From an uncultured Dehalococcoidia bacterium (lineage in GTDB: Bacteria > Chloroflexota > Dehalococcoidia > Lucifugimonadales > UBA3495), in NCBI GenBank assembly GCA_958296385.1, contig OY282494.1, positions 1,709,537 through 1,773,536 of the forward strand: a DNA stretch of 64,000 nucleotides. The letters run 5' to 3'. How positions within the stretch are numbered: the first letter of the stretch is position 1; every line of letters starts with the position of its first letter. A model generated the notes under the pieces. The model had not been told where the DNA came from and did no database searches. It saw nothing but the letters and a program-made list of their open reading frames with translations. Shown one piece after another: positions 1 to 64,000 of the stretch. The position numbers were made by a program, and so were the translations under genes.

Positions 1-287
1 CATTCCACGCCGATGTTTTGCAGCTCGTCCCGCGCGGCGGCGATGTCGTCCACCTCAAAGGCGGTGTGATGCGACGGCGCGGACGGCGCATCCGGGTTCT
101 CGATGATGTGCACCATCGCCCCGCTGGGCAGCTGGAGCCAGTACAGATTGTCGCTGTCCACCATCTTGGGAATCTGCATCACCCCCAGCACCTCCTGATA
201 CCACTTCAGCGCGATGTCCTTGTCCCGCACGTTGTAAGTGATGTGATTGATGGCCTTGAGGCGAATGTTGTCGGCGTTGAGTCCCAT
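1..287 (-). CDS. VOC/glyoxalase-family protein; C-terminus runs off the window
   Basis: Own translation from ATG at 287 (AGGAG 6 nt upstream): MGLNADNIRLKAINHITYNVRDKDIALKWYQEVLG...HHTAFEVDD, a glyoxalase/VOC-like N-terminus. Absent from the ORF track because it is open at position 1. Confidence 0.6.
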   Translation of the reverse strand, partial: MGLNADNIRLKAINHITYNVRDKDIALKWYQEVLGVMQIPKMVDSDNLYWLQLPSGAMVHIIENPDAPSAPSHHTAFEVDDIAAARDELQNIGVE

Positions 288-356
288 GATAATCTCCTTT
301 CCAAAGTAACCGTAATGCCGGCGAAAAGCCGGCATCCGGAGAGGTTGCGTCAGGGG

Positions 357-1328
357 CTAGATGCCCAGCAGCCGTTCCAGGTTGCCGTACAGGATGGCGT
401 CCTTCTCGTCTTTGGTGAGGCTTTCCAGCCCCAGCAGCCACGATACCGGCCAGTCGGCGCACATATCAAAGGGCCAGTCGGTGCCGAACACCACCTGCTC
501 GATGCCCGCCATGTCAATCAGCATCCGCAGTCCGTCCTCGCTGTGCGTCAGGCAGTCGTAGTAAAAGCGGCTCAGGTAGGCGCTGGGCGGCTGGCTGATG
601 TTCACCCGCGCCTCCGGCCGCACCTGCCAGCCCCGGTCCATCCGCCCCACGCCATAGCAGGCGTAGCCCCCGCCGTGGCACAGGCAAATCTTCAAGTTCG
701 GGTAGCGATCCATCACGCCGCCGAACACAAAGGATGCGTAGGTAACGGTGCGGTCGGCCAGATTGCCGACGGTGTTGGGCAGATGGTAGCGGTTCAGGCG
801 GGGCGCTACCACCGTGTCGCCGCCCTGGTGGATGAGGAACATCGCCCCCAGCCGTTCAGCGGCGGCCCACAGCGGATTGAACACCGGGTCGTCAAAGGTG
901 CGCCCGTTCACGTGGTCGCCAATCATCGCGCCCTTAAGGCCCAGCTGCTCCACCGCCCGGGTCAGCTCCTCAATCGCCGCGCCAACGTCCTGCATCGGCA
1001 GATGGGCCAGCCCGGCAAACCGCTCCGGATATTCCTCGGTGAGCTGCGCAACGTAGTCGTTGCACTCCCGGTGCATCGCAATGGTCTGCTCGGCGTCCAG
1101 GTCGTAAAAGTACATATTGGCGTTGGTGGACAGCACGTGCAAGTCCACCCCCAGCGACTGCATATCGGCGATGCGATGCTCCGGCGTCCAAAAGGTGCGC
1201 GGGTTGTAGCGGTGCTGGTTGTAAAGCGTAGGCGCCGAAACGCCAAACCAATTCTCCCCGCTCTGCATCGCCCGCAGCGCGCTGGCCGGCGTGATGTGAG
1301 CGTGAACGTCTAGAACGCGTGAAGCCAT
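357..1328 (-). CDS. Amidohydrolase-2 family protein (ACMSD-like metal-dependent hydrolase/decarboxylase)
   Basis: 323-aa ORF. It has VLDVHAHI at the N-terminus, then ...HGGG..., then FGTDWPF near the C-terminus, which is the typical amidohydrolase_2 metal-ligand layout. Confidence 0.8.
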   Translation of the reverse strand: MASRVLDVHAHITPASALRAMQSGENWFGVSAPTLYNQHRYNPRTFWTPEHRIADMQSLGVDLHVLSTNANMYFYDLDAEQTIAMHRECNDYVAQLTEEYPERFAGLAHLPMQDVGAAIEELTRAVEQLGLKGAMIGDHVNGRTFDDPVFNPLWAAAERLGAMFLIHQGGDTVVAPRLNRYHLPNTVGNLADRTVTYASFVFGGVMDRYPNLKICLCHGGGYACYGVGRMDRGWQVRPEARVNISQPPSAYLSRFYYDCLTHSEDGLRMLIDMAGIEQVVFGTDWPFDMCADWPVSWLLGLESLTKDEKDAILYGNLERLLGI

Positions 1329-1466
1329 TTGATACCGTCTCCCCTTACGTGTATCGGCCGGCCTGATTGCCGATAAGCGCCGCCGGCCAGTTTCGTTTCG
1401 TTGGAATTATAGACTGTTTCGCCCCATCATCATAGGCGTTGCGGATTTGGCGCGCTTTGACCGCTG

Positions 1467-1763
1467 TTGACTACCCGGCACCGCCCGCCTACACTGCCGG
1501 CGCCCGGCAGAGATTCAACGTCTGTCGCGGGGGAGTTAAGATTGACTGCGGAGAACGCCATTCAGCCGGGGCAGGTGCTTACCGGCCCCCTGTTCAGCGA
1601 GCCGGTGCGAGTCGAAACCGTAGCCGCCAACGCCCCCGGTTCCTGGCGCATCGGTGTCGTCAGCCAGCAGTCGGAACAGCGCTACGGGCTGAACGCGGAC
1701 GCAATGCCCCAGCCGATGCACATACGGGAACAATGGGAGGATTATAATGAGCAGAAATTCTAA
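1467..1763 (+). CDS. Hypothetical 98-aa ORF; possibly an orphan N-terminal fragment of the helicase of the decayed defence module
   Basis: The ORF overlaps the next gene by 17 nt. The segment PGQVLTGPLFSEPVRVETVAANAPGSWRIGVV resembles SH3/Tudor-like N-termini of defence helicases. This is a weak assignment from memory only. Confidence 0.25.
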   Translation: MTTRHRPPTLPAPGRDSTSVAGELRLTAENAIQPGQVLTGPLFSEPVRVETVAANAPGSWRIGVVSQQSEQRYGLNADAMPQPMHIREQWEDYNEQKF

Positions 1764-2664
1764 CGACCAGTCAGAACGGCTCCAGCTCACTTTGCTGGAC
1801 GATTCTCTCGATCTCCTGTTGAGCGCAGCCGAAGCCGTGAGCCGCGATGATGGGCCTAGAAGTCTGAAAGAGGCGGTGCTCCATTTAGGCAATGGAGTTG
1901 AGCTGCTGGTTAAAGCCCGGATAGCTCGTGAACACTGGTCTCTGATTTTCGCCGACGTTGATAAAGCGAGCCGCGACAAGCTAGACGCCGGAGATTTTGC
2001 TTCAGTCGATGCTCCGAGGGCACTGAATCGCTTGGAACAAATTGTCGGAGTTCCTATCGGTGGACGATGGAATACGCACTTGAAATCCCTGCGCCAGCAA
2101 CGGAATCGGCTGACGCACTTTACCGCTACGCTGGATACGGCTCAAACAAAATCATTGGTTGCAAAAGTAATGGCCTTCTGTGTGTCATTTTGCGAACAGC
2201 AAGGTATGGCAACAGCGCGAGCTGATGACAAACTGAGCGCAATTCACAAGAACCTCACGCCCCTCCAAGAATTCGTGGACCACCGAATACAGAATATATC
2301 TGCAAATTGGAAAGACGCGCTACTTTGGGTATGCCCGGAGTGTTGGCAACCGGCATTGGTGATCGATGGCGGAGAGGTGGACTGTAAATTTTGTAAGCGA
2401 AAAGCCGATCCACTTGAATTGGCCGCCGTCAACGCCGAAGGCAGTATAGAAGATTGCCCTGAGTGCGATGTGGAACAAACTTTCGTGTACATCCTTAGAC
2501 ACAACGGAGCGTGGGAATGGTTATGCTTTTCCTGCGGCCAAGGCGGTGCTGGTAAAAATTATGACCACTGTATGCGGTGCGGTCGCATGGACTACGCCCA
2601 CGACGATAACGATGGCATACAAGTCTGCGAAGAATGCCAGACGTATATCATAGAACGGTGGTAA
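1747..2664 (+). CDS. HEPN-like (RNxxxH) N-terminal domain fused to a C-terminal multi-CxxC zinc-ribbon region
   Basis: GGGAGG RBS lies 6 nt before the ATG. The helical N-terminus carries [11 protein letters not shown], matching the Rx4H HEPN motif. The C-terminus has CPECW, CKFCKRK, CPECD, CFSCG, CMRCG and CEECQ pairs. The region is lower in GC than its flanks. Confidence 0.65.
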
Positions 2665-2668
2665 CGTT

Positions 2669-2992
2669 ATGCTTCCCAAAATGTAAGCTCCTGGCCGAAG
2701 CGTATTTCCCCATCGCCGCCGTTTCTCGCCACGCGGTGCGCGAGAAGTCCATACGGCACGGGCACCCCAGCACCCTGCATCTGTGGTGGGCCCGGCGGCC
2801 CCTAGCGTCTCCCGGGCGATGCTGTTGGCCCTGCTGCTGCCCGACCACGAGGCCGCCCCGTCTTGCCCGGACGAGTTCCGCGCGCAAGCCCGTCAAATCC
2901 TGCTGGACTTTCCCGCCCGGCCGGCGCGATGGGATGCCGACCTGCAATCCGACTCCGGGCTGCTGTCGTTCAGCGCCGACTTTGCCAATTAG
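2669..2992 (+). pseudogene. Truncated, frameshifted N-terminal remnant of a DUF1156 (COG1743-type) defence-island DNA methyltransferase
   Basis: The signature [23 protein letters not shown] is in one frame. It continues ([17 protein letters not shown]) in the +1 frame after about 2810 and stops at 2992. Intact family members are around 900 aa or more. Confidence 0.75.
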
Positions 2993-3017
2993 GACGACGC
3001 CTCCCAGGAGAAAAGCC

Positions 3018-3248
3018 ATGCCCGCCAGCCCCGAACTGCTGCAACGCATCACGTCCCGCCCGGAAGTGTTCGGCGGGAAACTGATTACCCGCGATATGCG
3101 AATATCCGTAGAATTTATCCTGAGTCTGCTCAGCCAGGTAGCCACCCCGGAAGAATTGCTGGGCGATTACCCCGAACTGGAACCGGAAGACATCCGCGCT
3201 TGCATTGCCTACCGGCACGTTCGTGTTTCACATCCGCCAACCAACTGA
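3018..3248 (+). CDS. DUF433 domain protein (small antitoxin-like HTH)
   Basis: 76 aa: [55 protein letters not shown] matches the DUF433 consensus (from memory). It is read from an internal ATG of track ORF 2634..3248. Confidence 0.7.
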
Positions 3249-3271
3249 ACCGACAACGAGGAGCGCAACCG

Positions 3272-4397
3272 CTGAAACCCTGGTATAAAGTCGTAACCCC
3301 ACGCCCGGAAGTGCGCGCAGGCCGTTCTTTCAGCCCGGATGAATTCGCCATCGCCCTGGAGCAGGTGGTAGCCGGAACTACCCCGGCTGACTACTCCGAC
3401 CCGGCGCAGTTTTTCTCCCGCACCTGCTTTACCGATACGTTGACCGACCACAACAGCATGGTTTTGCGCCGGCTGGCGGGGGAAACGGCGAACACTACGC
3501 CGGCGCTGTCGTTGATAACACAGTTCGGCGGCGGCAAAACCCATACTCTCACCGCCCTGTATCACCTGGCCGACACCGGCCCGGACGCCGCCCGTTTCCC
3601 CGGCGTAGCCGACCTGGTTAGCGCGGCGGGAAATGGCGCGCCGTGCCGCAGTTCAAGCAGGCGCTCAGCAAGGGCAGCGCAATCCCCGTCAGCTACTTCC
3701 CAGAGGACGCCACCGCGCGTCACGACACCACCCCGGCGCGCTGGTCCGGTGCATCAAAAGCCGGGACGCGAGCTGCGCGACAGCATCGTCGAGCGTCTGG
3801 CCTGGCAGCGGGTGGCCCGCGACGTTGAGGAGGGGATTTTAGGCGCCGAATTCAACGACGCCAACCGCAACGAAGTACAGGCCAGACAAGCCTGCCCCCT
3901 GATCAGCCTGCGCCAAAGCTTCCTGAACGACGCTCTAACCCGCCTGCTCGACCCCGACATCGTCCTCCGCGAGAAAATCGCAGAGTTCGTGCATAAAGGC
4001 GAATTCGGCCTGGCATCGGGCGAAAAAACTAACGGCGAGTACGAACGAATCTGGCACGCAGAAACGACGCCAGCCGAGGAAATCCTCTTCGAAAACGGCG
4101 TATTCCTGCTAACCCAGGCCAAAGCCGAGAAACTACGCAACCCCACCGCCGGCGCCGGCGCCGGTTACGCCCACCATCATGCCCCTGATACCAACCGGCC
4201 AAAAAGCCAAACTGTCACTCACCGGCATGATGCCCCGCGAATCCTGGAACCGGGTAGGAACCAGGCTGCTGCCCAAGCTGCAAGGCGGCGAGGACATCAG
4301 CGCAAAAGTAGAACTGTCCGCCAGCATAGCCGCCGAACTACGCCAATCCCTGCAAGACCTCGGCCTAACCTGGCAAGTGAACGTCAGCGAACAATAA
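3272..4397 (+). pseudogene. Remnant of a DUF499 (COG1483-type) defence-island ATPase with a large internal deletion and frameshifts
   Basis: The N-terminus is LKPWYKVVTPRPEVRAGRSFSPDEFAIALEQV...QFGGGKTHTLTALYHL (Walker A). It then degenerates into Arg/Pro-rich junk. C-terminal-like segments resume near 3760-4140, and the last 72 aa are in another frame (4179..4397). No ATG start is present. Intact members are around 1000 aa. Confidence 0.75.
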
Positions 4398-4692
4398 CGC
4401 CATACCCTGTGAACCGAGCAAGACCATTTTCGTGCAAGTTGAGAATATTGTAAAACTTGACATTTTCCGTGCAGTTTATAAGAATTAGACAACGCCTGCC
4501 CGCTGGGCCGCCGCCCATCGCCTTTCCGGTGTCCGTACCGGCAAAGTTCCCGCAGGTGGTATGGGCAAGTCAATGCGGCGGCCGCGTTATTGGGTGTAGG
4601 ATGGGGTCAATCAGCGTTCCTCCGTCTTTGGAAAGCTTTATGGAATCTCAGGCGCAAGCCAGGCAACCATCGCAATTAGCGGGAAGTAGAAT

Positions 4693-4929
4693 ATGGCGAC
4701 ACAGCGAATAAAGAAGACCAAGCTGATGCGCAGCGTGGAAGAGAAGCAGGGCCGGCCGTTGGAGCATCTGGTGCCCGACCTGGTGAATCAAATGGGAATG
4801 AGCCGCGCGGCATCCCAACTCGGCGTCAGCCCGGCCACCCTCGGCTACTGGATGCTGAAAATGGGCATCCAGTACCGCCGCGTCGCCCTGGCGGACGGCG
4901 AGACCATCGAAGTCCGACGGCAGGGCTGA
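4693..4929 (+). CDS. Small helix-turn-helix protein
   Basis: 78 aa. GMSRAASQLGVSPATLGYWMLKMG is a classic HTH. AGTAGA-type weak RBS. Confidence 0.5.
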   Translation: MATQRIKKTKLMRSVEEKQGRPLEHLVPDLVNQMGMSRAASQLGVSPATLGYWMLKMGIQYRRVALADGETIEVRRQG

Positions 4930-4951
4930 CCGGCGCTGCTGTGCCGGGGCA

Positions 4952-5392
4952 TCATGGCGGGGGCAAAGTTGGCGGCCCCAAGCCGCCCGCGTCAAGCGGC
5001 GCTGCCTCATCCATTCCGGGCCAGGGCGGGATAGTTACGCACAGAAAGACCAGCGGCGCGCCGTCGTCCGCCCGGAATTGAAATCCCCAGCCGGCCGGGA
5101 TGACCAGCGCAACGCCGGGGGCAACCGGCGCCGGCGCGGCATCGGCGGCCGGCACGCCGGGCGGCCCACGCCAGACGGCGCCCGTGCCGGATATGACGTA
5201 CCACGATTCCTCAACAGTGCGGTGGCGCACCGGCCGGCTGACCCCTCCGGGCGGCACGGTTACCTCCACCATGCTGCACCGGGTAGCGCCGTGGCCATCG
5301 TGCAGCAGCAGCCGCACCGCAGAACCGTCGGGCGCGGTGATGACCTCCGCGCTGCGCCGTCCTGGCGGAGGGATTAAGTCGTCCATTAGCAT
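4952..5392 (-). CDS. Cupin-domain protein
   Basis: 146 aa. The two-motif beta-barrel pattern is present (VEVTVPPGGVSRPVRHRTVEESWYVISGTGAV ... VALVIPAGWGFQF). Confidence 0.6.
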   Translation of the reverse strand: MLMDDLIPPPGRRSAEVITAPDGSAVRLLLHDGHGATRCSMVEVTVPPGGVSRPVRHRTVEESWYVISGTGAVWRGPPGVPAADAAPAPVAPGVALVIPAGWGFQFRADDGAPLVFLCVTIPPWPGMDEAAPLDAGGLGPPTLPPP

Positions 5393-5410
5393 GGCCGGGC
5401 CGATTAGCGA

Positions 5411-6235
5411 CTAGCCGGCCTGGGGCTTGCGTCCCTTGCGGTCGAGAAAGTCGGCAAAGCCTTCCTCTACGGACAATCCCTTGAAACGATCGGTGCGGCC
5501 CGATATTTCGTTCCGGTACTGTTCCTCAATGGGCAAGCCGGAATGTTCCAGCAGCAGCTGCTTGATGTTGGCCAGCCCCTCAACGCGGTTGCGGGCCATA
5601 CCGGCCGCAATGTCCAGCGACTTGTCCATCAGCTCCTCGGACGAGAATAGATGGTTGATAAGCCCCATGTGATAGGCTTCGTCGGCGAACACTTCGCGGC
5701 CGCTGAGCAGCAGTTCTTTGGCGCGGTGGATGCCCACCAGTTGGGGCAGGCTCCAGGTGGCGTTCATCTGCCCGTAGTTGACGGCCAGAAAGCGAAAGCT
5801 GGTCTTTTCGCAGCCGATGAGAAAGTCCAGGCTGGTGGCCAGCACGGTGCCGCCGCCGTAGCAAAGGCCGTTGACGGCGCCGATGACGGGCTTGGCGCAG
5901 GTGTGCAGATGCCAGGTGTAATGCGAGCGTTCGGCCTGCCCCGCCTCGCGCTCCTCCGGCCCCAGCTCCCGGTTCTCGTGGATGTCGGCGCCGGCGGAGA
6001 AAGCGCGTTCGCCGGCGCCGGTAATGATGATGGCGCCAACGCTGTCGTCCGCCTCGTAGTTCGTCACCGCCTCGTCCAGTTCGCGCACCAGCTGCAAGTT
6101 CAGCGCGTTCAGCACCTCCGGGCGGTTCAGCGTAATCACGCCAATGCGCGTTTCAACCTCACTGCGCCCCATCTGCGCAGCGCGGGTAACGGTTTCGGCG
6201 TTGATGCAAGAGTAAGTAGTAGTTACCATCGTCAT
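5411..6235 (-). CDS. Enoyl-CoA hydratase/isomerase (crotonase) family protein
   Basis: VITLNRPEVLNALN, FSAGADI and GLCYGGG crotonase motifs. The start is trimmed to MTMVTT (an AAGGA RBS favours ATG 6229 or 6235); the track ORF runs on to 6289. Confidence 0.85.
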   Translation of the reverse strand: MTMVTTTYSCINAETVTRAAQMGRSEVETRIGVITLNRPEVLNALNLQLVRELDEAVTNYEADDSVGAIIITGAGERAFSAGADIHENRELGPEEREAGQAERSHYTWHLHTCAKPVIGAVNGLCYGGGTVLATSLDFLIGCEKTSFRFLAVNYGQMNATWSLPQLVGIHRAKELLLSGREVFADEAYHMGLINHLFSSEELMDKSLDIAAGMARNRVEGLANIKQLLLEHSGLPIEEQYRNEISGRTDRFKGLSVEEGFADFLDRKGRKPQAG

Positions 6236-6359
6236 ATCCTTGCTGGCCCAACTCGCCGGATGCGATTGGGCGATTAGTGTAGGGGGCACTATTATAACGG
6301 GGTTGTCGGCGGCCCGATAGATGCGGTTCCGATAGGGATTCGCAACTTGCGCGGTAATT

Positions 6360-6590
6360 CGATTTAGCCCAGCACTGCCAGCAGACCAACGCCGGCGAAT
6401 ACACCGGCATCGCCACGCTTTTCGTGTAGCCTTTCGTCCGCCGCATCAGCCGGTTCAGCCTCCCCCGCAGCCGCGAATGCAACCCCTCGTTCCGGTTCAC
6501 CGGCCCGTACTTTCCCACCTCGTGCCGGTTCGCTGGCAACCGGAAATACACCGCATATCCGTCGCTGCAATGCCGCTCCGCCTCCGGCAT
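6360..6590 (-). pseudogene. C-terminal remnant of an IS1-family transposase
   Basis: SDGYAVYFRLPANRHEVGKYGPVNRNEGLHSRLRGRLNRLMRRTKGYTKSV follows the IS1 InsB C-terminal pattern (TDGY.VY...H..K....E..N..LR..L.RL.R+T..+SKS). The catalytic N-terminal two thirds are missing. Confidence 0.5.
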
Positions 6591-6634
6591 CCTCGTGGAC
6601 GGCGGCGGGGGCTGTCGCGTCCGGTAGGGGCCGG

Positions 6635-7066
6635 CTATTCTCCGATTGATACCAGCGTCAGGTCAAAGGTGAGGGCTTTGCCGGCCAGGGGGTGGTTGGC
6701 GTCGAGGGTTATGATGTCGTCGGCTACGGCGGCGATGGTGAAACTTACCATGGTGCCGTCGCTTTGCTGGCCTTGTACGCGGGAGCCGGGTTCCAGCTCG
6801 AATTCGGGGGGGAATTCGCTGCGGGGCACTTCCATTATGCCCTCGGCGTCGTGGTCGCCGTAAGCCTGCTCGCTGGGGATGTGGATGGTGCGCGTATCGC
6901 CGGCGGCCATGCCGATGACGCCGTTCTCAAATCCGGGGATAACCTGCCCATCGCCCACCGTGAACGCCAGCGGCGTGCCGCCGTCGGACGAGTCAAAAAC
7001 CTCTCCGTCGTCCAGTCGGCCCGTGTAGTGAACCCGAACGCGGTCGCCAATCTTTACCGTAGTCAA
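6635..7066 (-). CDS. FKBP-type peptidyl-prolyl isomerase, SlyD-like with insert-in-flap domain
   Basis: VRVHYTGRLDDGEVFDSS...PLAFTVGDGQVIPGFENGVIGM...DANHPLAGKALTFDLTLV. Confidence 0.85.
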   Translation of the reverse strand: MTTVKIGDRVRVHYTGRLDDGEVFDSSDGGTPLAFTVGDGQVIPGFENGVIGMAAGDTRTIHIPSEQAYGDHDAEGIMEVPRSEFPPEFELEPGSRVQGQQSDGTMVSFTIAAVADDIITLDANHPLAGKALTFDLTLVSIGE

Positions 7067-7147
7067 TTTACTGCCTTTGCCGGAATGGATACGGCACTAT
7101 AGCACGGGGCGCAGCGGGGGGCGAAGTATGTTATGGTACGGGGAACC

Positions 7148-7188
7148 GCGAAACTCTATTTTGCCAGTGCGAAACTCCACTTTGCCAG
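7148..7188 (+). promoter_or_regulatory. Tandem 20-nt direct repeat (GCGAAACTCYAYTTTGCCAG x2, 21-nt phase) abutting the RBS of the LLM gene; candidate operator
   Basis: 7148-7167 and 7169-7188 differ at 2 of 20 positions. GGGAGG RBS is at 7188-7193 and the ATG at 7199. Confidence 0.35.
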
Positions 7189-7198
7189 GGAGGCGCCG

Positions 7199-8290
7199 AT
7201 GAAGTACGGATTGTTTATGATGCCGTCCCACCCGCCGGAACGGAACATTTTTGACTCCCACCAGTGGGACTTGGAGTACCTGACGCTGTGCGACGAGCTG
7301 GGCTTTGATGAAGCCTGGATTGGCGAGCATTTCACCTCGCCCTGGGAACCGATTCCCGCGCCCGACTTGCTGATTGCCCAGGCGCTAATGCAAACCAAAC
7401 GCATCAAGCTGGGCTCCGGGGCGCACCTGCTGCCCTACCATCACCCGGCGGAACTGGCGCACCGGGTGGCCTACCTGGACCATCTTTCGCAAGGCCGGTT
7501 CCTGTTCGGCGTGGGCAGCAGCGGCCTGCCCAGCGATTGGGCGTTATTCGACGTGGACGGCGCCAACGGCGAGCATCGCGATATGACCCGCGAATCGCTG
7601 GACATCATCCTCAAAATCTGGCAAAACGACGGCCCCTTTGAGTACAAGGGCAAGTACTGGAACGTCAGCATCCCGGAGCCAATGTACGGCACGCTGGAGT
7701 TCTTTCTGCGCCCCTACCAGCAGCCGCACCCGCCCATCGGCGTAGCATCGGTAAGCTACAAATCGCCCACGCTGATGATTGCCGGCGAGCGCGGGTTCAT
7801 CCCCATGAGCCTGGCGCTGAACGCCGACTACTGCCGCAGCCACTGGGAGGCCATCGAGGAGGGCGCGCAGCGCGCCAACCGCACGCCGTCGCGGGCCGAC
7901 TGGCGGCTGGTGCGCGACGTGTACGTAGCCGACACCGACGCCGAGGCCCGCGAACGGGCGCTGAACGGTATGCTGGGCCGGGTCTGGAACGACTACCTGC
8001 TGCCCCTGTTCCGCGAGTTTGACTTGATGAAAGTGTTCAAGCACGACCCGGAGGTTCCGGACGACGCGGTGAACATCGAGTACATGGCCGACCAGCTGTG
8101 GCTGATTGGCTCGCCGGACACGGTAGCCGAAAAGATACGCCGGATGTACGGCGACGTCGGCGGTTTCGGCGCCCTGCTGATGCTGGTGTACGACCACTGG
8201 CAAGACCAGGCCGGCTGGGAAAAGTCAACCCGCCTGCTGGCCGAAAAAGTAATGCCGCAAGTAGCAGACTTAACCGGAGCAACCGCCTGA
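7199..8290 (+). CDS. LLM-class (luciferase-like) flavin-dependent oxidoreductase
   Basis: MKYGLFMMPSHPP...FDEAWIGEHF... is typical of luciferase-like monooxygenases. The start is reset to ATG 7199 behind GGGAGG. Confidence 0.85.
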   Translation: MKYGLFMMPSHPPERNIFDSHQWDLEYLTLCDELGFDEAWIGEHFTSPWEPIPAPDLLIAQALMQTKRIKLGSGAHLLPYHHPAELAHRVAYLDHLSQGRFLFGVGSSGLPSDWALFDVDGANGEHRDMTRESLDIILKIWQNDGPFEYKGKYWNVSIPEPMYGTLEFFLRPYQQPHPPIGVASVSYKSPTLMIAGERGFIPMSLALNADYCRSHWEAIEEGAQRANRTPSRADWRLVRDVYVADTDAEARERALNGMLGRVWNDYLLPLFREFDLMKVFKHDPEVPDDAVNIEYMADQLWLIGSPDTVAEKIRRMYGDVGGFGALLMLVYDHWQDQAGWEKSTRLLAEKVMPQVADLTGATA

Positions 8291-8315
8291 TTCCAACCCG
8301 CCGCCGGAGGATCAC

Positions 8316-9221
8316 TTACCACCAAACCGCGAACGAACGGAGCCGCAGTTCGCCGCGCGGCGTTTGGTAGGCGTATGGCCCCAAGTCTGCCGTTGCGGAT
8401 GGCGGCGTTGGCGTTGCTGCGGCCGGCGTGGGGGTTACGGGCATCGGCACCGGGCGCGTTGGGGTGATTGAGCCCGGAACGGGCGCCGGCGATGGCGTTA
8501 TCTCCCAGCGTATCTCGGCCGGCTGACATTCGCTGACCTCAACGCCTTTGCCGGCGAATACGCATACTCCGGTTAGATTGGTGAAATCCAGCTGCCAGAC
8601 GCCGCCGGCGGCGATGGCGTGCACGGTTGCGCCGGTCAAGACGATGATGGGGTCGTCCTGATTGCTGAGGAACACTTTGGCGCCGTAGGCGTCCACGTTG
8701 GGGACGGCGGCCCAGGTTAGAACCAGCAGCGACGGGTCGTCCAGCACGACGGCCAGCCGCTGCTCCGGCGCCGGCGGCAAGACCGGCGGGGGTTGCTCCA
8801 ATTGGGTATTCCGGACGGCGGCCCAGGTACATTCCGTTGGACGGGCCGGGTTATCCGACATTGCAGTTACGCAGGCCCCGGCAAGGTTTTCCGATTCCCA
8901 CGGGCCCAGTCCGTAGCGCCAGTGCGTCTTTACGGTGTCAGCGCCGGTACGCTCGCTGCTGCCGTACACCGCCGTTGCGCTGCGCTGCATTTGCGGGGTG
9001 TCATCCGCAAAGTAGAGCGTTACCCGGTAGTAGGCCGCATCGGGAACCGCCGCCCAATTTACCAGCGCCTCGTTGGGCGTCCACATCCGGGCCATGGCCC
9101 AATCCGGCGGGGGCAGTGGCGCTGGCGGCGGCGGTTCTCCGTTTTGCGCCGGGGCCATTGCGGCGGCCGCCAGCGCTATTGCCAGCGCGACGGCAAGGCG
9201 GACGCCGGCGGTTTTGTTCAA
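8316..9221 (-). CDS. Secreted protein with two repeated beta-rich (FN3-like) modules
   Basis: Signal peptide MNKTAGVRLAVALAIALAAAAMAPAQ. An internal repeat is marked by WAAVPDAAYYRV and WAAVPNVDAYGAKV. Confidence 0.55.
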   Translation of the reverse strand: MNKTAGVRLAVALAIALAAAAMAPAQNGEPPPPAPLPPPDWAMARMWTPNEALVNWAAVPDAAYYRVTLYFADDTPQMQRSATAVYGSSERTGADTVKTHWRYGLGPWESENLAGACVTAMSDNPARPTECTWAAVRNTQLEQPPPVLPPAPEQRLAVVLDDPSLLVLTWAAVPNVDAYGAKVFLSNQDDPIIVLTGATVHAIAAGGVWQLDFTNLTGVCVFAGKGVEVSECQPAEIRWEITPSPAPVPGSITPTRPVPMPVTPTPAAATPTPPSATADLGPYAYQTPRGELRLRSFAVWW

Positions 9222-9250
9222 GTGAACGTCCTTTTTACGGCAACGCCCTT

Positions 9251-10066
9251 TTACAGCCGCACTTGCTGCGCCAGGGTTTGGTAGGTTACCGGCGAGGTTG
9301 CCACCAGGCCGGCGTCCACCGGCAGGATTACGCCGTTAATCCAGCGGGCCTCCTCGCTGGCCAGAAACAGGGCGGCGTTGCCGATGTCCCAGGCGGTGCC
9401 CTCGGTGCGCATCGGGGCGGCGCCGCTGCGGATTTGACGCAGGTCGTCGTCCATCCGGGGCGCTACCATCGGCGTGTACACCAGGCCGGGCGCGATGCAG
9501 TTGGTGCGGATGCCGTCCGGGCCGTGGTCGGCGGCCATTGAGATGGTGAGGCCAATCACCGCCGCTTTGGACGCCGTGTAGGGCGTGCTGCTGTGGGCGC
9601 GCAGGCCGGCGATGGACGAGATGTTGATGATGGAGCCGCCGCCGGTTTCAATCATCGACGGGATGGCGTACTTGCTGGCCAGCACGATGGTTTTGACGTT
9701 CACCGCCATAATGTGGTCCCAGTCCGCCTCCGAAACCTCAACCACCGTGCCCCGCCGGGAGATGCCCACGTTGTTGTCCAGAATGTCCAGCCGGCCGTAG
9801 CGTTCCAGGCACGCGTCCACCATCCGCCGGCAGTCGTCGGCGGCCGTTACGTCGGCCTGAAAAGTGGACGCAGCGCCGCCCTCGTCGGCAATCATCCGCC
9901 GGGTTTCCTCGGCCCGGTCGGCCGCCATATCCACCAGCAGCACCCGCGCGCCCTCGCGGGCAAACAGCGTCGCCGTCGCCCGCCCGTTGCCAACTCCCGG
10001 CCCGCTGGAACCGGCCCCGGTTACGATGGCGACTTTACCCTCTAATCTCCCACTGCGTTCCGGCAC
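9251..10066 (-). CDS. Short-chain dehydrogenase/reductase (SDR)
   Basis: GKVAIVTGAGSSGPGVG (TGxxxGxG), NNVG and YTASKAAV (YxxxK). GTG 10066 sits behind GGAGAG; ATG 10108 is an alternative start. The rest of the 474-aa track ORF is spurious. Confidence 0.85.
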   Translation of the reverse strand: MPERSGRLEGKVAIVTGAGSSGPGVGNGRATATLFAREGARVLLVDMAADRAEETRRMIADEGGAASTFQADVTAADDCRRMVDACLERYGRLDILDNNVGISRRGTVVEVSEADWDHIMAVNVKTIVLASKYAIPSMIETGGGSIINISSIAGLRAHSSTPYTASKAAVIGLTISMAADHGPDGIRTNCIAPGLVYTPMVAPRMDDDLRQIRSGAAPMRTEGTAWDIGNAALFLASEEARWINGVILPVDAGLVATSPVTYQTLAQQVRL

Positions 10067-10128
10067 GTTTAACTCTCCGTTCGTTGTATTGCGTTGGCCC
10101 GCTGGCATTTGCCAGATAACCCGCCCCG

Positions 10129-11679
10129 TTATTCTGAGATGGGGCGGGAGATAATCCACAGGCTGGCGCAAGTGTAGCACACCATCAGCGCCAGCATGGG
10201 CAGCTGGCTGAGCAGCGCCGCCCGCCGCCCGTCGTACATCCGCACCGCCTGCACGTGGGCCAGATACACCGCCGCGATGTGTCCAATCACGATGGCCGTT
10301 ATCGAGAAATACCAGATGAACACCGGCGATAAAATCCCGATGTTGATGATTGCGCCGGCCGTGCCGAACAAGTCCCAGCCCCATCCGAAAGGGTCGGAGG
10401 CCAGCACGATGAAACGCTGGCCGTTGACCAGCAGGAACCCCAGAAAGTGGGCGTAGTGGTAGCCCAGCGCGATGGGCAGCAGCGAAAAGGCGAACACCCG
10501 CACCAGCCCGGCGGCGTCCGGCTGCTGGCGGCCCGACAGCGCGGCCATCGCCGCCCCGGTTGCGGCGTAGAGCAGCCCGAACACCACCGGCAGCCCCAGC
10601 GCGCCAATCAGGTTGGCGATGTAATCGCCCCATTGCGGCGTCAACCGCACAAACCCGGTGCTGAACGACAACCACTCCGGCGTGGCCGACAGCCCGTCAA
10701 ACGTCACCGTGGACAGCAGCAGTATCACCGGGCAAACCTGAATCAGCGTGGCCGCGCCGACGCGGTTCAGCCCCACCACGGGCGGCCGCAGGTTGAACTC
10801 CCGTTGTGCCGGCGGCGCCAGCGCGTAGCACTCCCAGCAGTCAACGCAGTCGGCGTCAGCGTCATCGCCCCGGCAGTCAGTGCCGGCGCTGCACCCCCAC
10901 CGGCGGCACGCCGCCGCCGGCACCCGCAGCTCGGTGATGGAAAAGCGGGCCATCAGGCCGAATATCAGCGTGAACCCCTCGGCGTTGCGCAGCCAGATTT
11001 CCCGCCCGAACAGATACATCCCGCCAAAGTTGTACACGGTATAGCCAATCAGTATCCAGCCCAGCGCCCGGGGCCCGGCCGCATCAGCGGCCACCGTTTC
11101 CAGAATGACGAAACCGAGGAACGCCAGTATCGCCGGCCAGATGCTCAATCGCGCCGGGTATTCCAGCGCGCCGCCCACCGGCCGGCCGGCCGCCGATTCC
11201 AGAAACCCCCAGGCCGCTTTCCACGGATTCACCAGCGTCCACAGGTTGCCCAGCAGGGCGATGGCAAAGCTCAATGCCACCCAGAACGCCACGTACACCG
11301 CCGCCGGCGCCGGGTTCAGCGCCGCCCGCTCCGACCCAATCAGCGCCCCCAGAATTACGTACACCGTCAGCACAACGGAGCTGGTGCGTATCAGATTGAG
11401 GCACCACCCGCCGGCCAGCCCGCGGAACGGCGCCAGTCGCAGCAGGTTGTAGCGGGGATACGTCCGATGCGCCGCGCCGCCCCGCAGGAACACCGCCGCC
11501 ACCACGAACGACAGCGCCACCGACAACGCCCCGGCCAGCACGAAAAACCGCAGCGGCAGCGGCAAATCGTAACGCTCGCCGAACCCGTGAGCCAGCGCCG
11601 GCGGCGCCAGCGCCAGCGCCAAAAGCACTGCCAGGACAACCGCCCCGGCCCGGAATGGCAGCTTGGGCCAGGGCATCAT
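10129..11679 (-). CDS. Polytopic membrane protein with a Cys-rich loop
   Basis: More than 10 hydrophobic helices. The N-terminus reads ...ALAHGFGERYDLPLPL. A loop reads CRRWGCSAGTDCRGDDADADCVDCWECY. Its ATG overlaps the stop of the upstream gene (ATGA). Confidence 0.55.
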   Translation of the reverse strand: MMPWPKLPFRAGAVVLAVLLALALAPPALAHGFGERYDLPLPLRFFVLAGALSVALSFVVAAVFLRGGAAHRTYPRYNLLRLAPFRGLAGGWCLNLIRTSSVVLTVYVILGALIGSERAALNPAPAAVYVAFWVALSFAIALLGNLWTLVNPWKAAWGFLESAAGRPVGGALEYPARLSIWPAILAFLGFVILETVAADAAGPRALGWILIGYTVYNFGGMYLFGREIWLRNAEGFTLIFGLMARFSITELRVPAAACRRWGCSAGTDCRGDDADADCVDCWECYALAPPAQREFNLRPPVVGLNRVGAATLIQVCPVILLLSTVTFDGLSATPEWLSFSTGFVRLTPQWGDYIANLIGALGLPVVFGLLYAATGAAMAALSGRQQPDAAGLVRVFAFSLLPIALGYHYAHFLGFLLVNGQRFIVLASDPFGWGWDLFGTAGAIINIGILSPVFIWYFSITAIVIGHIAAVYLAHVQAVRMYDGRRAALLSQLPMLALMVCYTCASLWIISRPISE

Positions 11680-12251
11680 TGGGCCGCCGGCCGCCGGCTC
11701 AGCTTGAGCCAGGTCCAGATGCCGACCAGTACGATGACGACCAGCACGGCGGACACCCAGACCCACTGGATGTTTGCGCCCGGCTCGCCCACCTCAACCG
11801 GAATCAGAAACACTTCGGAACCCCGGCCCGAATCAACGGACACGGACACCTCCCAAGTTCCCACCGTGTCAAAGGGCACGTCCACCTCAAAGTAGGCCAG
11901 CGAAACATCGTTCAGAACCTGCTGCGGCCCGAACCCCGGAGAACCCGGCGGGCCGGCCGCCGCTACGAACAGCCCCACGTCGGTATCGCGCAGCAGCCGC
12001 TCGTCCGCAGCGTCAAATACCTGCATTGAAAGGTGCGTTTGCGGTATAACGGGGCGGGACGGAATGATGCCAACCACCAGCCGGTAGCGCCCCTGCGTCT
12101 CCTGATACAGTATCGTTGACGCCCCGTTAGCCTCCGCCGGCGCAGATGCCGCCATCCAGAACGACGCCAGCAACACCGCCAGCGACACCGACGCCGCAAA
12201 CGCCAGCGCCGCCGCTGCAATCGGCAACCAACGGTTTATTGTGCGGGACAT
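11676..12251 (-). CDS. Membrane-anchored protein with a FixH/YtkA-like Ig-fold domain (tentative)
   Basis: N-terminal anchor, a beta-rich middle region (YRLVVGIIPSRPVIPQTHLSMQVFD...WEVSVSVDS) and a C-terminal TM helix. It is translationally coupled to 10129..11679. Confidence 0.5.
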   Translation of the reverse strand: MSRTINRWLPIAAAALAFAASVSLAVLLASFWMAASAPAEANGASTILYQETQGRYRLVVGIIPSRPVIPQTHLSMQVFDAADERLLRDTDVGLFVAAAGPPGSPGFGPQQVLNDVSLAYFEVDVPFDTVGTWEVSVSVDSGRGSEVFLIPVEVGEPGANIQWVWVSAVLVVIVLVGIWTWLKLSRRPAAQ

Positions 12252-12457
12252 TAAGTAAGATAGTAGGGAACGGCAAGCGGGTGTGCGGAATGGGGCGCGT
12301 AAATGGTAGCATAAGGCCGCAAAACGGGGCAACGAACCGCAACGGCATACGCTTGACGCTGATACCGGCCCCCGATTAAACTTTATAACCGCACCCGGCG
12401 CCCCGGAGCGCCTTTCGGAGTATTACCATCGTTATTCAACAGTCCAGCGACAATTCC

Positions 12458-14098
12458 ATGCTCAGCGATGACGTTGCGCTATTCATTGACTGGGAGAACT
12501 TCAAGATTAGCCTGGCCGCCCGTGGCCGGCAGCCCAACGTTTCCGCCCTTAAAGAGGAAGTTGCCAACCATGGCCGCGTGGTCGTAAGCAAGGCTTACGC
12601 CGATTGGGTCTCCCGCGCGCCCGAGCTCAAGGGCGCCAGCCAGTTCGTCCTTGACCCTCCCTCGCTGTACGCCGCCGGCATTGAGCCGGTGTACGTGCCG
12701 ACGCGCCTGCCTCCCGGCGGTTCTTTCCAACCGGGCCGCACCATGCGCATCAAAAACAGCGTTGACGTCAAGATGACCGCCGACTGCATCGACACGGCGC
12801 ACAGTTTCCCCAACATCAAAACCTTCGTCCTCGTTTCCGGCGATTCCGACTTCATCCACGTCATCAACTCCCTGCGCGCGGTGGGCAAGCGCGTGCTGGT
12901 GGTCGGCGTGTCCTGGGCCACTTCCCGCCGGATGGCCGACCACGTGGACGGCCTCATCTTTTACGACTCCGACGTTGACCCCATCAACCAGCCGGAGCCC
13001 AACTACCGCAACCGTTTCGCCCCGCCGCCGGCGCAGCTGGCCAATCCGGGCCGCCATCAGCTGCCCGAAGTAATCCGGGCCATCGAGGACGTCATCCGCG
13101 CCGAGCGGGCCGCCGGCCATACCCTGCTGCTCACCTCGCTAAAGCAGCGCCTCGTGCGCCGCATCTCCGGCTTTGACGAGCGCAAGCTGGGCTATTCGGG
13201 CTTCAAGAAGCTGATGCTCCGCGTGGCCGAGGAAGGCAACATCAAAATCCGCAGCGTTGACCTGGTGGACTGGATTCTGATGGCCGACGAACCCGACCCG
13301 CAGCCCGAAATCCACGACGACGACGACGAAACCAACGACCTGCCGGACGCCGCTACCGCCGCCGCCATCGCCAATTTCAACGAACGCGCCGTCGCCAATG
13401 CCACCAATTTCCGCGGCCGCTATCGCCCGCCCGCCGCCCCCGCCCCTGATACGGACGAACCCACCGTCGCGGACACCCCCCCCATCGCCGACGAACCGGA
13501 CGCCGCGCCGCCGCGCCCGCCGGCCGAGCCATCCCGCGTGGTCGCCCGAACCGACACTGCCCTTACCGCCGCCTTTGACGCCCTGGGCCTGCCCGAATCC
13601 GATTCCGGCGCCGGCGCCCTGGACCGGGTTGCCGACCTTATCGTGATGGGCTACACGCTGGAGCAGCGCGACGGCGTTGACTCGGTGATGTTCAACGCCC
13701 TCTGCCAGGAAGTCAGCCAGGCCCTGACCGCCGGCATCGAGGCCGATGACCCCACCGTCGTTGCCCATTGGGGCGCCGATAGCTCCCGCAATTTCGTAAC
13801 CCGTCTGGTGCGTACCCTGGCCGGCAACGGCGTCTTTGAGTACCGCAACGTCAGCGTGCTGGACGCGGAGACCAACCGCCGCCGCCGCCGCCGGGTGTTC
13901 GGCCTCAACCACGCGCACCCCCTCACCGGCGCTGCCTTGTCGGCCCGGCTGGGCCCCGGCTACGCCGCCCCGTCGTCCGGCGAGTTCACCCCGGTCAACG
14001 ACGCCATCGCCGCGCCGCCGCTGGATAACCACGGCTCCGCCGAAGCCGACAGCGCCGAGTCAGCCGACGACGTCGCCGCCGCCGCTTTGACCATCTAG
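12458..14098 (+). CDS. NYN (LabA/DUF88-like) RNase domain + OST-HTH/LOTUS domain protein with a Pro/Ala-rich linker
   Basis: VALFIDWENF...NSVDVKMTADCID...FVLVSGDSDFIHVINSLRAVGKRVLVVG gives the NYN domain. LPEVIRAIEDVI...LLTSLKQRL...GYSGFKKLMLRVAEEGNI gives the OST-HTH domain. Confidence 0.8.
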   Translation: MLSDDVALFIDWENFKISLAARGRQPNVSALKEEVANHGRVVVSKAYADWVSRAPELKGASQFVLDPPSLYAAGIEPVYVPTRLPPGGSFQPGRTMRIKNSVDVKMTADCIDTAHSFPNIKTFVLVSGDSDFIHVINSLRAVGKRVLVVGVSWATSRRMADHVDGLIFYDSDVDPINQPEPNYRNRFAPPPAQLANPGRHQLPEVIRAIEDVIRAERAAGHTLLLTSLKQRLVRRISGFDERKLGYSGFKKLMLRVAEEGNIKIRSVDLVDWILMADEPDPQPEIHDDDDETNDLPDAATAAAIANFNERAVANATNFRGRYRPPAAPAPDTDEPTVADTPPIADEPDAAPPRPPAEPSRVVARTDTALTAAFDALGLPESDSGAGALDRVADLIVMGYTLEQRDGVDSVMFNALCQEVSQALTAGIEADDPTVVAHWGADSSRNFVTRLVRTLAGNGVFEYRNVSVLDAETNRRRRRRVFGLNHAHPLTGAALSARLGPGYAAPSSGEFTPVNDAIAAPPLDNHGSAEADSAESADDVAAAALTI

Positions 14099-14124
14099 CC
14101 GGCTAATCACTGACTGGCCCGGCC

Positions 14125-16374
14125 TCAGCGCTGGGCCAGCGCGTCATCCAGCCCGCCGTACCACGCCTGGGCCAAAGCCTCCAGCGGAACGTCCAGCAGG
14201 CCGCCCATCCGCAGCGCCGGCCCGCCGGTTTGGCCCAGCATCAGGATGGGCACGCCGGCCTCTCGTGCGGCGCCGGCCAGCGCGTCGCATCGCCCCGGTT
14301 CCACTGCTACGACAATCCGCGAGCAAGCCTCGCCAAACAACGCCACATCCCACCGGCGGGGCAGGACATCCAGCAATTCCGGCGCCGCCGTGAACCCCAC
14401 CGGCGGCCCGTGCTCAATCCGGCTGGCCCCGATGAGGGCGCTCTCGGCCAATGCCACCGCCAACCCGCCGTCGGAACAATCGTGCGCGGACCGGGCCATC
14501 CCGTCGGCAATCAGACGCCGGCACAAGGCTTGCACCCGCCGCTCCAGCGCCAGGTCAATGCGGGGCCGCCCCCGCGTCTGGCCGTGCAGGGCGTTCAGAT
14601 ACTCGCTGCCCGCCAAGTCTGACGCCTGCGCCGTCAACCTGTCGGTTCCCAGCAGAAACACCGCCAGCCCGTCGTCCGGGAACCCGGCCCGGCAATGCTG
14701 CCCGGCATCGTCCAGCAGTCCCAATCCGCCCACGATTGGCGTTGGGTAGATGGCCGTCCCCGCGCTCTCGTTGTACAAACTGACGTTGCCGCTGACGACG
14801 GGCACGCCCAGCGCCCGGCACGCCCGCGCCATCCCCCGGATGCACTGTTCCAGCTGGTAATACACTTCGGGCCGCTCCGGATTGCCAAAGTTCAGGCAGT
14901 CGGTCAGCGCCAGCGGCTCGGCGCCCACGCAGGACAAATTGCGCGTCACCTCGGCAACCGCCATCTGCCCGCCCCGGTAGGGGTCAAGATAGGATTGCCG
15001 GCCGTTGCCGTCAATTGCTACGGCGATGGCCCGGCCGGTTCCTTTAATACGCAGCACGGCGGCATCGCCCGCCCCCGGCGCCACTACGGTGTTGGTCTGC
15101 ACTTGATGGTCGTACTGGCGATACACCCCGCGCCGGCTGGCGATGTTAGGCGAACTCAGCAGACGCAGCAGTGTTGCGCCGGCGTCCGCCGGCATTGGCA
15201 CGTCCCGCAGCCGCAGTCGCTGCCGTTCCAAGTCGGCCGCCGTCGGCGCACCCGTCAGACGATAGCGGGGCGCGTCGGACAGCTGCGTCACCGGCACGTT
15301 GGCCAGCAGTTCATCCGCATCCGCAACCCGCACCGTTGCGTCGTCGGTTACCGTCCCGACCACATCCCGGTCAACGTCCCACTTGTCAAAGACGGCGTTC
15401 AGCGCTGGCACGTGCTGCGGTGCGGCGGCCAGCAGCATCCGCTCCTGCGATTCGGACAGCATCACTTCGTAGCCCGTCATGCCCGACTCCCGCCGGCGCA
15501 CCCGGCTGACGTCCAGCGCAACGCCCCGTCCGCCGCGGGCCGCCGACTCCACGGCGGCGCTGGTAATGCCGGCGGCGCCCAGGTCTTGCAGCGCGTGCAC
15601 CTTGCCCGTGCCTAACGCCTCCAGGCACGCCTCAATCAGCACCTTTTCCAGAAACGGATTGCCCACCTGCACCGTAGGCCGCAGTTCCTGCTCCCCCTCA
15701 AACGTCCGCGACGCCAGCCCCGATGCGCCGTGGATGCCATCCCGTCCGGTGCCGGCGCCCACCAGCAGCAGCACGTCCCCGGCCCGGTCGGCGGCGGCGC
15801 TGGCCAAATCCTCAATGCGCGCGATGCCGACGCACATGGCGTTGACCAGCGGGTTTTGGGAGTAAGCGGGGTCAAAGTAGATTTCGCCGGCCACGTCGGG
15901 AACGCCGATGCAGTTGCCGTACCAGCCGATGCCGTCCACCACGCCCCGCAGCAGCCGCCGGTTGGCCGCATCCTCCGGCGGGCCAAAGCGCAGCGAGTTC
16001 AGCAGAGCGATCGGCCGCGCGCCCATCGCCAGAATATCCCGCACGATGCCGCCCACGCCGGTGGCCGCCCCCTGCAACGGCTCCACCGCCGACGGATGGT
16101 TGTGCGACTCCACCTTGAACACCACCGCCAGCCCGTCGCCGATGTCAATGGCCCCGGCGTTCTCCGCTCCGGCCTGCGACAGCGTGCGACTCGAGCGGCT
16201 GGGCAGCAATCCCAACAGCGGCCGGGAATGTTTGTACCCGCAATGCTCACTCCACAGCGCGCCAAACATCCCCAGCTCAACGGCGTTAGGCTCCCGGTCC
16301 AGCCGGTCAACGATCATCTCGTACTCGGCTGGCGAGAGCGCTATCTCGTCAAGAATTTCCCGGCTCACCGGCAT
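14125..16374 (-). CDS. purL: Phosphoribosylformylglycinamidine synthase subunit PurL
   Basis: MPVSREILDEIALSPAEYEMIVDRL...FGALWSEHCGYKHS...ESHNHPSAVEP. GGGAGG RBS lies before ATG 16374. Confidence 0.92.
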   Translation of the reverse strand: MPVSREILDEIALSPAEYEMIVDRLDREPNAVELGMFGALWSEHCGYKHSRPLLGLLPSRSSRTLSQAGAENAGAIDIGDGLAVVFKVESHNHPSAVEPLQGAATGVGGIVRDILAMGARPIALLNSLRFGPPEDAANRRLLRGVVDGIGWYGNCIGVPDVAGEIYFDPAYSQNPLVNAMCVGIARIEDLASAAADRAGDVLLLVGAGTGRDGIHGASGLASRTFEGEQELRPTVQVGNPFLEKVLIEACLEALGTGKVHALQDLGAAGITSAAVESAARGGRGVALDVSRVRRRESGMTGYEVMLSESQERMLLAAAPQHVPALNAVFDKWDVDRDVVGTVTDDATVRVADADELLANVPVTQLSDAPRYRLTGAPTAADLERQRLRLRDVPMPADAGATLLRLLSSPNIASRRGVYRQYDHQVQTNTVVAPGAGDAAVLRIKGTGRAIAVAIDGNGRQSYLDPYRGGQMAVAEVTRNLSCVGAEPLALTDCLNFGNPERPEVYYQLEQCIRGMARACRALGVPVVSGNVSLYNESAGTAIYPTPIVGGLGLLDDAGQHCRAGFPDDGLAVFLLGTDRLTAQASDLAGSEYLNALHGQTRGRPRIDLALERRVQALCRRLIADGMARSAHDCSDGGLAVALAESALIGASRIEHGPPVGFTAAPELLDVLPRRWDVALFGEACSRIVVAVEPGRCDALAGAAREAGVPILMLGQTGGPALRMGGLLDVPLEALAQAWYGGLDDALAQR

Positions 16375-16411
16375 ACCCGCCTCCCGCTTTATCATACTGA
16401 GCCCCGCTACT

Positions 16412-16511
16412 GTCATTCTGAGCGCAGCGAAGAATCTCGGTAGCGTAGCAGCGGTGTTGCCCCCAAAGTGGCCCCTACGCCATCGAGATTATCCGCGACG
16501 CTCAGAATGAC
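16412..16511. repeat. About 100-bp palindromic REP/MITE-like element (arms GTCATTCTGAGCGCAGCGAAGAATCTCGG / CGAGATTATCCGCGACGCTCAGAATGAC)
   Basis: The inverted arms are at 16412-16440 and 16484-16511. Related copies occur at 23805, 39372 and 40111. Confidence 0.75.
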
Positions 16512-16527
16512 ATTGGGCCGGCCCGGT

Positions 16528-17562
16528 TCAGTGTTCCATTACTAGCTTGCCAAAGAACTCCCGGTCGTGCATCACCTGATGCGCCTCGGCCAGCGCCTCC
16601 AGCGGGAACCGGCGCCCCACGATGCCCCGCAGCGCGCCCTGGTTGACCATCTTCATCACGTCGGCCATCGTGCGGCGACTGCGCCCGCCGCTGCCCATCA
16701 GATGCAGCGGCTTGCCGTGCAAAATCGACAAGTCCATCGGCGTAGCGCTGCCCGACGTAACCCCGGTAATGACCAGCCGGCCTTCGTGCTTGAGCGAGAG
16801 CATATTCTCGTGCCACACGTCGGCGCCCACGCAGTCAAACACCACGTCCACGCCCTGCCCGCCGGTCAGCTCCCGCACCCGGTCGCTGATGCTGTCCACC
16901 TCCCGGTAGTTGATAACCTCGTCGGCGCCCAGCTTTCTGGCCTCGTCCAGCTTCCAGTCGCTGCCCGCGGTAGTAATCACCCGGCAGCCCATCATCTTGG
17001 CAATCTGGATGCCCATACTGCCCACGCCAGAACCGGCCGCCTGTACCAGCACGTCGTCCCACGGCTGCAACTTCGCCTGCGTAATCAGACAGTGCCAGGC
17101 GGTATGCGCGGCGATGGGCAAAGCCGCCCCCTCCGCAAACGACATATCGTCGGGGATGGGATAGGCGTTGATGGCCGGCGCCGTAACGTATTCGGCGTGT
17201 CCCCCATCCAGGTCAACCCCGATGCGCTGCTGCCGCGCACACCACTGGTCGTTGCCGGCGGCACAATGCGCGCAAAGATTATGCCCCTCGCACTTGACCC
17301 GGTTATCCAGCAAAACCCGGTCGCCAACCCGCAACGCCGACCCGGTATCCGGACTAACCTGCACCACCTCACCGGCAATATCGCACCCCAGAATGTGCGG
17401 AAAGCGCCGGCAATTCCCCGCCCGCAGATTCAAGTCCAGATGATTCAGCGCGCTGGCGTGCACCCGCAGCAAAACCTCCCCCGGCCCAATCTCCGGCTCC
17501 GGCCGGTCGCCAAAAGTAAGCACCCCCGTCCCCCCCGTCTCATTAATAAAAACAGCCTTCAC
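16528..17562 (-). CDS. Zinc-type/MDR alcohol dehydrogenase or quinone oxidoreductase
   Basis: GTG start behind GGAGGG. VKAVFINETGG...GEVLLRVHASALNHLDL..., a C..C..C cluster (CEGHNLCAHCAAGNDQWC) and a GSGVG Rossmann motif. Confidence 0.85.
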   Translation of the reverse strand: MKAVFINETGGTGVLTFGDRPEPEIGPGEVLLRVHASALNHLDLNLRAGNCRRFPHILGCDIAGEVVQVSPDTGSALRVGDRVLLDNRVKCEGHNLCAHCAAGNDQWCARQQRIGVDLDGGHAEYVTAPAINAYPIPDDMSFAEGAALPIAAHTAWHCLITQAKLQPWDDVLVQAAGSGVGSMGIQIAKMMGCRVITTAGSDWKLDEARKLGADEVINYREVDSISDRVRELTGGQGVDVVFDCVGADVWHENMLSLKHEGRLVITGVTSGSATPMDLSILHGKPLHLMGSGGRSRRTMADVMKMVNQGALRGIVGRRFPLEALAEAHQVMHDREFFGKLVMEH

Positions 17563-17703
17563 AGCAAACCCTCCAAAAACAATACCCCCAGTGTAAAGCC
17601 CCAACCCCAGCGTGGCAAACCGCCGCGCCGCCAGTCGGATGATACAATGAAAGGCGGTGCAGATGAGCTACGGATTGCGTTTGCGATTCACAAGGGGGCT
17701 GAA

Positions 17704-18201
17704 ATGCAATTGGGCGCATTGTTCAAAGATTTTCGTCTGGAAGTAATCCGGTTGGGCCCGGCATGGTTCAACGCCGAGATTAGCTTCAGCGAAAACGATA
17801 AGGACGCAGCCTGGGAACTGTACGTGGAGATGCTAACCCGGATTGTCACCCAACCGCTGCCATCCGAAGACGGAGATGAAAAGACGGCTCTGGACAGCGT
17901 CTATTCGTTATTCCCGACGACCCGCACGATTTTGCGCGAGCGTGGGCGTAACACCATTGAGTTCAGCAAAGTCGCCATACCTGTCCTGAACCAGGTAGTG
18001 CGCCCTTTCACCGCCAAATGGCACCGGAAAAGCGTAGCCGGCGCATTTAAGGACCCGGATGTATGCCGCCAATTTCGCGAGGAACTGGCAGTCTTGCAGG
18101 AAAAACTCCGCAACTACAACCGCCTGCTGGCCAAGATAGCCGGAGTCGAAGATTTGACCGACCTGGAACCGATGCCGGAGGATGACAATGCCTCAAACTA
18201 A
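17704..18201 (+). CDS. Unknown all-helical 165-aa protein; first gene of the TIR operon
   Basis: AAGGGGG RBS lies 5 nt before ATG 17704 (ATG 17647 is an alternative). DKDAAWELYVEMLTRIVTQPL...VRPFTAKWHRK. There is no TM segment and no motif I can place. Its 3' end overlaps the next gene by 14 nt. Confidence 0.6.
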   Translation: MQLGALFKDFRLEVIRLGPAWFNAEISFSENDKDAAWELYVEMLTRIVTQPLPSEDGDEKTALDSVYSLFPTTRTILRERGRNTIEFSKVAIPVLNQVVRPFTAKWHRKSVAGAFKDPDVCRQFREELAVLQEKLRNYNRLLAKIAGVEDLTDLEPMPEDDNASN

Positions 18202-18766
18202 AAGGCACAAGGTGTTCATCAGCTACTACCACGACGACGATCAAGAATGGCGAAACCGATTCATTCGGATGATGGACGACCGGATTGTGGACAAATCAGT
18301 TGACATTGGCGACATTGCTGATGCCGGCTCGCCTACACCGGACACCCTCCGCCAGATTAGAGAAGACCACCTTTCGGAAGCGACAGTAACGGTTGTGCTG
18401 ATTGGCCCCTGTACTTGGCAAAGAAAATACGTAGATTGGGAAATCGGAGCCACGCTGCGGGATACCGAAATGAACCACAGATGCGGCCTGCTGGGAATTT
18501 TGCTTCCCACACACCCCGACTTCAACCGGCAGTCCATCAAAATTCGCTTATTGCCGCCCAGGCTGGCTGACAATTTGGTCGGTGATGACCAATTTGCTTA
18601 TATTTACAAGTGGCCCGGCAAAGGGCATAGCGAAAGGGCAAACAACGTACAAGACTGGATTCACAAAGCTTTCCAAAGACGAAAGAGGCAACCAGACCCC
18701 GACAATGGCCGTCATCCTTTCGGGCGCAATTGGAATCACCCTTGCGATGCGGGTTGGCAAGACTAA
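18188..18766 (+). CDS. TIR-like protein of the ThsB/DUF1863 type
   Basis: KVFISYYHDDDQ...ATVTVVLIGPCTWQRKYVDWEIGATL. This is the same layout as Thoeris ThsB (FFSFHY...VLIG..T..R.WV.YEI). Confidence 0.8.
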   Translation: MPQTKRHKVFISYYHDDDQEWRNRFIRMMDDRIVDKSVDIGDIADAGSPTPDTLRQIREDHLSEATVTVVLIGPCTWQRKYVDWEIGATLRDTEMNHRCGLLGILLPTHPDFNRQSIKIRLLPPRLADNLVGDDQFAYIYKWPGKGHSERANNVQDWIHKAFQRRKRQPDPDNGRHPFGRNWNHPCDAGWQD

Positions 18767-18784
18767 CCGGGAGGTGTAAAATCT

Positions 18785-19261
18785 ATGGCATCTCAAATCA
18801 GGAACGTTTTTATCAGCCACAGGCATGAGGACGACGATGGCCTGAAAAACCTCAAAGTGCTGCTCGGACGACATGGTATGAGCTGCCGGGATTACTCGAT
18901 AACGGCGGATAATCCTAACAACGCTCATAACGAAGATTACATTAAGCGGGAAATACTGTCTCCGCGCATACGTCAAGCCGGTTGCCTTTTGGTGTACGTA
19001 TCCGAGAAAACCCGGCACAGCGAATGGGTGAACTGGGAAATTGAACACGCTCACCGCCTGGGCAAGCGGATTGTAGGAGTATGGGAGCGCGGCGACCGGG
19101 ACTGCGAATTGCCTTCAGCCCTTGAACGCCATGCCGATGCGGTAGTTGGATGGAACGGGGAGAGCATTATAGATGCTATCAACGGCACATCCGACACTTG
19201 GTACAACCAGAACGGAACGCCGAAAGCTTATCGTAACATTCCTCGCTACTCTTGCAGATGA
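18785..19261 (+). CDS. Second TIR-domain protein (ThsB-like paralogue)
   Basis: NVFISHRHEDDDGL...CLLVYVSEKTRHSEWVNWEIEHAHRLGKRIVGVW. Confidence 0.75.
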   Translation: MASQIRNVFISHRHEDDDGLKNLKVLLGRHGMSCRDYSITADNPNNAHNEDYIKREILSPRIRQAGCLLVYVSEKTRHSEWVNWEIEHAHRLGKRIVGVWERGDRDCELPSALERHADAVVGWNGESIIDAINGTSDTWYNQNGTPKAYRNIPRYSCR

Positions 19262-19273
19262 GGAGGCCAACAA

Positions 19274-19882
19274 ATGCCCTCACCATTGCCGAACGCCAAG
19301 CTATTCTCTTACGTAGTAGCAAGAGATTACGGCTTTGCCCCTAACCCTTTCCATGGCTTTTGCACGCTAGCGACTTGCAAGCCAAAAATACGTAATGCCG
19401 CCGGCCCCGGAGACTGGATCGTAGGCACTGGTTCCAAGAGGAACGGGTTAGACGGTCACATCATCTACGCGATGCGGGTGAGCGAAGTGATGCCCTTCAA
19501 CGATTACTGGCTCGATCCTCGTTTCCACATCAAACGCCCTAATTTGCACGCTAGCCGCAGCAGGGCGTATGGCGATAACATTTATCACCAAGACGATTCA
19601 GGAGCATGGCAGCAAGCAGATTCCCATCATAGCTGCGAGGATGGGAGTCCTAACGCTTCGAATGTACGCCATGACACAAGGGTAAATAGGGTTCTTATTG
19701 CGAAAGAATTCATCTATTGGGGCAGCGCAGCTCCCGAACTCCCACTGTTTGCGGGAATTGACATTCGCAAGAAGGGGCCTGGCCACAAATGCAACTTTCC
19801 CGTCGCGGTCATCCAAGCCTTCGCCGACTGGCTGCACACGCGTGAGCAAAGGGGCTATTGTGGAGATCCTATTGAATGGTGA
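19274..19882 (+). CDS. Nmad2-like (nucleotide-modification-associated domain 2) protein; assignment from memory
   Basis: GAGGAGG RBS. KLFSYVVARDYGFAPNPFHGFCTLATCKPKIRNAAGPGDWIVGTGS...IIYAMRVSE...YGDNIY. Confidence 0.55.
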   Translation: MPSPLPNAKLFSYVVARDYGFAPNPFHGFCTLATCKPKIRNAAGPGDWIVGTGSKRNGLDGHIIYAMRVSEVMPFNDYWLDPRFHIKRPNLHASRSRAYGDNIYHQDDSGAWQQADSHHSCEDGSPNASNVRHDTRVNRVLIAKEFIYWGSAAPELPLFAGIDIRKKGPGHKCNFPVAVIQAFADWLHTREQRGYCGDPIEW

Positions 19883-19978
19883 TCCCTAAGAAGGTGCGGA
19901 CTAGTTCAACTGAATCCGCATCGGCAACAGAATCCCGGCTGCAATGGAACTACCCTGGACTGAGAAACCGTGCCGGTT

Positions 19979-20383
19979 ATGAACTTTGTAGCAAACCCTA
20001 CGGATGAACAGGCCGCAGAGATTGAACGCGGCCTGGACGAGTACAACGCCGCCCGGTCATCCGCCCGCTCCACCACACAAGTGCGGGCTGCCTTTGTAAA
20101 ATCCGGCCAAGTCGTAGCCGGATTAGACGCAGCAGCCTACTGGGGAAAGCTCCACGTAAGGCTGCTGTGGGTACACCCCGAACACCGTTCCAAAGGTCTG
20201 GGCCGCCAACTGCTGGACTGGGCCGAGAAACGGGGCAAACAACTGCACTGCACATCGGTAATAGTAGATACAATGTCCTTCCAATCGCCCGGCTTTTACG
20301 CCCGGCTGGGCTACCGGCAATTCGGCCTGTCCGAAGGCTACGCCGGCGGCGCCAGCCGACACTATTTTGAGAAGGACTTGTAG
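19979..20383 (+). CDS. GNAT-family N-acetyltransferase
   Basis: LLWVHPEHRSKGLGRQLLDWAEKRGKQ (acetyl-CoA-binding Q/RxxGxG/A motif) ...FYARLGY. GTG 19970 is an alternative start. Confidence 0.8.
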   Translation: MNFVANPTDEQAAEIERGLDEYNAARSSARSTTQVRAAFVKSGQVVAGLDAAAYWGKLHVRLLWVHPEHRSKGLGRQLLDWAEKRGKQLHCTSVIVDTMSFQSPGFYARLGYRQFGLSEGYAGGASRHYFEKDL

Positions 20384-20484
20384 GCTACGGTTTGTTGATA
20401 TTCGGGCCTGCGTTGGAACTAAGGCGAAACGATAACAACATGCTTTATACAATCATTCAGGCGATTGCGTAGTACATGTTCCAC

Positions 20485-21066
20485 TTATATTCCATAGCCA
20501 ACAAAACGGTGTATGGGAAGATGTGAGCAATTCAAGAGCCATTGTGTAGCACGAGTGAGGGTATCCGTGTTCGCGGAGACCCATATAAAGACAGCATGGG
20601 ATACGTAAGCGACACCGTATATGCGTCGTTCGCGGAGTCGTTCCAACTTATTCCATGCGAGAACTCTGCGTTCTTTATCGCCGGTGCGGGAATAGCTTTG
20701 ATCGAAGACCAATGTTAGTTTATCTTGGCGAAGGGGAGCTTGGGCTATTTGGGCAAGCTCACCGATTCTTATATGCTTGTCCCAACCACCATTGGGGCGC
20801 TTTGTGCTTGCCCACAATCCGGTATCTGGATCGAGGAGAAGGTGCTGCGGGCAATGCTCGCCAACTGCGATGACCGAATCTCTGTCGGCTATATTCCCCT
20901 CTGCGACAGCAATTCCTAAGAACGCAGCGTGTATTGCAACGAAATCCGGCTCTGGTTCCTCATCGAAGTACATCGGATGAGTAGCCCACTCTTCGGCGGG
21001 CGCTAACCAGTGGATTAAGTCCCTTTTGACGAAGTCATAGGAATCCCCAAACAGCTCCGGACGCAT
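20485..21066 (-). CDS. Hypothetical protein (LFGDSYDFVKRDL... / LLLDPDTGL motifs)
   Basis: 193-aa clean ORF in the lower-GC patch. I do not recognise the family confidently. Confidence 0.55.
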   Translation of the reverse strand: MRPELFGDSYDFVKRDLIHWLAPAEEWATHPMYFDEEPEPDFVAIHAAFLGIAVAEGNIADRDSVIAVGEHCPQHLLLDPDTGLWASTKRPNGGWDKHIRIGELAQIAQAPLRQDKLTLVFDQSYSRTGDKERRVLAWNKLERLRERRIYGVAYVSHAVFIWVSANTDTLTRATQWLLNCSHLPIHRFVGYGI

Positions 21067-21266
21067 GACCCTCTCCTTGTTTCGTGGGAATCGATTCCCA
21101 ATCTAGCAATCCCTGACAGCCTGCCGGGACGCATCGTATGAGGCCATGAGAGTACTAGTGCAATACCCACGGATGCAAGCGGTTGTCGTCCGCTTGACCC
21201 CCGGTTTTCCTGCTACAATCGGGGGTGTTATCCTGCGTGCTTTGCCACGCGCTGCGGAGGTTCCTC

Positions 21267-22319
21267 ATGCCTGTTTTTACCCCCGAATATCTGCACAAAG
21301 CCGCATCTCACATCTACCAGGCCAAAGGCACGCCGGCCGATGAGGCCGAAATTGTGGCTGCCCATCAGGTCAAGGCCAACCTGGTGGGGCATGATTCCCA
21401 CGGCGTCATCCACATCCCCGAGTATTGCGAGCGCATCGACCGGGGCCATATCGTTCCCGGCGCACCCTTTGACGTCCTCAGCGAAACTCCCACCACCGCC
21501 GTTGTTGATGGCAATTGGGGCTTCGGTTTCGTCGTCACCGAGCGCGCCACCCGCATGGCCATCGCCAAAGCCAAAGAGAACGGCGTAGCCGCTTTCACCA
21601 TCCGCCGTCAGAGCCACATTGGGCGGCTGGGCGATTACCCCACCATGTGCGCGCAGGATGGCATGATTGCTCTGCTCACCGCCGACTCCGGCGCTGGCCC
21701 CAAGGCCGTTGCGCCTTTTGGCGGGCGCGCCCGTCGTCTTGGCACCAACCCCATCTGCATCGGCGTCCCCAGCAACCTGCCCGGCCCGGTGCTGCTGGAT
21801 ATGGCCACCTCGGCCGTCGCCGCCGGCAAAATCGCCCTGGCCCGCAATCGCGGCGAGCAGGTGCCCACCGGCTGGATTGTCAACAAGGATGGCGACCCCA
21901 CCAACGACCCCAACGACTACGCCGCCGGCGGCGCCATTCTGCCCGTAGGCGCCGACCAGGGACACAAAGGCTTTGGTCTGTCGTTTATGGTGGAGATGTT
22001 CTCCGGCCTGCTCACCGGCCTCGGCTTCGGCATCGACCCCCAGGCCCGGCACAACGACGGCTGCTTCCTCGCCGTGTTTGACGTCGCCAAGTTCCGCCCT
22101 CTGGATGACTTCAAGCAGGAGATGACCGAGTTCGCCGAGTTCGTCAAGACTTCGCCGCCGGCCGCCGGTTTCAGCGAAGTCTTTTACCCCGGCGAGATTG
22201 AATACCGCACCGAGCAGCAGCGCCGCGCCGACGGCATATTCATCGAGGATGAAACCTGGCGCCAAATCTCCGACCTGATGGCCGCAGTAGGCGTCGCCGA
22301 GGCCGTCGGCCAGCCGTGA
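21267..22319 (+). CDS. Ldh_2 family (malate/L-lactate/sulfolactate-type) NAD(P)H oxidoreductase
   Basis: GHDSHGVIHIPEY, GNWGFG, RRQSHIGRLG and GGHKGFGLS motifs. GGAGG RBS lies before ATG 21267. Confidence 0.85.
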   Translation: MPVFTPEYLHKAASHIYQAKGTPADEAEIVAAHQVKANLVGHDSHGVIHIPEYCERIDRGHIVPGAPFDVLSETPTTAVVDGNWGFGFVVTERATRMAIAKAKENGVAAFTIRRQSHIGRLGDYPTMCAQDGMIALLTADSGAGPKAVAPFGGRARRLGTNPICIGVPSNLPGPVLLDMATSAVAAGKIALARNRGEQVPTGWIVNKDGDPTNDPNDYAAGGAILPVGADQGHKGFGLSFMVEMFSGLLTGLGFGIDPQARHNDGCFLAVFDVAKFRPLDDFKQEMTEFAEFVKTSPPAAGFSEVFYPGEIEYRTEQQRRADGIFIEDETWRQISDLMAAVGVAEAVGQP

Positions 22320-22333
22320 TAGAGTAACGCGCC

Positions 22334-23179
22334 ATGACCCTCTCGGACATCGGCCTGCCCTCCGACGTGCTCATCTGGCACGCCGCCTTGCTGACGGTAA
22401 TCTCCTTTCTAGTCGGCATCCTGGGCGGATTCGTGGGCCTGGCCCTGGGCACCATGCGCCTGCCGGCGATGCTGCTGCTGGGGATGCCCGCCCCCGTCGC
22501 CGGCGGCACCAACATCATGGTCAGCAGCCTGGCGTCGCTGGCCGGCACCATCCGGCACCTCCGCGCCGGGCGGGTGAACCTGCGCATCGTGCTGACCATG
22601 GGCGTGCCGGCCTTCGTCGGCGCGTTCATCGGCGGCCTGCTCAGCGACCGCACCCCGGAGAACCTGCTGATTGCGCTGGCCGGCGTGCTGGTGTTCTGGC
22701 AGGGCGTCGAGTTCCTGATTATCGCCCGCAACCGGATGCGTTCCGGCGATTCGTCCGGCGCACTGTTCGGCGCCGGCCTGGAGGGTTCCCCCGGCCTGTT
22801 CACCCCCAGGCGGGTAGCCTCCGAGGGCGTCATCGGATTCGCCGTCGGGATGCTCGGCGGCGCAGTAGGACTAATCCTCGGCAGCATCCGCCTGCCGGCC
22901 CTGGTGCGCATCCTGCGCGTTGACCCGCGCATCGCCGCCGGCACCAACCTGTTCATCGGTTTCGTGATGGGCGCCGCCGGCTGGGTCGGCCACCTCCTCC
23001 ACGGCCAGGTGGACTGGACGCTGCTGGCGCTGATGGGCGCCACCGCAATGGCCGGCAGCTACCTGGGCGCCAACCTAACCGGCAAAGTCAACCTCAACAT
23101 CCTAATCCTGGCAATGGGCATCACCCTCCTCGCCGTAGGCGCCCTCCTCACCGGCCGCAGCCTAGCCGTCCTGCTGTAA
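22334..23179 (+). CDS. TauE/SafE (TSUP) family anion exporter
   Basis: 8-TM protein with an internal duplication and GGxxG-rich helices (GILGGFVGLALG / GMLGGAVGLILG). Confidence 0.8.
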   Translation: MTLSDIGLPSDVLIWHAALLTVISFLVGILGGFVGLALGTMRLPAMLLLGMPAPVAGGTNIMVSSLASLAGTIRHLRAGRVNLRIVLTMGVPAFVGAFIGGLLSDRTPENLLIALAGVLVFWQGVEFLIIARNRMRSGDSSGALFGAGLEGSPGLFTPRRVASEGVIGFAVGMLGGAVGLILGSIRLPALVRILRVDPRIAAGTNLFIGFVMGAAGWVGHLLHGQVDWTLLALMGATAMAGSYLGANLTGKVNLNILILAMGITLLAVGALLTGRSLAVLL

Positions 23180-23326
23180 GTCGCCGCTGGGAAACCTCCG
23201 GAGTATTAATTAAAGGCGGCGGCGTCATCCTCAGATAAGTCGCGATTGCTCTGAACCGGGGGCGATGTGTCGTGACAATGGGGGGGTTTGGTGCTATGCT
23301 GTGGCGCGGGAGCGGGTGTTCAGATT

Positions 23327-23767
23327 ATGAAGATTGCGGTTGGTTCGGACCACGCGGGGTTTGAGTATAAGGCCAAGATGCTGGCTTTGCTGGCGTATCT
23401 GGGGCACGATGCGGTTGACTTTGGGGCTTACTCGGATGAGCCTACGGATTATCCGGGGTGGATTCGTCCGGTGGCCGAGGCGGTGGCCCGTGGCGAAGTT
23501 GACCGGGGCGTTATTCTGGGCGGCTCCGGGAATGGCGAGGCAATCGTGGCCAACCGGGTCGCCGGCGTGCGCTGTACGCTGTGCTGGAGTGCGGAATCCG
23601 CCCGGTACGCGCGGGAGCATAACGACTCCAACGTGCTGTCGCTGGGGCAGCGGCTGGTGTCCTGGGAAACGGCTTGCGAGGTTCTGGACGTTTGGCTCAC
23701 CACCGAGTTTGAGGGCGGGCGGCACCGGCGCCGCATCAATCAGATCGACGGCCACGGCGACAGCTAG
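23327..23767 (+). CDS. rpiB: Ribose-5-phosphate isomerase B (RpiB/LacA/LacB family)
   Basis: MKIAVGSDHAGFEYK...GVILGGSGNGEAIVANRVAGVRC...AREHNDSNVLSLG. Confidence 0.85.
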   Translation: MKIAVGSDHAGFEYKAKMLALLAYLGHDAVDFGAYSDEPTDYPGWIRPVAEAVARGEVDRGVILGGSGNGEAIVANRVAGVRCTLCWSAESARYAREHNDSNVLSLGQRLVSWETACEVLDVWLTTEFEGGRHRRRINQIDGHGDS

Positions 23768-23804
23768 GGGCGCATACTCTGGGGCTACGCTGCTGCTGCG
23801 CTTT

Positions 23805-23833
23805 CGAGATTCTTCGCTGCGCTCAGAATGACA
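23805..23833. repeat. Half copy (right arm) of the GTCATTCTGAGCG REP-like element
   Basis: CGAGATTCTTCGCTGCGCTCAGAATGACA. Confidence 0.5.
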
Positions 23834-23847
23834 TTAGGGATGAGGCG

Positions 23848-24492
23848 CTAGGGGTTCAGGGCGGGGGTTACGCCTATCATGCTGTCGCGGGTTACCAGTT
23901 GGGCCAGTTCGTCCTCGCTGAGGCCATCGGTTTCGGGGGGGCGTTGGGGTAGGACCAGGTAGCGCAGGTCGGCGGTGCTGTCGAGGACGCGCACTTCGGC
24001 ATCGGTCGGGGGCGCGGCGCCGAATTCGGCCATAACGGCCCGGGGGGTGCGGACGGCGCGGGCGCGGTAGGCCAGGCTTTTGTACCAGTCGGGCGGGCGT
24101 CCCAGCAGCATTCGCGGATAGCACGAGCACAGGGTGCAGACGACCAGATGGCGCAAGCCGGCGGTGTTCTCCACCACTGCCAGATGCGGGGTTTCCTCCG
24201 GCAGCTCGAATCCCATTTCGGCCAGTGCGGAACTTGGGTTATCCAGCAGCCGCGTCTTGAAATCGGGGTCAACCCAGGCGCGGGCGACGACGCGGGCGCC
24301 GTCGGCCGGCGTGCGGGCGTCCATCAGGTCAACCTGGCGGGAGACGGCGGCGGCGCTGATGATGCCTTTGTCCACCAAAAGGGCCTCAATCGCCACCGAG
24401 CGGAGGGCTACTTCGCTCAGCGGCTGGTCGGCGGGAGCGGCGCCGGCGTGGTTATGTTCACTCTCGGCAGTGTGCTGCGTCGTCATAGTCAA
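23848..24492 (-). CDS. nthA: Nitrile hydratase alpha subunit, cobalt type
   Basis: The metal claw VVCTLCSCYP (Thr and Tyr indicate Co-type) is followed by ...DSTADLRYLVLPQRP. Confidence 0.9.
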   Translation of the reverse strand: MTMTTQHTAESEHNHAGAAPADQPLSEVALRSVAIEALLVDKGIISAAAVSRQVDLMDARTPADGARVVARAWVDPDFKTRLLDNPSSALAEMGFELPEETPHLAVVENTAGLRHLVVCTLCSCYPRMLLGRPPDWYKSLAYRARAVRTPRAVMAEFGAAPPTDAEVRVLDSTADLRYLVLPQRPPETDGLSEDELAQLVTRDSMIGVTPALNP

Positions 24493-24509
24493 TCCTTGTC
24501 GGAGGGTGG

Positions 24510-24812
24510 TCAGGCCGGTTCCAGCCAGTGCTGGTACACGTCAACTTGCAGGGTGTCGGCGGGGCTGCCGGCGTAGTCGGGCCAGAGTTCGGTCTGGCGC
24601 AGCTCGATGCGGTAGAGGGGCTGATGCGGCTGGCCGTTGCCGCCGTGGGCCAGCGATTCGGGGTTGGGATAGACGCCGCACAGGGCTGCGACGATGCCGG
24701 TGCGCCCCTGGATGTAGGCCGGCGTGCGGAAGTGATGCGCCGGCGCGCCGGTGCGGACGCGGACGGTTGCGCCGTCGGAGTAGCGGATTGGTTCGGCGTT
24801 GGGGGCGGTCAT
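24510..24812 (-). CDS. Nitrile hydratase beta subunit, C-terminal half as a separate polypeptide
   Basis: 100 aa: GATVRVRTGAPAHHFRTPAYIQGRTGIV...PLYRIELRQTELW (SH3-like beta C-domain). Its ATG overlaps the upstream stop (TGATG). Confidence 0.8.
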   Translation of the reverse strand: MTAPNAEPIRYSDGATVRVRTGAPAHHFRTPAYIQGRTGIVAALCGVYPNPESLAHGGNGQPHQPLYRIELRQTELWPDYAGSPADTLQVDVYQHWLEPA

Positions 24813-25114
24813 CAGAGGCCACGCTCCCGCAGTTCTGCCGCTTTGCCGTCAATCTCATCCGCCGTGAGGATGCCCTTTTCAATCAGCAGGATTTCCAGGG
24901 CGGCGGTCCATTTTTCGTAGTAGGACAGGGTTTCGTAGCGTTCGGGGGGCAGGCTTTCGATGGCGCGGCGCATTTCGTCGGTGGTGCGGACGCCCTGCGC
25001 GCCCAACGCCTGATGCACAGCGTCAACGCGGCGTTCCCAGTCGCTGTACTGGTGTTCGCTGCGGTCAATGGGCGTATCGTCGGGCCAGCCGCCCCGGTCG
25101 TGTACTGCGGGCAT
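24812..25114 (-). CDS. Nitrile hydratase beta subunit, N-terminal half as a separate polypeptide
   Basis: MPAVHDRGGW...WERRVDAV...DEMRRAIESLPPERYETLSYYEKWTAALEILLIEKG. GGGAGA RBS lies before ATG 25114. Confidence 0.8.
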   Translation of the reverse strand: MPAVHDRGGWPDDTPIDRSEHQYSDWERRVDAVHQALGAQGVRTTDEMRRAIESLPPERYETLSYYEKWTAALEILLIEKGILTADEIDGKAAELRERGL

Positions 25115-25115
25115 C

Positions 25116-26249
25116 TTAAATCTCCCAATCGTCGTTGTATCCGTCATTATACAGGTATCCTGATGGTTGAAGCGGGGCTTTGATGTCATAGTCGTGAGAT
25201 TCATAAAATGATACCCGCGCACCAGCCGGGGTTTGATTTAAGACATGCATCACAACACGCCGTACTGCATCGCGAAACAACGCCTCATATTCGTCTTTAG
25301 GCGGTCGGTTATAAGATTCCCAAATCATCGGTTGCTGACATTCCCAAATTGGGATGACATCGGTGCTGCTGAGCTGGGCGAAAAGCACACCGCCGGGAAC
25401 CCGGTAATAGAAAAGCCACGGCTTTTTGCGGCTTTGGGCAAACCCGCGCTCAGTAAGTATCCGGGCATTGCGCCGGACGGTGAGTTTAACCTTTCCCCAC
25501 ATACTATGTCCCTGTGAATCTACATTCCAGTCCCGGGGAGGAGTACCGGGCGGTTTGGGATGGCGCATGGGCTTAAGAATATCCCACGCCTCAGTCTTTA
25601 TACGACGGTCAAGACAGCCGTCCGGGCCGGTGTGTTGTCGGCAGTAAGGGCAGTAGATGCAGCCCTGGCTTTCTCGTTGGTGGCAGTCTGGGCAGATTGG
25701 GTCGGGGCAGGGTGTGCCGTGCCAATTGCTGAACGCGACGGTTCCATCGTATAAGCTGTGCAAGTCGCCCGGTTCTTTTACGGGCAGGATGGCAACGGGC
25801 GCGCCGGCGGTATCCGGGGGGTAGTCCGGCTGGTGTTTCACCACAACTTCAATGTAGCCGGCGGTTGCTCCGCTGCTATTGATGGTGATGTCGGGCTTGA
25901 TGTTCAGGCCGGGGATGACGCGTTCCAGCGCGGCGGTGTGTCCGGTGGCATAGGTGGCGCGGTGGGTTTGCGGGCAGTGGCACGGCCAGCTGACGGGGAT
26001 GCCGGCGCCGGCGTTGATGCGCTCGGCGAGCATCTGCTTGGCGGCAGCGTGGAGCCAGCTTTCCGGGGTGCAGTCGGGGTTATCCCGGTGGTGTGCGAAG
26101 TGATGCTCGTTCACGTCCCCTTTTTTGGCAACCAGGGGCTGCTCGCAGTACGGGCAGATGCAAGCGCAGGCCAGTCCTCTGGGAACGGCACTGACGTGAA
26201 CGGTGCGGCCGCCGGCGGCGGCGCGGGCGTAGGGCAGGATGGCGGGCAT
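25116..26249 (-). CDS. CoiA-like zinc-finger + PD-(D/E)xK-type nuclease-fold protein with an extra C-terminal domain
   Basis: CPYCEQPLVAKKGDVNEHHFAHHRDNPDC (CoiA N-terminal pattern), ...IKPDITI...GYIEVVVKH, and a second Cys cluster CPDPICPDCH...CIYCPYC. The C-terminal third is lower in GC. Confidence 0.55.
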   Translation of the reverse strand: MPAILPYARAAAGGRTVHVSAVPRGLACACICPYCEQPLVAKKGDVNEHHFAHHRDNPDCTPESWLHAAAKQMLAERINAGAGIPVSWPCHCPQTHRATYATGHTAALERVIPGLNIKPDITINSSGATAGYIEVVVKHQPDYPPDTAGAPVAILPVKEPGDLHSLYDGTVAFSNWHGTPCPDPICPDCHQRESQGCIYCPYCRQHTGPDGCLDRRIKTEAWDILKPMRHPKPPGTPPRDWNVDSQGHSMWGKVKLTVRRNARILTERGFAQSRKKPWLFYYRVPGGVLFAQLSSTDVIPIWECQQPMIWESYNRPPKDEYEALFRDAVRRVVMHVLNQTPAGARVSFYESHDYDIKAPLQPSGYLYNDGYNDDWEI

Positions 26250-26277
26250 GGCGATTCTCTACCAAAGCCGGCAATCG

Positions 26278-27099
26278 TCAGGGATGCTCCTGGCGCCACA
26301 TTTCGGCGACGTCTGTGGCGCGCATAAAGCTGACGTTGGGGTGGGTTTTGATGTGTTGGATTAGGCGTTCCAGCATTAGCAGGCGGCCGGGGCGGCCGAT
26401 GTATTGGGGGTGCATGGTCAGGTTGAAGCAGCGCCCGTAGCGGTAGATGCCCCGGAACTCGGCGGCCCAGCTGTCAAATACTTCGTCGGGGTTGCGCATG
26501 GGGCCCAGGCGGTTGGCCGAGGGCGCATAGACGAAGTGGGGCGCGTCGTCCAGCAGCCAGTGGATGGGCAGCTCCACCAGCGGGCGGGGCGGGTCGCCGC
26601 CGCTCACGTAGTAGGGCGCGTCGTCGCCCATCAGGCTGCTGTCGTAGCGGAAGCCGTGCTTGGCCAGCAGGTCGAGGGACACCGGGCTGAGTTCCCAACT
26701 GGGCGAGCGGTAGCCCACGGGCGCGGCGCCGGTAAGGTCGCCCAGGATGCCGCTGCCCTTGATGATGACGGCCTCCTCCTCGGCGGGCGTCATGGTGGCC
26801 GGCGGCTCGTGGAGGTAGCCGTGATGGGCGACTTCGTGGCCGCGCCGGGCGATGTCGCGCACCAGGTCGGGGTGAGTTTCGGCCACCTGGCCGGGGATGT
26901 AAAAGCTGGCCGGGATGCCCTGGGCGTCCAGCAGGTCCAGGATGCGGGGCGTGGCCACGCTGGGGCCGTACTCGGCCATCGAGAGCAGGCTGGGATAGTT
27001 GGCAAAATCAGCATTGCGCCGCAGCCAGGACGACACGCCATCCACGTCAAAAGTGATGATGGCAACGCAGTGAACGTCGTTGGGCCAGATGCCGGACAT
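26278..27099 (-). CDS. Polysaccharide deacetylase (CE4/NodB-like) family protein
   Basis: ITFDVDG...GHEVAHHGYLHE...YRSPSWE. GAAGGAG RBS lies before ATG 27099. Confidence 0.8.
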   Translation of the reverse strand: MSGIWPNDVHCVAIITFDVDGVSSWLRRNADFANYPSLLSMAEYGPSVATPRILDLLDAQGIPASFYIPGQVAETHPDLVRDIARRGHEVAHHGYLHEPPATMTPAEEEAVIIKGSGILGDLTGAAPVGYRSPSWELSPVSLDLLAKHGFRYDSSLMGDDAPYYVSGGDPPRPLVELPIHWLLDDAPHFVYAPSANRLGPMRNPDEVFDSWAAEFRGIYRYGRCFNLTMHPQYIGRPGRLLMLERLIQHIKTHPNVSFMRATDVAEMWRQEHP

Positions 27100-27206
27100 T
27101 TTAATCACTCCTTCAGTCATGCTCAGGGTCCGTGGCTGATTGGTTATTCTCAATGGCCTCATAGGTGCGGCAGATTAATTCTGCCCGCGTCGTCGTTACC
27201 GGCACG

Positions 27207-27740
27207 TTACCCTTGCAATCTGCGTTTCATGCAGACATAGGGGCGTCCGTATGATTCTGCACGGTCAGCACTGCTACTGCGATTTGCGCCGTAGACACCT
27301 AGGGGGTAGTAATCTCCTCTACGATAGATTGTAGCCGGGCCAGCCACACCACCGGGGGTTTCGTGCTCGATGAGCGGCCCATATTTGCCCAACTTACTGC
27401 GCCAGTGTCCGTTTGGCATTTGCAAAGCAGCGTGCGTCCATTGCCCTTTGCTGCCGTAGAGCACCACTTTCTGATAGCCGCGCTCAAGATTGAATCGTAG
27501 TTTGCACTTTCTGAATTCCAGCCGTGTGAAAAGTTTTTCCAATCCTCCAATGGTATTATCACGCTCTACCGACGGCGGCCAATAATTCTCAATCTCGTCG
27601 CTCCAATACTGGCTGGTATCCCCAACGGCGTAGGCTATGCAGTTGTACATACTAGACGCCGGGCAGATAATCTCGAATTGCTCTTTGGCGAGATTCGGGA
27701 AATTTCTGATCAGACGCTCGCGTTCATTAAGCGTAGCCAT
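27207..27740 (-). CDS. Predicted Cys-His (papain/NlpC-like) hydrolase-fold protein; unnamed DUF family
   Basis: SSMYNCIAYAVGDTSQYW ... KVVLYGSKGQWTHAALQMPNGHWRSKLGKYGPLIEH shows a conserved Cys then His/His spacing. It overlaps the Type ISP gene by 14 nt. Confidence 0.45.
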   Translation of the reverse strand: MATLNERERLIRNFPNLAKEQFEIICPASSMYNCIAYAVGDTSQYWSDEIENYWPPSVERDNTIGGLEKLFTRLEFRKCKLRFNLERGYQKVVLYGSKGQWTHAALQMPNGHWRSKLGKYGPLIEHETPGGVAGPATIYRRGDYYPLGVYGANRSSSADRAESYGRPYVCMKRRLQG

Positions 27741-30700
27741 TGCGCTTACCCCATTCCAGCCACGCTGCCGTCATTGCGAGGACATTGCCCCGGTCTTCGG
27801 GTGGTACGGGGTCAGCGTTCGTTATGGTGCGGAGCACCGGGAACCAGTGCCCTCCTCGCTCCTGCAACCGCTCCAGTATAGACGGCGTTGCCGCGATTCC
27901 CATACTGATGATTTCCTGGTACGCGGTATGCCGCGCCATCTGGCGAAAATTAGAAAGATACATCGTTTCCTCTTCCCACTGATCAGCTAATCGCTGGAAG
28001 TCTTTCAAGTCAACTAATGACTCCATCCTCGCGTAGTACCATTCGCCAGCCGCTAATTTCACTCTACCCGTCGACCCAAAGCCGGTGTCAAAAGGAAGGA
28101 ACGGCAAGTTACGCACTATCTCCATCGTTTTGATGCTAACTGCGGTAACTCGCTTTACCAGGTCAACGATGTAGCGAGGGTTGTCCTGCTCAGCGCACCA
28201 GTCATTGGGGTCGTTGGTGATGCCGCTGGCTTTGTGCGTGGTTACCTGGTAACGGTCAATCAGCCAGTCCAACGCCGAGCGAGTGCCTAGCCGGTACTCG
28301 TGAGACTCTGCCGGGATGCCGGCCAATGTTATGCCGGCGTTATAGATGATGCGGGTCTTGTCGGGGTTACGCGCGCTGCCACCGTAGCCCATCTTTTCTA
28401 CACGATACGCATTCGGCGTATCGGGATGCCAACCGTCGTCGTGGATTTCCTGCATTCGGTACGGCTCTACAGTTTCGTAGTTCACGTGCAGTTCGGCCAG
28501 ATCACGCCCGGCGCGGGCAAAGGCTCGGAAATCGTCTAGTGATACCGACGTGGGAATACGGACAGGGGACTTTGCCAGGTCGTCGGCAAAGGCGGCACGC
28601 CATTGCGGAGAATGCAGGACGCCGTAGGTGTAGTAGAACAGGTCGTCATCGGTGATTGCCGTGCCTAATTGCGCCTGCAATTGTGCTACCGCCTGCGGGT
28701 TGATATTGCTGACCCGATCCAGCTCGAGGTTGTCAGCATCAGGGTATTGCGTCAATGCCTTCGCTGGCGTATAGCGCCAACGGGGTAGATATATGCTGTT
28801 GACGGCGGTAAGGCAAACCTCTGGGATTATATCTGTCAACAGCGCGTGGAAAGGGTTGTTTGAGCCAAGCCCGGTGATGCTGATACCCACATTGTAGGCA
28901 TCAGCATTAGGATAGACTTCGGGGAAACGACGTATGCTGTTGTTCAGTTCCCTGTTGAAATACAGGCGTTGCTTGAAAAATGGGCGGTACGCGGCAAATG
29001 TGAAGCCATCCGGGTCAACCTTGTACAATCGGCCACTTGCCAAGTGCTGGTAATTTTTAGCATCCCAATGGAATTGCTTGGCATCGGTTTGTACGAATTT
29101 CCGTGCTTTATCGGTACGTTCTACAAGAGAGCCGGTGGCATTGGTGTTTCGGAACGCGGTCACTTGCGCGTTGTAGAAATCTACACTACGCCGTATGTTG
29201 GTTTGCAATGACTGTAGCGACGAGTTGAAACACCAAGCGTCCCGATTAGTCTTCAGGCCGCCCATAGATTCATTGAAAATCGGCGCCAACCCGTCGGCAT
29301 CTCCATTACCGTTGCCGGTAGATGCCGCCAACGGGCGCATCGTCTGGAACACCTCGCTGCGCTGCCCAATCCAGTCGCCGGCTTCGTTAGGCTTAATGGT
29401 TTGCCATTCCGTGCTAGCTAAACTGGACTTGTCCAGAATGTCCAGCTTAAGCTCGCGGGTGAGATAATCGCCGATGTCGCGATAGTAAATTGTCGCCCCC
29501 GGAGATTTGCCCGGCTTTTTTACCAGCAAAAGGATAGCTACCCCGGCCCGGCTGCTGGAATCGAAAATACCGCCGCCCTCTTGCCGACGTTTATCGCCCG
29601 ATGTTCTGGCGTCGCCGCGCAGGTTGTAGCAGTAGATGGCGTGAAACTCCTCAGCGACAGCCTTGCGGAAGCCGTCAAAGGCGTTGGATTCGATGAACCC
29701 GCCGTTGGTGACGAAAGCGACAATGCCGCCATTCGCGCTGTCCTGTACTCGATCAGACGCCAATCGGAAAGCTTTAACATACGGGTCATACAGGGCCGAC
29801 AGATGGTGCGCGTTAGAACGGGCGGCGTAGCTTTCCTGCACCCGCCCGTCAATATACGGATAGGCGCGGTTGTTGGTGGCCGACCAAGGCGGATTGCCGA
29901 TGATAACGCGGATGTCCAGCGCCTTTTGCCGTTCCATCCGGGCGTTGTTGCGGGGGAACAGGGCGGCGTCCATCGGGTCATCTGGTTCGTAAGACTGGAA
30001 AGTATCGGTGAGCACGATACCCTCAAAGGGAGTGTACTCGGCGGCGTTGGCCCGGTCGTGGTAGGCGGCCTCAATATTGACAGCGGCGATATAATACGCC
30101 AGTAGCATAATGTCGTTGGCGTGCAGTTCGCCGGCGTACTTGCGGGTCAAGTCGGCCGGCTTGATAAGGCCGCTTTGCAGGAGGCGGTTGATGAACGTGC
30201 CAGCACCCACAAAGGGATCAATCACGTGGACGCCCGCATCGCTCACTGAAACTCCAAACTCGCTTTGCAGAACATCCTCCACGCTGCGGACAACATAGTC
30301 CACCACCTCAGTGGGGGTATTTACGATGCCCATACGCATGGCGACATCGGCCAGGGCCAGCCGGAAAAACCGCTGGTAAAGTACGGCGATGATTTGTTGC
30401 TTGCCAGCGTCGGAAGTGAGGCCCTGCACACAGACGCGGACATCCCGGTAGAAGTTGTCCAAGTCGGCGGTTTCTTTTTCCAGCCCCCGCTCCTCCAAGC
30501 TTTCCAGGGTATCCTGCATTGCCCGGGACACTGGATTGAGCGCGGTAAAGGCGTAATCCTCAAACAGGGCGTCGAACACGGGGCGGGACACCAGGTGTTG
30601 AGAAAGCATACTGATGGCATCGTCCTCGGCAATATCGTCGTTGAGGTTGTTGCGGATACCGGCGAGGAATTGGTCAAAAGTTTCGCGCGCCGCCGGGTCG

Positions 30701-32889
30701 AGGCTGCCGAGTAGGGCCCGGATACGGGCTTCGTGGCGGATTGAGATTGCGCGGATGGTTTCGGCCCACTTTTCCCAATATCCGGGGTCGGCATATTTGT
30801 CCACGATTTTGGCGAGGATAGCATCGCGCAGTTCCAGAGAACCGGCAATCAACAGCGTGCCTTGTATCCCATCCGGCTCTTTTTTGTCGTCGCCATTGTT
30901 ACCGTTACCGCCGATGTTCGTTCCGCCAGGGTAAGGCGGCGGCGGTGGGTTAGCAGTCAGAGCCAGTTGGTTAATCTTGGCCTCAAAGCGGTCATCGTGG
31001 GCGGCGATGGCATTGATGACCTGCCAGACGGCTTTGTAGGTGCTGTCGTTAACCGTTTCCTGCGCGGTGGCGTTGGGGGCCTGGGCGATGGGCAGGATGA
31101 TGTAGCCGTACTGCTTGCCCGGCGCTTTGCGCATCACCCGGCCCACCGCCTGCACCACGTCAATCTCTGATTTGCGGGGGTGCAGGAAAAGAATGGCGTC
31201 CAGGGCCGGCACGTCAATGCCTTCGGTCAGGCAGCGGGCGTTAGACAGGATTTTGCAAACGCCGGCCTCTGGCTCCCGCCGCAGCCAAGCCAAGTGATTG
31301 GCGCGCGCCAAAGCGTTCTGCGTACCGTCCACGTGGTTGACTTCGCAGCGCAGAGTGTTTTCGGCGTCGTCCCCGGCGGCGGTGATACAGCTGTTGATGA
31401 CATCCGGGAAGTATTCGGCAAACTGCTTGGATTGCCGGATGGCGTTGCTAAAGGCAACGGCGCGTTTCGCCGGCTGGGGGTCTGCGCTGAAGTCCAGGCC
31501 CTCGGCGCTGCGCTTGCCCAGGCCATTCCAGCAACCCACCATCCGGGCGCCGTTGTCCATGTTGACCGCGTTGGCGGAATCGGACAGCAGGTTATCCAGG
31601 TCAGTGGCGATCTGTTCCTGGTCAACGTTGAAAATGATGACCTTGTAGTCGGACAGGATGCTCAGCTCGATGGCCCGGCCAAAGCCCAGGCGGTGAAACT
31701 CCGGCCCGTACAGCGTTTCGTCATCCATTGAGGCCAACACCAACTGGCTGTCGTTGGCTTTGCGCCGGGCCCGGTCGCCGTAAATGCGCGGCGTGGCGGT
31801 CATGTAGAGTCGCTTTTGGCTGGTGATGAACCCGTTGTCGTGGACGCGCTGGAAATTGGATTCATCCTTGCCGGTCAATTGTCTGGCGCTCACGCCGGTG
31901 GTGCGGTGCGCTTCGTCGCAGATGATAAGGTCGAATTCAGGCAGGCCGTTGCGCTGCTTTTGCGCCGCTGCCACCACATCCAGCGACTGGTAGGTAGAGA
32001 ACACCACCGTCATATTGTTCTGCCGGTCGGCCCGCCGGAATCTTTCGGCGAGATTCTCCGTATTTGTGGAGGGCGTTTCGGTAAGGTCGTAAGGCGACAT
32101 ATCCTCGTCGTCGCTGCTGCGCCGGCCGGCGCGCGTGTCGGAACAGACGGCGAAAGGCTTGAGGGGCAGGTCGGCGTCGTTGGCCCAGTCAATCAACGAT
32201 TGGGACAGCAGAGAAATGGACGGGGTGAGGAACAGTACGGTTCCACCAACGCTGGCGATGCGCTCGGCAATGCGGAGGGCAGTGAAAGTCTTGCCGGAGC
32301 CGCAGGCCATAATCAGCTTGCCCCGGTCGTACTCATCAAAGCCGGCCATCGTATCCTGGAGGGCGGCATCCTGATAATCCCAGAGAGTCTTGGTTTGGCG
32401 TGGGGTCAGGTCTGCGGGATAGTCCAGGTCAAAAGTTGACCAATCGATGGACGAGTTCTCGAATACGTCCGGCCCCCAGCGGGCAACCGGCTTGCCAAAG
32501 TTGGCCACCGCTTCCTCGGCGTTGCCGGTCCAGACATCCGACGTGGACACAAAGATGCCTTTGGCGAATTGGTCGGAACCGTAAGCGCCCAGGAAACTGT
32601 TAACGTGTTCCCTGACGATGCGGGTTGCCGGGGCGTAGAACTTGCATTGGATTGCCACTAGCTCGCCGCTATCCCGCTCCTCGGCCACGATGTCGATGCC
32701 GATGTCGTGTCGCCCATTATTCCCCGGCCATTCACCCCAAAGCCATACCCGGAGAAACCGCCGGGTCTGTGCATTGTCCCGTTCCAGGAAAGCCTTGACC
32801 AGACGCTCAAACTTCCGGCCTTTCTCGACAGTGCTCTGCGCGCCGGCAGCCAGTTCATCCAGCACGGTGCGGAAAGTTCGGTCAGGCAT
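27727..32889 (-). CDS. Type ISP restriction-modification enzyme (Mrr-like nuclease + SF2 helicase-like ATPase + N6-adenine methyltransferase + TRD) with an extra C-terminal module
   Basis: Mrr-cat N-terminus (GRKFERLVKAFL...DIGIDIVAE...IQCKF), ACGSGKTFT and CDEAHRTTG motifs, MTase motifs VIDPFVGAGTF and IGNPPWSA, and a C-terminal ...SGITNDPNDW...VSIKTMEIVRNLP tail. The start is set at MPDRTF (32889). Confidence 0.85.
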   Translation of the reverse strand: MPDRTFRTVLDELAAGAQSTVEKGRKFERLVKAFLERDNAQTRRFLRVWLWGEWPGNNGRHDIGIDIVAEERDSGELVAIQCKFYAPATRIVREHVNSFLGAYGSDQFAKGIFVSTSDVWTGNAEEAVANFGKPVARWGPDVFENSSIDWSTFDLDYPADLTPRQTKTLWDYQDAALQDTMAGFDEYDRGKLIMACGSGKTFTALRIAERIASVGGTVLFLTPSISLLSQSLIDWANDADLPLKPFAVCSDTRAGRRSSDDEDMSPYDLTETPSTNTENLAERFRRADRQNNMTVVFSTYQSLDVVAAAQKQRNGLPEFDLIICDEAHRTTGVSARQLTGKDESNFQRVHDNGFITSQKRLYMTATPRIYGDRARRKANDSQLVLASMDDETLYGPEFHRLGFGRAIELSILSDYKVIIFNVDQEQIATDLDNLLSDSANAVNMDNGARMVGCWNGLGKRSAEGLDFSADPQPAKRAVAFSNAIRQSKQFAEYFPDVINSCITAAGDDAENTLRCEVNHVDGTQNALARANHLAWLRREPEAGVCKILSNARCLTEGIDVPALDAILFLHPRKSEIDVVQAVGRVMRKAPGKQYGYIILPIAQAPNATAQETVNDSTYKAVWQVINAIAAHDDRFEAKINQLALTANPPPPPYPGGTNIGGNGNNGDDKKEPDGIQGTLLIAGSLELRDAILAKIVDKYADPGYWEKWAETIRAISIRHEARIRALLGSLDPAARETFDQFLAGIRNNLNDDIAEDDAISMLSQHLVSRPVFDALFEDYAFTALNPVSRAMQDTLESLEERGLEKETADLDNFYRDVRVCVQGLTSDAGKQQIIAVLYQRFFRLALADVAMRMGIVNTPTEVVDYVVRSVEDVLQSEFGVSVSDAGVHVIDPFVGAGTFINRLLQSGLIKPADLTRKYAGELHANDIMLLAYYIAAVNIEAAYHDRANAAEYTPFEGIVLTDTFQSYEPDDPMDAALFPRNNARMERQKALDIRVIIGNPPWSATNNRAYPYIDGRVQESYAARSNAHHLSALYDPYVKAFRLASDRVQDSANGGIVAFVTNGGFIESNAFDGFRKAVAEEFHAIYCYNLRGDARTSGDKRRQEGGGIFDSSSRAGVAILLLVKKPGKSPGATIYYRDIGDYLTRELKLDILDKSSLASTEWQTIKPNEAGDWIGQRSEVFQTMRPLAASTGNGNGDADGLAPIFNESMGGLKTNRDAWCFNSSLQSLQTNIRRSVDFYNAQVTAFRNTNATGSLVERTDKARKFVQTDAKQFHWDAKNYQHLASGRLYKVDPDGFTFAAYRPFFKQRLYFNRELNNSIRRFPEVYPNADAYNVGISITGLGSNNPFHALLTDIIPEVCLTAVNSIYLPRWRYTPAKALTQYPDADNLELDRVSNINPQAVAQLQAQLGTAITDDDLFYYTYGVLHSPQWRAAFADDLAKSPVRIPTSVSLDDFRAFARAGRDLAELHVNYETVEPYRMQEIHDDGWHPDTPNAYRVEKMGYGGSARNPDKTRIIYNAGITLAGIPAESHEYRLGTRSALDWLIDRYQVTTHKASGITNDPNDWCAEQDNPRYIVDLVKRVTAVSIKTMEIVRNLPFLPFDTGFGSTGRVKLAAGEWYYARMESLVDLKDFQRLADQWEEETMYLSNFRQMARHTAYQEIISMGIAATPSILERLQERGGHWFPVLRTITNADPVPPEDRGNVLAMTAAWLEWGKRNGYA

Positions 32890-33006
32890 GATTAGCACAC
32901 TCCATAGGTTCTGATGGGACGGGGGAATACTACCGCCGGCAAGCTGATAAATCAAATCTCCGGTTAATCGGCCGGTATGGTGTCAAAGCCGGCGGGTTCC
33001 GGGGTG

Positions 33007-33255
33007 TCAGGCGCCGGCTTTGCCGTTGAGGGACCGCAGCTCGCGGATGAGTTCCTGCAATGCGCGGATTTTGGGTGCATATTCGGCATCCCTTGCGGCT
33101 TTAGATTCAGCGTAGCCTTCCTTAAAGCCTTGTTGCCAGCCATCATCGTAGCCTTTTTGCCAGCCTTTTTTGAAGCCCTTTTGCCACCCCTTCTTATAGC
33201 CTTCCTCGTAGCCTTCCTCGCGGGACAGGGCGATGCGCTTTCTGGCTAGAAACAT
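33007..33255 (-). CDS. Small GxxxG-repeat (Yae1/FliH-like GX3 zipper) coiled-coil protein, copy 2
   Basis: GGAGAGAGG RBS, then ATG 33255: MFLARKRIALSREEGYEEGYKKGWQKGFKKGWQKGYDDGWQQGFKEGY... has nine Gly at exact 4-residue spacing. It is paralogous to the C-terminus of 33317..33814. Confidence 0.45.
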   Translation of the reverse strand: MFLARKRIALSREEGYEEGYKKGWQKGFKKGWQKGYDDGWQQGFKEGYAESKAARDAEYAPKIRALQELIRELRSLNGKAGA

Positions 33256-33316
33256 GGTTCCTCTCTCCAAGCTGATTGCGAACAGCGGCCCGGCAATCAG
33301 GGCGTCGGCGGCTGCG

Positions 33317-33814
33317 TCAGGCGTCGGGTTTGGCGTTGCGGGACTGCAACTCGCGGATGTATTCCCGCATTTCGCTGATGAGGGCCTCGTACTTGGCCTC
33401 CGTTTCAGCACGGCCTTTCGCGATGCCTTCCTCGATGCCTTCCTCACGGCCCTCCACCCGGCCTTTCTCGATGCCTCGCGCTTCGCCTCGCGCTTCGCCT
33501 TCCACGCCGGATAGGGCGATTCGTTTTTTGGCCAGGAACATGATTCCTCCTTCCAGTATGATTGCGAACAGCAGTGCGGCAATCAGGGCGTCGTCGGCGT
33601 AGGCGCGCAGGTTGTCGTAGGCGTACAGCCAGTTTTGCCACCAGGGGGTGGCGGGGGTGGTTGCGGTTGCGGCTTGCGCTTGCAGCCACACGGCCAGGGC
33701 AAAGCGCCCGCCGGTGCAAAGCACGAATACGGTCAGGATTTCGGCAAACCAGGCGGGCAAGGCCGTATGGCTGCGGATGTAGCCAATTATGTCGGATAAC
33801 AGCGCGTCGGTCAA
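33317..33814 (-). CDS. Membrane protein (2-3 TM) with a C-terminal GxxxG-repeat coiled coil, copy 1
   Basis: TM segments AWFAEILTVFVLCTGGRFALAVWL and ALIAALLFAIIL, then MFLAKKRIALSGVEGEARGEARGIEKGRVEGREEGIEEGIAKGR. An internal AAGGAGG+ATG sits at the MFLAKK position. Confidence 0.5.
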   Translation of the reverse strand: MTDALLSDIIGYIRSHTALPAWFAEILTVFVLCTGGRFALAVWLQAQAATATTPATPWWQNWLYAYDNLRAYADDALIAALLFAIILEGGIMFLAKKRIALSGVEGEARGEARGIEKGRVEGREEGIEEGIAKGRAETEAKYEALISEMREYIRELQSRNAKPDA

Positions 33815-33848
33815 TTTGGGCGGGTTCCTTTGTTTGCCGGGCTTGGCG

Positions 33849-35129
33849 TTACGGGGGCGGTATCATCGCAAAGCCGGTGTAGGGTTGCAGGGTTTGGGGG
33901 ATGGTTATTGAGCCGTCGGGCTGCTGGTTGTTTTCCAGGATGGCGATGATGACGCGGGGGAGGGCGAGGCCGGAGCCGTTGAGGGTGTGGACGAATTGCG
34001 GGCGCGCGCCGGCGGCGGGACGGTAGCGCACGTTGGCCCGGCGCGCCTGAAAGTCGGTGCAGTTGGAACACGACGACACTTCCAGCCACTCTTGCGAACC
34101 GGCGGCCCATACTTCTATGTCGTAAGACTTTACCGATGGGAAAGATATGTCGCCGGCGCAGAGTTGCAGGATGCGGTAGGGCAGGTTGAGCCGCTGGCAG
34201 ACGGCCTCGGCGTTGGCGAGGAGAGATTCCAGTTCGTCAAAAGATGTATCGGGTTCGACGAATTTGTACATCTCTACCTTGTTGAACTGGTGGACGCGCT
34301 TGATGCCCCGGGTATCGCGGCCGGCGGCGGCTTTCTCCCGGCGAAAGCAGGGGGTTTGGGCGACGTAGTAGAGGGGCAGTTCGCCGGCGGACAGGATTTC
34401 GTCGCGATGCAGGTTGGTCACCGGCACTTCGGCGGTGGGAATCAGCCAGAGGTCGTCCTCGGCGTCGTGGTAGAGGTTGTCGGCAAAGCGGGGCAGGTTG
34501 CCGGAGCCTTCCATTATCTCGCGGCGCACCAGGATGGGCAGGGCCAGCTCGGTGTAGCCGTGTTCGCGTCCGTGGAGGTCGAGCATCCAGGCGATGATGG
34601 CGCGCTCCAGGCGGGCGCCGTAGCCGTTGAGGGTGTAAAACCGGCTGCCGGACAGCTTGACGCCGCGCTGAAAGTCGATGATGCCCAGCCGCTCGGCGAT
34701 GTCCCAATGGGGCTGCGGCGCAAAGTCCAGGACGGGCAGCTCACCCCAATGGCGCAGGACGACGTTGCCGGATTCGTCCCGGCCGTCGGGCGTGCTGGCA
34801 TCGGGCAGATTGGGCAGCTCCAGCAGCAGGTCGTTAAGGCGGGCGTCCAGCGTGCGGACGGTATCCTCCAGAGCAGCGATCTGCTGGCCGACGGCGCGCA
34901 TCTCCGCCACCACGTCATCCGGCGGCGGCTGCCCCTGAGCGCGGGCCTGCCCGATGGCACGGGAAACCTGATTGCGGCGGGCGCGCAGCTCATCGCCCTC
35001 AGTAACGGCAACACGGCGCCGGGCATCCAGGGCCAGGATTTCATCCAGGCAATCCTCATCCTCAGCCCGCCGCACCAGGGCAGCGCGGACGGTATCGGGT
35101 TCGTTGCGGATAAGTTCGAGAGAAAGCAT
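33849..35129 (-). CDS. serS: Serine--tRNA ligase
   Basis: MLSLELIRNEPDTVRAAL... coiled-coil arm plus class II motifs (FRRE..., GSGLALPR). Confidence 0.93.
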   Translation of the reverse strand: MLSLELIRNEPDTVRAALVRRAEDEDCLDEILALDARRRVAVTEGDELRARRNQVSRAIGQARAQGQPPPDDVVAEMRAVGQQIAALEDTVRTLDARLNDLLLELPNLPDASTPDGRDESGNVVLRHWGELPVLDFAPQPHWDIAERLGIIDFQRGVKLSGSRFYTLNGYGARLERAIIAWMLDLHGREHGYTELALPILVRREIMEGSGNLPRFADNLYHDAEDDLWLIPTAEVPVTNLHRDEILSAGELPLYYVAQTPCFRREKAAAGRDTRGIKRVHQFNKVEMYKFVEPDTSFDELESLLANAEAVCQRLNLPYRILQLCAGDISFPSVKSYDIEVWAAGSQEWLEVSSCSNCTDFQARRANVRYRPAAGARPQFVHTLNGSGLALPRVIIAILENNQQPDGSITIPQTLQPYTGFAMIPPP

Positions 35130-35136
35130 AAGGCAG

Positions 35137-35814
35137 TCAGCGTTCCATTAGTTTTGCGGTGATGGTTTCGTGTTTCGGATTGTCGGGCGTCAGCGGATAT
35201 TGAGATTCAAGATTCGCCATTTCCTGGAGTAGCAAGAGTAATTTCCTGCGTGTTGCCGGGCTGACCGTAATCAGGTCTTCCATCAGTTGCTCAACCCGTT
35301 CTTCCGCTTTCATTCTGATTACCCGTTCATCGATATGGAGGCGGCCCCCGGCGAAAGGGTCAGGGTTGCGGTAGCGCTTTTCGTTGATACTTCCCCATGG
35401 TATGCCATCGGGAAAATCACGCGGGTACAGAGCAATGATGTCGTCTTCGGAGCGAATTAGCACTTCCACGACTTCAACGCCCAAGTTTTGGTACTTGTTC
35501 CGCTTGTCGTCAGTCAAGGGTGAGTTCACGGTAACTTCAATCACCCGTATCGGGTTCAATTGGGCATCGTAGATTACCAGGTCCGGAACCCGGCCGGCGA
35601 TTGTCTGGCTGACGCGGCCCTGCTGTACATGGTGCATATTGTCGCGCAAGTCGCCCGACAATTCGCCATTCGCCAATCGTACACAAACCGGGCTGTCGCC
35701 ATGCAGCCTTTCCCAGATTAACCCGATCGCGTACTCGTGCAGCAGCGACAATGGGTACGCCTGACTGCCAACGTTACTGTCCCACATTTCATCTTTGAGC
35801 ATAGGTGCGGCCAT
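35137..35814 (-). CDS. Hypothetical protein with a PD-(D/E)xK/CoiA-like nuclease core
   Basis: RVPDLVIYDAQLNPIRVIEVTVNSPLTDDKRNKY, followed by a helical C-terminus. Lower GC. Confidence 0.45.
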   Translation of the reverse strand: MAAPMLKDEMWDSNVGSQAYPLSLLHEYAIGLIWERLHGDSPVCVRLANGELSGDLRDNMHHVQQGRVSQTIAGRVPDLVIYDAQLNPIRVIEVTVNSPLTDDKRNKYQNLGVEVVEVLIRSEDDIIALYPRDFPDGIPWGSINEKRYRNPDPFAGGRLHIDERVIRMKAEERVEQLMEDLITVSPATRRKLLLLLQEMANLESQYPLTPDNPKHETITAKLMER

Positions 35815-35923
35815 CGGGGTATATCCTTGTAAGGCGGGTAGTTCGGGGAATAGCAGAAAAATGGACGCTCAGGACTCTAATCGTTCCGTCGCGTCATCCG
35901 GGGTTGCGGCGTTGGCGGCGCTT

Positions 35924-36613
35924 TTATGGCAGGTCAAAAATCTGCTGGCGCACGGGGAATATGAAGCCGGGCAATATGTTTGCGCCGTCCAGGGTTTCCG
36001 GGTTGTTGAGCAGTTCCGGTTCAACTGTGCCGGGGCGGTAGATGCGGGCGGTGCGCTCTAGCGGGTCAAGCAGCCAGCCCAGCCGGGCGCCGTTGTCCAT
36101 GTATTCCTGCATCTTGTCCAGTAACTCGGCCAAATCGGACGGGCGGGATTGGGACGGTGAGCGGATTTCTACTACGAAGTCGGGGCAGAATGGCCAGGTT
36201 TGAGGCGGGTCGGTGCGCGGCGGCGCGATATTTGCCGCAAGTGTCCAAGCCCCATCGGGGCCGCGGATGGCGCCGGAGGGCAGGCGATAGGCGGCGGATG
36301 CGCCGGTGGTCATACCGGGGCTGCCCTGGGCGATGTTCCATGTTTCCAGCGCAAAACCCAGCCGGAACTCGCGGCGTTCCGCATAAGCGTAAGAAGGCAT
36401 GAGTTCCAGCGCTCCGTCGGCGGTAAGTTCCATCTCCCAGAGGCAATCCCGATTGGCCGTGCAAATGTCCCAGAACCATTCCTCGCAGGCATCGGCGCCG
36501 GCGGCCACCACATTATGGGGCAGCCGGAGTTTCAGGGGAAACGGGTTAGTGTCGCAGACGTCCGGCGGCGCGGGTACTGTTGACTGCGCAATGGGGGAAA
36601 GTTTGTTGAACAA
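35924..36613 (-). CDS. Uma2 (DUF820) family putative endonuclease
   Basis: ...WEMELTADGALELMP...PDGAWTL...CPDFVVEIRSPSQS...KMQEYMDNGARLGWLLDP. Confidence 0.8.
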   Translation of the reverse strand: MFNKLSPIAQSTVPAPPDVCDTNPFPLKLRLPHNVVAAGADACEEWFWDICTANRDCLWEMELTADGALELMPSYAYAERREFRLGFALETWNIAQGSPGMTTGASAAYRLPSGAIRGPDGAWTLAANIAPPRTDPPQTWPFCPDFVVEIRSPSQSRPSDLAELLDKMQEYMDNGARLGWLLDPLERTARIYRPGTVEPELLNNPETLDGANILPGFIFPVRQQIFDLP

Positions 36614-36619
36614 ACCAGC

Positions 36620-38167
36620 CTACCTTTCTCGTTCAGACTCGTCATGGAGAACCCGCATTTGGGGGAATAGGAGGACGTCGCGGATGGTGGTTTGGGCGGT
36701 TAGGAGCATTACGAGGCGGTCGATGCCGATGCCGAGGCCGCCGGTGGGGGGCATTCCGTATTCCAGGGCGGTCAGGAAATCGTCGTCGGTGCGGTCGGCT
36801 TCGTCGTCGTCGTAGGCGGCGCGCAGGTGTTCCTGGGCGGCGAAACGGGCGCGCTGCACGGCCGGGTCGTTCAGCTCGGTGTAGGAATTGGCAATCTCCA
36901 TGCCGGCGGCGAAAGCCTCGAAACGCTCGACGTAGCCGGGCTGGTCGGGGTGGGACTTGGCCAGTGGCGACATATCCTCCGGGTAGTCCATCAGGAACGA
37001 CGGCTGTATCAGATGGGGTTCTACGTACACGGACAGCATCTTGTCGATGAGGCGGCCGCGGGCCTCGCGGGGGGCGGGTTCCAGGCCGAGCTGCCGCGCG
37101 ATGCGGGTTAGCGATTCGGCATCGGGGTAGTCATCTATATCAACGCCGCTGCGCCGTTGCAGTTCCTCCCGCAGGGAGAGGCGGGGCCAGGGCGGGGTGA
37201 AATCGATGACGTGGGCGCCCAGGGGGATTTGCATACTGCCGTGCACGTCCTGCGCCAGCGACGACACCAGCGCCTCCACCATCTCCATAACGGCGTTGTA
37301 ATCGGCGTAGGCTTCGTAGGATTCCAGCAGGGTGAACTCCGGGTTGTGGTCCTGGTCGATGCCCTCGTTGCGGAAAACGCGGCCAATCTCGTACACCTTG
37401 TCCAGGCCGCCGACGATGAGGCGTTTGAGGTACAGTTCGGTGGCGATGCGGAGGTAGAGCTGCTGGTCGAGGGCGTTGTGGTGGGTGATGAACGGGCGGG
37501 CGTGGGCGCCGGCGGGGATTGGCACGAGGATGGGGGTGTCAACTTCAACGAAACCGCGATTGTCGAGGAACCGGCGGATGCCGCTGATGACGCGGCTGCG
37601 CTGGACGAAAGTGTCGGCCACTTCGGGGTTGGCGATGAGGTCAAGGTAGCGCTGGCGGTAGCGGGTTTCCACGTCGCGCAGGCCGTGCCACTTCTCCGGC
37701 AGCGGGCGCATCCCCTTGGCCAGGATGGTGAGGGAGGTGGCTTCGATGGTGGGCTGGCCGGTGCGGGTACGCATCATCTGGCCGGTTACGCCGAGGAAAT
37801 CGCCCAGGTCAAGGTCGGACAGCAGGGCGTAGTCGTCGCCGAGGACGTTGCGGCGCAGCAGGGCTTGCACAACGCCGGTGGCATCGCGCAAGTCCAGAAA
37901 AGCGGCGCGTCCCATGACGCGCATTGACGTGATGCGGCCGGCCAGACGGAGGGGCGGCGCATCATCCGGGAGGCCGGCGGCGTCGGCGGCCTCGAATTGG
38001 GCGATGGCGTCGGCGGCGGAACAGCTGCGGGCAAAGCGGCGGGGGTAGGGGTCAATGCCGCGCGCGATGAGGCGGCCCAGCTTGGCCCGACGGCTCTCCA
38101 GGTTGGCCTGGAGGCTGCTCAGGTTGTCGGCCGGCTGAGGCGGCGGTGATTCGTCGCGGTCTGGCAC
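36620..38167 (-). CDS. lysS: Lysine--tRNA ligase (class II)
   Basis: ...RLAGRITSMRVMGRAAFLDLRD..., RYRQRYLDL, FVEVDTPIL, YLRIATELYLKRL, FRNEG, NPEFT and GLGIGIDRLVMLL. There is no in-frame ATG, so GTG 38167 is proposed and the start is uncertain. Confidence 0.88.
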   Translation of the reverse strand: MPDRDESPPPQPADNLSSLQANLESRRAKLGRLIARGIDPYPRRFARSCSAADAIAQFEAADAAGLPDDAPPLRLAGRITSMRVMGRAAFLDLRDATGVVQALLRRNVLGDDYALLSDLDLGDFLGVTGQMMRTRTGQPTIEATSLTILAKGMRPLPEKWHGLRDVETRYRQRYLDLIANPEVADTFVQRSRVISGIRRFLDNRGFVEVDTPILVPIPAGAHARPFITHHNALDQQLYLRIATELYLKRLIVGGLDKVYEIGRVFRNEGIDQDHNPEFTLLESYEAYADYNAVMEMVEALVSSLAQDVHGSMQIPLGAHVIDFTPPWPRLSLREELQRRSGVDIDDYPDAESLTRIARQLGLEPAPREARGRLIDKMLSVYVEPHLIQPSFLMDYPEDMSPLAKSHPDQPGYVERFEAFAAGMEIANSYTELNDPAVQRARFAAQEHLRAAYDDDEADRTDDDFLTALEYGMPPTGGLGIGIDRLVMLLTAQTTIRDVLLFPQMRVLHDESERER

Positions 38168-38192
38168 GGTGGAAAGGGGGCCGGGGTTGGGG

Positions 38193-38669
38193 CTAGCTGA
38201 TGGACAGGATTTTGAGTTTGGTTTTGCCGCTGGGAATCTGGACTTCGGCGACGTCGCCGGGGCGCTTGCCCAGCAGGCTTTTGCCGATGGGCGAAACGTG
38301 GGAGATGCGGCCCTGGGCGGGGTCGGCTTCCAGCGAGCCGGTAATCTGATAGCGGGCCTGCTGGCCGTTCTCGCGCTCAACGGTGACGGTGCGCCAGAGG
38401 GCCACGGCGTCGGGAGATTCAGCGTCGTCGGGGTTGGCGTCAACGATGACGGCATTGCCAATCAGCCGGGCCAGGGAGCGGATTTTGCCCTCGACGAAAG
38501 CCAGGTCCTGCTTGGCCAGTTCGGTTTCGGCGTTGTCGTCGGTGCCGCCGCGAGTGCGGGCCACGTTAATCTGGCTGGCGATGGCCGGCTTGCGGACGGT
38601 GCGCAGTTCCTCCAAGTCGGCAGTCAGCTCAGCGAGCTTGCTCCGTGACATATACTGTGGTTCCGGCAT
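38193..38669 (-). CDS. greA: Transcription elongation factor GreA
   Basis: Coiled-coil N-terminus plus C-terminal ...ISHVSPIGKSLLGKRPGDVAEVQIPSGKTKLKILSI. ATG 38651 is an alternative start. Confidence 0.88.
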   Translation of the reverse strand: MPEPQYMSRSKLAELTADLEELRTVRKPAIASQINVARTRGGTDDNAETELAKQDLAFVEGKIRSLARLIGNAVIVDANPDDAESPDAVALWRTVTVERENGQQARYQITGSLEADPAQGRISHVSPIGKSLLGKRPGDVAEVQIPSGKTKLKILSIS

Positions 38670-38802
38670 AACGCTACCGCCCCGGGGCCGGGCCGCCCGG
38701 CGCCCCAAACAACAAGTGGGGAGAGGCCATAGCCAGCCTGCTCCCTGAGCCGTGATTATAAAACCAACGGCAGATATTGTAAAGCGAAACGCAATCGCTG
38801 GC

Positions 38803-39352
38803 CGCGTTCCGTTTCCGGTGGTTTGGTCAAGTCATGATGGGTCATCCTTTGGGAGTGGGTTTGGGGTTGGCTGGTATCGGGCGGGTATCGTATCGGGCAG
38901 TCGGTATCGGGTGGTCGGTTCGGTTTGATTTGGTGTTGGTTGGTTTGGTGGTTATCGTCGGAGATTCCAGTCGGTGTCAGCCCTTACGGCCGGAAGGTTT
39001 TTACGCAACTATTACGGACCTTCATTTTACGTGTCCTGCCCTTTGGGGGAGCAGCGCGCGGGCTGAAGCTCGATACCCTGCGGAGTACCGCCCACGCCGT
39101 GGATGCGTCGATGGGTCGGCCTGGCCGATTGCGGTTTGGATGCTGACGGGGGTGGCCGTGGTGACTGGAAGCTCCGGCGACGTTTGACGCGGTGTTGTGA
39201 TAGTGTGTAGGCCCCGGTTCCTCAGGGGATGCTCTCGGACTGAGAACGGCTGAGGCGGGGATTGGTTGTTGATTTGCCCGATAGATGTATCTTACACGAA
39301 CCGATGTACGGTTACAAGGGGTCGGCGTCGCTGATTTTTTGGATTTGGCGGG
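38803..39352 (+). ncRNA. Candidate structured RNA or repeat element, copy A (inverted paralogue at 63458..63958)
   Basis: Non-coding gap. Exact blocks are shared with copy B (27-nt GGACCTTCATTTTACGTGTCCTGCCCT and 29-nt CGCGGGCTGAAGCTCGATACCCTGCGGAG). A 16-bp closing helix pairs 38957-38972 with 39163-39178 and shows a compensatory change between copies. Confidence 0.45.
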
Positions 39353-39371
39353 TGTCGTTCCGTCGTCCGGT

Positions 39372-39396
39372 GTCATTCTGAGGGCGCTATTTCTCG
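39372..39396. repeat. Partial left arm of the GTCATTCTGAG REP-like element
   Basis: GTCATTCTGAGGGCGCTATTTCTCG. Confidence 0.4.
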
Positions 39397-39492
39397 CCGT
39401 ATCTTGCTGTTACCGGCCTTATCGCGGGGGCGGCGGTTTGCGTACAATTGGGGGCGTGAAATCCGGGCCAGGTCTTGAAAGGAGGATGGGTG

Positions 39493-40038
39493 ATGCTGCG
39501 ACGGATGATTGGGGCGGCGACGTTTAACGCTGCGACTTACGAGGAGATTGAGGCCGACCAGGGGGCGCTGGGGCAGGCGGTGATGGTGGTGCTGATTGTT
39601 ACCCTGTGCGGGGCAATCGGCGGCGTCCTGTCGGAGCTGTTCGGCGAAGAAGCATCCCTGCTGGGCATCGTCTGGGGTTTGATTGTCGGGCTGACGTTCG
39701 GCATCGTGCGCTGGGCGCTGTGGACGAGCGTCCTCTACCTGGTGGGCGGGCGGATGCTGCGCACGAGCGGAACCGAAACCAGCTGGGCCGAACTGGGCCG
39801 GATGCTGGGGTTTGCCTACACGCCGGGCGTGCTGTCCGTATTCGCCTTTGTTCCGTCCGTGGGCTGGCTGTTCGGCCTGGTGGGGTTCATCTGGACGCTG
39901 GTGGCGGTGATTGTAGCCGTGCGCCAGGCGCTGGATTTTGAGTCAACGGGACGGGCCGTGCTGGTAACGTTCATCGCCGCAATCGTTGGCTTTATACCCT
40001 TGCTGATAGTTTTGGCGCTGGGCGAGTTGATCAGTTGA
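39493..40038 (+). CDS. Yip1-family integral membrane protein
   Basis: GGAGG RBS lies 7 nt before ATG 39493. MLRRMIGAATFNAATYEEIEADQGALGQA... is followed by 5 TM helices. Confidence 0.7.
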   Translation: MLRRMIGAATFNAATYEEIEADQGALGQAVMVVLIVTLCGAIGGVLSELFGEEASLLGIVWGLIVGLTFGIVRWALWTSVLYLVGGRMLRTSGTETSWAELGRMLGFAYTPGVLSVFAFVPSVGWLFGLVGFIWTLVAVIVAVRQALDFESTGRAVLVTFIAAIVGFIPLLIVLALGELIS

Positions 40039-40110
40039 TCCGGGGATAAGCCCGCTGGCGCAAAGCAACGCCGGATGCCCGGCATTGGGCTGGACTGAAC
40101 ACCTCCTTTG

Positions 40111-40206
40111 GTCGTTCTGAGCACAGCGAAAAATCTCGATGGCGTAGAGCAAAGTTTGCGGTAAAGGCCGTCATTACGCCGTCGAGATTCTTTGCTATTG
40201 TCAGAC
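40111..40206. repeat. REP/MITE-like palindromic element (diverged copy)
   Basis: GTCGTTCTGAGCACAGCGAAAAATCTCG ... CGAGATTCTTTGCTATTGTCAGAC. Confidence 0.65.
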
Positions 40207-40300
40207 CGTATCCGGTTGCAATCGGCATTATCGCAGCGGTAGGGACTCGCGTACGATAGCGGCGAGAATCCGGGCCAGGTTTTCAAAAGAGAATGGTGTG

Positions 40301-40951
40301 ATGCTGCGCAGGATGATTGGGGCGGCGACGCTTAACGCTGCGACTTACAAGGAGATTAAGGCCGACCAGGGGGCGCGGTGGCAGGCCATTACGGTGGTGC
40401 TGATTGTTACCCTGTGTGGGTCAATCGGCAGCCTGCTGGAGCTACAGCTCAGTGGACCCATCCCGGCCGGGCCGGTCGGGGTGCTAGATGCACTGCTGTG
40501 GCTGGTGCTCTGGGGAGCATTCCAGCTGGACACCCTCACGGTTTTGCTTATCGCGCTAGTGGTCGGCACCGTGCAATGGGCGATGTGGACTACCGTCCTC
40601 TACCTGGTAGGCGGCCGGATGCTGCGCACCGGCGAAACCAAAACCAGCTGGGCCGAACTGTGGCGGATGCTAGGGTTTGCGCACACGCCGCACGTGCTGT
40701 CCATATTCACGTTTATCCCAGCCGCGTTTATCCCGTCCGCCGGCTGGCTGTCCGTCGGCTGGCTGTTCGGCCTGGCGGTGTTCATCTGGATGCTGGCGGC
40801 GGTGATAGTTGCAGTGCGTCAGGCACTGTATCCTGAGTCAACGGGACGGGTGGCGCTGGTAATGTTCATCGCGGCAATCATTGGCTTTATCCCCTGGCTG
40901 ATACTTCTGACGCTGGGAATTGTGGTGGGCGTCATCGTGCTGGGGGGCTAA
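40301..40951 (+). CDS. Yip1-family integral membrane protein (tandem paralogue)
   Basis: MLRRMIGAATLNAATYKEIKADQGARWQA.... The 35 nt upstream are also conserved with the first copy. Confidence 0.7.
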   Translation: MLRRMIGAATLNAATYKEIKADQGARWQAITVVLIVTLCGSIGSLLELQLSGPIPAGPVGVLDALLWLVLWGAFQLDTLTVLLIALVVGTVQWAMWTTVLYLVGGRMLRTGETKTSWAELWRMLGFAHTPHVLSIFTFIPAAFIPSAGWLSVGWLFGLAVFIWMLAAVIVAVRQALYPESTGRVALVMFIAAIIGFIPWLILLTLGIVVGVIVLGG

Positions 40952-41120
40952 TCCAGCTGACGCAACGCCGGATGCCCGGCATGGGGCCGGATTGAACGCG
41001 GGGCTGTGCCGGGGTGGTTTGGGCTGGACTGGACTAGGCGCCGCCGGGTGTATCTGCTGGGCCGCTGGCGTTGGCGTTGTTGGGGCGGCGTTCCAGCAGC
41101 TCAATCAGGCCAGCGTTTGC

Positions 41121-44100
41121 TTAGTTTTGCAGAATCCGTTTCAGGTAATCGTAATTGCCGATGCCTTCCCGGAACAGGATGTGCTTGTCCGCGAAGTCGT
41201 CTTTGCTCCATTCGCCGTTGCCGTAGCGTTCTCTCAGCTGTTCGTAGGGGGTTGTTGACACGATGTAGGAATCCAGACTTACTTGCGTGTTGCCCGAACG
41301 GGCGGCGATTTGCTGTGCTAAACCGGGCAGTTCCTCGTGGAGTTTGGCTTTATCGTCGTGCTCGTAGGCTTTCGCGTTGAGCATTCCGTGCGGTTCTACA
41401 AACACTATGCGTTGTGTATCGCCGGTCTTAATCCAAAGGATGAAATCGGGGTAGAAGCCGCTGCTTTCGAAAAAGCCTACGCCTTTGCCACGGGTCAGGT
41501 TCCGGAGCAGGAACAGTTCGGCGTTGGGCGGCAGGCTGCTGGGCGTTCCTTTGCAGTAGTTTCGCAGGTCGGCGACGAATTCGCGCTCGCTTGGCTGCAA
41601 GCCGGGGGGTGATGAGGTTATTCCATCGGATTCGACGAGGAGCGGTTGGTACAGGTGCCGGTCGAAGTGAATCCGCGGCAAGACGCCTTGTTCCTGACGG
41701 TAGAGGGCGTTGCAGTCTTTGATTAGTTCCGCAATTTCATTTGCCAGAGTTGTGTTGCCCCGGGGGGCTTTGACGATGTATTTTCCGGTGGCGTCGCCTT
41801 CGCCGATGTTGAATCGTAGGTTGGGGTCGGCGGCATCGAGTTGCCGGTAGGTGAGGTGGTTTGATTCCCACTGCGCTTGCCGGCGCCGGTACAGCGATTC
41901 GGCGTACTTCCGGAGGATGCCGGTGACGACTTCCTGCAAACGCTGCCGGTCAGCATGGTTCTGCGGCTCAATTACCGACTGTTCGGCCTCCACATGGTAC
42001 GCCGGCGGCTGTGATTCCAGTATGGGCCGCAGCAAGTCCGGCTGTATCAGGAGATTGCTGAAGCCCTTACTTTCCTTGTGTTCCAGCAACTCCAGGTAGG
42101 CTTGTCCCCAGTCAATCAAGTCCAGGCTGGCCGGCGGTATTGACCCGCTCCAGGATACGGCGCTGGCGCTGTCAATTCCCTGCTGGCCGCTGACGATTTG
42201 CTGGGCCTGCGCCGACACGGTTACGGAAACCGGCCGGGCGTCGCCGTCGTATTGCAGCAGCACGGTTTCTTGCCCGGCAAAGCTCTGTCCGTCGTCCAGG
42301 CGTGGGATTACCAATCCCTTATCCAGGAAATCCTGATTGGGGCGTATGAACAGCGGCAGCTCGATGGGTTCCTGGGTGTCTATGCCCTCGTTTTCCAGGT
42401 ACTCCCGGAATTGGGCCATGTAGTTGGCGCGCAGGGCAAAAATGTTCAGGGTTTCCAGCGACCGGATGTGATCGGGATGCCGCTCGCCGGCCAGCGCTGC
42501 GCTGCGTTTCAGCGACAGACCCCGGCCTTTCAGGCGGACGCCGCGTCCGAACAGCTGGATTATCTGCGCGCCTTCGCTTTTCCCGATGTTCAGCAGGCCC
42601 ATGTTAGACACCCGCCAGGAGTTCCAGCCTTCAATGAACTTGCGGGAACCGGCCAGCACTTCAACCGTTGAGTCCGGTTCGTTGATGCGGTCAAACAGCG
42701 AACCTTGCAGGGCGTCGTCCGTTACCACGATGCCGGAGTCGTCGGCCTCGACCAGCCGCTTGAACGCCGCAGTGTCGCCGACGTAAATTACGCCGAAGTA
42801 GTTCTCGGCGCCGGCCGCTTTCAGGCCCAGCTCGCCGTCGCTGCCGCGCAAGTCGGAAAGCTCCAGGCCGCCGCTGCCGTCGGCGTGCAGCGTTTTCCGC
42901 AGGGCGTTCCGGTAGATTGGCCCGGCGTCCCCGCCACGCTGCTGCAAGTAGATGAATTTGTCGGCAAAAATGTCGCGGCCATCCTCTGTAATTAAGCCGG
43001 ATTGACCATTCAGCAGCCGCGCAATGCTGTCCTCTGCCCAATCGGGTTCGCGCAGCACCCGGTGCAGAAACCTGGCTACGGTCAGGATGTCGCTGCGCCG
43101 GTTATTCCCTTGCCCGTACACGGCGTTGACTCTGCCCCCGACGAATGTCCACAGCGGCCGTTCCAGGTTGTATGGCCGCAGCGCCGGTTTCTGGTCGTCA
43201 AACACGAGCTGCTGTTCGTAGAAGGACAGCAGGTTGGCCAGCAGCAGGATGTCGGTCTGCTCTGCGCCGCCTTCCTGCTGCAAGTTGAGGATGCTGAAGT
43301 CTTTGCCGTAGCCGTCAGCGTAGAAGTGCCGGTAGGAATAGTCAAAAGCGATGGCTTTGCCGTACTCGGTGAGCAAGTCGTTGTTGCCGGCGGCGGCCAG
43401 GGCCTGCCCAAAAGTGGCGCTGTACTCAAAGGTAAAGCCCGTCTCCCCCAGCGCCTTGCGTATCTCCAGCCAGCTTTGCGTTTCGGAACTGGCTCCCCGG
43501 TGGCCTTCGTCCACGAATATCAGGTTGTTGCCTTCGAATGATTCCACCGGCACGCTTTCGCCTTCGCCCTGCTTCTCCATTACCAGCTTGGTAATCTCGG
43601 TTACCCGCACCGTTCCGGTGTCGCCGGGCAGCCCGCCGGTTTCGTTGAGGTCAAAGCGGGCCGCCGGGATGCCGGACGCTTGCAGCTCGGCGATGTGCTG
43701 CCGGGTCAGCCCTTCGTTGGGCGTAATCAGCAGGATGTTGTCCAGCGGCTGCCGATTGTAGTGCCGGAACTGCCGGTAGTGCAGATGCAGCAGCAGCGTT
43801 TTGCCGCTGCCCGTCGCCATCCAGAACGCCAGCTTGTTCAAGTCGCCGGCGGCGAAATCCTTATAGCGCTGGTCGGGGGCGCAGTTGGCGTTGTGCTGCG
43901 CGACGAATCGGTTGAGTGAACCCAGCAGGCCCGCGGTGCTTTTGCTGTAACGGTCAAGGTAGATTTCGGTGTACAGCGCGGCCAGGTATTGGAAGTAGCG
44001 CAGGATGATGGGTTCGACCCGGCCGGCGTTCAGCGCCGCCAGATGGGTGCGGATGTTGTCGTCGTAGCGTTGCAGGTCATCCGTGGTGACCCCCACCAGC

Positions 44101-44315
44101 TGGCCGGCCCGCGCGGCCAGGAGAGCGTAGATGTGGCTGCGTCCGTTCGGGTCAAAGCCTTCGTCGGTCGGCTTGACGGCGGCCAGCAGGTCGGACGTCT
44201 TGGCGTAGCCCAGCTGCCCGTGCAGCCAGGCCAGCAGCGCCAGCCTTTGCTCCAGCCGGGCATAGCCGCGCGGGGCCGGCGGGCGGTTTCCGTTAGCGCG
44301 GCGTCGGGGCGGCAT
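41121..44315 (-). CDS. Type III-like restriction subunit (SF2 helicase/ResIII + C-terminal PD-(D/E)xK-like nuclease)
   Basis: MATGSGKTLL (Walker A), FVDEGHRG (DExH), later helicase motifs, and C-terminal GFYPDFILWIK...IVFVEPHG. Confidence 0.8.
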   Translation of the reverse strand: MPPRRRANGNRPPAPRGYARLEQRLALLAWLHGQLGYAKTSDLLAAVKPTDEGFDPNGRSHIYALLAARAGQLVGVTTDDLQRYDDNIRTHLAALNAGRVEPIILRYFQYLAALYTEIYLDRYSKSTAGLLGSLNRFVAQHNANCAPDQRYKDFAAGDLNKLAFWMATGSGKTLLLHLHYRQFRHYNRQPLDNILLITPNEGLTRQHIAELQASGIPAARFDLNETGGLPGDTGTVRVTEITKLVMEKQGEGESVPVESFEGNNLIFVDEGHRGASSETQSWLEIRKALGETGFTFEYSATFGQALAAAGNNDLLTEYGKAIAFDYSYRHFYADGYGKDFSILNLQQEGGAEQTDILLLANLLSFYEQQLVFDDQKPALRPYNLERPLWTFVGGRVNAVYGQGNNRRSDILTVARFLHRVLREPDWAEDSIARLLNGQSGLITEDGRDIFADKFIYLQQRGGDAGPIYRNALRKTLHADGSGGLELSDLRGSDGELGLKAAGAENYFGVIYVGDTAAFKRLVEADDSGIVVTDDALQGSLFDRINEPDSTVEVLAGSRKFIEGWNSWRVSNMGLLNIGKSEGAQIIQLFGRGVRLKGRGLSLKRSAALAGERHPDHIRSLETLNIFALRANYMAQFREYLENEGIDTQEPIELPLFIRPNQDFLDKGLVIPRLDDGQSFAGQETVLLQYDGDARPVSVTVSAQAQQIVSGQQGIDSASAVSWSGSIPPASLDLIDWGQAYLELLEHKESKGFSNLLIQPDLLRPILESQPPAYHVEAEQSVIEPQNHADRQRLQEVVTGILRKYAESLYRRRQAQWESNHLTYRQLDAADPNLRFNIGEGDATGKYIVKAPRGNTTLANEIAELIKDCNALYRQEQGVLPRIHFDRHLYQPLLVESDGITSSPPGLQPSEREFVADLRNYCKGTPSSLPPNAELFLLRNLTRGKGVGFFESSGFYPDFILWIKTGDTQRIVFVEPHGMLNAKAYEHDDKAKLHEELPGLAQQIAARSGNTQVSLDSYIVSTTPYEQLRERYGNGEWSKDDFADKHILFREGIGNYDYLKRILQN

Positions 44316-44357
44316 CGTCCATTCCTCCGGTCAATAATCCGGCGGTAAGCAATCCGG

Positions 44358-47300
44358 TCAGGCGCTTACGCCGGCGAACATCCGCGCCTTGAACATCGGC
44401 TCGATGGGCTTGGCCCGGGGGATGATGATGGCGGAATCGCCGTTGACGTACACCGTTTCGGCGCCGGCGGCCATATCCTGCGCGGCGATAAACTCACGGT
44501 CCCGGACGAAATCATGCTCCGCCCAGCCGTCGGTGGCGCGCCAGATTACGGCCACCGTGCGGCCCGGTTCGGCGCGGGTTTCGCCGCTGTACGCCAGATA
44601 ACGGCGCCCGTCGTCAGCGTAGGCCCGCCGGGTGCGGACGTTCAGCCCCAGCAGATAGTTGAACGTCTCCGGCAGGTCAACCGTGCGTTCCTGCCGTTCC
44701 CCGTTGACATGGACGCGCAATCGGTAGGTGAAAGGGGCGGTCAGCCCGGTGACGTTGAGCAGTGTTTCGCTTTCTCTAGTCTCCGAGCGCAGCAGATATT
44801 TGAGCAGGTATTCGTCGGATGATTCCAGCAGGGGCAGCTGCCCGGCCGGCGAATCAAACTCAATACTGTCCAGCGCATCCTCGTAGGATTCCAGCGTCAT
44901 ATACTTGATGATGCGGGGCGAGCGTTCCGATTCCTCCGGCGTGGCCGCGCGCCGGGGTTTGCCGTCTTTCCATTCGGGCGTAAAGACGACCTTTTTGATG
45001 CGGGGCAGCAGCACCGTATCAAAGTATTCGCCCATTTCCACCAGGACAAACTTGCGCCGCCCGCCATCCTCACGGTTCAGATTGATAACGGCGTGGCCCG
45101 TAGTGCCGGAACCGGCGAAGTAGTCAAGGACAACGGCATCATCGTATTTGTGGATGCAAGCATCTACACAATCGCGCACTGTCCAAACAGATTTGGGATA
45201 AGAGAACGTACTTCCGCCGCCGAAAAGTGCCCTGAGCAAATTACTCCCGTGTGTACCGGCGTTATATTTCTTATCCGTCCAATTGCTGAACAGAGGGCGC
45301 CGCTTACCGGATTGGTCTGTGAGCAGGTAAAGAGAGCGGCTGTTTTTACAGATGATCTCGCCATTCTCGATACACTTCGTTACTGTTACATAGCTCCGGC
45401 GCCATACCCTTTCAGTGCCGTCATCACTGACTGGATAAATACGGACATACCCTTCAGATGTTTTACATCGCGGGTAATCCGTACCTGTTGGAGGCGGTTC
45501 TGCTCCTATAACCGTAGATGTTTTCGGATCTACAAGAACCGCGTAAAAACTGTTCGGACGTCCAGTACGTAAGTTGCTGTCTGCTGTACCTGTACGAACG
45601 AATCCTATTTCGGATATGCCAGATTCCTTTTGTGGGCCGCCCAGAACTTTTGCGTTGGCTGGCGTCATAAAAATGGCATATTCGTGAGTGCTGGACACGT
45701 TTGTACCTTCCAATCCGCTACCAGCTGGATGGTGATTGACGACCACCATACTCCTGTCCCAAGCGTTGAAATGGGTATCGAGGATTTGGGCTAGACCTGT
45801 CATTTCAGTGTCGTCAATGGCAATCACCCATGCCGCATCGTCGCTTATAACAGATTGCGAGATCGAGATACGATCTGCAATCAAAGATAGGTATGACGAA
45901 TGTTTGTAACCATTCTTATAAAGAATTTCTGACGCTGCTGTATTGTACGGCGGGTCAATGTAGATACAATTGACCTTTCCGGCGTATTTTTCTGTTATCA
46001 GCCGCAACGCTTGCCAGTTGTCACCGTGGAACAACACACCGTCGGTCATTCCGTCCAAGTCGTCAAAGGCGGCCAGCAGGCGGTTGGTAAAGGCGGCGTT
46101 GAAGTGGCGGGTGTCCAGAGGGAGGGTGGGATGGGTTTGCAGGAAGTTGGCGGTGCGGTGGGCGGCGTCAGTGTCAATGTCAAACAGCTCCCGCCATTCG
46201 TGCCACTGCGCGGCGTTGGCGATGATGTCGGGGTAGAAGTCGGCGCTGATGTTGCCCAGGGTGATGCAGTAGTGCGTTGCGGTGACGAACTTGCGCTTTT
46301 CCCAGAGGGTTTTCTGGAAATCCTCAATCTGGGCCAGGAAGTCGATGACTTGCCCGCCGACGGCCTTAATCAGGCGCATTTGCTGGAACCAGCCTTCCGC
46401 AGCCTCCTGGCCGGCGTTGGCGATGTTGTCCAGGTTCAGCACCTCGTTCTTAAGGTAAAAGTCCAGCTCCTGGTTGAGAAACCCGGACAGGTCTTTGTGG
46501 ACAAAGAAGTCGGCGTTGTTGCGGGTGGTATAGCGGCGCAAGTGGTGTTCCAGCCGGCTCACCGGCTCGCCTTTGGCGTTCTGCCGGTGGGCGCCGGCGA
46601 GGGCGATATGAGCGTCCGGCGCGCCGGCCAGCTTCGGCGGGATGGCGGCCACGGCGTCGGCGATAATCTTGTCCTGCTGATTGCGGGTACCGTAATTCTG
46701 CTGTTCGTCGGCCCGCAGCGGGCGGTACTCAACGGGAATAGTGACGGTGCGCGCGTCGTCATCCCACCGGACATCGGCGACAACGGGCAGAAAAAAGCGC
46801 CGGTCGCCCTTAACGTTGTTCTGCTCAACGTCGGCATTCCTGAGGCGGAAGCGCACCGCTACGCCATTAGGGGCCTGCCAGTCATAGTTGCGGAAGTGTT
46901 CATCAGTCTTGACGTAATACTGGTCGCGGTTGGCCCAATGGAGATAGACTTCCTCGCCGTTATAAGGAATGGCGTAGCGCCGGCTGCGGGAGTAGCGCCG
47001 CTTGGAAATAAAGTCGCCCTCCTCGTAGTAGCGGCTGAAAAACGTAATCAGGTGATTATAGATGGCGTCCTCAACCGAGGCGCGGTTGCGGTCATCGGCA
47101 GCGCGGGCCAGCGCGTCGATATATTGCTTAACCAGAGGGGCGTCCATATTGCCGATTTGCGAGACGACCAATTGCCCGTCAAAGCCAACGGCGTCCTCTC
47201 CGTAAGCCTGCTCCACCCTGGCCCGCAAATCCGCCAGCGCGACATCAGCCCGGACTTGCTGCGCCAGCGGCCCCCGGCTCAGCGCATCGGCAACGGCAGC

Positions 47301-47465
47301 CGGCAAGCGCTCCGTGATAAACCGCTCAACAGCAGCCCGCTTGTGGTTCATAATGCGGTAAATGCCAAAATCCAAATCGGCGCAGTCGAACTGAAAGAGC
47401 TCGCGCAACAGGGACTGGAACTTCTCGGCGCTGCTGGCATCAATGGCGCTAATCGCGCTGGTCAT
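44358..47465 (-). CDS. Large beta-class N6/N4 DNA methyltransferase (Type III Mod-like)
   Basis: IYIDPPYNT (motif IV) lies upstream of DYFAGSGTTGHAV (motif I). There is a ~500-aa N-terminal extension (ELFQFDCADLDFGIYRIMN...). The start is set at MTSAIS (47465). Confidence 0.85.
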   Translation of the reverse strand: MTSAISAIDASSAEKFQSLLRELFQFDCADLDFGIYRIMNHKRAAVERFITERLPAAVADALSRGPLAQQVRADVALADLRARVEQAYGEDAVGFDGQLVVSQIGNMDAPLVKQYIDALARAADDRNRASVEDAIYNHLITFFSRYYEEGDFISKRRYSRSRRYAIPYNGEEVYLHWANRDQYYVKTDEHFRNYDWQAPNGVAVRFRLRNADVEQNNVKGDRRFFLPVVADVRWDDDARTVTIPVEYRPLRADEQQNYGTRNQQDKIIADAVAAIPPKLAGAPDAHIALAGAHRQNAKGEPVSRLEHHLRRYTTRNNADFFVHKDLSGFLNQELDFYLKNEVLNLDNIANAGQEAAEGWFQQMRLIKAVGGQVIDFLAQIEDFQKTLWEKRKFVTATHYCITLGNISADFYPDIIANAAQWHEWRELFDIDTDAAHRTANFLQTHPTLPLDTRHFNAAFTNRLLAAFDDLDGMTDGVLFHGDNWQALRLITEKYAGKVNCIYIDPPYNTAASEILYKNGYKHSSYLSLIADRISISQSVISDDAAWVIAIDDTEMTGLAQILDTHFNAWDRSMVVVNHHPAGSGLEGTNVSSTHEYAIFMTPANAKVLGGPQKESGISEIGFVRTGTADSNLRTGRPNSFYAVLVDPKTSTVIGAEPPPTGTDYPRCKTSEGYVRIYPVSDDGTERVWRRSYVTVTKCIENGEIICKNSRSLYLLTDQSGKRRPLFSNWTDKKYNAGTHGSNLLRALFGGGSTFSYPKSVWTVRDCVDACIHKYDDAVVLDYFAGSGTTGHAVINLNREDGGRRKFVLVEMGEYFDTVLLPRIKKVVFTPEWKDGKPRRAATPEESERSPRIIKYMTLESYEDALDSIEFDSPAGQLPLLESSDEYLLKYLLRSETRESETLLNVTGLTAPFTYRLRVHVNGERQERTVDLPETFNYLLGLNVRTRRAYADDGRRYLAYSGETRAEPGRTVAVIWRATDGWAEHDFVRDREFIAAQDMAAGAETVYVNGDSAIIIPRAKPIEPMFKARMFAGVSA

Positions 47466-47639
47466 AGTGCTACCCCAGGCGGCGGCCATCGGCCCCGCAA
47501 TTTTGGCTACAGGGCAGATTATAACGACACCGGGCAGCCCCGTCCCGCTGCCAGCGTCACCAAAACCCCCACTTTTGGCAGCAGCCGGCGACTGATTTAC
47601 TCAGGCACACGACATATAGTGATATATGCCGACGGCCGG

Positions 47640-48893
47640 TCATGATGCTTGCCCCGTCACTTTCCGGAACAGCGCCAGGTAAGCAGCCACCGCCCGCTGC
47701 TCCGAGAACTCGCCGGCTCTGCGGCGCAGCGCCTCCGCCGGGGGATGGTCGCCTTGCAGCGTCTCCACCATTGCTTGCGCCAGGGCCGGCGCATCGCCCA
47801 CCGGCGCCAGCTTGCCCCACCTGTCATCGGCAAGTATCTCGCGGGGGCCATAAGGCGTGTCGGTGCTGACGGCGGGCGTGCCGCAGGCCAGGGCTTCCAG
47901 CAGGGCCGTCGGTAGCCCCTCCCAACGGGATGAGAACGCAAACAACCCCGCCCGGCGCATATAGCGAAAGGGATTCGCGTCAAAATCCACGAACCCCAAA
48001 TCATCCGCCACGCCGTACTCCCGCGCCCGTTCAATCAGCCCGGCCCGGTAAGATTCCGAAAGCCGGCCCATTATGACCAACCGCGCCCTGATTTGACGGC
48101 GCGCCAGCCCGAACGCCTCCACCAGCGTAGCATAGTCCTTTGGCGGCGCCTCTCGCCCCACGCTCAGGACGACCGGCGGTTCGCCGGCGGCAAACCAGGG
48201 GTGCCCCACGTCCTCTTGCGCCTGCCGCCAGATCGCATCGGACGGTATGGGATTGTAGATAGCATAAACGCTTTCCCCCGGCACGCCCAAAAACCCCTCC
48301 ACCTCCCGGCCGGCGCCCTCGGAAACGGCAGCCACCGCATCGGCCCGGGGGTAGATGTCCCGGGCCCGGCGTTGTTCATATTCGGTGTAGTTCCGGCTGA
48401 CGTTGCTGTGCACTGACGCAATCACCGGCCGGCCAAATCCCGCCAACTCCATCCCATCGACGGCGGCAAAGTTGGCCCGCGACACGCCGGCCAGCAGCAG
48501 CGCTGGGCGTTCCTGCCGGACGTAACGGGCCACCAGATGGGCAAACACGGCATCCTTAATATCGGCGTTAATCCCGCGCCTGCGCCGCCGCAAGGCCAGC
48601 CAGTCCCAGGCCATTGACATCGGGTTGATGGCCAGCGCCTGCATCGCAACGCCCCGCTCCCGGCAGCGGCGGATTAGCTCCCGGTCCGATTTACGCAGGC
48701 CGGGGTAAAACAGCCGCATCCCCGCCGGCAGGCTGTCCGGGTACGCTATCAGCAACCGCCCCACCATCATATCCACCCGGTGGCCCCGCCGGATGAGCGA
48801 CTCGGCCAGCGTGATGGCCACCCGCTGCGCCCCGCCGCCGCCTAAACTATGCAGCACAAACCCCACGTGCAGTTTGCCCCCCGCCGCCGTCAT
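47640..48893 (-). CDS. GT4-family (GT-B) glycosyltransferase
   Basis: HVGFVLHSLGGGGAQRV..., ...SSRWEGLPTALLEALACGTPAVSTD (EX7E region). Only the last 417 aa of the 843-aa track ORF are real. ATGA overlap with the upstream gene. Confidence 0.85.
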   Translation of the reverse strand: MTAAGGKLHVGFVLHSLGGGGAQRVAITLAESLIRRGHRVDMMVGRLLIAYPDSLPAGMRLFYPGLRKSDRELIRRCRERGVAMQALAINPMSMAWDWLALRRRRRGINADIKDAVFAHLVARYVRQERPALLLAGVSRANFAAVDGMELAGFGRPVIASVHSNVSRNYTEYEQRRARDIYPRADAVAAVSEGAGREVEGFLGVPGESVYAIYNPIPSDAIWRQAQEDVGHPWFAAGEPPVVLSVGREAPPKDYATLVEAFGLARRQIRARLVIMGRLSESYRAGLIERAREYGVADDLGFVDFDANPFRYMRRAGLFAFSSRWEGLPTALLEALACGTPAVSTDTPYGPREILADDRWGKLAPVGDAPALAQAMVETLQGDHPPAEALRRRAGEFSEQRAVAAYLALFRKVTGQAS

Positions 48894-50236
48894 TCCGCCG
48901 CCTCCCGACTGGCAACCCGACGCTGGCCCCTCTGCCGAAGTATCGCTATCACGAACGGTATCAGCACCACGACAAAGGCGATGAAGTAGGCCGTGTTGGC
49001 CCAGGCCGCGCCCGCCGCGCCGTACCGGGGCGCCAGCCACACGATGATTGCAACCGATGCTACCAGCCCGGCCGCCGTCCCCGCCAGCGACGGCCCGATG
49101 CGCCCCGCCGCCGCCGGCAGTATGGTCAGCACCGAAACGCTGCTGGCGGCGAATGAGCCAATCAGCATAATCAGCACCAGCGGGGCGGCGTTCCCGAATT
49201 CCGGGCCCAAAATCAGCCGCGTTATCGGCTGGTGAAATATAAGCAGCATCCCGAATCCCACCACGGACAGCGCGAACGACACCAGGGCAAACCGCAGCGA
49301 CGCCCGGCGCAAGGCCCGGCCCGCCCCCGCGTACCAATGCCGGCTGTACTCCGGCTGCACCGCGCTCATCAGCGGCTGGAACGGGTAGCGCGTGGAGTCC
49401 GTAATCTGCCGCCCCCCCCGGTACAGGCCCACGTCGGCGGCGCCGGCGAATTGCGCCAGCAGGATGGCGTCCATATTGTGGGCCAACGTCCAGATGGTGG
49501 ATTTCCCGAACGTTCCAACCTGGAATCGCAGCACGTCCGGCGGCACTTTCAGCGACAGCGAGCGCAGCAGGCCCGTCATTCCCGCCTGCGGCGCGGCGAC
49601 CGTCGTGGCAATCAGCATCCCGGCCCCGTTCACGGCGGCGCCGGCGATGTGCGCCAGCACCACCGCCAGCAGCCCGCCCCCGGTCAGCAGCGCCGCCACC
49701 AGCAGCGCAACCCGCGTCAGCACGCCGGCCAGCGTAACCGCAAACCCCAGCGCCACCCGGTCGGACAGCCGCAGCGCCGCCAGCGTTTCCGTCTGCGTCG
49801 CCAGAAATATCCCGATGACGCCGTACAGCAGCGCGGCATCCAGGTAGGCCGGGCCAATCCCCAGCAGCCCGCCGGCCGCCAGGATGAGGACGGCCAAAAT
49901 CGCATAGGCCGCCAGCGCCAGCCCCAGCGACAAGGCCAGCACAAATCGCAGCACCCGCGACGCCTCCTCCGGCCGCCCCTCGGCTACGCCCCGCGTAACG
50001 AAAGCCGTAACCGCCTCGCCCCCCGGTATGGCCGACAGTCCGTAGATTAGCAGCGTGACGGCGACAATCACGGCCAGCACGCCGTAGCCCTCCGGGCCGA
50101 GAATCCGGGCCGATATGGACACCTGCGCCAGCCCGCCCACCAGATGGGCTGCGGTAATGCCGCCCATCCAAAACGTCTGCCGGGCCAAACGCCGGTCCGA
50201 CGCCGGCAGCATCCGGGCAATCAGAGGGTGGTTCAA
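48890..50236 (-). CDS. Polysaccharide/oligosaccharide flippase (Wzx/MOP superfamily)
   Basis: 448 aa with about 12-14 TM helices. Typical Wzx-like topology next to a glycosyltransferase. Confidence 0.7.
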   Translation of the reverse strand: MNHPLIARMLPASDRRLARQTFWMGGITAAHLVGGLAQVSISARILGPEGYGVLAVIVAVTLLIYGLSAIPGGEAVTAFVTRGVAEGRPEEASRVLRFVLALSLGLALAAYAILAVLILAAGGLLGIGPAYLDAALLYGVIGIFLATQTETLAALRLSDRVALGFAVTLAGVLTRVALLVAALLTGGGLLAVVLAHIAGAAVNGAGMLIATTVAAPQAGMTGLLRSLSLKVPPDVLRFQVGTFGKSTIWTLAHNMDAILLAQFAGAADVGLYRGGRQITDSTRYPFQPLMSAVQPEYSRHWYAGAGRALRRASLRFALVSFALSVVGFGMLLIFHQPITRLILGPEFGNAAPLVLIMLIGSFAASSVSVLTILPAAAGRIGPSLAGTAAGLVASVAIIVWLAPRYGAAGAAWANTAYFIAFVVVLIPFVIAILRQRGQRRVASREAAE

Positions 50237-50255
50237 ACTCCGCCTTATCCTGGCC

Positions 50256-50627
50256 CTATTCCGTCCTGTTATCCAACAGCGGCTCCAGCCTGCTTATCAA
50301 CTCTTGAGTAGTCTGCAACGCCCGCCGGACGGTGCGGGAGCGCAGACCGTTTTCGTAAAAGTTGACGTGCAGCATTGATGCTCGCAGGAAAAAATCGGAC
50401 AGTTCCGGGTCTCCGGTTTCGTCCACCAAATCCTCGATGATGTCGGACAAAAGATGATGGCTGCGGTGCGGCCACCCCCGTTCCTCAGCGACGGCCTTGA
50501 CCATCTCGGCCGCCGCGCCCCAGCCCTTTTCCGAAGCTTGGGGCAAGTCGTTCTCCGCCAGGTATTCCCAGGCTTTGCCCATAAACCCCCGGCTGGCAAT
50601 GGCATAACGGTTGGCGGATTCAATCAT
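50256..50627 (-). CDS. PaREP1-like / HEPN-fold four-helix protein
   Basis: AGGAG RBS. GKAWEYLAENDLPQASEKGWGAAAEMVKAVAEERGW..SHHLL...ASMLHVNFYEN matches the PaREP1 pattern (from memory). Confidence 0.55.
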   Translation of the reverse strand: MIESANRYAIASRGFMGKAWEYLAENDLPQASEKGWGAAAEMVKAVAEERGWPHRSHHLLSDIIEDLVDETGDPELSDFFLRASMLHVNFYENGLRSRTVRRALQTTQELISRLEPLLDNRTE

Positions 50628-50702
50628 TGTACGGCTCCTGATGTTAAGATGTTGAACTGTATCATACCGCCCAACGCCGCCGCGCGCGCTTATCGGGAAA
50701 CT

Positions 50703-50789
50703 TGGTGCCGAGGGAGGGATTCGAACCCACACACCTCTAGGAGGTAGCGGATTTTAAGTCCGCCGCGTCTACCCTTTCGCCACCCCGGC
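50703..50789 (-). tRNA. tRNA-Leu (anticodon TAA), class II with long variable arm, CCA encoded
   Basis: Hand-folded: acceptor GCCGGGG/CCTCGGC, anticodon arm GCGGA-CTTAAAA-TCCGC, T-loop GGTTCGAATCC. Confidence 0.9.
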
Positions 50790-50951
50790 ACGGCGTTAAA
50801 CACAAGCGCGCAACGCTCGTCTGCTCAAAAGCGTCGCGCGGAACTGAAAGCGCATAGTTGGGCCCGGCTTGCTGATACGACCGGCGCAGGACAGGATAGG
50901 ACAGAGCGGGATCGGATGGCATCGTGCACGGGCGCAAAACCTGCTTGATAT

Positions 50952-51027
50952 TGGAGGCGACGGGCGGATTCGAACCGCCGAATAGAGGTTTTGCAGACCT
51001 CCGCCTTAACCACTTGGCTACGTCGCC
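50952..51027 (-). tRNA. tRNA-Cys (anticodon GCA), CCA encoded
   Basis: Acceptor GGCGACG/CGTCGCC, anticodon arm GAGGT-CTGCAAA-ACCTC, T-arm GGCGG-TTCGAAT-CCGCC. Confidence 0.9.
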
Positions 51028-51097
51028 CCGGAGTTGCTTACTCACTGCCGTGCCGGTTTGTTGCCAACTGCCCGCCAACTGCGTTTGTTCGTTCGAT

Positions 51098-51184
51098 TGG
51101 TGCCGAGGGCGGGACTTGAACCCACACGAGCGAAAGCCCACGGCCCCCTCAAGACCGCGTGTCTACCATTTCCACCACCTCGGC
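51098..51184 (-). tRNA. tRNA-Leu (anticodon GAG), class II, CCA encoded
   Basis: Acceptor GCCGAGG/CCTCGGC, anticodon arm CGGTC-TTGAGGG-GGCCG, T-loop GGTTCAAGTCC. Confidence 0.9.
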
Positions 51185-51380
51185 GTCAGGAGAACAATCG
51201 GAGTATAACACAATGCTCAAAACGTCTGTCAAACCGCTGGCGCGGCCATCCCGTTCAGAATGACCGGGAGCGCCCGGAACCGGACAACACCGGCCCGTCC
51301 GGGCCGGAATACGACAGCGGGCTGACGGCGGCCCCGGATGATGCACCCGCCGGGCCAGCCGCCGTAAATCGCCCCCCGCG

Positions 51381-51713
51381 CTAGTTGACCTGATGCTCCT
51401 GGTGCAGCAGCCCCTTGGCCACGTCCCCGATGTTGGCCTCGATGCAATCACGCAGAGCGGAGTAAATGGAACGCTTCACGGCGTCCATCATCCATGCCTC
51501 GTACTCGGGTGCGGTTTGATACTCGTTCTTGACCACAATCAGCTGTCGCAAGGTATCCAGGTAATGGGCTTGCAGCGGGGTGAGCGCGTCAAGGTCGTAG
51601 CTTTCGATCTGCAATCCGGCCGGCTCTTCCACGCTGACCGGAGCGGCGGCGGCTACGGCGTTATCACTGTCCAAACCGCTGACTTCGACATCTTGTCTGT
51701 GTGAGGTGCTCAT
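51381..51713 (-). CDS. Hypothetical 110-aa protein downstream of dnaK
   Basis: MSTSHRQDVEV...LTPLQAHYLDTLRQLIVVKNEYQTAPEYEAWMMDAVKRSIYSALRD. No family recognised. Confidence 0.45.
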   Translation of the reverse strand: MSTSHRQDVEVSGLDSDNAVAAAAPVSVEEPAGLQIESYDLDALTPLQAHYLDTLRQLIVVKNEYQTAPEYEAWMMDAVKRSIYSALRDCIEANIGDVAKGLLHQEHQVN

Positions 51714-51931
51714 TGCGTTTCTCCAATGTCCGGCGGGCCGGAACCCGCGCCAGATGGTGAGCTTGCCGCCATTATAGCACTTTGCCGGGCAATCAACACC
51801 AATGCGCCCCCATTTTACAAAGCTTTTACAACCCAACACCGCAAATGCCGAAACGCCGCCGCCCGTCATTCCGGGCGCCGGCGTTCCGAATAGCGCCGGG
51901 CTGCACGACAGCCGGCAGTTTGCCGGTTCGC

Positions 51932-53839
51932 CTAAACCTCCCGGAACTCCCCCTCCACCGTGTCGTCCGGCCCCGACGCGCCATCGCCGGCCGTCCCGTC
52001 CGCCGTCCCCGGCCCGGCGCCGCCGGCGCCCGGCTGCGTGTACACGGCTTGCCCCACCCGCTGCAAAACGTCGTTCAGCTCGTTCATCGCCGTCTGCATC
52101 TGCGCCAGGTTGTTGGCGGCGATGGCCGTCCGCAGCTCGGCCAGCTTGCCGTCGGCCTCCGCTTTCAGCTCGGCCGGCAGCGTGGCGGCGTGTTCGGTCA
52201 GCAGCCGTTCTGCGGAGTAGGCCAGGCTGTCGGCCTGGTTGCGCGTTTCAATCTCCGCCCGACGCTGCCGGTCCGATTCCTCGTTGGCCTGCGCGTCCGA
52301 CATCATCCGCTCGATGTCGTCCTGCGAAAGGCCGCTGCTGGTCTGTATGACAATTCGCTGCTCTTTGCCCGTGCCTTTGTCCTGCGCCGACACGCTCAGG
52401 ATGCCGTTGGAGTCGATGTCAAACGTAACGTCAATCTGCGGCATCCCCCGGGGCGCCGGCAGGATGCCGTCCAGCATAAACCGGCCAATCGTCTTGTTGT
52501 CGGCCGACATTGGCCGCTCGCCCTGCAAAACGTGGATGTCCACGCTGGCCTGCGAGTCGGCCGCCGTCGTAAAGGTTTCCGTCTTTTTGGTGGGAATGGT
52601 GGTGTTGCGCGGAATGAGCGCCGTAGTGACGCCGCCCAGCGTCTCAATGCCCAGCGTCAGCGGCGTTACGTCCAGCAGCACGATGTCGCCCACCTCGCCG
52701 CCCAGGACGCCGGCCTGTATCGCCGCGCCCAATGCCACCGCCTCATCCGGGTTCACCGAGCGGGACGGCTCCCGCCCAAAGATTTGCTGCACTTTGGCCT
52801 GCACCGCCGGCATCCGCGTCATCCCCCCCACCAGTATCACGTCGTCAATGCTGCCGGAGGCTACGCCGGCATCGGATATGGCCTGACGGCACGGCCCGGC
52901 GGTGCGGTCAATCAGATCGCCCACCAGCTGCTCCAGCCGCGCCCGGCTCAGCGGTTTCACCAGATGCTGCGGGCCGCTGGCGTCCGCCGTGATAAAGGGC
53001 AGGTTAATCTCGCTTTCCAGCGTGCTGGACAGCTCAATCTTGGCCCGTTCGGCCGCGTCGCGCAGCCGTTGCAGCGCCATCCGGTCCTGAATCAGGTCAA
53101 TCCCGGTTTCGGCCCGGTACTCGGCCACCAGCCAGTTCAGGATGGCGTCGTCAAAGTCATCGCCGCCCAGAAAGGTATCGCCGTTGGTGGAAAGCACCTC
53201 AAACACGCCCTCCCCAAGTTGCAGGATGGTAATGTCAAAAGTGCCGCCGCCCAGGTCAAACACCGCAACGGTGGAGTCGGTCTGCTGCTTGTCAATGCCG
53301 TAGGCCAGCGAGGACGCGGTGGGTTCGTTGATGATGCGCAGCACGTCCAGCCCGGCGATGGTGCCGGCGTCTTTGGTGGCCTGCCGCTGCGAGTCGTTGA
53401 AGTAAGCCGGCACCGTAATGACGGCCTGCGTGATGCTCTCCCCCAGCTTGGCCTCAGCGTCCTGCCGGATTTTTTGCAGCACCATACTGGAGATTTGCGG
53501 CGGCGCGTAAGCCTGCCCGGACATCTCCACGTGGGCATCGCCGTTGGCGCCGCCCACCACCTTATAAGGAAGGCGTTGGGCCGCGCCCTGCACCTCAGGG
53601 TCATCAAAACGGCGCCCCATCAGGCGTTTCACGGAGAATATCGTGTTCTCCGGATTGGTAACGGCCTGCCGCTTGGCCGTCTGCCCCACGTAACGCTCGC
53701 CGCTGCGGACGTTCATCGCCACCACCGACGGCGTGATGCGGTTGCCCTCAGCGTTCTCCACAACCTCCGCCTCGCCAGCCTCAATAACCGCAGCCACCGA
53801 GTTGGTAGTGCCGAGATCGATGCCCAGAATCTTTGCCAT
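51932..53839 (-). CDS. dnaK: Molecular chaperone DnaK (Hsp70)
   Basis: [18 protein letters not shown]..., [19 protein letters not shown]. Confidence 0.96.
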
Positions 53840-53930
53840 TGTTGTTTCTCCTAATAAAATCCGTATAAAATCCGTTCTGCGAATCAGTTTAGCAGGAACG
53901 GCACCCCGGCCGGGGATTTACTGTCGGTCG

Positions 53931-54542
53931 TTACTGATTGACGACCACCTGCGCCGCCTGCACCACCCGGTTGTGCAGCCGGTAGCCCTGCCGCAGCACC
54001 TCGATGATGCAGCCGGAATCGGCGCCGCTGTCGTTGGCCATCCCCACCGCCTCGTGCAGCTCCGGGTTAAAAGGTTCGCCCAAAGCTGCGATGCGCGCTA
54101 CGCCCTCACCTTCCAGAAAAGACGTCAGCTTGCGCTGTATCAGACGCACGCCCTCCGTCCACGAATCGTTTGCGCCGTTATCCCCGCCGCCCTGCTCCAG
54201 ATGGGCCACCGCCAAGTCCAGCTCGTCCACGATGGGCAGCAGATGCACCAGCAGCCGGCTGTTCGCCTGCTCCCGGATAGCCAGCCGCTCCTCATCATGC
54301 CGCCGCCGCAGATTGGCCAAATCCGCCTGGCCCCGCTGTACCGCGTCGGCTTGACGGGCGATTTCCTCGTTAGCCTCTGCCAGAGCCGCCCGCAGCAAAG
54401 CCGCCTCAGCCTCCGGCGCCAGCGGCGGCGCGGCCGCGTCCTCGTAGTTTGCGCCGGCCGGGGAATCGGGCGGGATGCTGTCGCCGGCCGGGTTGTCGTG
54501 TTCGGTTGTCAATTGCGAAACTCCATCCTGGGGTATTGTCAT
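53931..54542 (-). CDS. grpE: Nucleotide exchange factor GrpE
   Basis: Coiled-coil region, then ...LLPIVDELDLA..., GEPFNPELHEAV, QGYRLHNRVVQAAQVVV. Confidence 0.9.
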   Translation of the reverse strand: MTIPQDGVSQLTTEHDNPAGDSIPPDSPAGANYEDAAAPPLAPEAEAALLRAALAEANEEIARQADAVQRGQADLANLRRRHDEERLAIREQANSRLLVHLLPIVDELDLAVAHLEQGGGDNGANDSWTEGVRLIQRKLTSFLEGEGVARIAALGEPFNPELHEAVGMANDSGADSGCIIEVLRQGYRLHNRVVQAAQVVVNQ

Positions 54543-54551
54543 TCTGCCTTA

Positions 54552-54599
54552 GGCTACTGTATCGGCTACTGTATCGGCTACCGTACCGGCTACTGTACC
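54552..54599. repeat. 12-bp tandem repeat x4 (GGCTACTGTATC, GGCTACTGTATC, GGCTACCGTACC, GGCTACTGTACC)
   Basis: Read directly from the sequence. It lies between the hspR stop (54590) and the grpE ATG (54542). Confidence 0.8.
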
Positions 54600-55129
54600 G
54601 GCCCCGGCAAACTCAGGCTGCGGCACAGCAGCGCCACTTCCTCCCGGATGCTGGCCGCCAAATCGGGGTCGTCGGTCGAATGGGCCAGCCGACGGGAGAA
54701 CACGCTCAGGTTATTGACCAGGTTCAGCGCAAACTCAACCCCGGCCAGATTCAGTCCCAGATTATCCATCAGATGCCGTATCAGCATAACCTTGTGCAGG
54801 TCGGCCCGCGAGTACAGCCGGAGCATCCCGACGGTGCGCACCGGCTGAATCAGCCCCAGCCGCTCGTACTTGCGCAGCGTTTGCGGGTGCATTTCCAGCA
54901 GCCGGGCCGCTACCGATATGATGTACACCCCCTCCATTTCCGGGCCGGACGCCCCGGCGTCCCGGCGTCCGTCGGCTCTGCTCTCCGCCGCCGGCGGCCC
55001 GGCCGCTGACAGCCCGGCCGGCGCCGGCGTATCGCCGTTCCAATCCTGCGGCGCCGCGAAAGCCGGCTGCGGATAGGGTTCCGCCGGTATGTTCATTGCG
55101 TTGGCCGTTCCGGCCCAGCGCCGCTGCAT
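54590..55129 (-). CDS. hspR: MerR-family heat-shock repressor HspR-like, with a Pro-rich N-terminal extension
   Basis: YIISVAARLLEMHPQTLRKYERLGLIQPVRTVGMLRLYSRADLHKVMLIRHL. ATG 55129 sits behind GGAGAA; the track ORF extends to GTG 55210. Confidence 0.75.
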   Translation of the reverse strand: MQRRWAGTANAMNIPAEPYPQPAFAAPQDWNGDTPAPAGLSAAGPPAAESRADGRRDAGASGPEMEGVYIISVAARLLEMHPQTLRKYERLGLIQPVRTVGMLRLYSRADLHKVMLIRHLMDNLGLNLAGVEFALNLVNNLSVFSRRLAHSTDDPDLAASIREEVALLCRSLSLPGPVQ

Positions 55130-55225
55130 CGTTCTATTCTCCGGGGCAACCGTCTGCGGGGCCGGCATCGTCAGGGCTTGCGGCAGCGTTGCGCCCGTGA
55201 ATTTTATCACATTGGATTAATGGGT

Positions 55226-55255
55226 ATGATAAGTCTTGACACGGCTTGTGTCAAG
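55226..55255 (-). promoter_or_regulatory. Sigma-70-like promoter (TTGACA-N17-TATCAT on minus strand) overlapped by a HAIR-like inverted repeat CTTGACA-N7-TGTCAAG
   Basis: The inverted repeat is at 55235-55255, the -35 at 55254-55249 and the -10 at 55231-55226. The known HspR operator consensus is CTTGAGT-N7-ACTCAAG. Confidence 0.6.
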
Positions 55256-55415
55256 GCGTATTATCCAGTCCATTGAAACCAGCCGACCTGAAATCGGCAA
55301 TAAACCGCCCGTCGTCAGCGCAATCCAACCCCATTTTGACAGCGTAAATTAGTTGAACGGACGCCTTCACCGTTGTATGCCAACCGGCAAATCCAATCCC
55401 GGAAAGGAGGCCATC

Positions 55416-55619
55416 ATGAGACTCAAGTTCAACGCCTGCCCCAAGTGCCGCGGCGACCTGGAACTGCGGAAGGACATCTACGGGATGTTCGTCAGCTGCT
55501 TGCAGTGCGGCTTGCAGCGCGACCTCGATGCGCCCACCGGCACCATCGAAATCAGGCCGCAGGATATGCCGGCCGTCGCCACCACCACCGAGCAGGAGCA
55601 GCTCTTGCAGGCGGCGTAA
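55416..55619 (+). CDS. Small zinc-ribbon protein
   Basis: AAGGAGG RBS. MRLKFNACPKCRGDLELRKDIYGMFVSCLQCGL (CxxC...CxxC). Confidence 0.5.
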   Translation: MRLKFNACPKCRGDLELRKDIYGMFVSCLQCGLQRDLDAPTGTIEIRPQDMPAVATTTEQEQLLQAA

Positions 55620-55732
55620 CATCCGCCCCAATCCGGAAACGGGCGCGGCCGCCGGGAATACACCCGGCGGCCGCTTTGTCATTTAATGACAACCCCCGCC
55701 CTAGTCCGGTCAAACCCAAATCCAATCAGCAT

Positions 55733-56395
55733 CTACCGGGTCAGTTCGGGCCAGAACCGTTCCTCCCGCCAGGGATCGCCGTTGTTGTTGTACCCGCGTT
55801 CCTCCCAGAAACCGGGGGCGTCCTCGGCCATAACCTCAATCCCGTTCACCCACTTGGCCGACTTCCAACCGTACCGGCTCGGCACCACCAGACGCAGCGG
55901 CCAGCCGTGGTCTTTGCCCAGCTCCGCGCCGTTCTGCCGGTGGGCCAGCAACCCCTCCGACAGCGCCAAATCCAGCGGCACGTTGGTAGTGTAATCCCCG
56001 TAGCAGTGGGCCATCAGGTGCAATGCCCCCGGCGCAACGCCCGCCCGCTCCAAAAGCGCCGCCACCGGCACCCCCTCCCAAGTCTGATCCAGCGCCGACC
56101 ACTGCGTAACGCAATGAAAATCGGCGCCCACGGACACCTGCGGCAGGGCCAGCAACCCCGGCCAGTCCAGCGTAATCTCCCGCTCCACCAGCCCCCACAC
56201 CCGGAAACTCCAGGTTGACAGGTCAATTGCCGGCGTATCGCCGTAGGTCAGCACGGGAAAGGTTTTGGCGACAAACTGGCCGGGCGGCACCCGCTCGCCG
56301 GCCGGCGGCGCAATTTTCACCTGGTCAGGCCGCTTCAACCCAAACTCAGGCTGCGCCGCCGGCGTCTGCCGCGCTTCACGGTCGGAGGTAGTCAT
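55733..56395 (-). CDS. Molybdopterin-dependent oxidoreductase (sulfite-oxidase/MsrP-like catalytic domain)
   Basis: ...ADFHCVTQWS...WEGVPVAALLE...HGWPLRLVVPSRYGWKSAKWVNGIEV. Confidence 0.8.
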   Translation of the reverse strand: MTTSDREARQTPAAQPEFGLKRPDQVKIAPPAGERVPPGQFVAKTFPVLTYGDTPAIDLSTWSFRVWGLVEREITLDWPGLLALPQVSVGADFHCVTQWSALDQTWEGVPVAALLERAGVAPGALHLMAHCYGDYTTNVPLDLALSEGLLAHRQNGAELGKDHGWPLRLVVPSRYGWKSAKWVNGIEVMAEDAPGFWEERGYNNNGDPWREERFWPELTR

Positions 56396-56422
56396 CCGAA
56401 ATGCTCCATAGATAGATAGAAT

Positions 56423-56486
56423 GATGCTTGGTGAGATTGATGCTCGGTGCGGTTGATGTTCAGTGAGATTGACGTTGCGACGTTAC
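56423..56486. repeat. 16-bp tandem repeat x4 (GATGCTTGGTGAGATT, GATGCTCGGTGCGGTT, GATGTTCAGTGAGATT, GACGTTGCGACGTTAC)
   Basis: Read directly. It lies between the selD stop and the start of the Mo-oxidoreductase gene. Confidence 0.7.
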
Positions 56487-57550
56487 GGCCCGGCGCTGAT
56501 TGTGCCGGCCGGCCCGTCGGTGATGCGCCCGACTACGGCGGCGCAGGGCGCGCCCTCGTCATTCAGTGCGTCAATCAAGTCTTGCTCCCGCTCCGCCGGC
56601 ACCGACATCAGCAGCCCGCCCGACGTCTGCGCGTCGCAAAGCAGCAGCCGGTCTTGCTCCGTAAGCGCATCATCCCACGCCACCACGTCGGACACGCTGC
56701 TAACGTTGCGATGCGTGCCGCCGGGCGCTACGCCGGCCGCCAGCAATTCCCGCACGCCCGGCAGCAAAGGAACCGCCGCCAGGCTAACCTCGGCGGCAAC
56801 CCCACTGCCCCGAACCATACTTTTCAGATGGCCCAGCAGCCCGAACCCGGTTATGTCGGTAGCGGAGTTCACCCCAACGCGCATCATCGCCGCCGCCGCC
56901 GGACGGTTCAGCGCCGCCATCGTCGCCACCGCCCCGGCCATCACGTCGGGCGCCGCGGAACCCTGCTTGCCGGCAGTAGTGATAATGCCGGTGCCGATGG
57001 GCTTGCTCAGCACCAGCGAATCGCCCGGCCGCGCCCCGGCGTTGCTAACCTGCGCGCCCGGCTTAACCACCCCGATAACCGACAAACCATACTTCGGTTC
57101 CGGGTCATCCACCGTATGGCCGCCCACGATCAGGCACTCCGCCTCCGCCGCCTTGGCATACCCCCCCTGCAACGTGCGCCCCAGAATCTCCTTGTCCAAA
57201 GCCGCCGGAAACCCCACCACGTTCAGCGCAATCAGCGGCTTGCCGCCCATGGCGTACACGTCCGACAGCGAGTTGGCGGCGGCGATGGCCCCAAACTCAT
57301 AGGGGTCATCGGTAATCGGCGGAAAAAAATCCACCGTAACGATGAGCGCCGTATCATCGTTGATACGATAAACCGCCGCATCATCCCCGGTTTCCGCCCC
57401 CACCAGCAAATCAGGATGCCGCAGCAGCGGAACATAACTCAGAACCTGGCCCAGGTCCTCAAGGCTAAGCTTAGCCGCTCAACCCGCACAATGCGAAAGC
57501 TCAGTAAGACGGACGGGCGCTTGCGATTCGGTACTTTGGGATTGGGTCAT
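56483..57550 (-). CDS. selD: Selenide, water dikinase SelD with in-frame UGA (selenocysteine) at 57479-57481
   Basis: The track ORF (56483..57409) lacks the N-terminus. Reading upstream through TGA gives MTQSQSTESQAPVRLTELSHCAG-U-AAKLSLEDLGQVLSYVPLLRHPDLLVGAETGDDAAVY. This aligns with E. coli ...LTQYSHGAGCGCKISP, with U at the catalytic Cys17 position. Confidence 0.85.
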
Positions 57551-57585
57551 AAGACAACCTCAAAATGGACTACAGCCTCAGATGG

Positions 57586-58776
57586 CTACAGCTGGTATTC
57601 CGGGCGGCGCAGCAGTTGGCGGGCTATTACCAGCCGCATTATCTCGTTCGTGCCTTCGCCAATAATCATCAGCGGCGCATCCCGGTAGTAGCGTTCTACG
57701 GGAAAATCTTTCGTGTAGCCGTAGCCGCCGTGAATCCGCATCGCCTCCATCGCCACCTCGCCGCACACCTCGCTGGCAAACAGCTTGGCCATCCCCGACT
57801 CCAGGTCGATGCGTTCGCCGCTGTCCTTCTTGGCGGCCGCATCGTACACCAGCAGGCGCGACGCCTGAATCTTGGTGGCCATATCCGCAATCTTGAGCTG
57901 GATAGCCTGATGCTGGCTGATTGGCTGCCCAAAGGTTTCCCGCTGCTGGATGTAGCGCATTGAAGCGTCCAGCGCCGCCTGCGCCACGCCCACCGCCCGC
58001 GCCGCCACGTTGATGCGCCCCGTTTCCAGCCCGCTCATCACCTGCCCAAACCCCACGTTCTCCGCCCCGCCAATCAGATTCTCGGCCGGAATCCGGAAAT
58101 CCTCAAACGCCAGCTCGCAAGTATCCAACCCCCGATAGCCCAGCTTGTCCAGATGCCGCCCGACCTTAAACCCCGGGTCGTTGTTCTTTTCAATGACGAA
58201 AGCCGACAGCCCCCGGTGCTTGATGGACGCATCAGGATTAGTACGGGCCAGCAAACAGAAAGCATCGCCCGATTCGGCGTTGGTGATGAACATTTTGGAG
58301 CCGTTAACGACGTACTCCTCGCCATCCTTGACGGCGCGGGTTTGCAAAGCGCCCACGTCGCTGCCGCCGCCGGGTTCGGTAAGGGCCAGCCCGCCGCGCA
58401 TTTCGCCGCTGGCCAGCCGGGGCAAAAACTGGACGCGCTGCTCCGCCGTGCCGTAATTCGCCAGCACGTAAGCCAGAATATGATGCGTCCCCAGCGCGCC
58501 GGTCAGGGCCATATACCCCTTGCTGATTTCCTCAAAAATCATCGCAAAGGTAGTGTAATCCAGCCCCATCCCGCCATATTCCTCCGGAATAGTAATGCCA
58601 AACAGCCCCAGCTCTTTCATCGTATCGATGAGAGCATAAGGAACGGTATCCTCAGCATCGTGCACGGCGGCGGCCGGCTCCACGTCCCGCCGCACAAAAT
58701 CGCGCACCATGCTGACAATCTGATTGCGGGCTTCGACCGGAGTAGGGACAATCGGAATCGGGGCAGCAGTAGTCAC
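57586..58776 (-). CDS. Acyl-CoA dehydrogenase
   Basis: GLALTEPGGGSD, ...KMFITNA..., RETFGQPI, YRDAPLMIIGEGTNEI. GTG 58776 sits behind AGGAG. Confidence 0.88.
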   Translation of the reverse strand: MTTAAPIPIVPTPVEARNQIVSMVRDFVRRDVEPAAAVHDAEDTVPYALIDTMKELGLFGITIPEEYGGMGLDYTTFAMIFEEISKGYMALTGALGTHHILAYVLANYGTAEQRVQFLPRLASGEMRGGLALTEPGGGSDVGALQTRAVKDGEEYVVNGSKMFITNAESGDAFCLLARTNPDASIKHRGLSAFVIEKNNDPGFKVGRHLDKLGYRGLDTCELAFEDFRIPAENLIGGAENVGFGQVMSGLETGRINVAARAVGVAQAALDASMRYIQQRETFGQPISQHQAIQLKIADMATKIQASRLLVYDAAAKKDSGERIDLESGMAKLFASEVCGEVAMEAMRIHGGYGYTKDFPVERYYRDAPLMIIGEGTNEIMRLVIARQLLRRPEYQL

Positions 58777-58948
58777 GTAAAAGCTCCTGAACAATGCCAA
58801 GTAAAAACACGCCCCGCAGTCTATCCCAACCCAACCACCGGCGCAACTTGGCCGCGTGGACGGCAGCGTTCCGCTTATCAAAACAAAACCCCTCTCCACC
58901 GGGGAGAGGGGTCAGTGACGGCAACCCGGTTATGTTGCGGCAGCCCGG

Positions 58949-59397
58949 CTATCCGCCGTCCCCTCCAATAGTCAGCCGCCGCGTTTGGGCGGTTTCGGCT
59001 ACGGGCAGCGTTACCGTCAGCACGCCGTTGTTCAGGGCTACGGCGGCCTGCTCCAGGTCAAGGTCGGCGGGCAGACGCAATGCGCGCTGGAAACTCCCCG
59101 TGCGTCGCTCCCGCATCAGGTACTTGTACTCGCACTCGTCGCCCTGGTGCTCCGTCTCCGTCTGGCGAGACGCCTTTATCGACAGCACCCGGTCGGGGCT
59201 GATGCTCACGTCCACGTCGTCCTTGTCAAAGCCCGGCAGCGTGGCCGCAACCGTCAGCTGCCGGTCGTTCCGCTGCACGTCCATCGGAATCGGCCACGCC
59301 GTAGCCGCCGGTTCGGCGCCGGCAAAAAACGGGCGGCCCATCATCCGGCGCAAACCCGGCATCTCGCGCAACGGGTCAAATCGCTGCATACTCGTCA
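58949..59397 (-). CDS. Hsp20/alpha-crystallin small heat-shock protein
   Basis: PMDVQRNDRQLTVAATLPGFDKDDVDVSI...GSFQRALRLPADLD...AALNNGVLTVTLP. AGGAGG RBS. Confidence 0.85.
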
Positions 59398-59527
59398 TAA
59401 TCATCCTCCTGTTCGGTTGCTTTGCCGGCCGTCCGGCCGGTGTGCGACGGCATCTGGAACCGTCAGGATTCACTTTACAGACTTGATTGGCTATTGTCAA
59501 CTATCCGCTAGTGCTGCCATCATTGTC

Positions 59528-59556
59528 TTGACTAACCGGCGCTACTGTTATAAGAT
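59528..59556 (+). promoter_or_regulatory. Candidate promoter of the dnaJ-hspR-clpC operon (TTGACT ... TGtTATAAG/TAAGAT)
   Basis: TTGACT is at 59528-59533. An extended -10-like TGTTATAAG is at 59546-59554. It lies about 40 nt upstream of the dnaJ ATG. Confidence 0.35.
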
Positions 59557-59592
59557 GATGGAAACGCCAATTTCCCGCGTGTGAACCTTGCA

Positions 59593-60519
59593 ATGGCTGA
59601 TTACTACGACATACTGGGCGTCCCGCGCACCGCCGACGAGAAAGCAATCCGGCAGGCGTACCGCCGCTTGGCCCGCCAGCATCATCCCGACGTCAACCCC
59701 GGCGATGACGGCGCCGCCGAACGCTTTAAGTCCATTAACGCCGCCTACGAGGTGCTGTCCGACGCCGACAAGCGGGCCAAATACGACCGCTACGGCGACC
59801 GCTGGGAACACGCCGACCAGTTTGAGCCGCGCGGCGGCGGCCCCGATTTCAGCCGGTTCTTTCATTCCGGCGATTTCAGCGGCGGCGGCGATGCCGGCCG
59901 GGGGCGCGGAAGGTTCACTTTTACCACCGGCAACGGCGGTTCTCTCGGCGACTTTCTGGGCAACCTGGGCGGCTTTGCCGGTTTCGGCGGCGAGCCAACC
60001 CGCCCGGCCCCCGCCGACGTATCCGTTGACATCACGCTGGAGGAAGCCGACCGGGGCACCACCCGCCTCGTCAACCTGCCCGACGGCCGCCGTCTGGAAG
60101 TCACCATCCCCGCCGGCATCGCCGACGGCGGCCGGGTGCACATCGCCGCCGGCAATTCCTCCGGCAGCGAGTTCAACCTGCTGGTGTCCATCCTCCGCCA
60201 CGACCGCTTTGAGCGCCAGGGCGCTGACCTGTACACCACCGTTGACGTGCCGCTGGCCGATGCCATGCTGGGCGGCGCGGTGCACGTGCCAACCCTCCGC
60301 AGCCGCGTTGAACTCACGCTGCCCCCGGAAACCCAGAACGGCCGCCGGTTCCGCCTGGCCGGCCAGGGACTGTCCAAGCTCCGCAGCCCGGAACGCCGGG
60401 GCAACCTTTTCGCCACCGTCAACGTTGTGCTGCCCACCGGCCTCACCGACGCGCAGCGCGCCCTGTTCGAACAACTCCGCAGCGCCGGAACCCAACCCGG
60501 CGGCAAGGAGCCGGAATAA
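59593..60519 (+). CDS. J-domain co-chaperone, class II (CbpA/DnaJ without zinc-finger domain)
   Basis: MADYYDILGVPRTADEKAIRQAYRRLARQHHPDVNP..., a G/F-rich linker and C-terminal substrate-binding domains. No CxxCxGxG repeats. Confidence 0.85.
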   Translation: MADYYDILGVPRTADEKAIRQAYRRLARQHHPDVNPGDDGAAERFKSINAAYEVLSDADKRAKYDRYGDRWEHADQFEPRGGGPDFSRFFHSGDFSGGGDAGRGRGRFTFTTGNGGSLGDFLGNLGGFAGFGGEPTRPAPADVSVDITLEEADRGTTRLVNLPDGRRLEVTIPAGIADGGRVHIAAGNSSGSEFNLLVSILRHDRFERQGADLYTTVDVPLADAMLGGAVHVPTLRSRVELTLPPETQNGRRFRLAGQGLSKLRSPERRGNLFATVNVVLPTGLTDAQRALFEQLRSAGTQPGGKEPE

Positions 60520-60896
60520 TGACCCCGCCCGACACTATCACCAACGAACCCTGTTTCGTCATCAGCGTGGCCGCCCGCATGGTGGGCCTGCACGCCCAAA
60601 CCCTGCGCTACTACGAACGCGTCGGCCTGGTGCTGCCCTCCCGCTCCGGCGGGCGCCAGCGCCTCTACTCAATGGCCGACATCGACCGTCTGCGCCGCAT
60701 CAAGTCTTTCACCGACGAAATGGGCGTCAACCTGGCCGGCGCGGAGGTGGCGCTGAAACTCATTGACCGCATCCGCGAACTGGAAACCCAGGTGCAGGAA
60801 CTCAACAATGAGCTGGAGCGGCTGCGCCCGCCCGGCCGTACCCGCCGCGCCGGCCGCCCCTCCAACGGCCCCCGCCGGACGCAGCAGCAGAGGTGA
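60519..60896 (+). CDS. hspR: MerR-family heat-shock repressor HspR
   Basis: FVISVAARMVGLHAQTLRYYERVGLVLPSRSGGRQRLYSMADIDRLRRIKSF. TAATG overlap with dnaJ. Confidence 0.8.
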   Translation: MTPPDTITNEPCFVISVAARMVGLHAQTLRYYERVGLVLPSRSGGRQRLYSMADIDRLRRIKSFTDEMGVNLAGAEVALKLIDRIRELETQVQELNNELERLRPPGRTRRAGRPSNGPRRTQQQR

Positions 60897-63379
60897 ACGA
60901 CATGGTAATGAGCGCGGAACTATTTACCCGCCAGGCGCAAGACGCCCTGCAACGCTCGCAAGAACTGGTGCGCAACTACCAGCACAGCCAATGGGACGTG
61001 GAACACGTCCTGCTGGCCCTGGTCGCCCTGGACGACGGCCTCCCCGGCCGCATCCTCTCCGAGCTGGGCGTCAGCGCCGAATCGGTCAAAACCCGGCTGC
61101 ATCAAACATTGGAAGCCGCCCCCAAAGTGGTGTCCGGCGCCCAGCAAATCTTTATCACCCCCCGCCTGCAACGGATGCTCCAAACCGCCAAAGAGGAATC
61201 CGAACGCCTCAAAGACCAGTTCATCAGCGTTGAGCATCTGCTGCTGGCCGCCTCCCGCGAGAGCGCCGGCGATTCCGCCCGCCTGTTCCAGGAGTTCGGC
61301 ATCACGCAGGAAATGGTGTACCAGGCCATGCAAAAGCTGCGCGGCACGCATCGCGTTGACGACCAGAACGCCGAGCAGCGCTACCGTTCCCTCGAGAAGT
61401 ACAGCGTTGACCTCACCCAGCTGGCCCGCGTCGGCAAGCTGGACCCGGTGGTCGGCCGCGATGCCGAAATCCGCCAGGTGATGCAAACCCTCACCCGCCG
61501 CACCAAGAACAACCCGGTGCTCATCGGCGACGCCGGCGTTGGCAAAACCGCCATCGCCGAGGGCCTGGCCATCAAGATTATTGACGACGACGTACCCGAT
61601 TCCCTCCGCAACCGCAGCGTGATGGCCCTGGATATGGGACGGCTGGTCGCCGGCGCCAAGTTTCGCGGCGAGTTTGAGGAACGCCTCAAGTCGGTAATCG
61701 ACGAAGTAACCTCCGCGCAAGGCGAAGTAATCCTCTTTCTCGACGAGATGCACACCCTGGTTGGCGCCGGCGCCGGCGAGGGCGGCCTGGACGCCAGCAA
61801 TATGCTCAAACCCGCCCTGTCCCGCGGCGAACTCCAGGCCATCGGCGCCACTACCCTGGACGAATTCCGCAAGCACATTGAGCGCGACCCCGCCCTGGCC
61901 CGCCGGTTCCATCCCGTGTACGTTGCGGAACCCGATGCCCCGGCCGCCGTGTCCATCCTGCAAGCCCTGAAACCCCGCTACGAAGCCCATCACAAAGTGA
62001 ACATCACCGACGCCGCCATCAACGCCGCCGTCCGCATGAGCAGCCGCTACGTCACCGACCGCCATCTGCCCGACAAGGCCATTGACTTCATCGACGAGGC
62101 CGCCAGCAAGGTGCGCATTGACGCCGGCACGCTGCCGCCTCAGGTACAGGAGATGGAGAACCGCCGCCGCGAGCTGGAGGACTTGGAACTCCGCGCCAAT
62201 CAGATGGCCGACTACGAACGCGCCGCCGAACACCGCACCGAACGCCTCCGCATTGACGACAAACTCAACGCCGAGCGCGCCTCCATTGAACACACCACCG
62301 GCCCCGACCTGGTAGTTGACGAGAGCGACATCGCCGAACTGGTCTCCCGCTGGACGGGCATCCCCGTCGGCCGCCTGCTGGAGGGCGAAGCCGAACGCCT
62401 GCTGCAAATGGAAACCCACCTGCACCGGCGGGTCATCGGCCAGGACGCCGCCATTGGCGCCGTTTCCGACACCATCCGCCGCGCCCGCTCCGGCCTCAAC
62501 GACCCCAAACGGCCTTTCGGCAGTTTCATCTTTCTCGGCCCCACCGGCGTCGGCAAAACCGAACTGGCCCGCGCCCTGGCCGAGTTCCTGTTCAACGATG
62601 AGGACAGCATGGTGCGGCTGGATATGTCCGAGTACGGCGAACGGCACACCGTTTCCCGGCTCATCGGCGCACCCCCCGGCTACGTCGGCTACGACGACGC
62701 CGGACAGCTCACCGAGGCCGTCCGCCGCCGTCCGCATCGCGTCATCCTCTTTGACGAAATCGAAAAAGCCCACCCCGACGTTTTCAACCTCCTCCTGCAA
62801 ATCCTCGAGGATGGCCGCCTCACCGACGGGCAGGGCCGGGTCGTTGACTTCCGCAACTCGGTAGTCATTATGACCAGCAACCTGGGCACCGGCGATTTGT
62901 CCCATCGTCCCTTTGGCTTTGCCGTCGGTTCCGACGACAGCGAGGCCGCCGCCGGCAAGGTAACGCCCGAACTGTCCCGCTCCGTGCACGACGCCCTGCG
63001 CCGCACTTTCCGCCCCGAACTGCTCAACCGCATCGACGAAACCATCGTGTTCCACCCCCTCAGCCGCGCCCAGATTGGCTCCATCGTCGGCCTGATGCTA
63101 GCCGACGTCCAGCAGCGCCTCGCCGAGCGCAACATCACCTGCGCCCTCACCGACGCCGCCTGCGATTGGCTGGTCAAAGAGGGCTTCGACGTCAGCTACG
63201 GCGCCCGCCCCCTGCGCCGCGCCATCCAGCGCCACGTCGAGAACCAACTGTCCCAGGGCGTCCTCTCCGGCCAATTCCAGGAGGGCTGCCACGTCACCAT
63301 CGACGTCAACCCAACCGCCAGCTCCCTAACCCTAACCACCGCAACCCCCGCCGAACCGGAGCTCGTAGCGGCGGCGTGA
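60893..63379 (+). CDS. clpC: Clp/Hsp100 AAA+ ATPase, ClpC-type (two NBDs, short UVR-like middle domain)
   Basis: Clp_N repeats are present. Walker A motifs GDAGVGKT and GPTGVGKT start about 1010 nt (~337 aa) apart, which is ClpC-like rather than ClpB-like spacing. DYERAAEHR is UVR-like and RPFGFAV is a possible ClpP loop. The GTG start overlaps the hspR stop. Confidence 0.85.
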
Positions 63380-63384
63380 CAGAC

Positions 63385-63423
63385 GCCCCCCCGAGGGGGT
63401 CTGGGGGAAATGATTTCCCCCAG
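63385..63423 (+). terminator. Two GC hairpins after clpC (CCCCCC-GA-GGGGG; CTGGGGGAAA-TGA-TTTCCCCCAG)
   Basis: A perfect 10-bp stem at 63401-63423. There is no U-tract, so intrinsic termination is uncertain. Confidence 0.4.
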
Positions 63424-63457
63424 CGTCCCCCCTTACCCCCTAGCGCACACCCTCCCG

Positions 63458-63958
63458 TCAAAATCCCCCGCCAAATCCCAAAAATCAGCGACCCCAACCT
63501 CTTGCAACCGGACATAAGTTCGTGTAACATACATTCATCGGGCATCTCAACCAACCCATCCCCCCTCAGCCGTCCTCGCTCGAGAACATCCCCTGAGGAA
63601 CCGGGGCCAGCACACCGCTAGCACAACCGCCGGAGATTCAAGTCAAAAACGGCCAGTCAGCAAAAAACCGCAATCGGCAAGGGTAGTCCCGACCCCGCTT
63701 TCACGGCGCGGGCTGCCTCCGCAGGGTATCGAGCTTCAGCCCGCGTGCTGCCTCTCATTAGGGCAGGACACGTAAAATGAAGGTCCAAAATAGTTGCGTA
63801 CCAACCTCCGGCCGTAGGGCTGACAACGACTTGAATCTCCGACAACCAAACCAACCAAACCAACCGCCCGATAAACGCCCGATACCAGCCAACCGCAAAC
63901 CCTCTCCCACAGGATGAACGATTATGACTTGACCCAAAACCCCCTGAAACGAAACGCT
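63458..63958 (-). ncRNA. Candidate structured RNA or repeat element, copy B (inverted relative to 38803..39352)
   Basis: The reverse complement aligns along its whole length with copy A. The closing helix pairs 63828-63843 with 63629-63644 (15 Watson-Crick pairs plus one G.U). Confidence 0.45.
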
Positions 63959-63961
63959 GCC

Positions 63962-64000
63962 TCAATTCAGCAGCAGCACCGCCCCGACCACCACCAGCCA
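63962..64000 (-). CDS. 3' end of a minus-strand gene running off the window (hydrophobic C-terminus ...LVVVGAVLLLN*)
   Basis: Own translation. The stop TGA is at 63964-63962. It could be another membrane (Yip1-like?) protein. Confidence 0.3.
   Translation of the reverse strand, partial: WLVVVGAVLLLN

Follow-up and report, generated by a model that had tools for sequence, protein, structure and literature searches.

Structured RNA families longer than 200 nt are rare finds, and earlier ones have proved to be ribozymes, protein scaffolds or mobile-element guide RNAs. The large orphan bacterial noncoding RNA motifs found by comparative genomics include HEARO (omega RNA), ROOL, GOLLD and OLE, and a second group of noncoding elements is formed by the modular interspersed repeats, such as BOX, BIME/REP, ERIC and the Correia elements. 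SAR202-type Dehalococcoidia are abundant uncultured bacteria, ocean-dwelling and sponge-associated, whose noncoding repertoire is, to our knowledge, essentially unknown. Here, we analyze 64,000 nt of DNA from an uncultured member of the Dehalococcoidia (hereafter "the window"), in which a sequence-only reading had proposed that the gap between greA and the first Yip1 gene holds a novel structured RNA of about 550 nt that recurs in inverted orientation.

Like HEARO, ROOL, GOLLD and OLE, this element is several hundred nucleotides long and ORF-less, with unpaired motifs that appear to be framed by covarying long-range helices, and it shares with them confinement to one lineage, often with multiple copies and an association with mobile DNA. 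Unlike these RNAs, it matches none of the 4227 Rfam models (E ≤ 10), has no associated protein gene, and is known here from the DNA of three lineages of these bacteria. Its resemblance to BOX, BIME, ERIC and Correia elements lies in the intergenic, dispersed and strain-variable placement of ORF-less modules with variable tandem sub-repeats, in the pairing of two distal segments into a long stem, and in mosaic evolution. What sets it apart from them is its far greater size (550 nt, of which ~230 nt form the core), the divergence of its copies (75–85% identical) and the conservation between lineages of its internal loops rather than its stem sequence; neither terminal inverted repeats nor target duplications were detected. 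Finally, as with the IS110 bridge RNA and the omega/reRNA of IS200/IS605 elements, we are dealing with a candidate structured RNA on mobile DNA without terminal inverted repeats, and IS110 elements lie in the same sites in relatives; in contrast to those systems, there is no adjoining recombinase or nuclease, no similarity to the IS110 ends of L090, L091 and L098, and no identified loop with complementarity to a target or donor.

Two copies in the window and their homologues

The inverted recurrence is confirmed. Copy A (38800–39352, plus strand) and copy B (63958–63458, minus strand) share ~80% identity, are both noncoding, and represent a duplication clearly beyond chance; blastn aligns 38800–39352 (+) with 63961–63467 (−) at 75% identity over 561 columns (81% when every gap counts once) and places only these two copies in the window. 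The similarity had been described as blocky, and the two longest exact runs are indeed 29 and 27 nt, but the blockiness is modest (P = 0.17 for the longest run, P = 0.02 for the second, and P = 0.009 for mismatch clustering). The 27-nt block is, in addition, not invariant, since the orthologue of copy B in a sister strain (B′) carries two substitutions there.

Beyond the window, the family comprises B′, a copy C from a different metagenome, and two more distant homologues, L011 and L014, each from a further species, with copy identities of 74–85% and counts of two in 64 kb (the window), one in 43 kb (the sister strain) and two to three in ~1.3 Mb (the relatives). The loci compared here originate from the ENA long-read assemblies ERZ19489113, ERZ19488967, ERZ25072670 and ERZ23493506. 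A four-copy profile matches L011 (E = 1e-3) and L014 (E = 4e-3) weakly, and a covariance model recovers L014 at E = 7e-6; both sequences also carry GCTGAY..TGGCCGT at the right distance, in a block outside the original profile match, and conserved single-stranded motifs common to all members were found. Judged from these comparisons, copies A and B are members of a previously undescribed ORF-less repeat family in SAR202-type Chloroflexota.

Several other candidates were discarded. Covariance-model matches in L003, L052 and L058, as well as a second site in L011, resemble coding sequence and are chance matches, and a 21-mer of the 29-nt block has no exact match in the genome collection, its one match in the metagenome collection (L083) lying by chance in an AT-rich, unrelated genome. 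Word matches in the viral collection (L001 and L084–L088) have only the word itself in common with the element, two-anchor scans of that collection gave no matches, and neither did BLAST searches of plasmids and phages. The greA-lysS loci of 80 relatives do not carry the element at the syntenic position, and a literature search on the element found nothing relevant.

The claim that the element is noncoding withstands scrutiny: A/B mismatches are distributed 22/36/33 by position modulo 3, indels of 1, 5 and 11 nt break the frame, and we observe neither codon periodicity, nor a conserved frame, nor protein homologues of the kind expected of a gene or pseudogene. A six-frame concatenated protein query gave no match, and the sole real match of an exhaustive protein search was to an ORF that had been annotated on top of a further copy of the element. 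The sequence-only reading had also not recognized RNase P, tmRNA, SRP, 6S, a riboswitch or a group I/II intron, in agreement with the Rfam searches. At the gathering threshold, Rfam 15 (4227 models) identifies only two tRNAs in the whole window; permissive filters at E ≤ 10 give nothing relevant on copies A and B, with HEARO, ROOL, GOLLD, OLE and IS605-orfB included in the search, and nothing is found at E ≤ 1 on L014 or L011.

The features of both copies are collected in Table 1. Each cassette of ~0.55 kb would be composed of a G/T-rich 5′ tract that evolves fast and carries lineage-specific tandem repeats, a core of ~220–290 nt, which is probably the functional unit, and a fast-evolving 3′ tail. 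In the 5′ tract of copy A, the tandem repeats are an 11-nt unit (GGCGGGTATCG, two copies), a 14-nt unit (GTATCGGGCAGTCG, 2.5 copies) and GGTTT (6.6 copies); repeat number differs between A and B, and L014 and L011 have analogous lineage-specific repeats in their place. The tract has no folding signal (z +1.0), and neither does the 3′ flank of copy A (z −0.1), which is homologous to B and C and evolves neutrally. The core of copy A scores 239.9 bits with the covariance model. The junction DNA on the right of copy A includes GTGTCATTCTGAGGGCGC, which matches the consensus TGTCATTCTGAGCGCAGCG of a ~110-nt palindromic repeat family and represents a terminal piece of it. Similarity between B and C, which come from different loci and different samples, extends through the GC-rich compound hairpin, for which a profile (hp4) matches only B, B′ and C, copy A being without the hairpin. 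The UbiA-family gene beside copy B runs off the window and was identified via the sister-strain locus L096.

Table 1. Coordinates of the two cassettes and their parts in the window
Feature	Position	Strand	Details
Copy A, whole cassette	38794..39352	+	Left edge between 38794 and 38800; similarity to B over 38800-39352
Copy A, 5′ G/T-rich tract	38803..38954	+	TCATCCTTTGGGAG motif plus tandem repeats
Copy A, structured core (putative)	38955..39180	+	Closed by P1/P1b, 38955-38972 with 39163-39180
P2a, 5′ strand GTCAGC	38976..38981	+	Pairs with GCTGAC 39142-39147
Conserved single-stranded motif CCyUACGGCCGGrrGG	38982..38999	+	Near-invariant in A, B, B′, C, L011 and L014
P3, 5′ strand CGCAAC	39004..39009	+	Pairs with ATTGCG 39128-39133
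P2a, 3′ strand, then bulge	39142..39159	+	GCTGAC 39142-39147, then TGGCCGT 39153-39159
Copy A, 3′ flank	39181..39352	+	CCCC..GGGG hairpin, GAAC-loop hairpin, CAAGGGG, T-run
Junction DNA right of copy A	39353..39384	+	Window-specific; not in copy B, absent from L089
GC-rich compound hairpin	63385..63448	-	CTGGGGGAAATCATTTCCCCCAG plus outer stem; 3′ end of B/C-type cassette
Copy B	63458..63958	-	Starts directly after stop codon of UbiA-family gene; converges on clpB
Copy B, structured core (putative)	63627..63845	-	Covariance-model alignment, 294.4 bits
Copy B, helices		-	P1/P1b 63844-63828 with 63644-63628; P2a 63824-63819 with 63661-63656
Copy B, TGGCCGT motif	63655-63649	-	

Conserved framework and constraint in the core

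Although the element had been described as structured over ~550 nt, only ~230 nt are structured or constrained, and the 5′ and 3′ flanks have no folding signal and diverge at the neutral rate. Between copy B and its orthologue B′, the core has accumulated 3 substitutions in 217 positions and the flanks 14 in 272 (p = 0.026), while divergence over the whole element is 3.5%, compared to 4.2% at fourfold-degenerate sites (p = 0.63) and 0.4% at codon positions 1 and 2. When A is compared with B/C, core and flanks have diverged equally (~18%), and thus long-term constraint acts on the framework and not on most core positions.

The long-range inverted repeat on which the original proposal was built is present, and clearly beyond chance, as two 18-nt segments, 89% complementary and 190 nt apart (38955–38972 and 39163–39180). 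That it forms a real helix is supported by its retention, with unrelated arm sequences, in the remote homologues of other species: the closing-helix arms share no similarity between lineages, yet their duplex beats 1000 shuffles in all five sequences (P ≤ 0.007, plus strand), with z = −5.75 for the 22-bp closing helix of copy B, −4.7 for L011 and −3.5 for L014.

The covariation evidence given in the sequence-only reading itself is weak. The C38968–G39167 pair is A–T in copy B, as described, but this is not significant as covariation, with 168 of 500 shuffles equaling one double change. The A·G mismatch at 38964/39171 is likewise A–T in copy B in our pair table, and T38958·G39177 is kept in both copies, but the argument for the transcribed strand drawn from this G·U is only suggestive, as the folding z-score of the other strand is at least as good. 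Of the proposed inner helices, CTGCC/GGCAG does exist, but with a C·A at its fifth pair in copy A, and CAGCCC/GGGCTG is present in the window but not conserved, because L011 has no partner for CAGCCC. We dropped this latter helix; the conserved pairing of that strand is instead GTCAGC/GCTGAC (P2a), which covaries in L014.

Across A, B, C, L011 and L014, the sequences of the framework helices P1, P1b, P2a and P3 differ, and their complementarity stays. P1b, P2a and P3 together show 12 compensatory double changes compared to 2 broken pairs. Copy C has an uncompensated A·C at the pair equivalent to C38968–G39167, and L011 has one mismatch in the register with a 3-nt spacer. In P1b, CAAGTC/GACTTG of B corresponds to CGGTCG/CGACCG of L014, such that five of six pairs are changed on both sides (a lenient control for P1b alone gives 4–7% per sequence). 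P2a has all six Watson–Crick pairs in every copy, with ATCAGC/GCTGAT in L014 as a compensatory change from G–C to A–U, and P3 has five of six pairs in A, B and C, six of six in L011 (CGCAAG/CTTGCG), and three Watson–Crick plus three G·U pairs in L014. These changes point to a structured noncoding RNA whose helices are conserved through compensation, in a comparison that covers three independent lineages, A, B and C adding little variation within the framework, and in which the helix homology of L011 and L014 was assigned by anchor rules and not by unbiased structural alignment, the divergent arms being misplaced by MAFFT even when end-clamped.

The unpaired parts are conserved at the level of sequence. 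GCTGAY is followed by TGGCCGT within 0–5 nt in all lineages, at the expected distance, and ACGGCC (38986–38991) may pair with GGCCGT (39154–39159) in a pseudoknot across P2a, both strands being invariant. Tested against column shuffles, the core has a consensus-folding z of −4.6 on the plus strand and −6.1 on the minus strand, whereas the flanks are not significant; when the closing helix is left out, only the minus strand is significant (z = −3.0, compared to −1.1 on the plus strand). Each individual helix folds equally well on the opposite strand, and the non-Watson–Crick positions inside the helices are mostly G·T on one strand, which favors the G/U-rich strand.

Strain turnover and the proposed mobile cassette

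The dispersal, strain variation and mosaic nature of the element had been missed in the sequence-only reading. The sister strain L089, 97.6% identical, nearly matches the window on either side of copy A (through 38793 and from 39385 onward) but has unrelated DNA in its place. L100 lacks copy B in its syntenic clpB/ubiA gap, and the TPP/FIST gap that holds the L011 homologue is 640 nt long, compared to 213–258 nt in relatives. Genes adjoining the different copies are unrelated to one another, and the same intergenic gaps in relatives are taken by IS110 and IS66 elements, with other units bounded by inverted repeats (L094 and L100) in neighboring gaps; there is also the ~110-nt palindromic repeat family. 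The three copies are also mosaic, in that the central tract of B equals that of C, with 43 A-specific differences, and the flanks of all three are equidistant.

Dispersed, variable between strains and mosaic, the element is probably mobile. An inverted-repeat search found no terminal pair bounding the 550-nt unit (the 18-bp repeat lies inside it), and no common direct repeat was seen at the edges of A, B and C; the sister strain shows a replacement and not a clean empty site, and no mobility machinery was identified for the element. Derivation from IS110 or IS66 was rejected, as there is no sequence similarity, and so was the possibility that A and B, inverted and 24 kb apart, are inversion breakpoints, since the rearrangement breakpoints relative to the sister strain lie near Yip1b and the tRNA cluster and not at the copies. 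A tRNA gene considered in the L094 gap was likewise rejected, as ARAGORN finds none.

Taking these observations together, the proposal of a novel structured noncoding element is upheld as far as its novelty and structure are concerned (no Rfam match, and a framework kept across species), and we infer that the folded molecule is RNA. We put an even chance on the reading that the family consists of dispersed, probably mobile, ORF-less cassettes with a novel structured RNA core, restricted to SAR202-type Dehalococcoidia and scattered in their intergenic DNA. The core would fold as a rod-like stack of the long-range helices P1, P1b, P2a and P3 around a variable interior of 147–184 nt, its internal loops holding the conserved unpaired motifs CCCUACGGCCGGAGG, UGGCCGU and UACGCAA. 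The RNA would most likely be made from the G/U-rich strand (plus for copy A, minus for copy B) and would probably work in trans, serving as a scaffold that binds protein or has a guide-like role. The cassette would behave as a nonautonomous mobile or recombining element that is gained, lost or replaced at intergenic sites also used by IS elements, with core and flanks apparently reshuffled between family members.

A bolder form of this proposal, which we consider distinctly unlikely, is that the core belongs to a new class of large structured RNA and serves as the active part of a mobile element that has no ORF. It might, for example, be guide-like, bridge-like or ribozyme-like and target its own insertion or exchange to intergenic sites, aided by a recombinase, nuclease or reverse transcriptase from another locus of the SAR202 genomes. 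We note in this context that, in contrast to a retron, no reverse transcriptase was found among most genes around A (via L002), B′ and L089 (Pfam), or among the immediate neighbors of L011 and L014.

If the cassette reading is correct, it would add a new structured RNA family of >200 nt, with a multi-helix framework and a possible pseudoknot, and if a partner protein exists, it would provide a lead to a new RNA–protein mobility or defense system. The come-and-go distribution between 97.6%-identical strains, together with the mosaic evolution, would make the family a tractable marker of recombination at intergenic hotspots. Even if it is only a DNA repeat, the family is worth knowing, as it disrupts short-read assembly and tends to attract spurious gene calls.

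Alternative explanations for the family

The most serious competitor is an interspersed palindromic repeat of the MITE, BIME or BOX kind, with inverted repeats that a recombinase or transposase from another locus would recognize as DNA, in duplex, cruciform or single-stranded hairpin form, any RNA structure being incidental; we regard this as possible, though somewhat unlikely. Dispersal of ORF-less, strain-variable units over intergenic sites that also take IS110 and IS66, the other inverted-repeat-bounded units in the gaps of relatives, the ~110-nt palindromic family, and a modular mosaic with variable tandem repeats like those of BOX and BIME all sit well with such a repeat, as do helices that fold equally well on both strands and the failure to predict a sigma-70-like promoter for any copy (nor do the copies have a consistent or conserved terminator at the 3′ end). 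However, transposase-driven repeats conserve their terminal inverted repeats, whereas here the arms are wholly different between lineages and conservation lies in the unpaired motifs of the interior, as is typical of an RNA or single-strand fold. In addition, the inverted repeat is internal to a 550-nt unit at whose ends we saw neither terminal inverted repeats nor target duplications, the copies are 75–85% identical and not near-identical, and the G·T bias of the non-Watson–Crick helix positions singles out one strand.

Less probable still is a transposase-less relic or satellite of a guide-RNA mobile element, in which the core would be a scaffold resembling the bridge RNA of IS110/IS1111 or the omega/reRNA of IscB/TnpB (IS200/IS605), with its protein supplied in trans. 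The IS110 family has neither terminal inverted repeats nor target duplications, and none of either kind was seen for the present element, which is also dispersed and strain-variable; IS110-family elements occupy the intergenic sites of both A and B in relatives, and the core's long, RNA-like fold, in which internal loops are conserved and a pseudoknot is possible, likewise fits this reading. Nevertheless, no recombinase, IscB or TnpB gene adjoins any of the five loci, where an IS110 element would bring an adjacent DEDD RuvC-like plus Transposase_20 gene; IS110 genes occur only in the gaps of other relatives. Profiles of the element gave no nhmmer match to the noncoding ends of the IS110 elements in L090, L091 and L098, no Rfam family, HEARO and IS605-orfB included, matches at E ≤ 10, and no loop complementary to the element's own ends or targets was identified.

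That the copies are functionless, neutrally decaying duplicates of intergenic DNA or of a pseudogene is disfavored and, in our view, very improbable: the neutral rate of the whole element between B and B′, flanks without a structure signal, and A and B cores as diverged as their flanks would all be expected of such DNA, but the homologues in other species keep motif order and helices despite complete turnover of the arms, the core is slower than the flanks between orthologues, and no frame shows protein homology.

A cis-acting leader, riboswitch or UTR of the adjoining genes (Yip1 for A, ubiA for B) has the least to recommend it and is largely refuted by the lack of a conserved neighboring gene. 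In its favor, 140 nt separate copy A from Yip1, which lies downstream in the same orientation, copy B comes immediately after ubiA, and four of the five loci have a same-orientation gene downstream. However, these downstream genes have nothing in common, being Yip1, FIST and one that resembles cytidylate kinase, with none at B, where clpB is convergent; Yip1 orthologues in the sister strain and relatives do without the element, and Yip1 has upstream DNA of its own, a duplicate of which precedes the second Yip1 gene.

As a side observation, the 825-aa ClpB encoded in the window has an identical counterpart in the protein collection (P0121).

The repeated element and its surroundings

The sequence-only reading proposed that the gap between greA and the first Yip1 gene recurs in inverted orientation and encodes a novel structured RNA with a covarying long-range helix. 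The repeat itself is readily recovered: copy A matches 63961–63467 inverted, at 75% identity over 561 columns (blastn) or 81% with each gap counted once, and blastn finds only these two copies (A and B) within the window, whose G+C content is 62%. The 29- and 27-nt exact blocks are present in A/B, as are the long-range helix, an 18-bp inverted repeat at 38955–38972/39163–39180, and all of the pair details described for it (a double change turning C-G into A-T, the repair of A.G to A-T, and the retained T.G). The element is non-coding: the A/B mismatches fall 22/36/33 by position modulo 3, the indels measure 1, 5 and 11 nt, and a six-frame protein query of the element gave no match. The suggested Rfam covariance-model scan matched no family to A or B, even at E ≤ 10.

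Judging from the titles of 80 related loci obtained with a LysS anchor, nearly all Dehalococcoidia, SAR202 or Chloroflexota MAGs, the window belongs to a Dehalococcoidia bacterium of SAR202 type. Identity to a sister strain falls from 97–98% elsewhere to 82% in the tandem Yip1a/Yip1b block, suggesting that this stretch was imported or is diversifying. A type III restriction-modification pair and a large glycosyltransferase, which adjoin a tRNA cluster, are both missing from the sister strain's locus, such that the region beside copy A looks like a variable defence island. In L096 (the sister strain's clpB locus), to which the window aligns from 52776, the first gene is called on the other strand and is HSP70/DnaK; the 690-aa plus-strand ORF is therefore probably spurious and reads dnaK in antisense.

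Positions of the element copies and of other features in the window and in loci of relatives (L-handles)
Feature	Position	Strand	Remarks
Copy A	38800–39352	+	between divergent greA and tandem Yip1 gene pair
Copy B	~63961–63458	-	directly after stop codon of UbiA-family gene; convergent with clpB
greA promoter (predicted)	38783–38755	minus	strong, TTTACA-17-TATAAT; abuts left edge of copy A
~110-nt palindromic repeat, window	16401–16517, 23772–23847, 40111–40196		
~110-nt palindromic repeat, L096	16431–16541, 18220–18333, 20564–20671		
Terminal fragment of ~110-nt repeat	39369–39386		abuts right edge of copy A
Yip1a/Yip1b block	39385–41107		
~85 nt upstream of Yip1a	39397–39480		duplicated upstream of Yip1b (40206–40287)
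Type III restriction-modification pair	in 41121–47489		Res-like, 1064 aa; N6/N4 methylase, 1043 aa
Large glycosyltransferase	47640–50171		
tRNA cluster	50703–51184		
690-aa ORF	51782–53854	+	matches Pfam NAD-GH (PF10712)
GC-rich hairpin	63433–63391		
Sister strain's insert at copy A site	L089 9365–9905		541 nt, 50% GC
105-aa ORF in that insert	L089 9473–9790	minus	no Pfam match
Gap downstream of clpB, long-read relative	L100 6473–6777		305 nt
Probable divergent family member	L044 21319–21496	minus	cut by locus end
Possible second unit	L014 ~6030–5880	minus	directly downstream of element

Turnover among strains and relatives

The element is absent from the syntenic greA site in every relative examined. 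The nearest species that shares the gene arrangement has a greA-site gap of 222 nt, versus 842 nt in the window; in the sister strain, an unrelated sequence takes the place of the segment between 38793 and 39385, next to the divergent Yip1 block. In another lineage this gap is empty or holds an IS110- or IS66-family element, and downstream of clpB the relatives show an IS110 element, 1.3 kb of different DNA or, in one locus sharing the clpB/ubiA synteny, a 305-nt gap of unrelated sequence. The element comes and goes between strains and relatives, and both the greA-Yip1 gap and the DNA downstream of clpB are hotspots of insertion in a related lineage.

We note that a long inverted repeat (CCCCTCACCCCAACCCCCCTCTC ... 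GAGAGGGCTGGGGTGAGGGG) frames the 305-nt gap of L100, which is another lineage-specific unit; three independent short-read contigs (L101, L102 and L103) end ~310–360 nt after clpB. In L090–L094 (~8400–10000) and L098 (8575–9465), IS110-/IS66-family transposases have inserted at a ~115-nt palindrome (L094 9789–9903) or next to it, and the IS110 junction shows a 2-nt overlap. A large rearrangement separates the ~97.6%-identical strains (window 14296–41107 compared to L089, the sister strain's greA locus, and 52776–64000 to L096): 24 kb separate greA from clpB in the window, versus ~0.9 Mb in the contig of the sister strain, and the block 14296–23225 lies inverted with respect to its neighbours.

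Divergence among close copies

The sister strain (~97.6% nucleotide identity) has an orthologue of copy B, B', and across A, B and B' the proposed covariation is not sustained: the three named helices show one double change, which is matched by 168 of 500 shuffles, two of the three are invariant, and the RNAalifold covariation term is positive, that is, a penalty. In B', two bases of the "exact" 27-nt block are substituted. Across the full length of the element, 17 of 492 positions (3.5%) and five indels distinguish B from B', a divergence that is indistinguishable from the fourfold-degenerate sites of clpB and hspR (23/544, p = 0.63) and far above their codon positions 1 and 2 (0.4%, p = 3e-7). 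Judged on A, B and B' only, the element would pass for repeat DNA in neutral drift.

The sense ORF spanning the core, used as query in an exhaustive HMMER search, led to protein entry P0242, an ORF called over another copy (C, locus L104), which comes from a different sample, has different flanks, and is 85% identical to B and 74% to A. The covarying C-G/A-T pair is A.C in copy C, and the proposed CAGCCC/GGGCTG helix is not conserved (its partner strand is missing in L011, see below). As the B/C similarity continues through the GC-rich hairpin, the latter belongs to the cassette. Divergence is very unevenly spread: B and C diverge by 2.3% in the ~230-nt core versus ~20% in the flanks (p = 1.5e-10), B and B' by 1.4% versus 5.2% (p = 0.026), and A from B or C by ~18% in core and flanks alike. 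Site patterns place B and C together in a central tract (alignment columns ~183–446), with A as the outlier (43 A-specific differences), and the three copies equidistant in the flanks. Core and flanks thus have different histories, implying recombination among members of a larger family.

Helix framework and likely identity

A four-copy profile gave weak matches in two other species, at L011 and L014 (E = 1e-3 and 4e-3, respectively), and a covariance model restricted to helices P1 and P2a retrieved L014 at E = 7e-6 and also flagged L044, a probable further member. L011 and L014 have a feature order in common with the window copies: a CCTCCT-like motif; lineage-specific, G/T-rich tandem repeats; the 5' helix arm; GTCAGCCCYACGGCCGGRGG, followed in L011 by TACGCAA; a variable interior of 147–184 nt; TTGCG.TTTGG.TTGCTGAY, with TGGCCGT 0–5 nt later; and the 3' helix arm. 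The second conserved block (GCTGAY..TGGCCGT) lies outside the original profile match, and thus confirms the homology independently. L011 and L014 have no Rfam match either.

Helices were defined by sequence anchors, as was the cross-lineage alignment, since MAFFT misplaced helix arms. P2a is Watson-Crick in 6/6 pairs everywhere, with GTCAGC/GCTGAC becoming ATCAGC/GCTGAT in L014. P1b reads CCAGTC/GACTGG in A, CAAGTC/GACTTG in B, GTGGTC/GACGAC or GGTCGT/ACGACC in L011, and CGGTCG/CGACCG in L014, where both sides have changed in 5/6 pairs; the control for P1b alone is lenient (4–7% per sequence). P3 is CGCAAC/ATTGCG (5/6 pairs), CGCAAG/CTTGCG in L011 (6/6) and CGCGTT/GGTGCG in L014. With B as reference, these anchor-defined helices contain 12 compensatory double changes versus 2 broken pairs, with no more than three independent lineages compared. 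The sequence of the outer closing helix is unrelated from lineage to lineage, yet in each this helix is more stable than 1000 shuffles (P ≤ 0.007, + strand), and the core folds better than column-shuffled alignments (z = −4.6 on + and −6.1 on −), with neither flank significant. Conserved unpaired motifs combined with varying but complementary stems are typical of a structured RNA, and the reverse of the pattern in transposase-bound terminal repeats.

The original finding holds, and is of greater interest than a mere copied spacer would be: the copies form a dispersed, strain-variable, ORF-less cassette family, the ~230-nt core of which keeps a covarying helix framework across species. The family most likely represents a new structured RNA that resides on a mobile or recombining element of the non-autonomous kind. 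The strongest competing reading is a palindromic repeat operating purely at the DNA level. The strand put forward as the transcript (plus for copy A) is favoured because most non-Watson-Crick positions in the helices read G.T on the G/T-rich strand (the exception being the A.C in C); folding energies do not discriminate between the strands, and without P1 folding is significant on the opposite strand only. No sigma-70-like promoter and no consistent terminator were predicted for the element copies. A classical MITE is rejected as terminal inverted repeats are absent, and a leader or riboswitch because the genes next to the copies have nothing in common (Yip1; clpB/ubiA; FIST/TPP-enzyme; GMC-oxidoreductase/cytidylate-kinase-like). 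No recombinase, IscB/TnpB or reverse transcriptase gene is adjacent to the element at the loci examined, the element has no similarity to the ends of nearby IS110 elements and no match on known plasmids or phages, and nothing comparable is described in the searchable literature.

The L044 copy is closed by a perfect 10-bp helix (UCGUCGGUCA/UGACCGGCGA) and contains TTGGTACGCAACGATTAT, but the GTCAGCCC..ACGGCCGG motif is missing. In L014, the element is directly followed by a second occurrence of its 5' leader-like sequence, ATGGCATGGATGGAGGGGATG..GGGATTTTGGG, and then by GGAATGACGGTTTAGGGGG repeats; this may represent a tandem, truncated second unit. The ~110-nt palindromic repeats form a separate REP/MITE-like family, TGTCATTCTGAGCGCAGCGAAGAATCTCG...CGAGATTCTTCGCTGCGCTCAGAATGACA, one copy of which sits between the two Yip1 genes.
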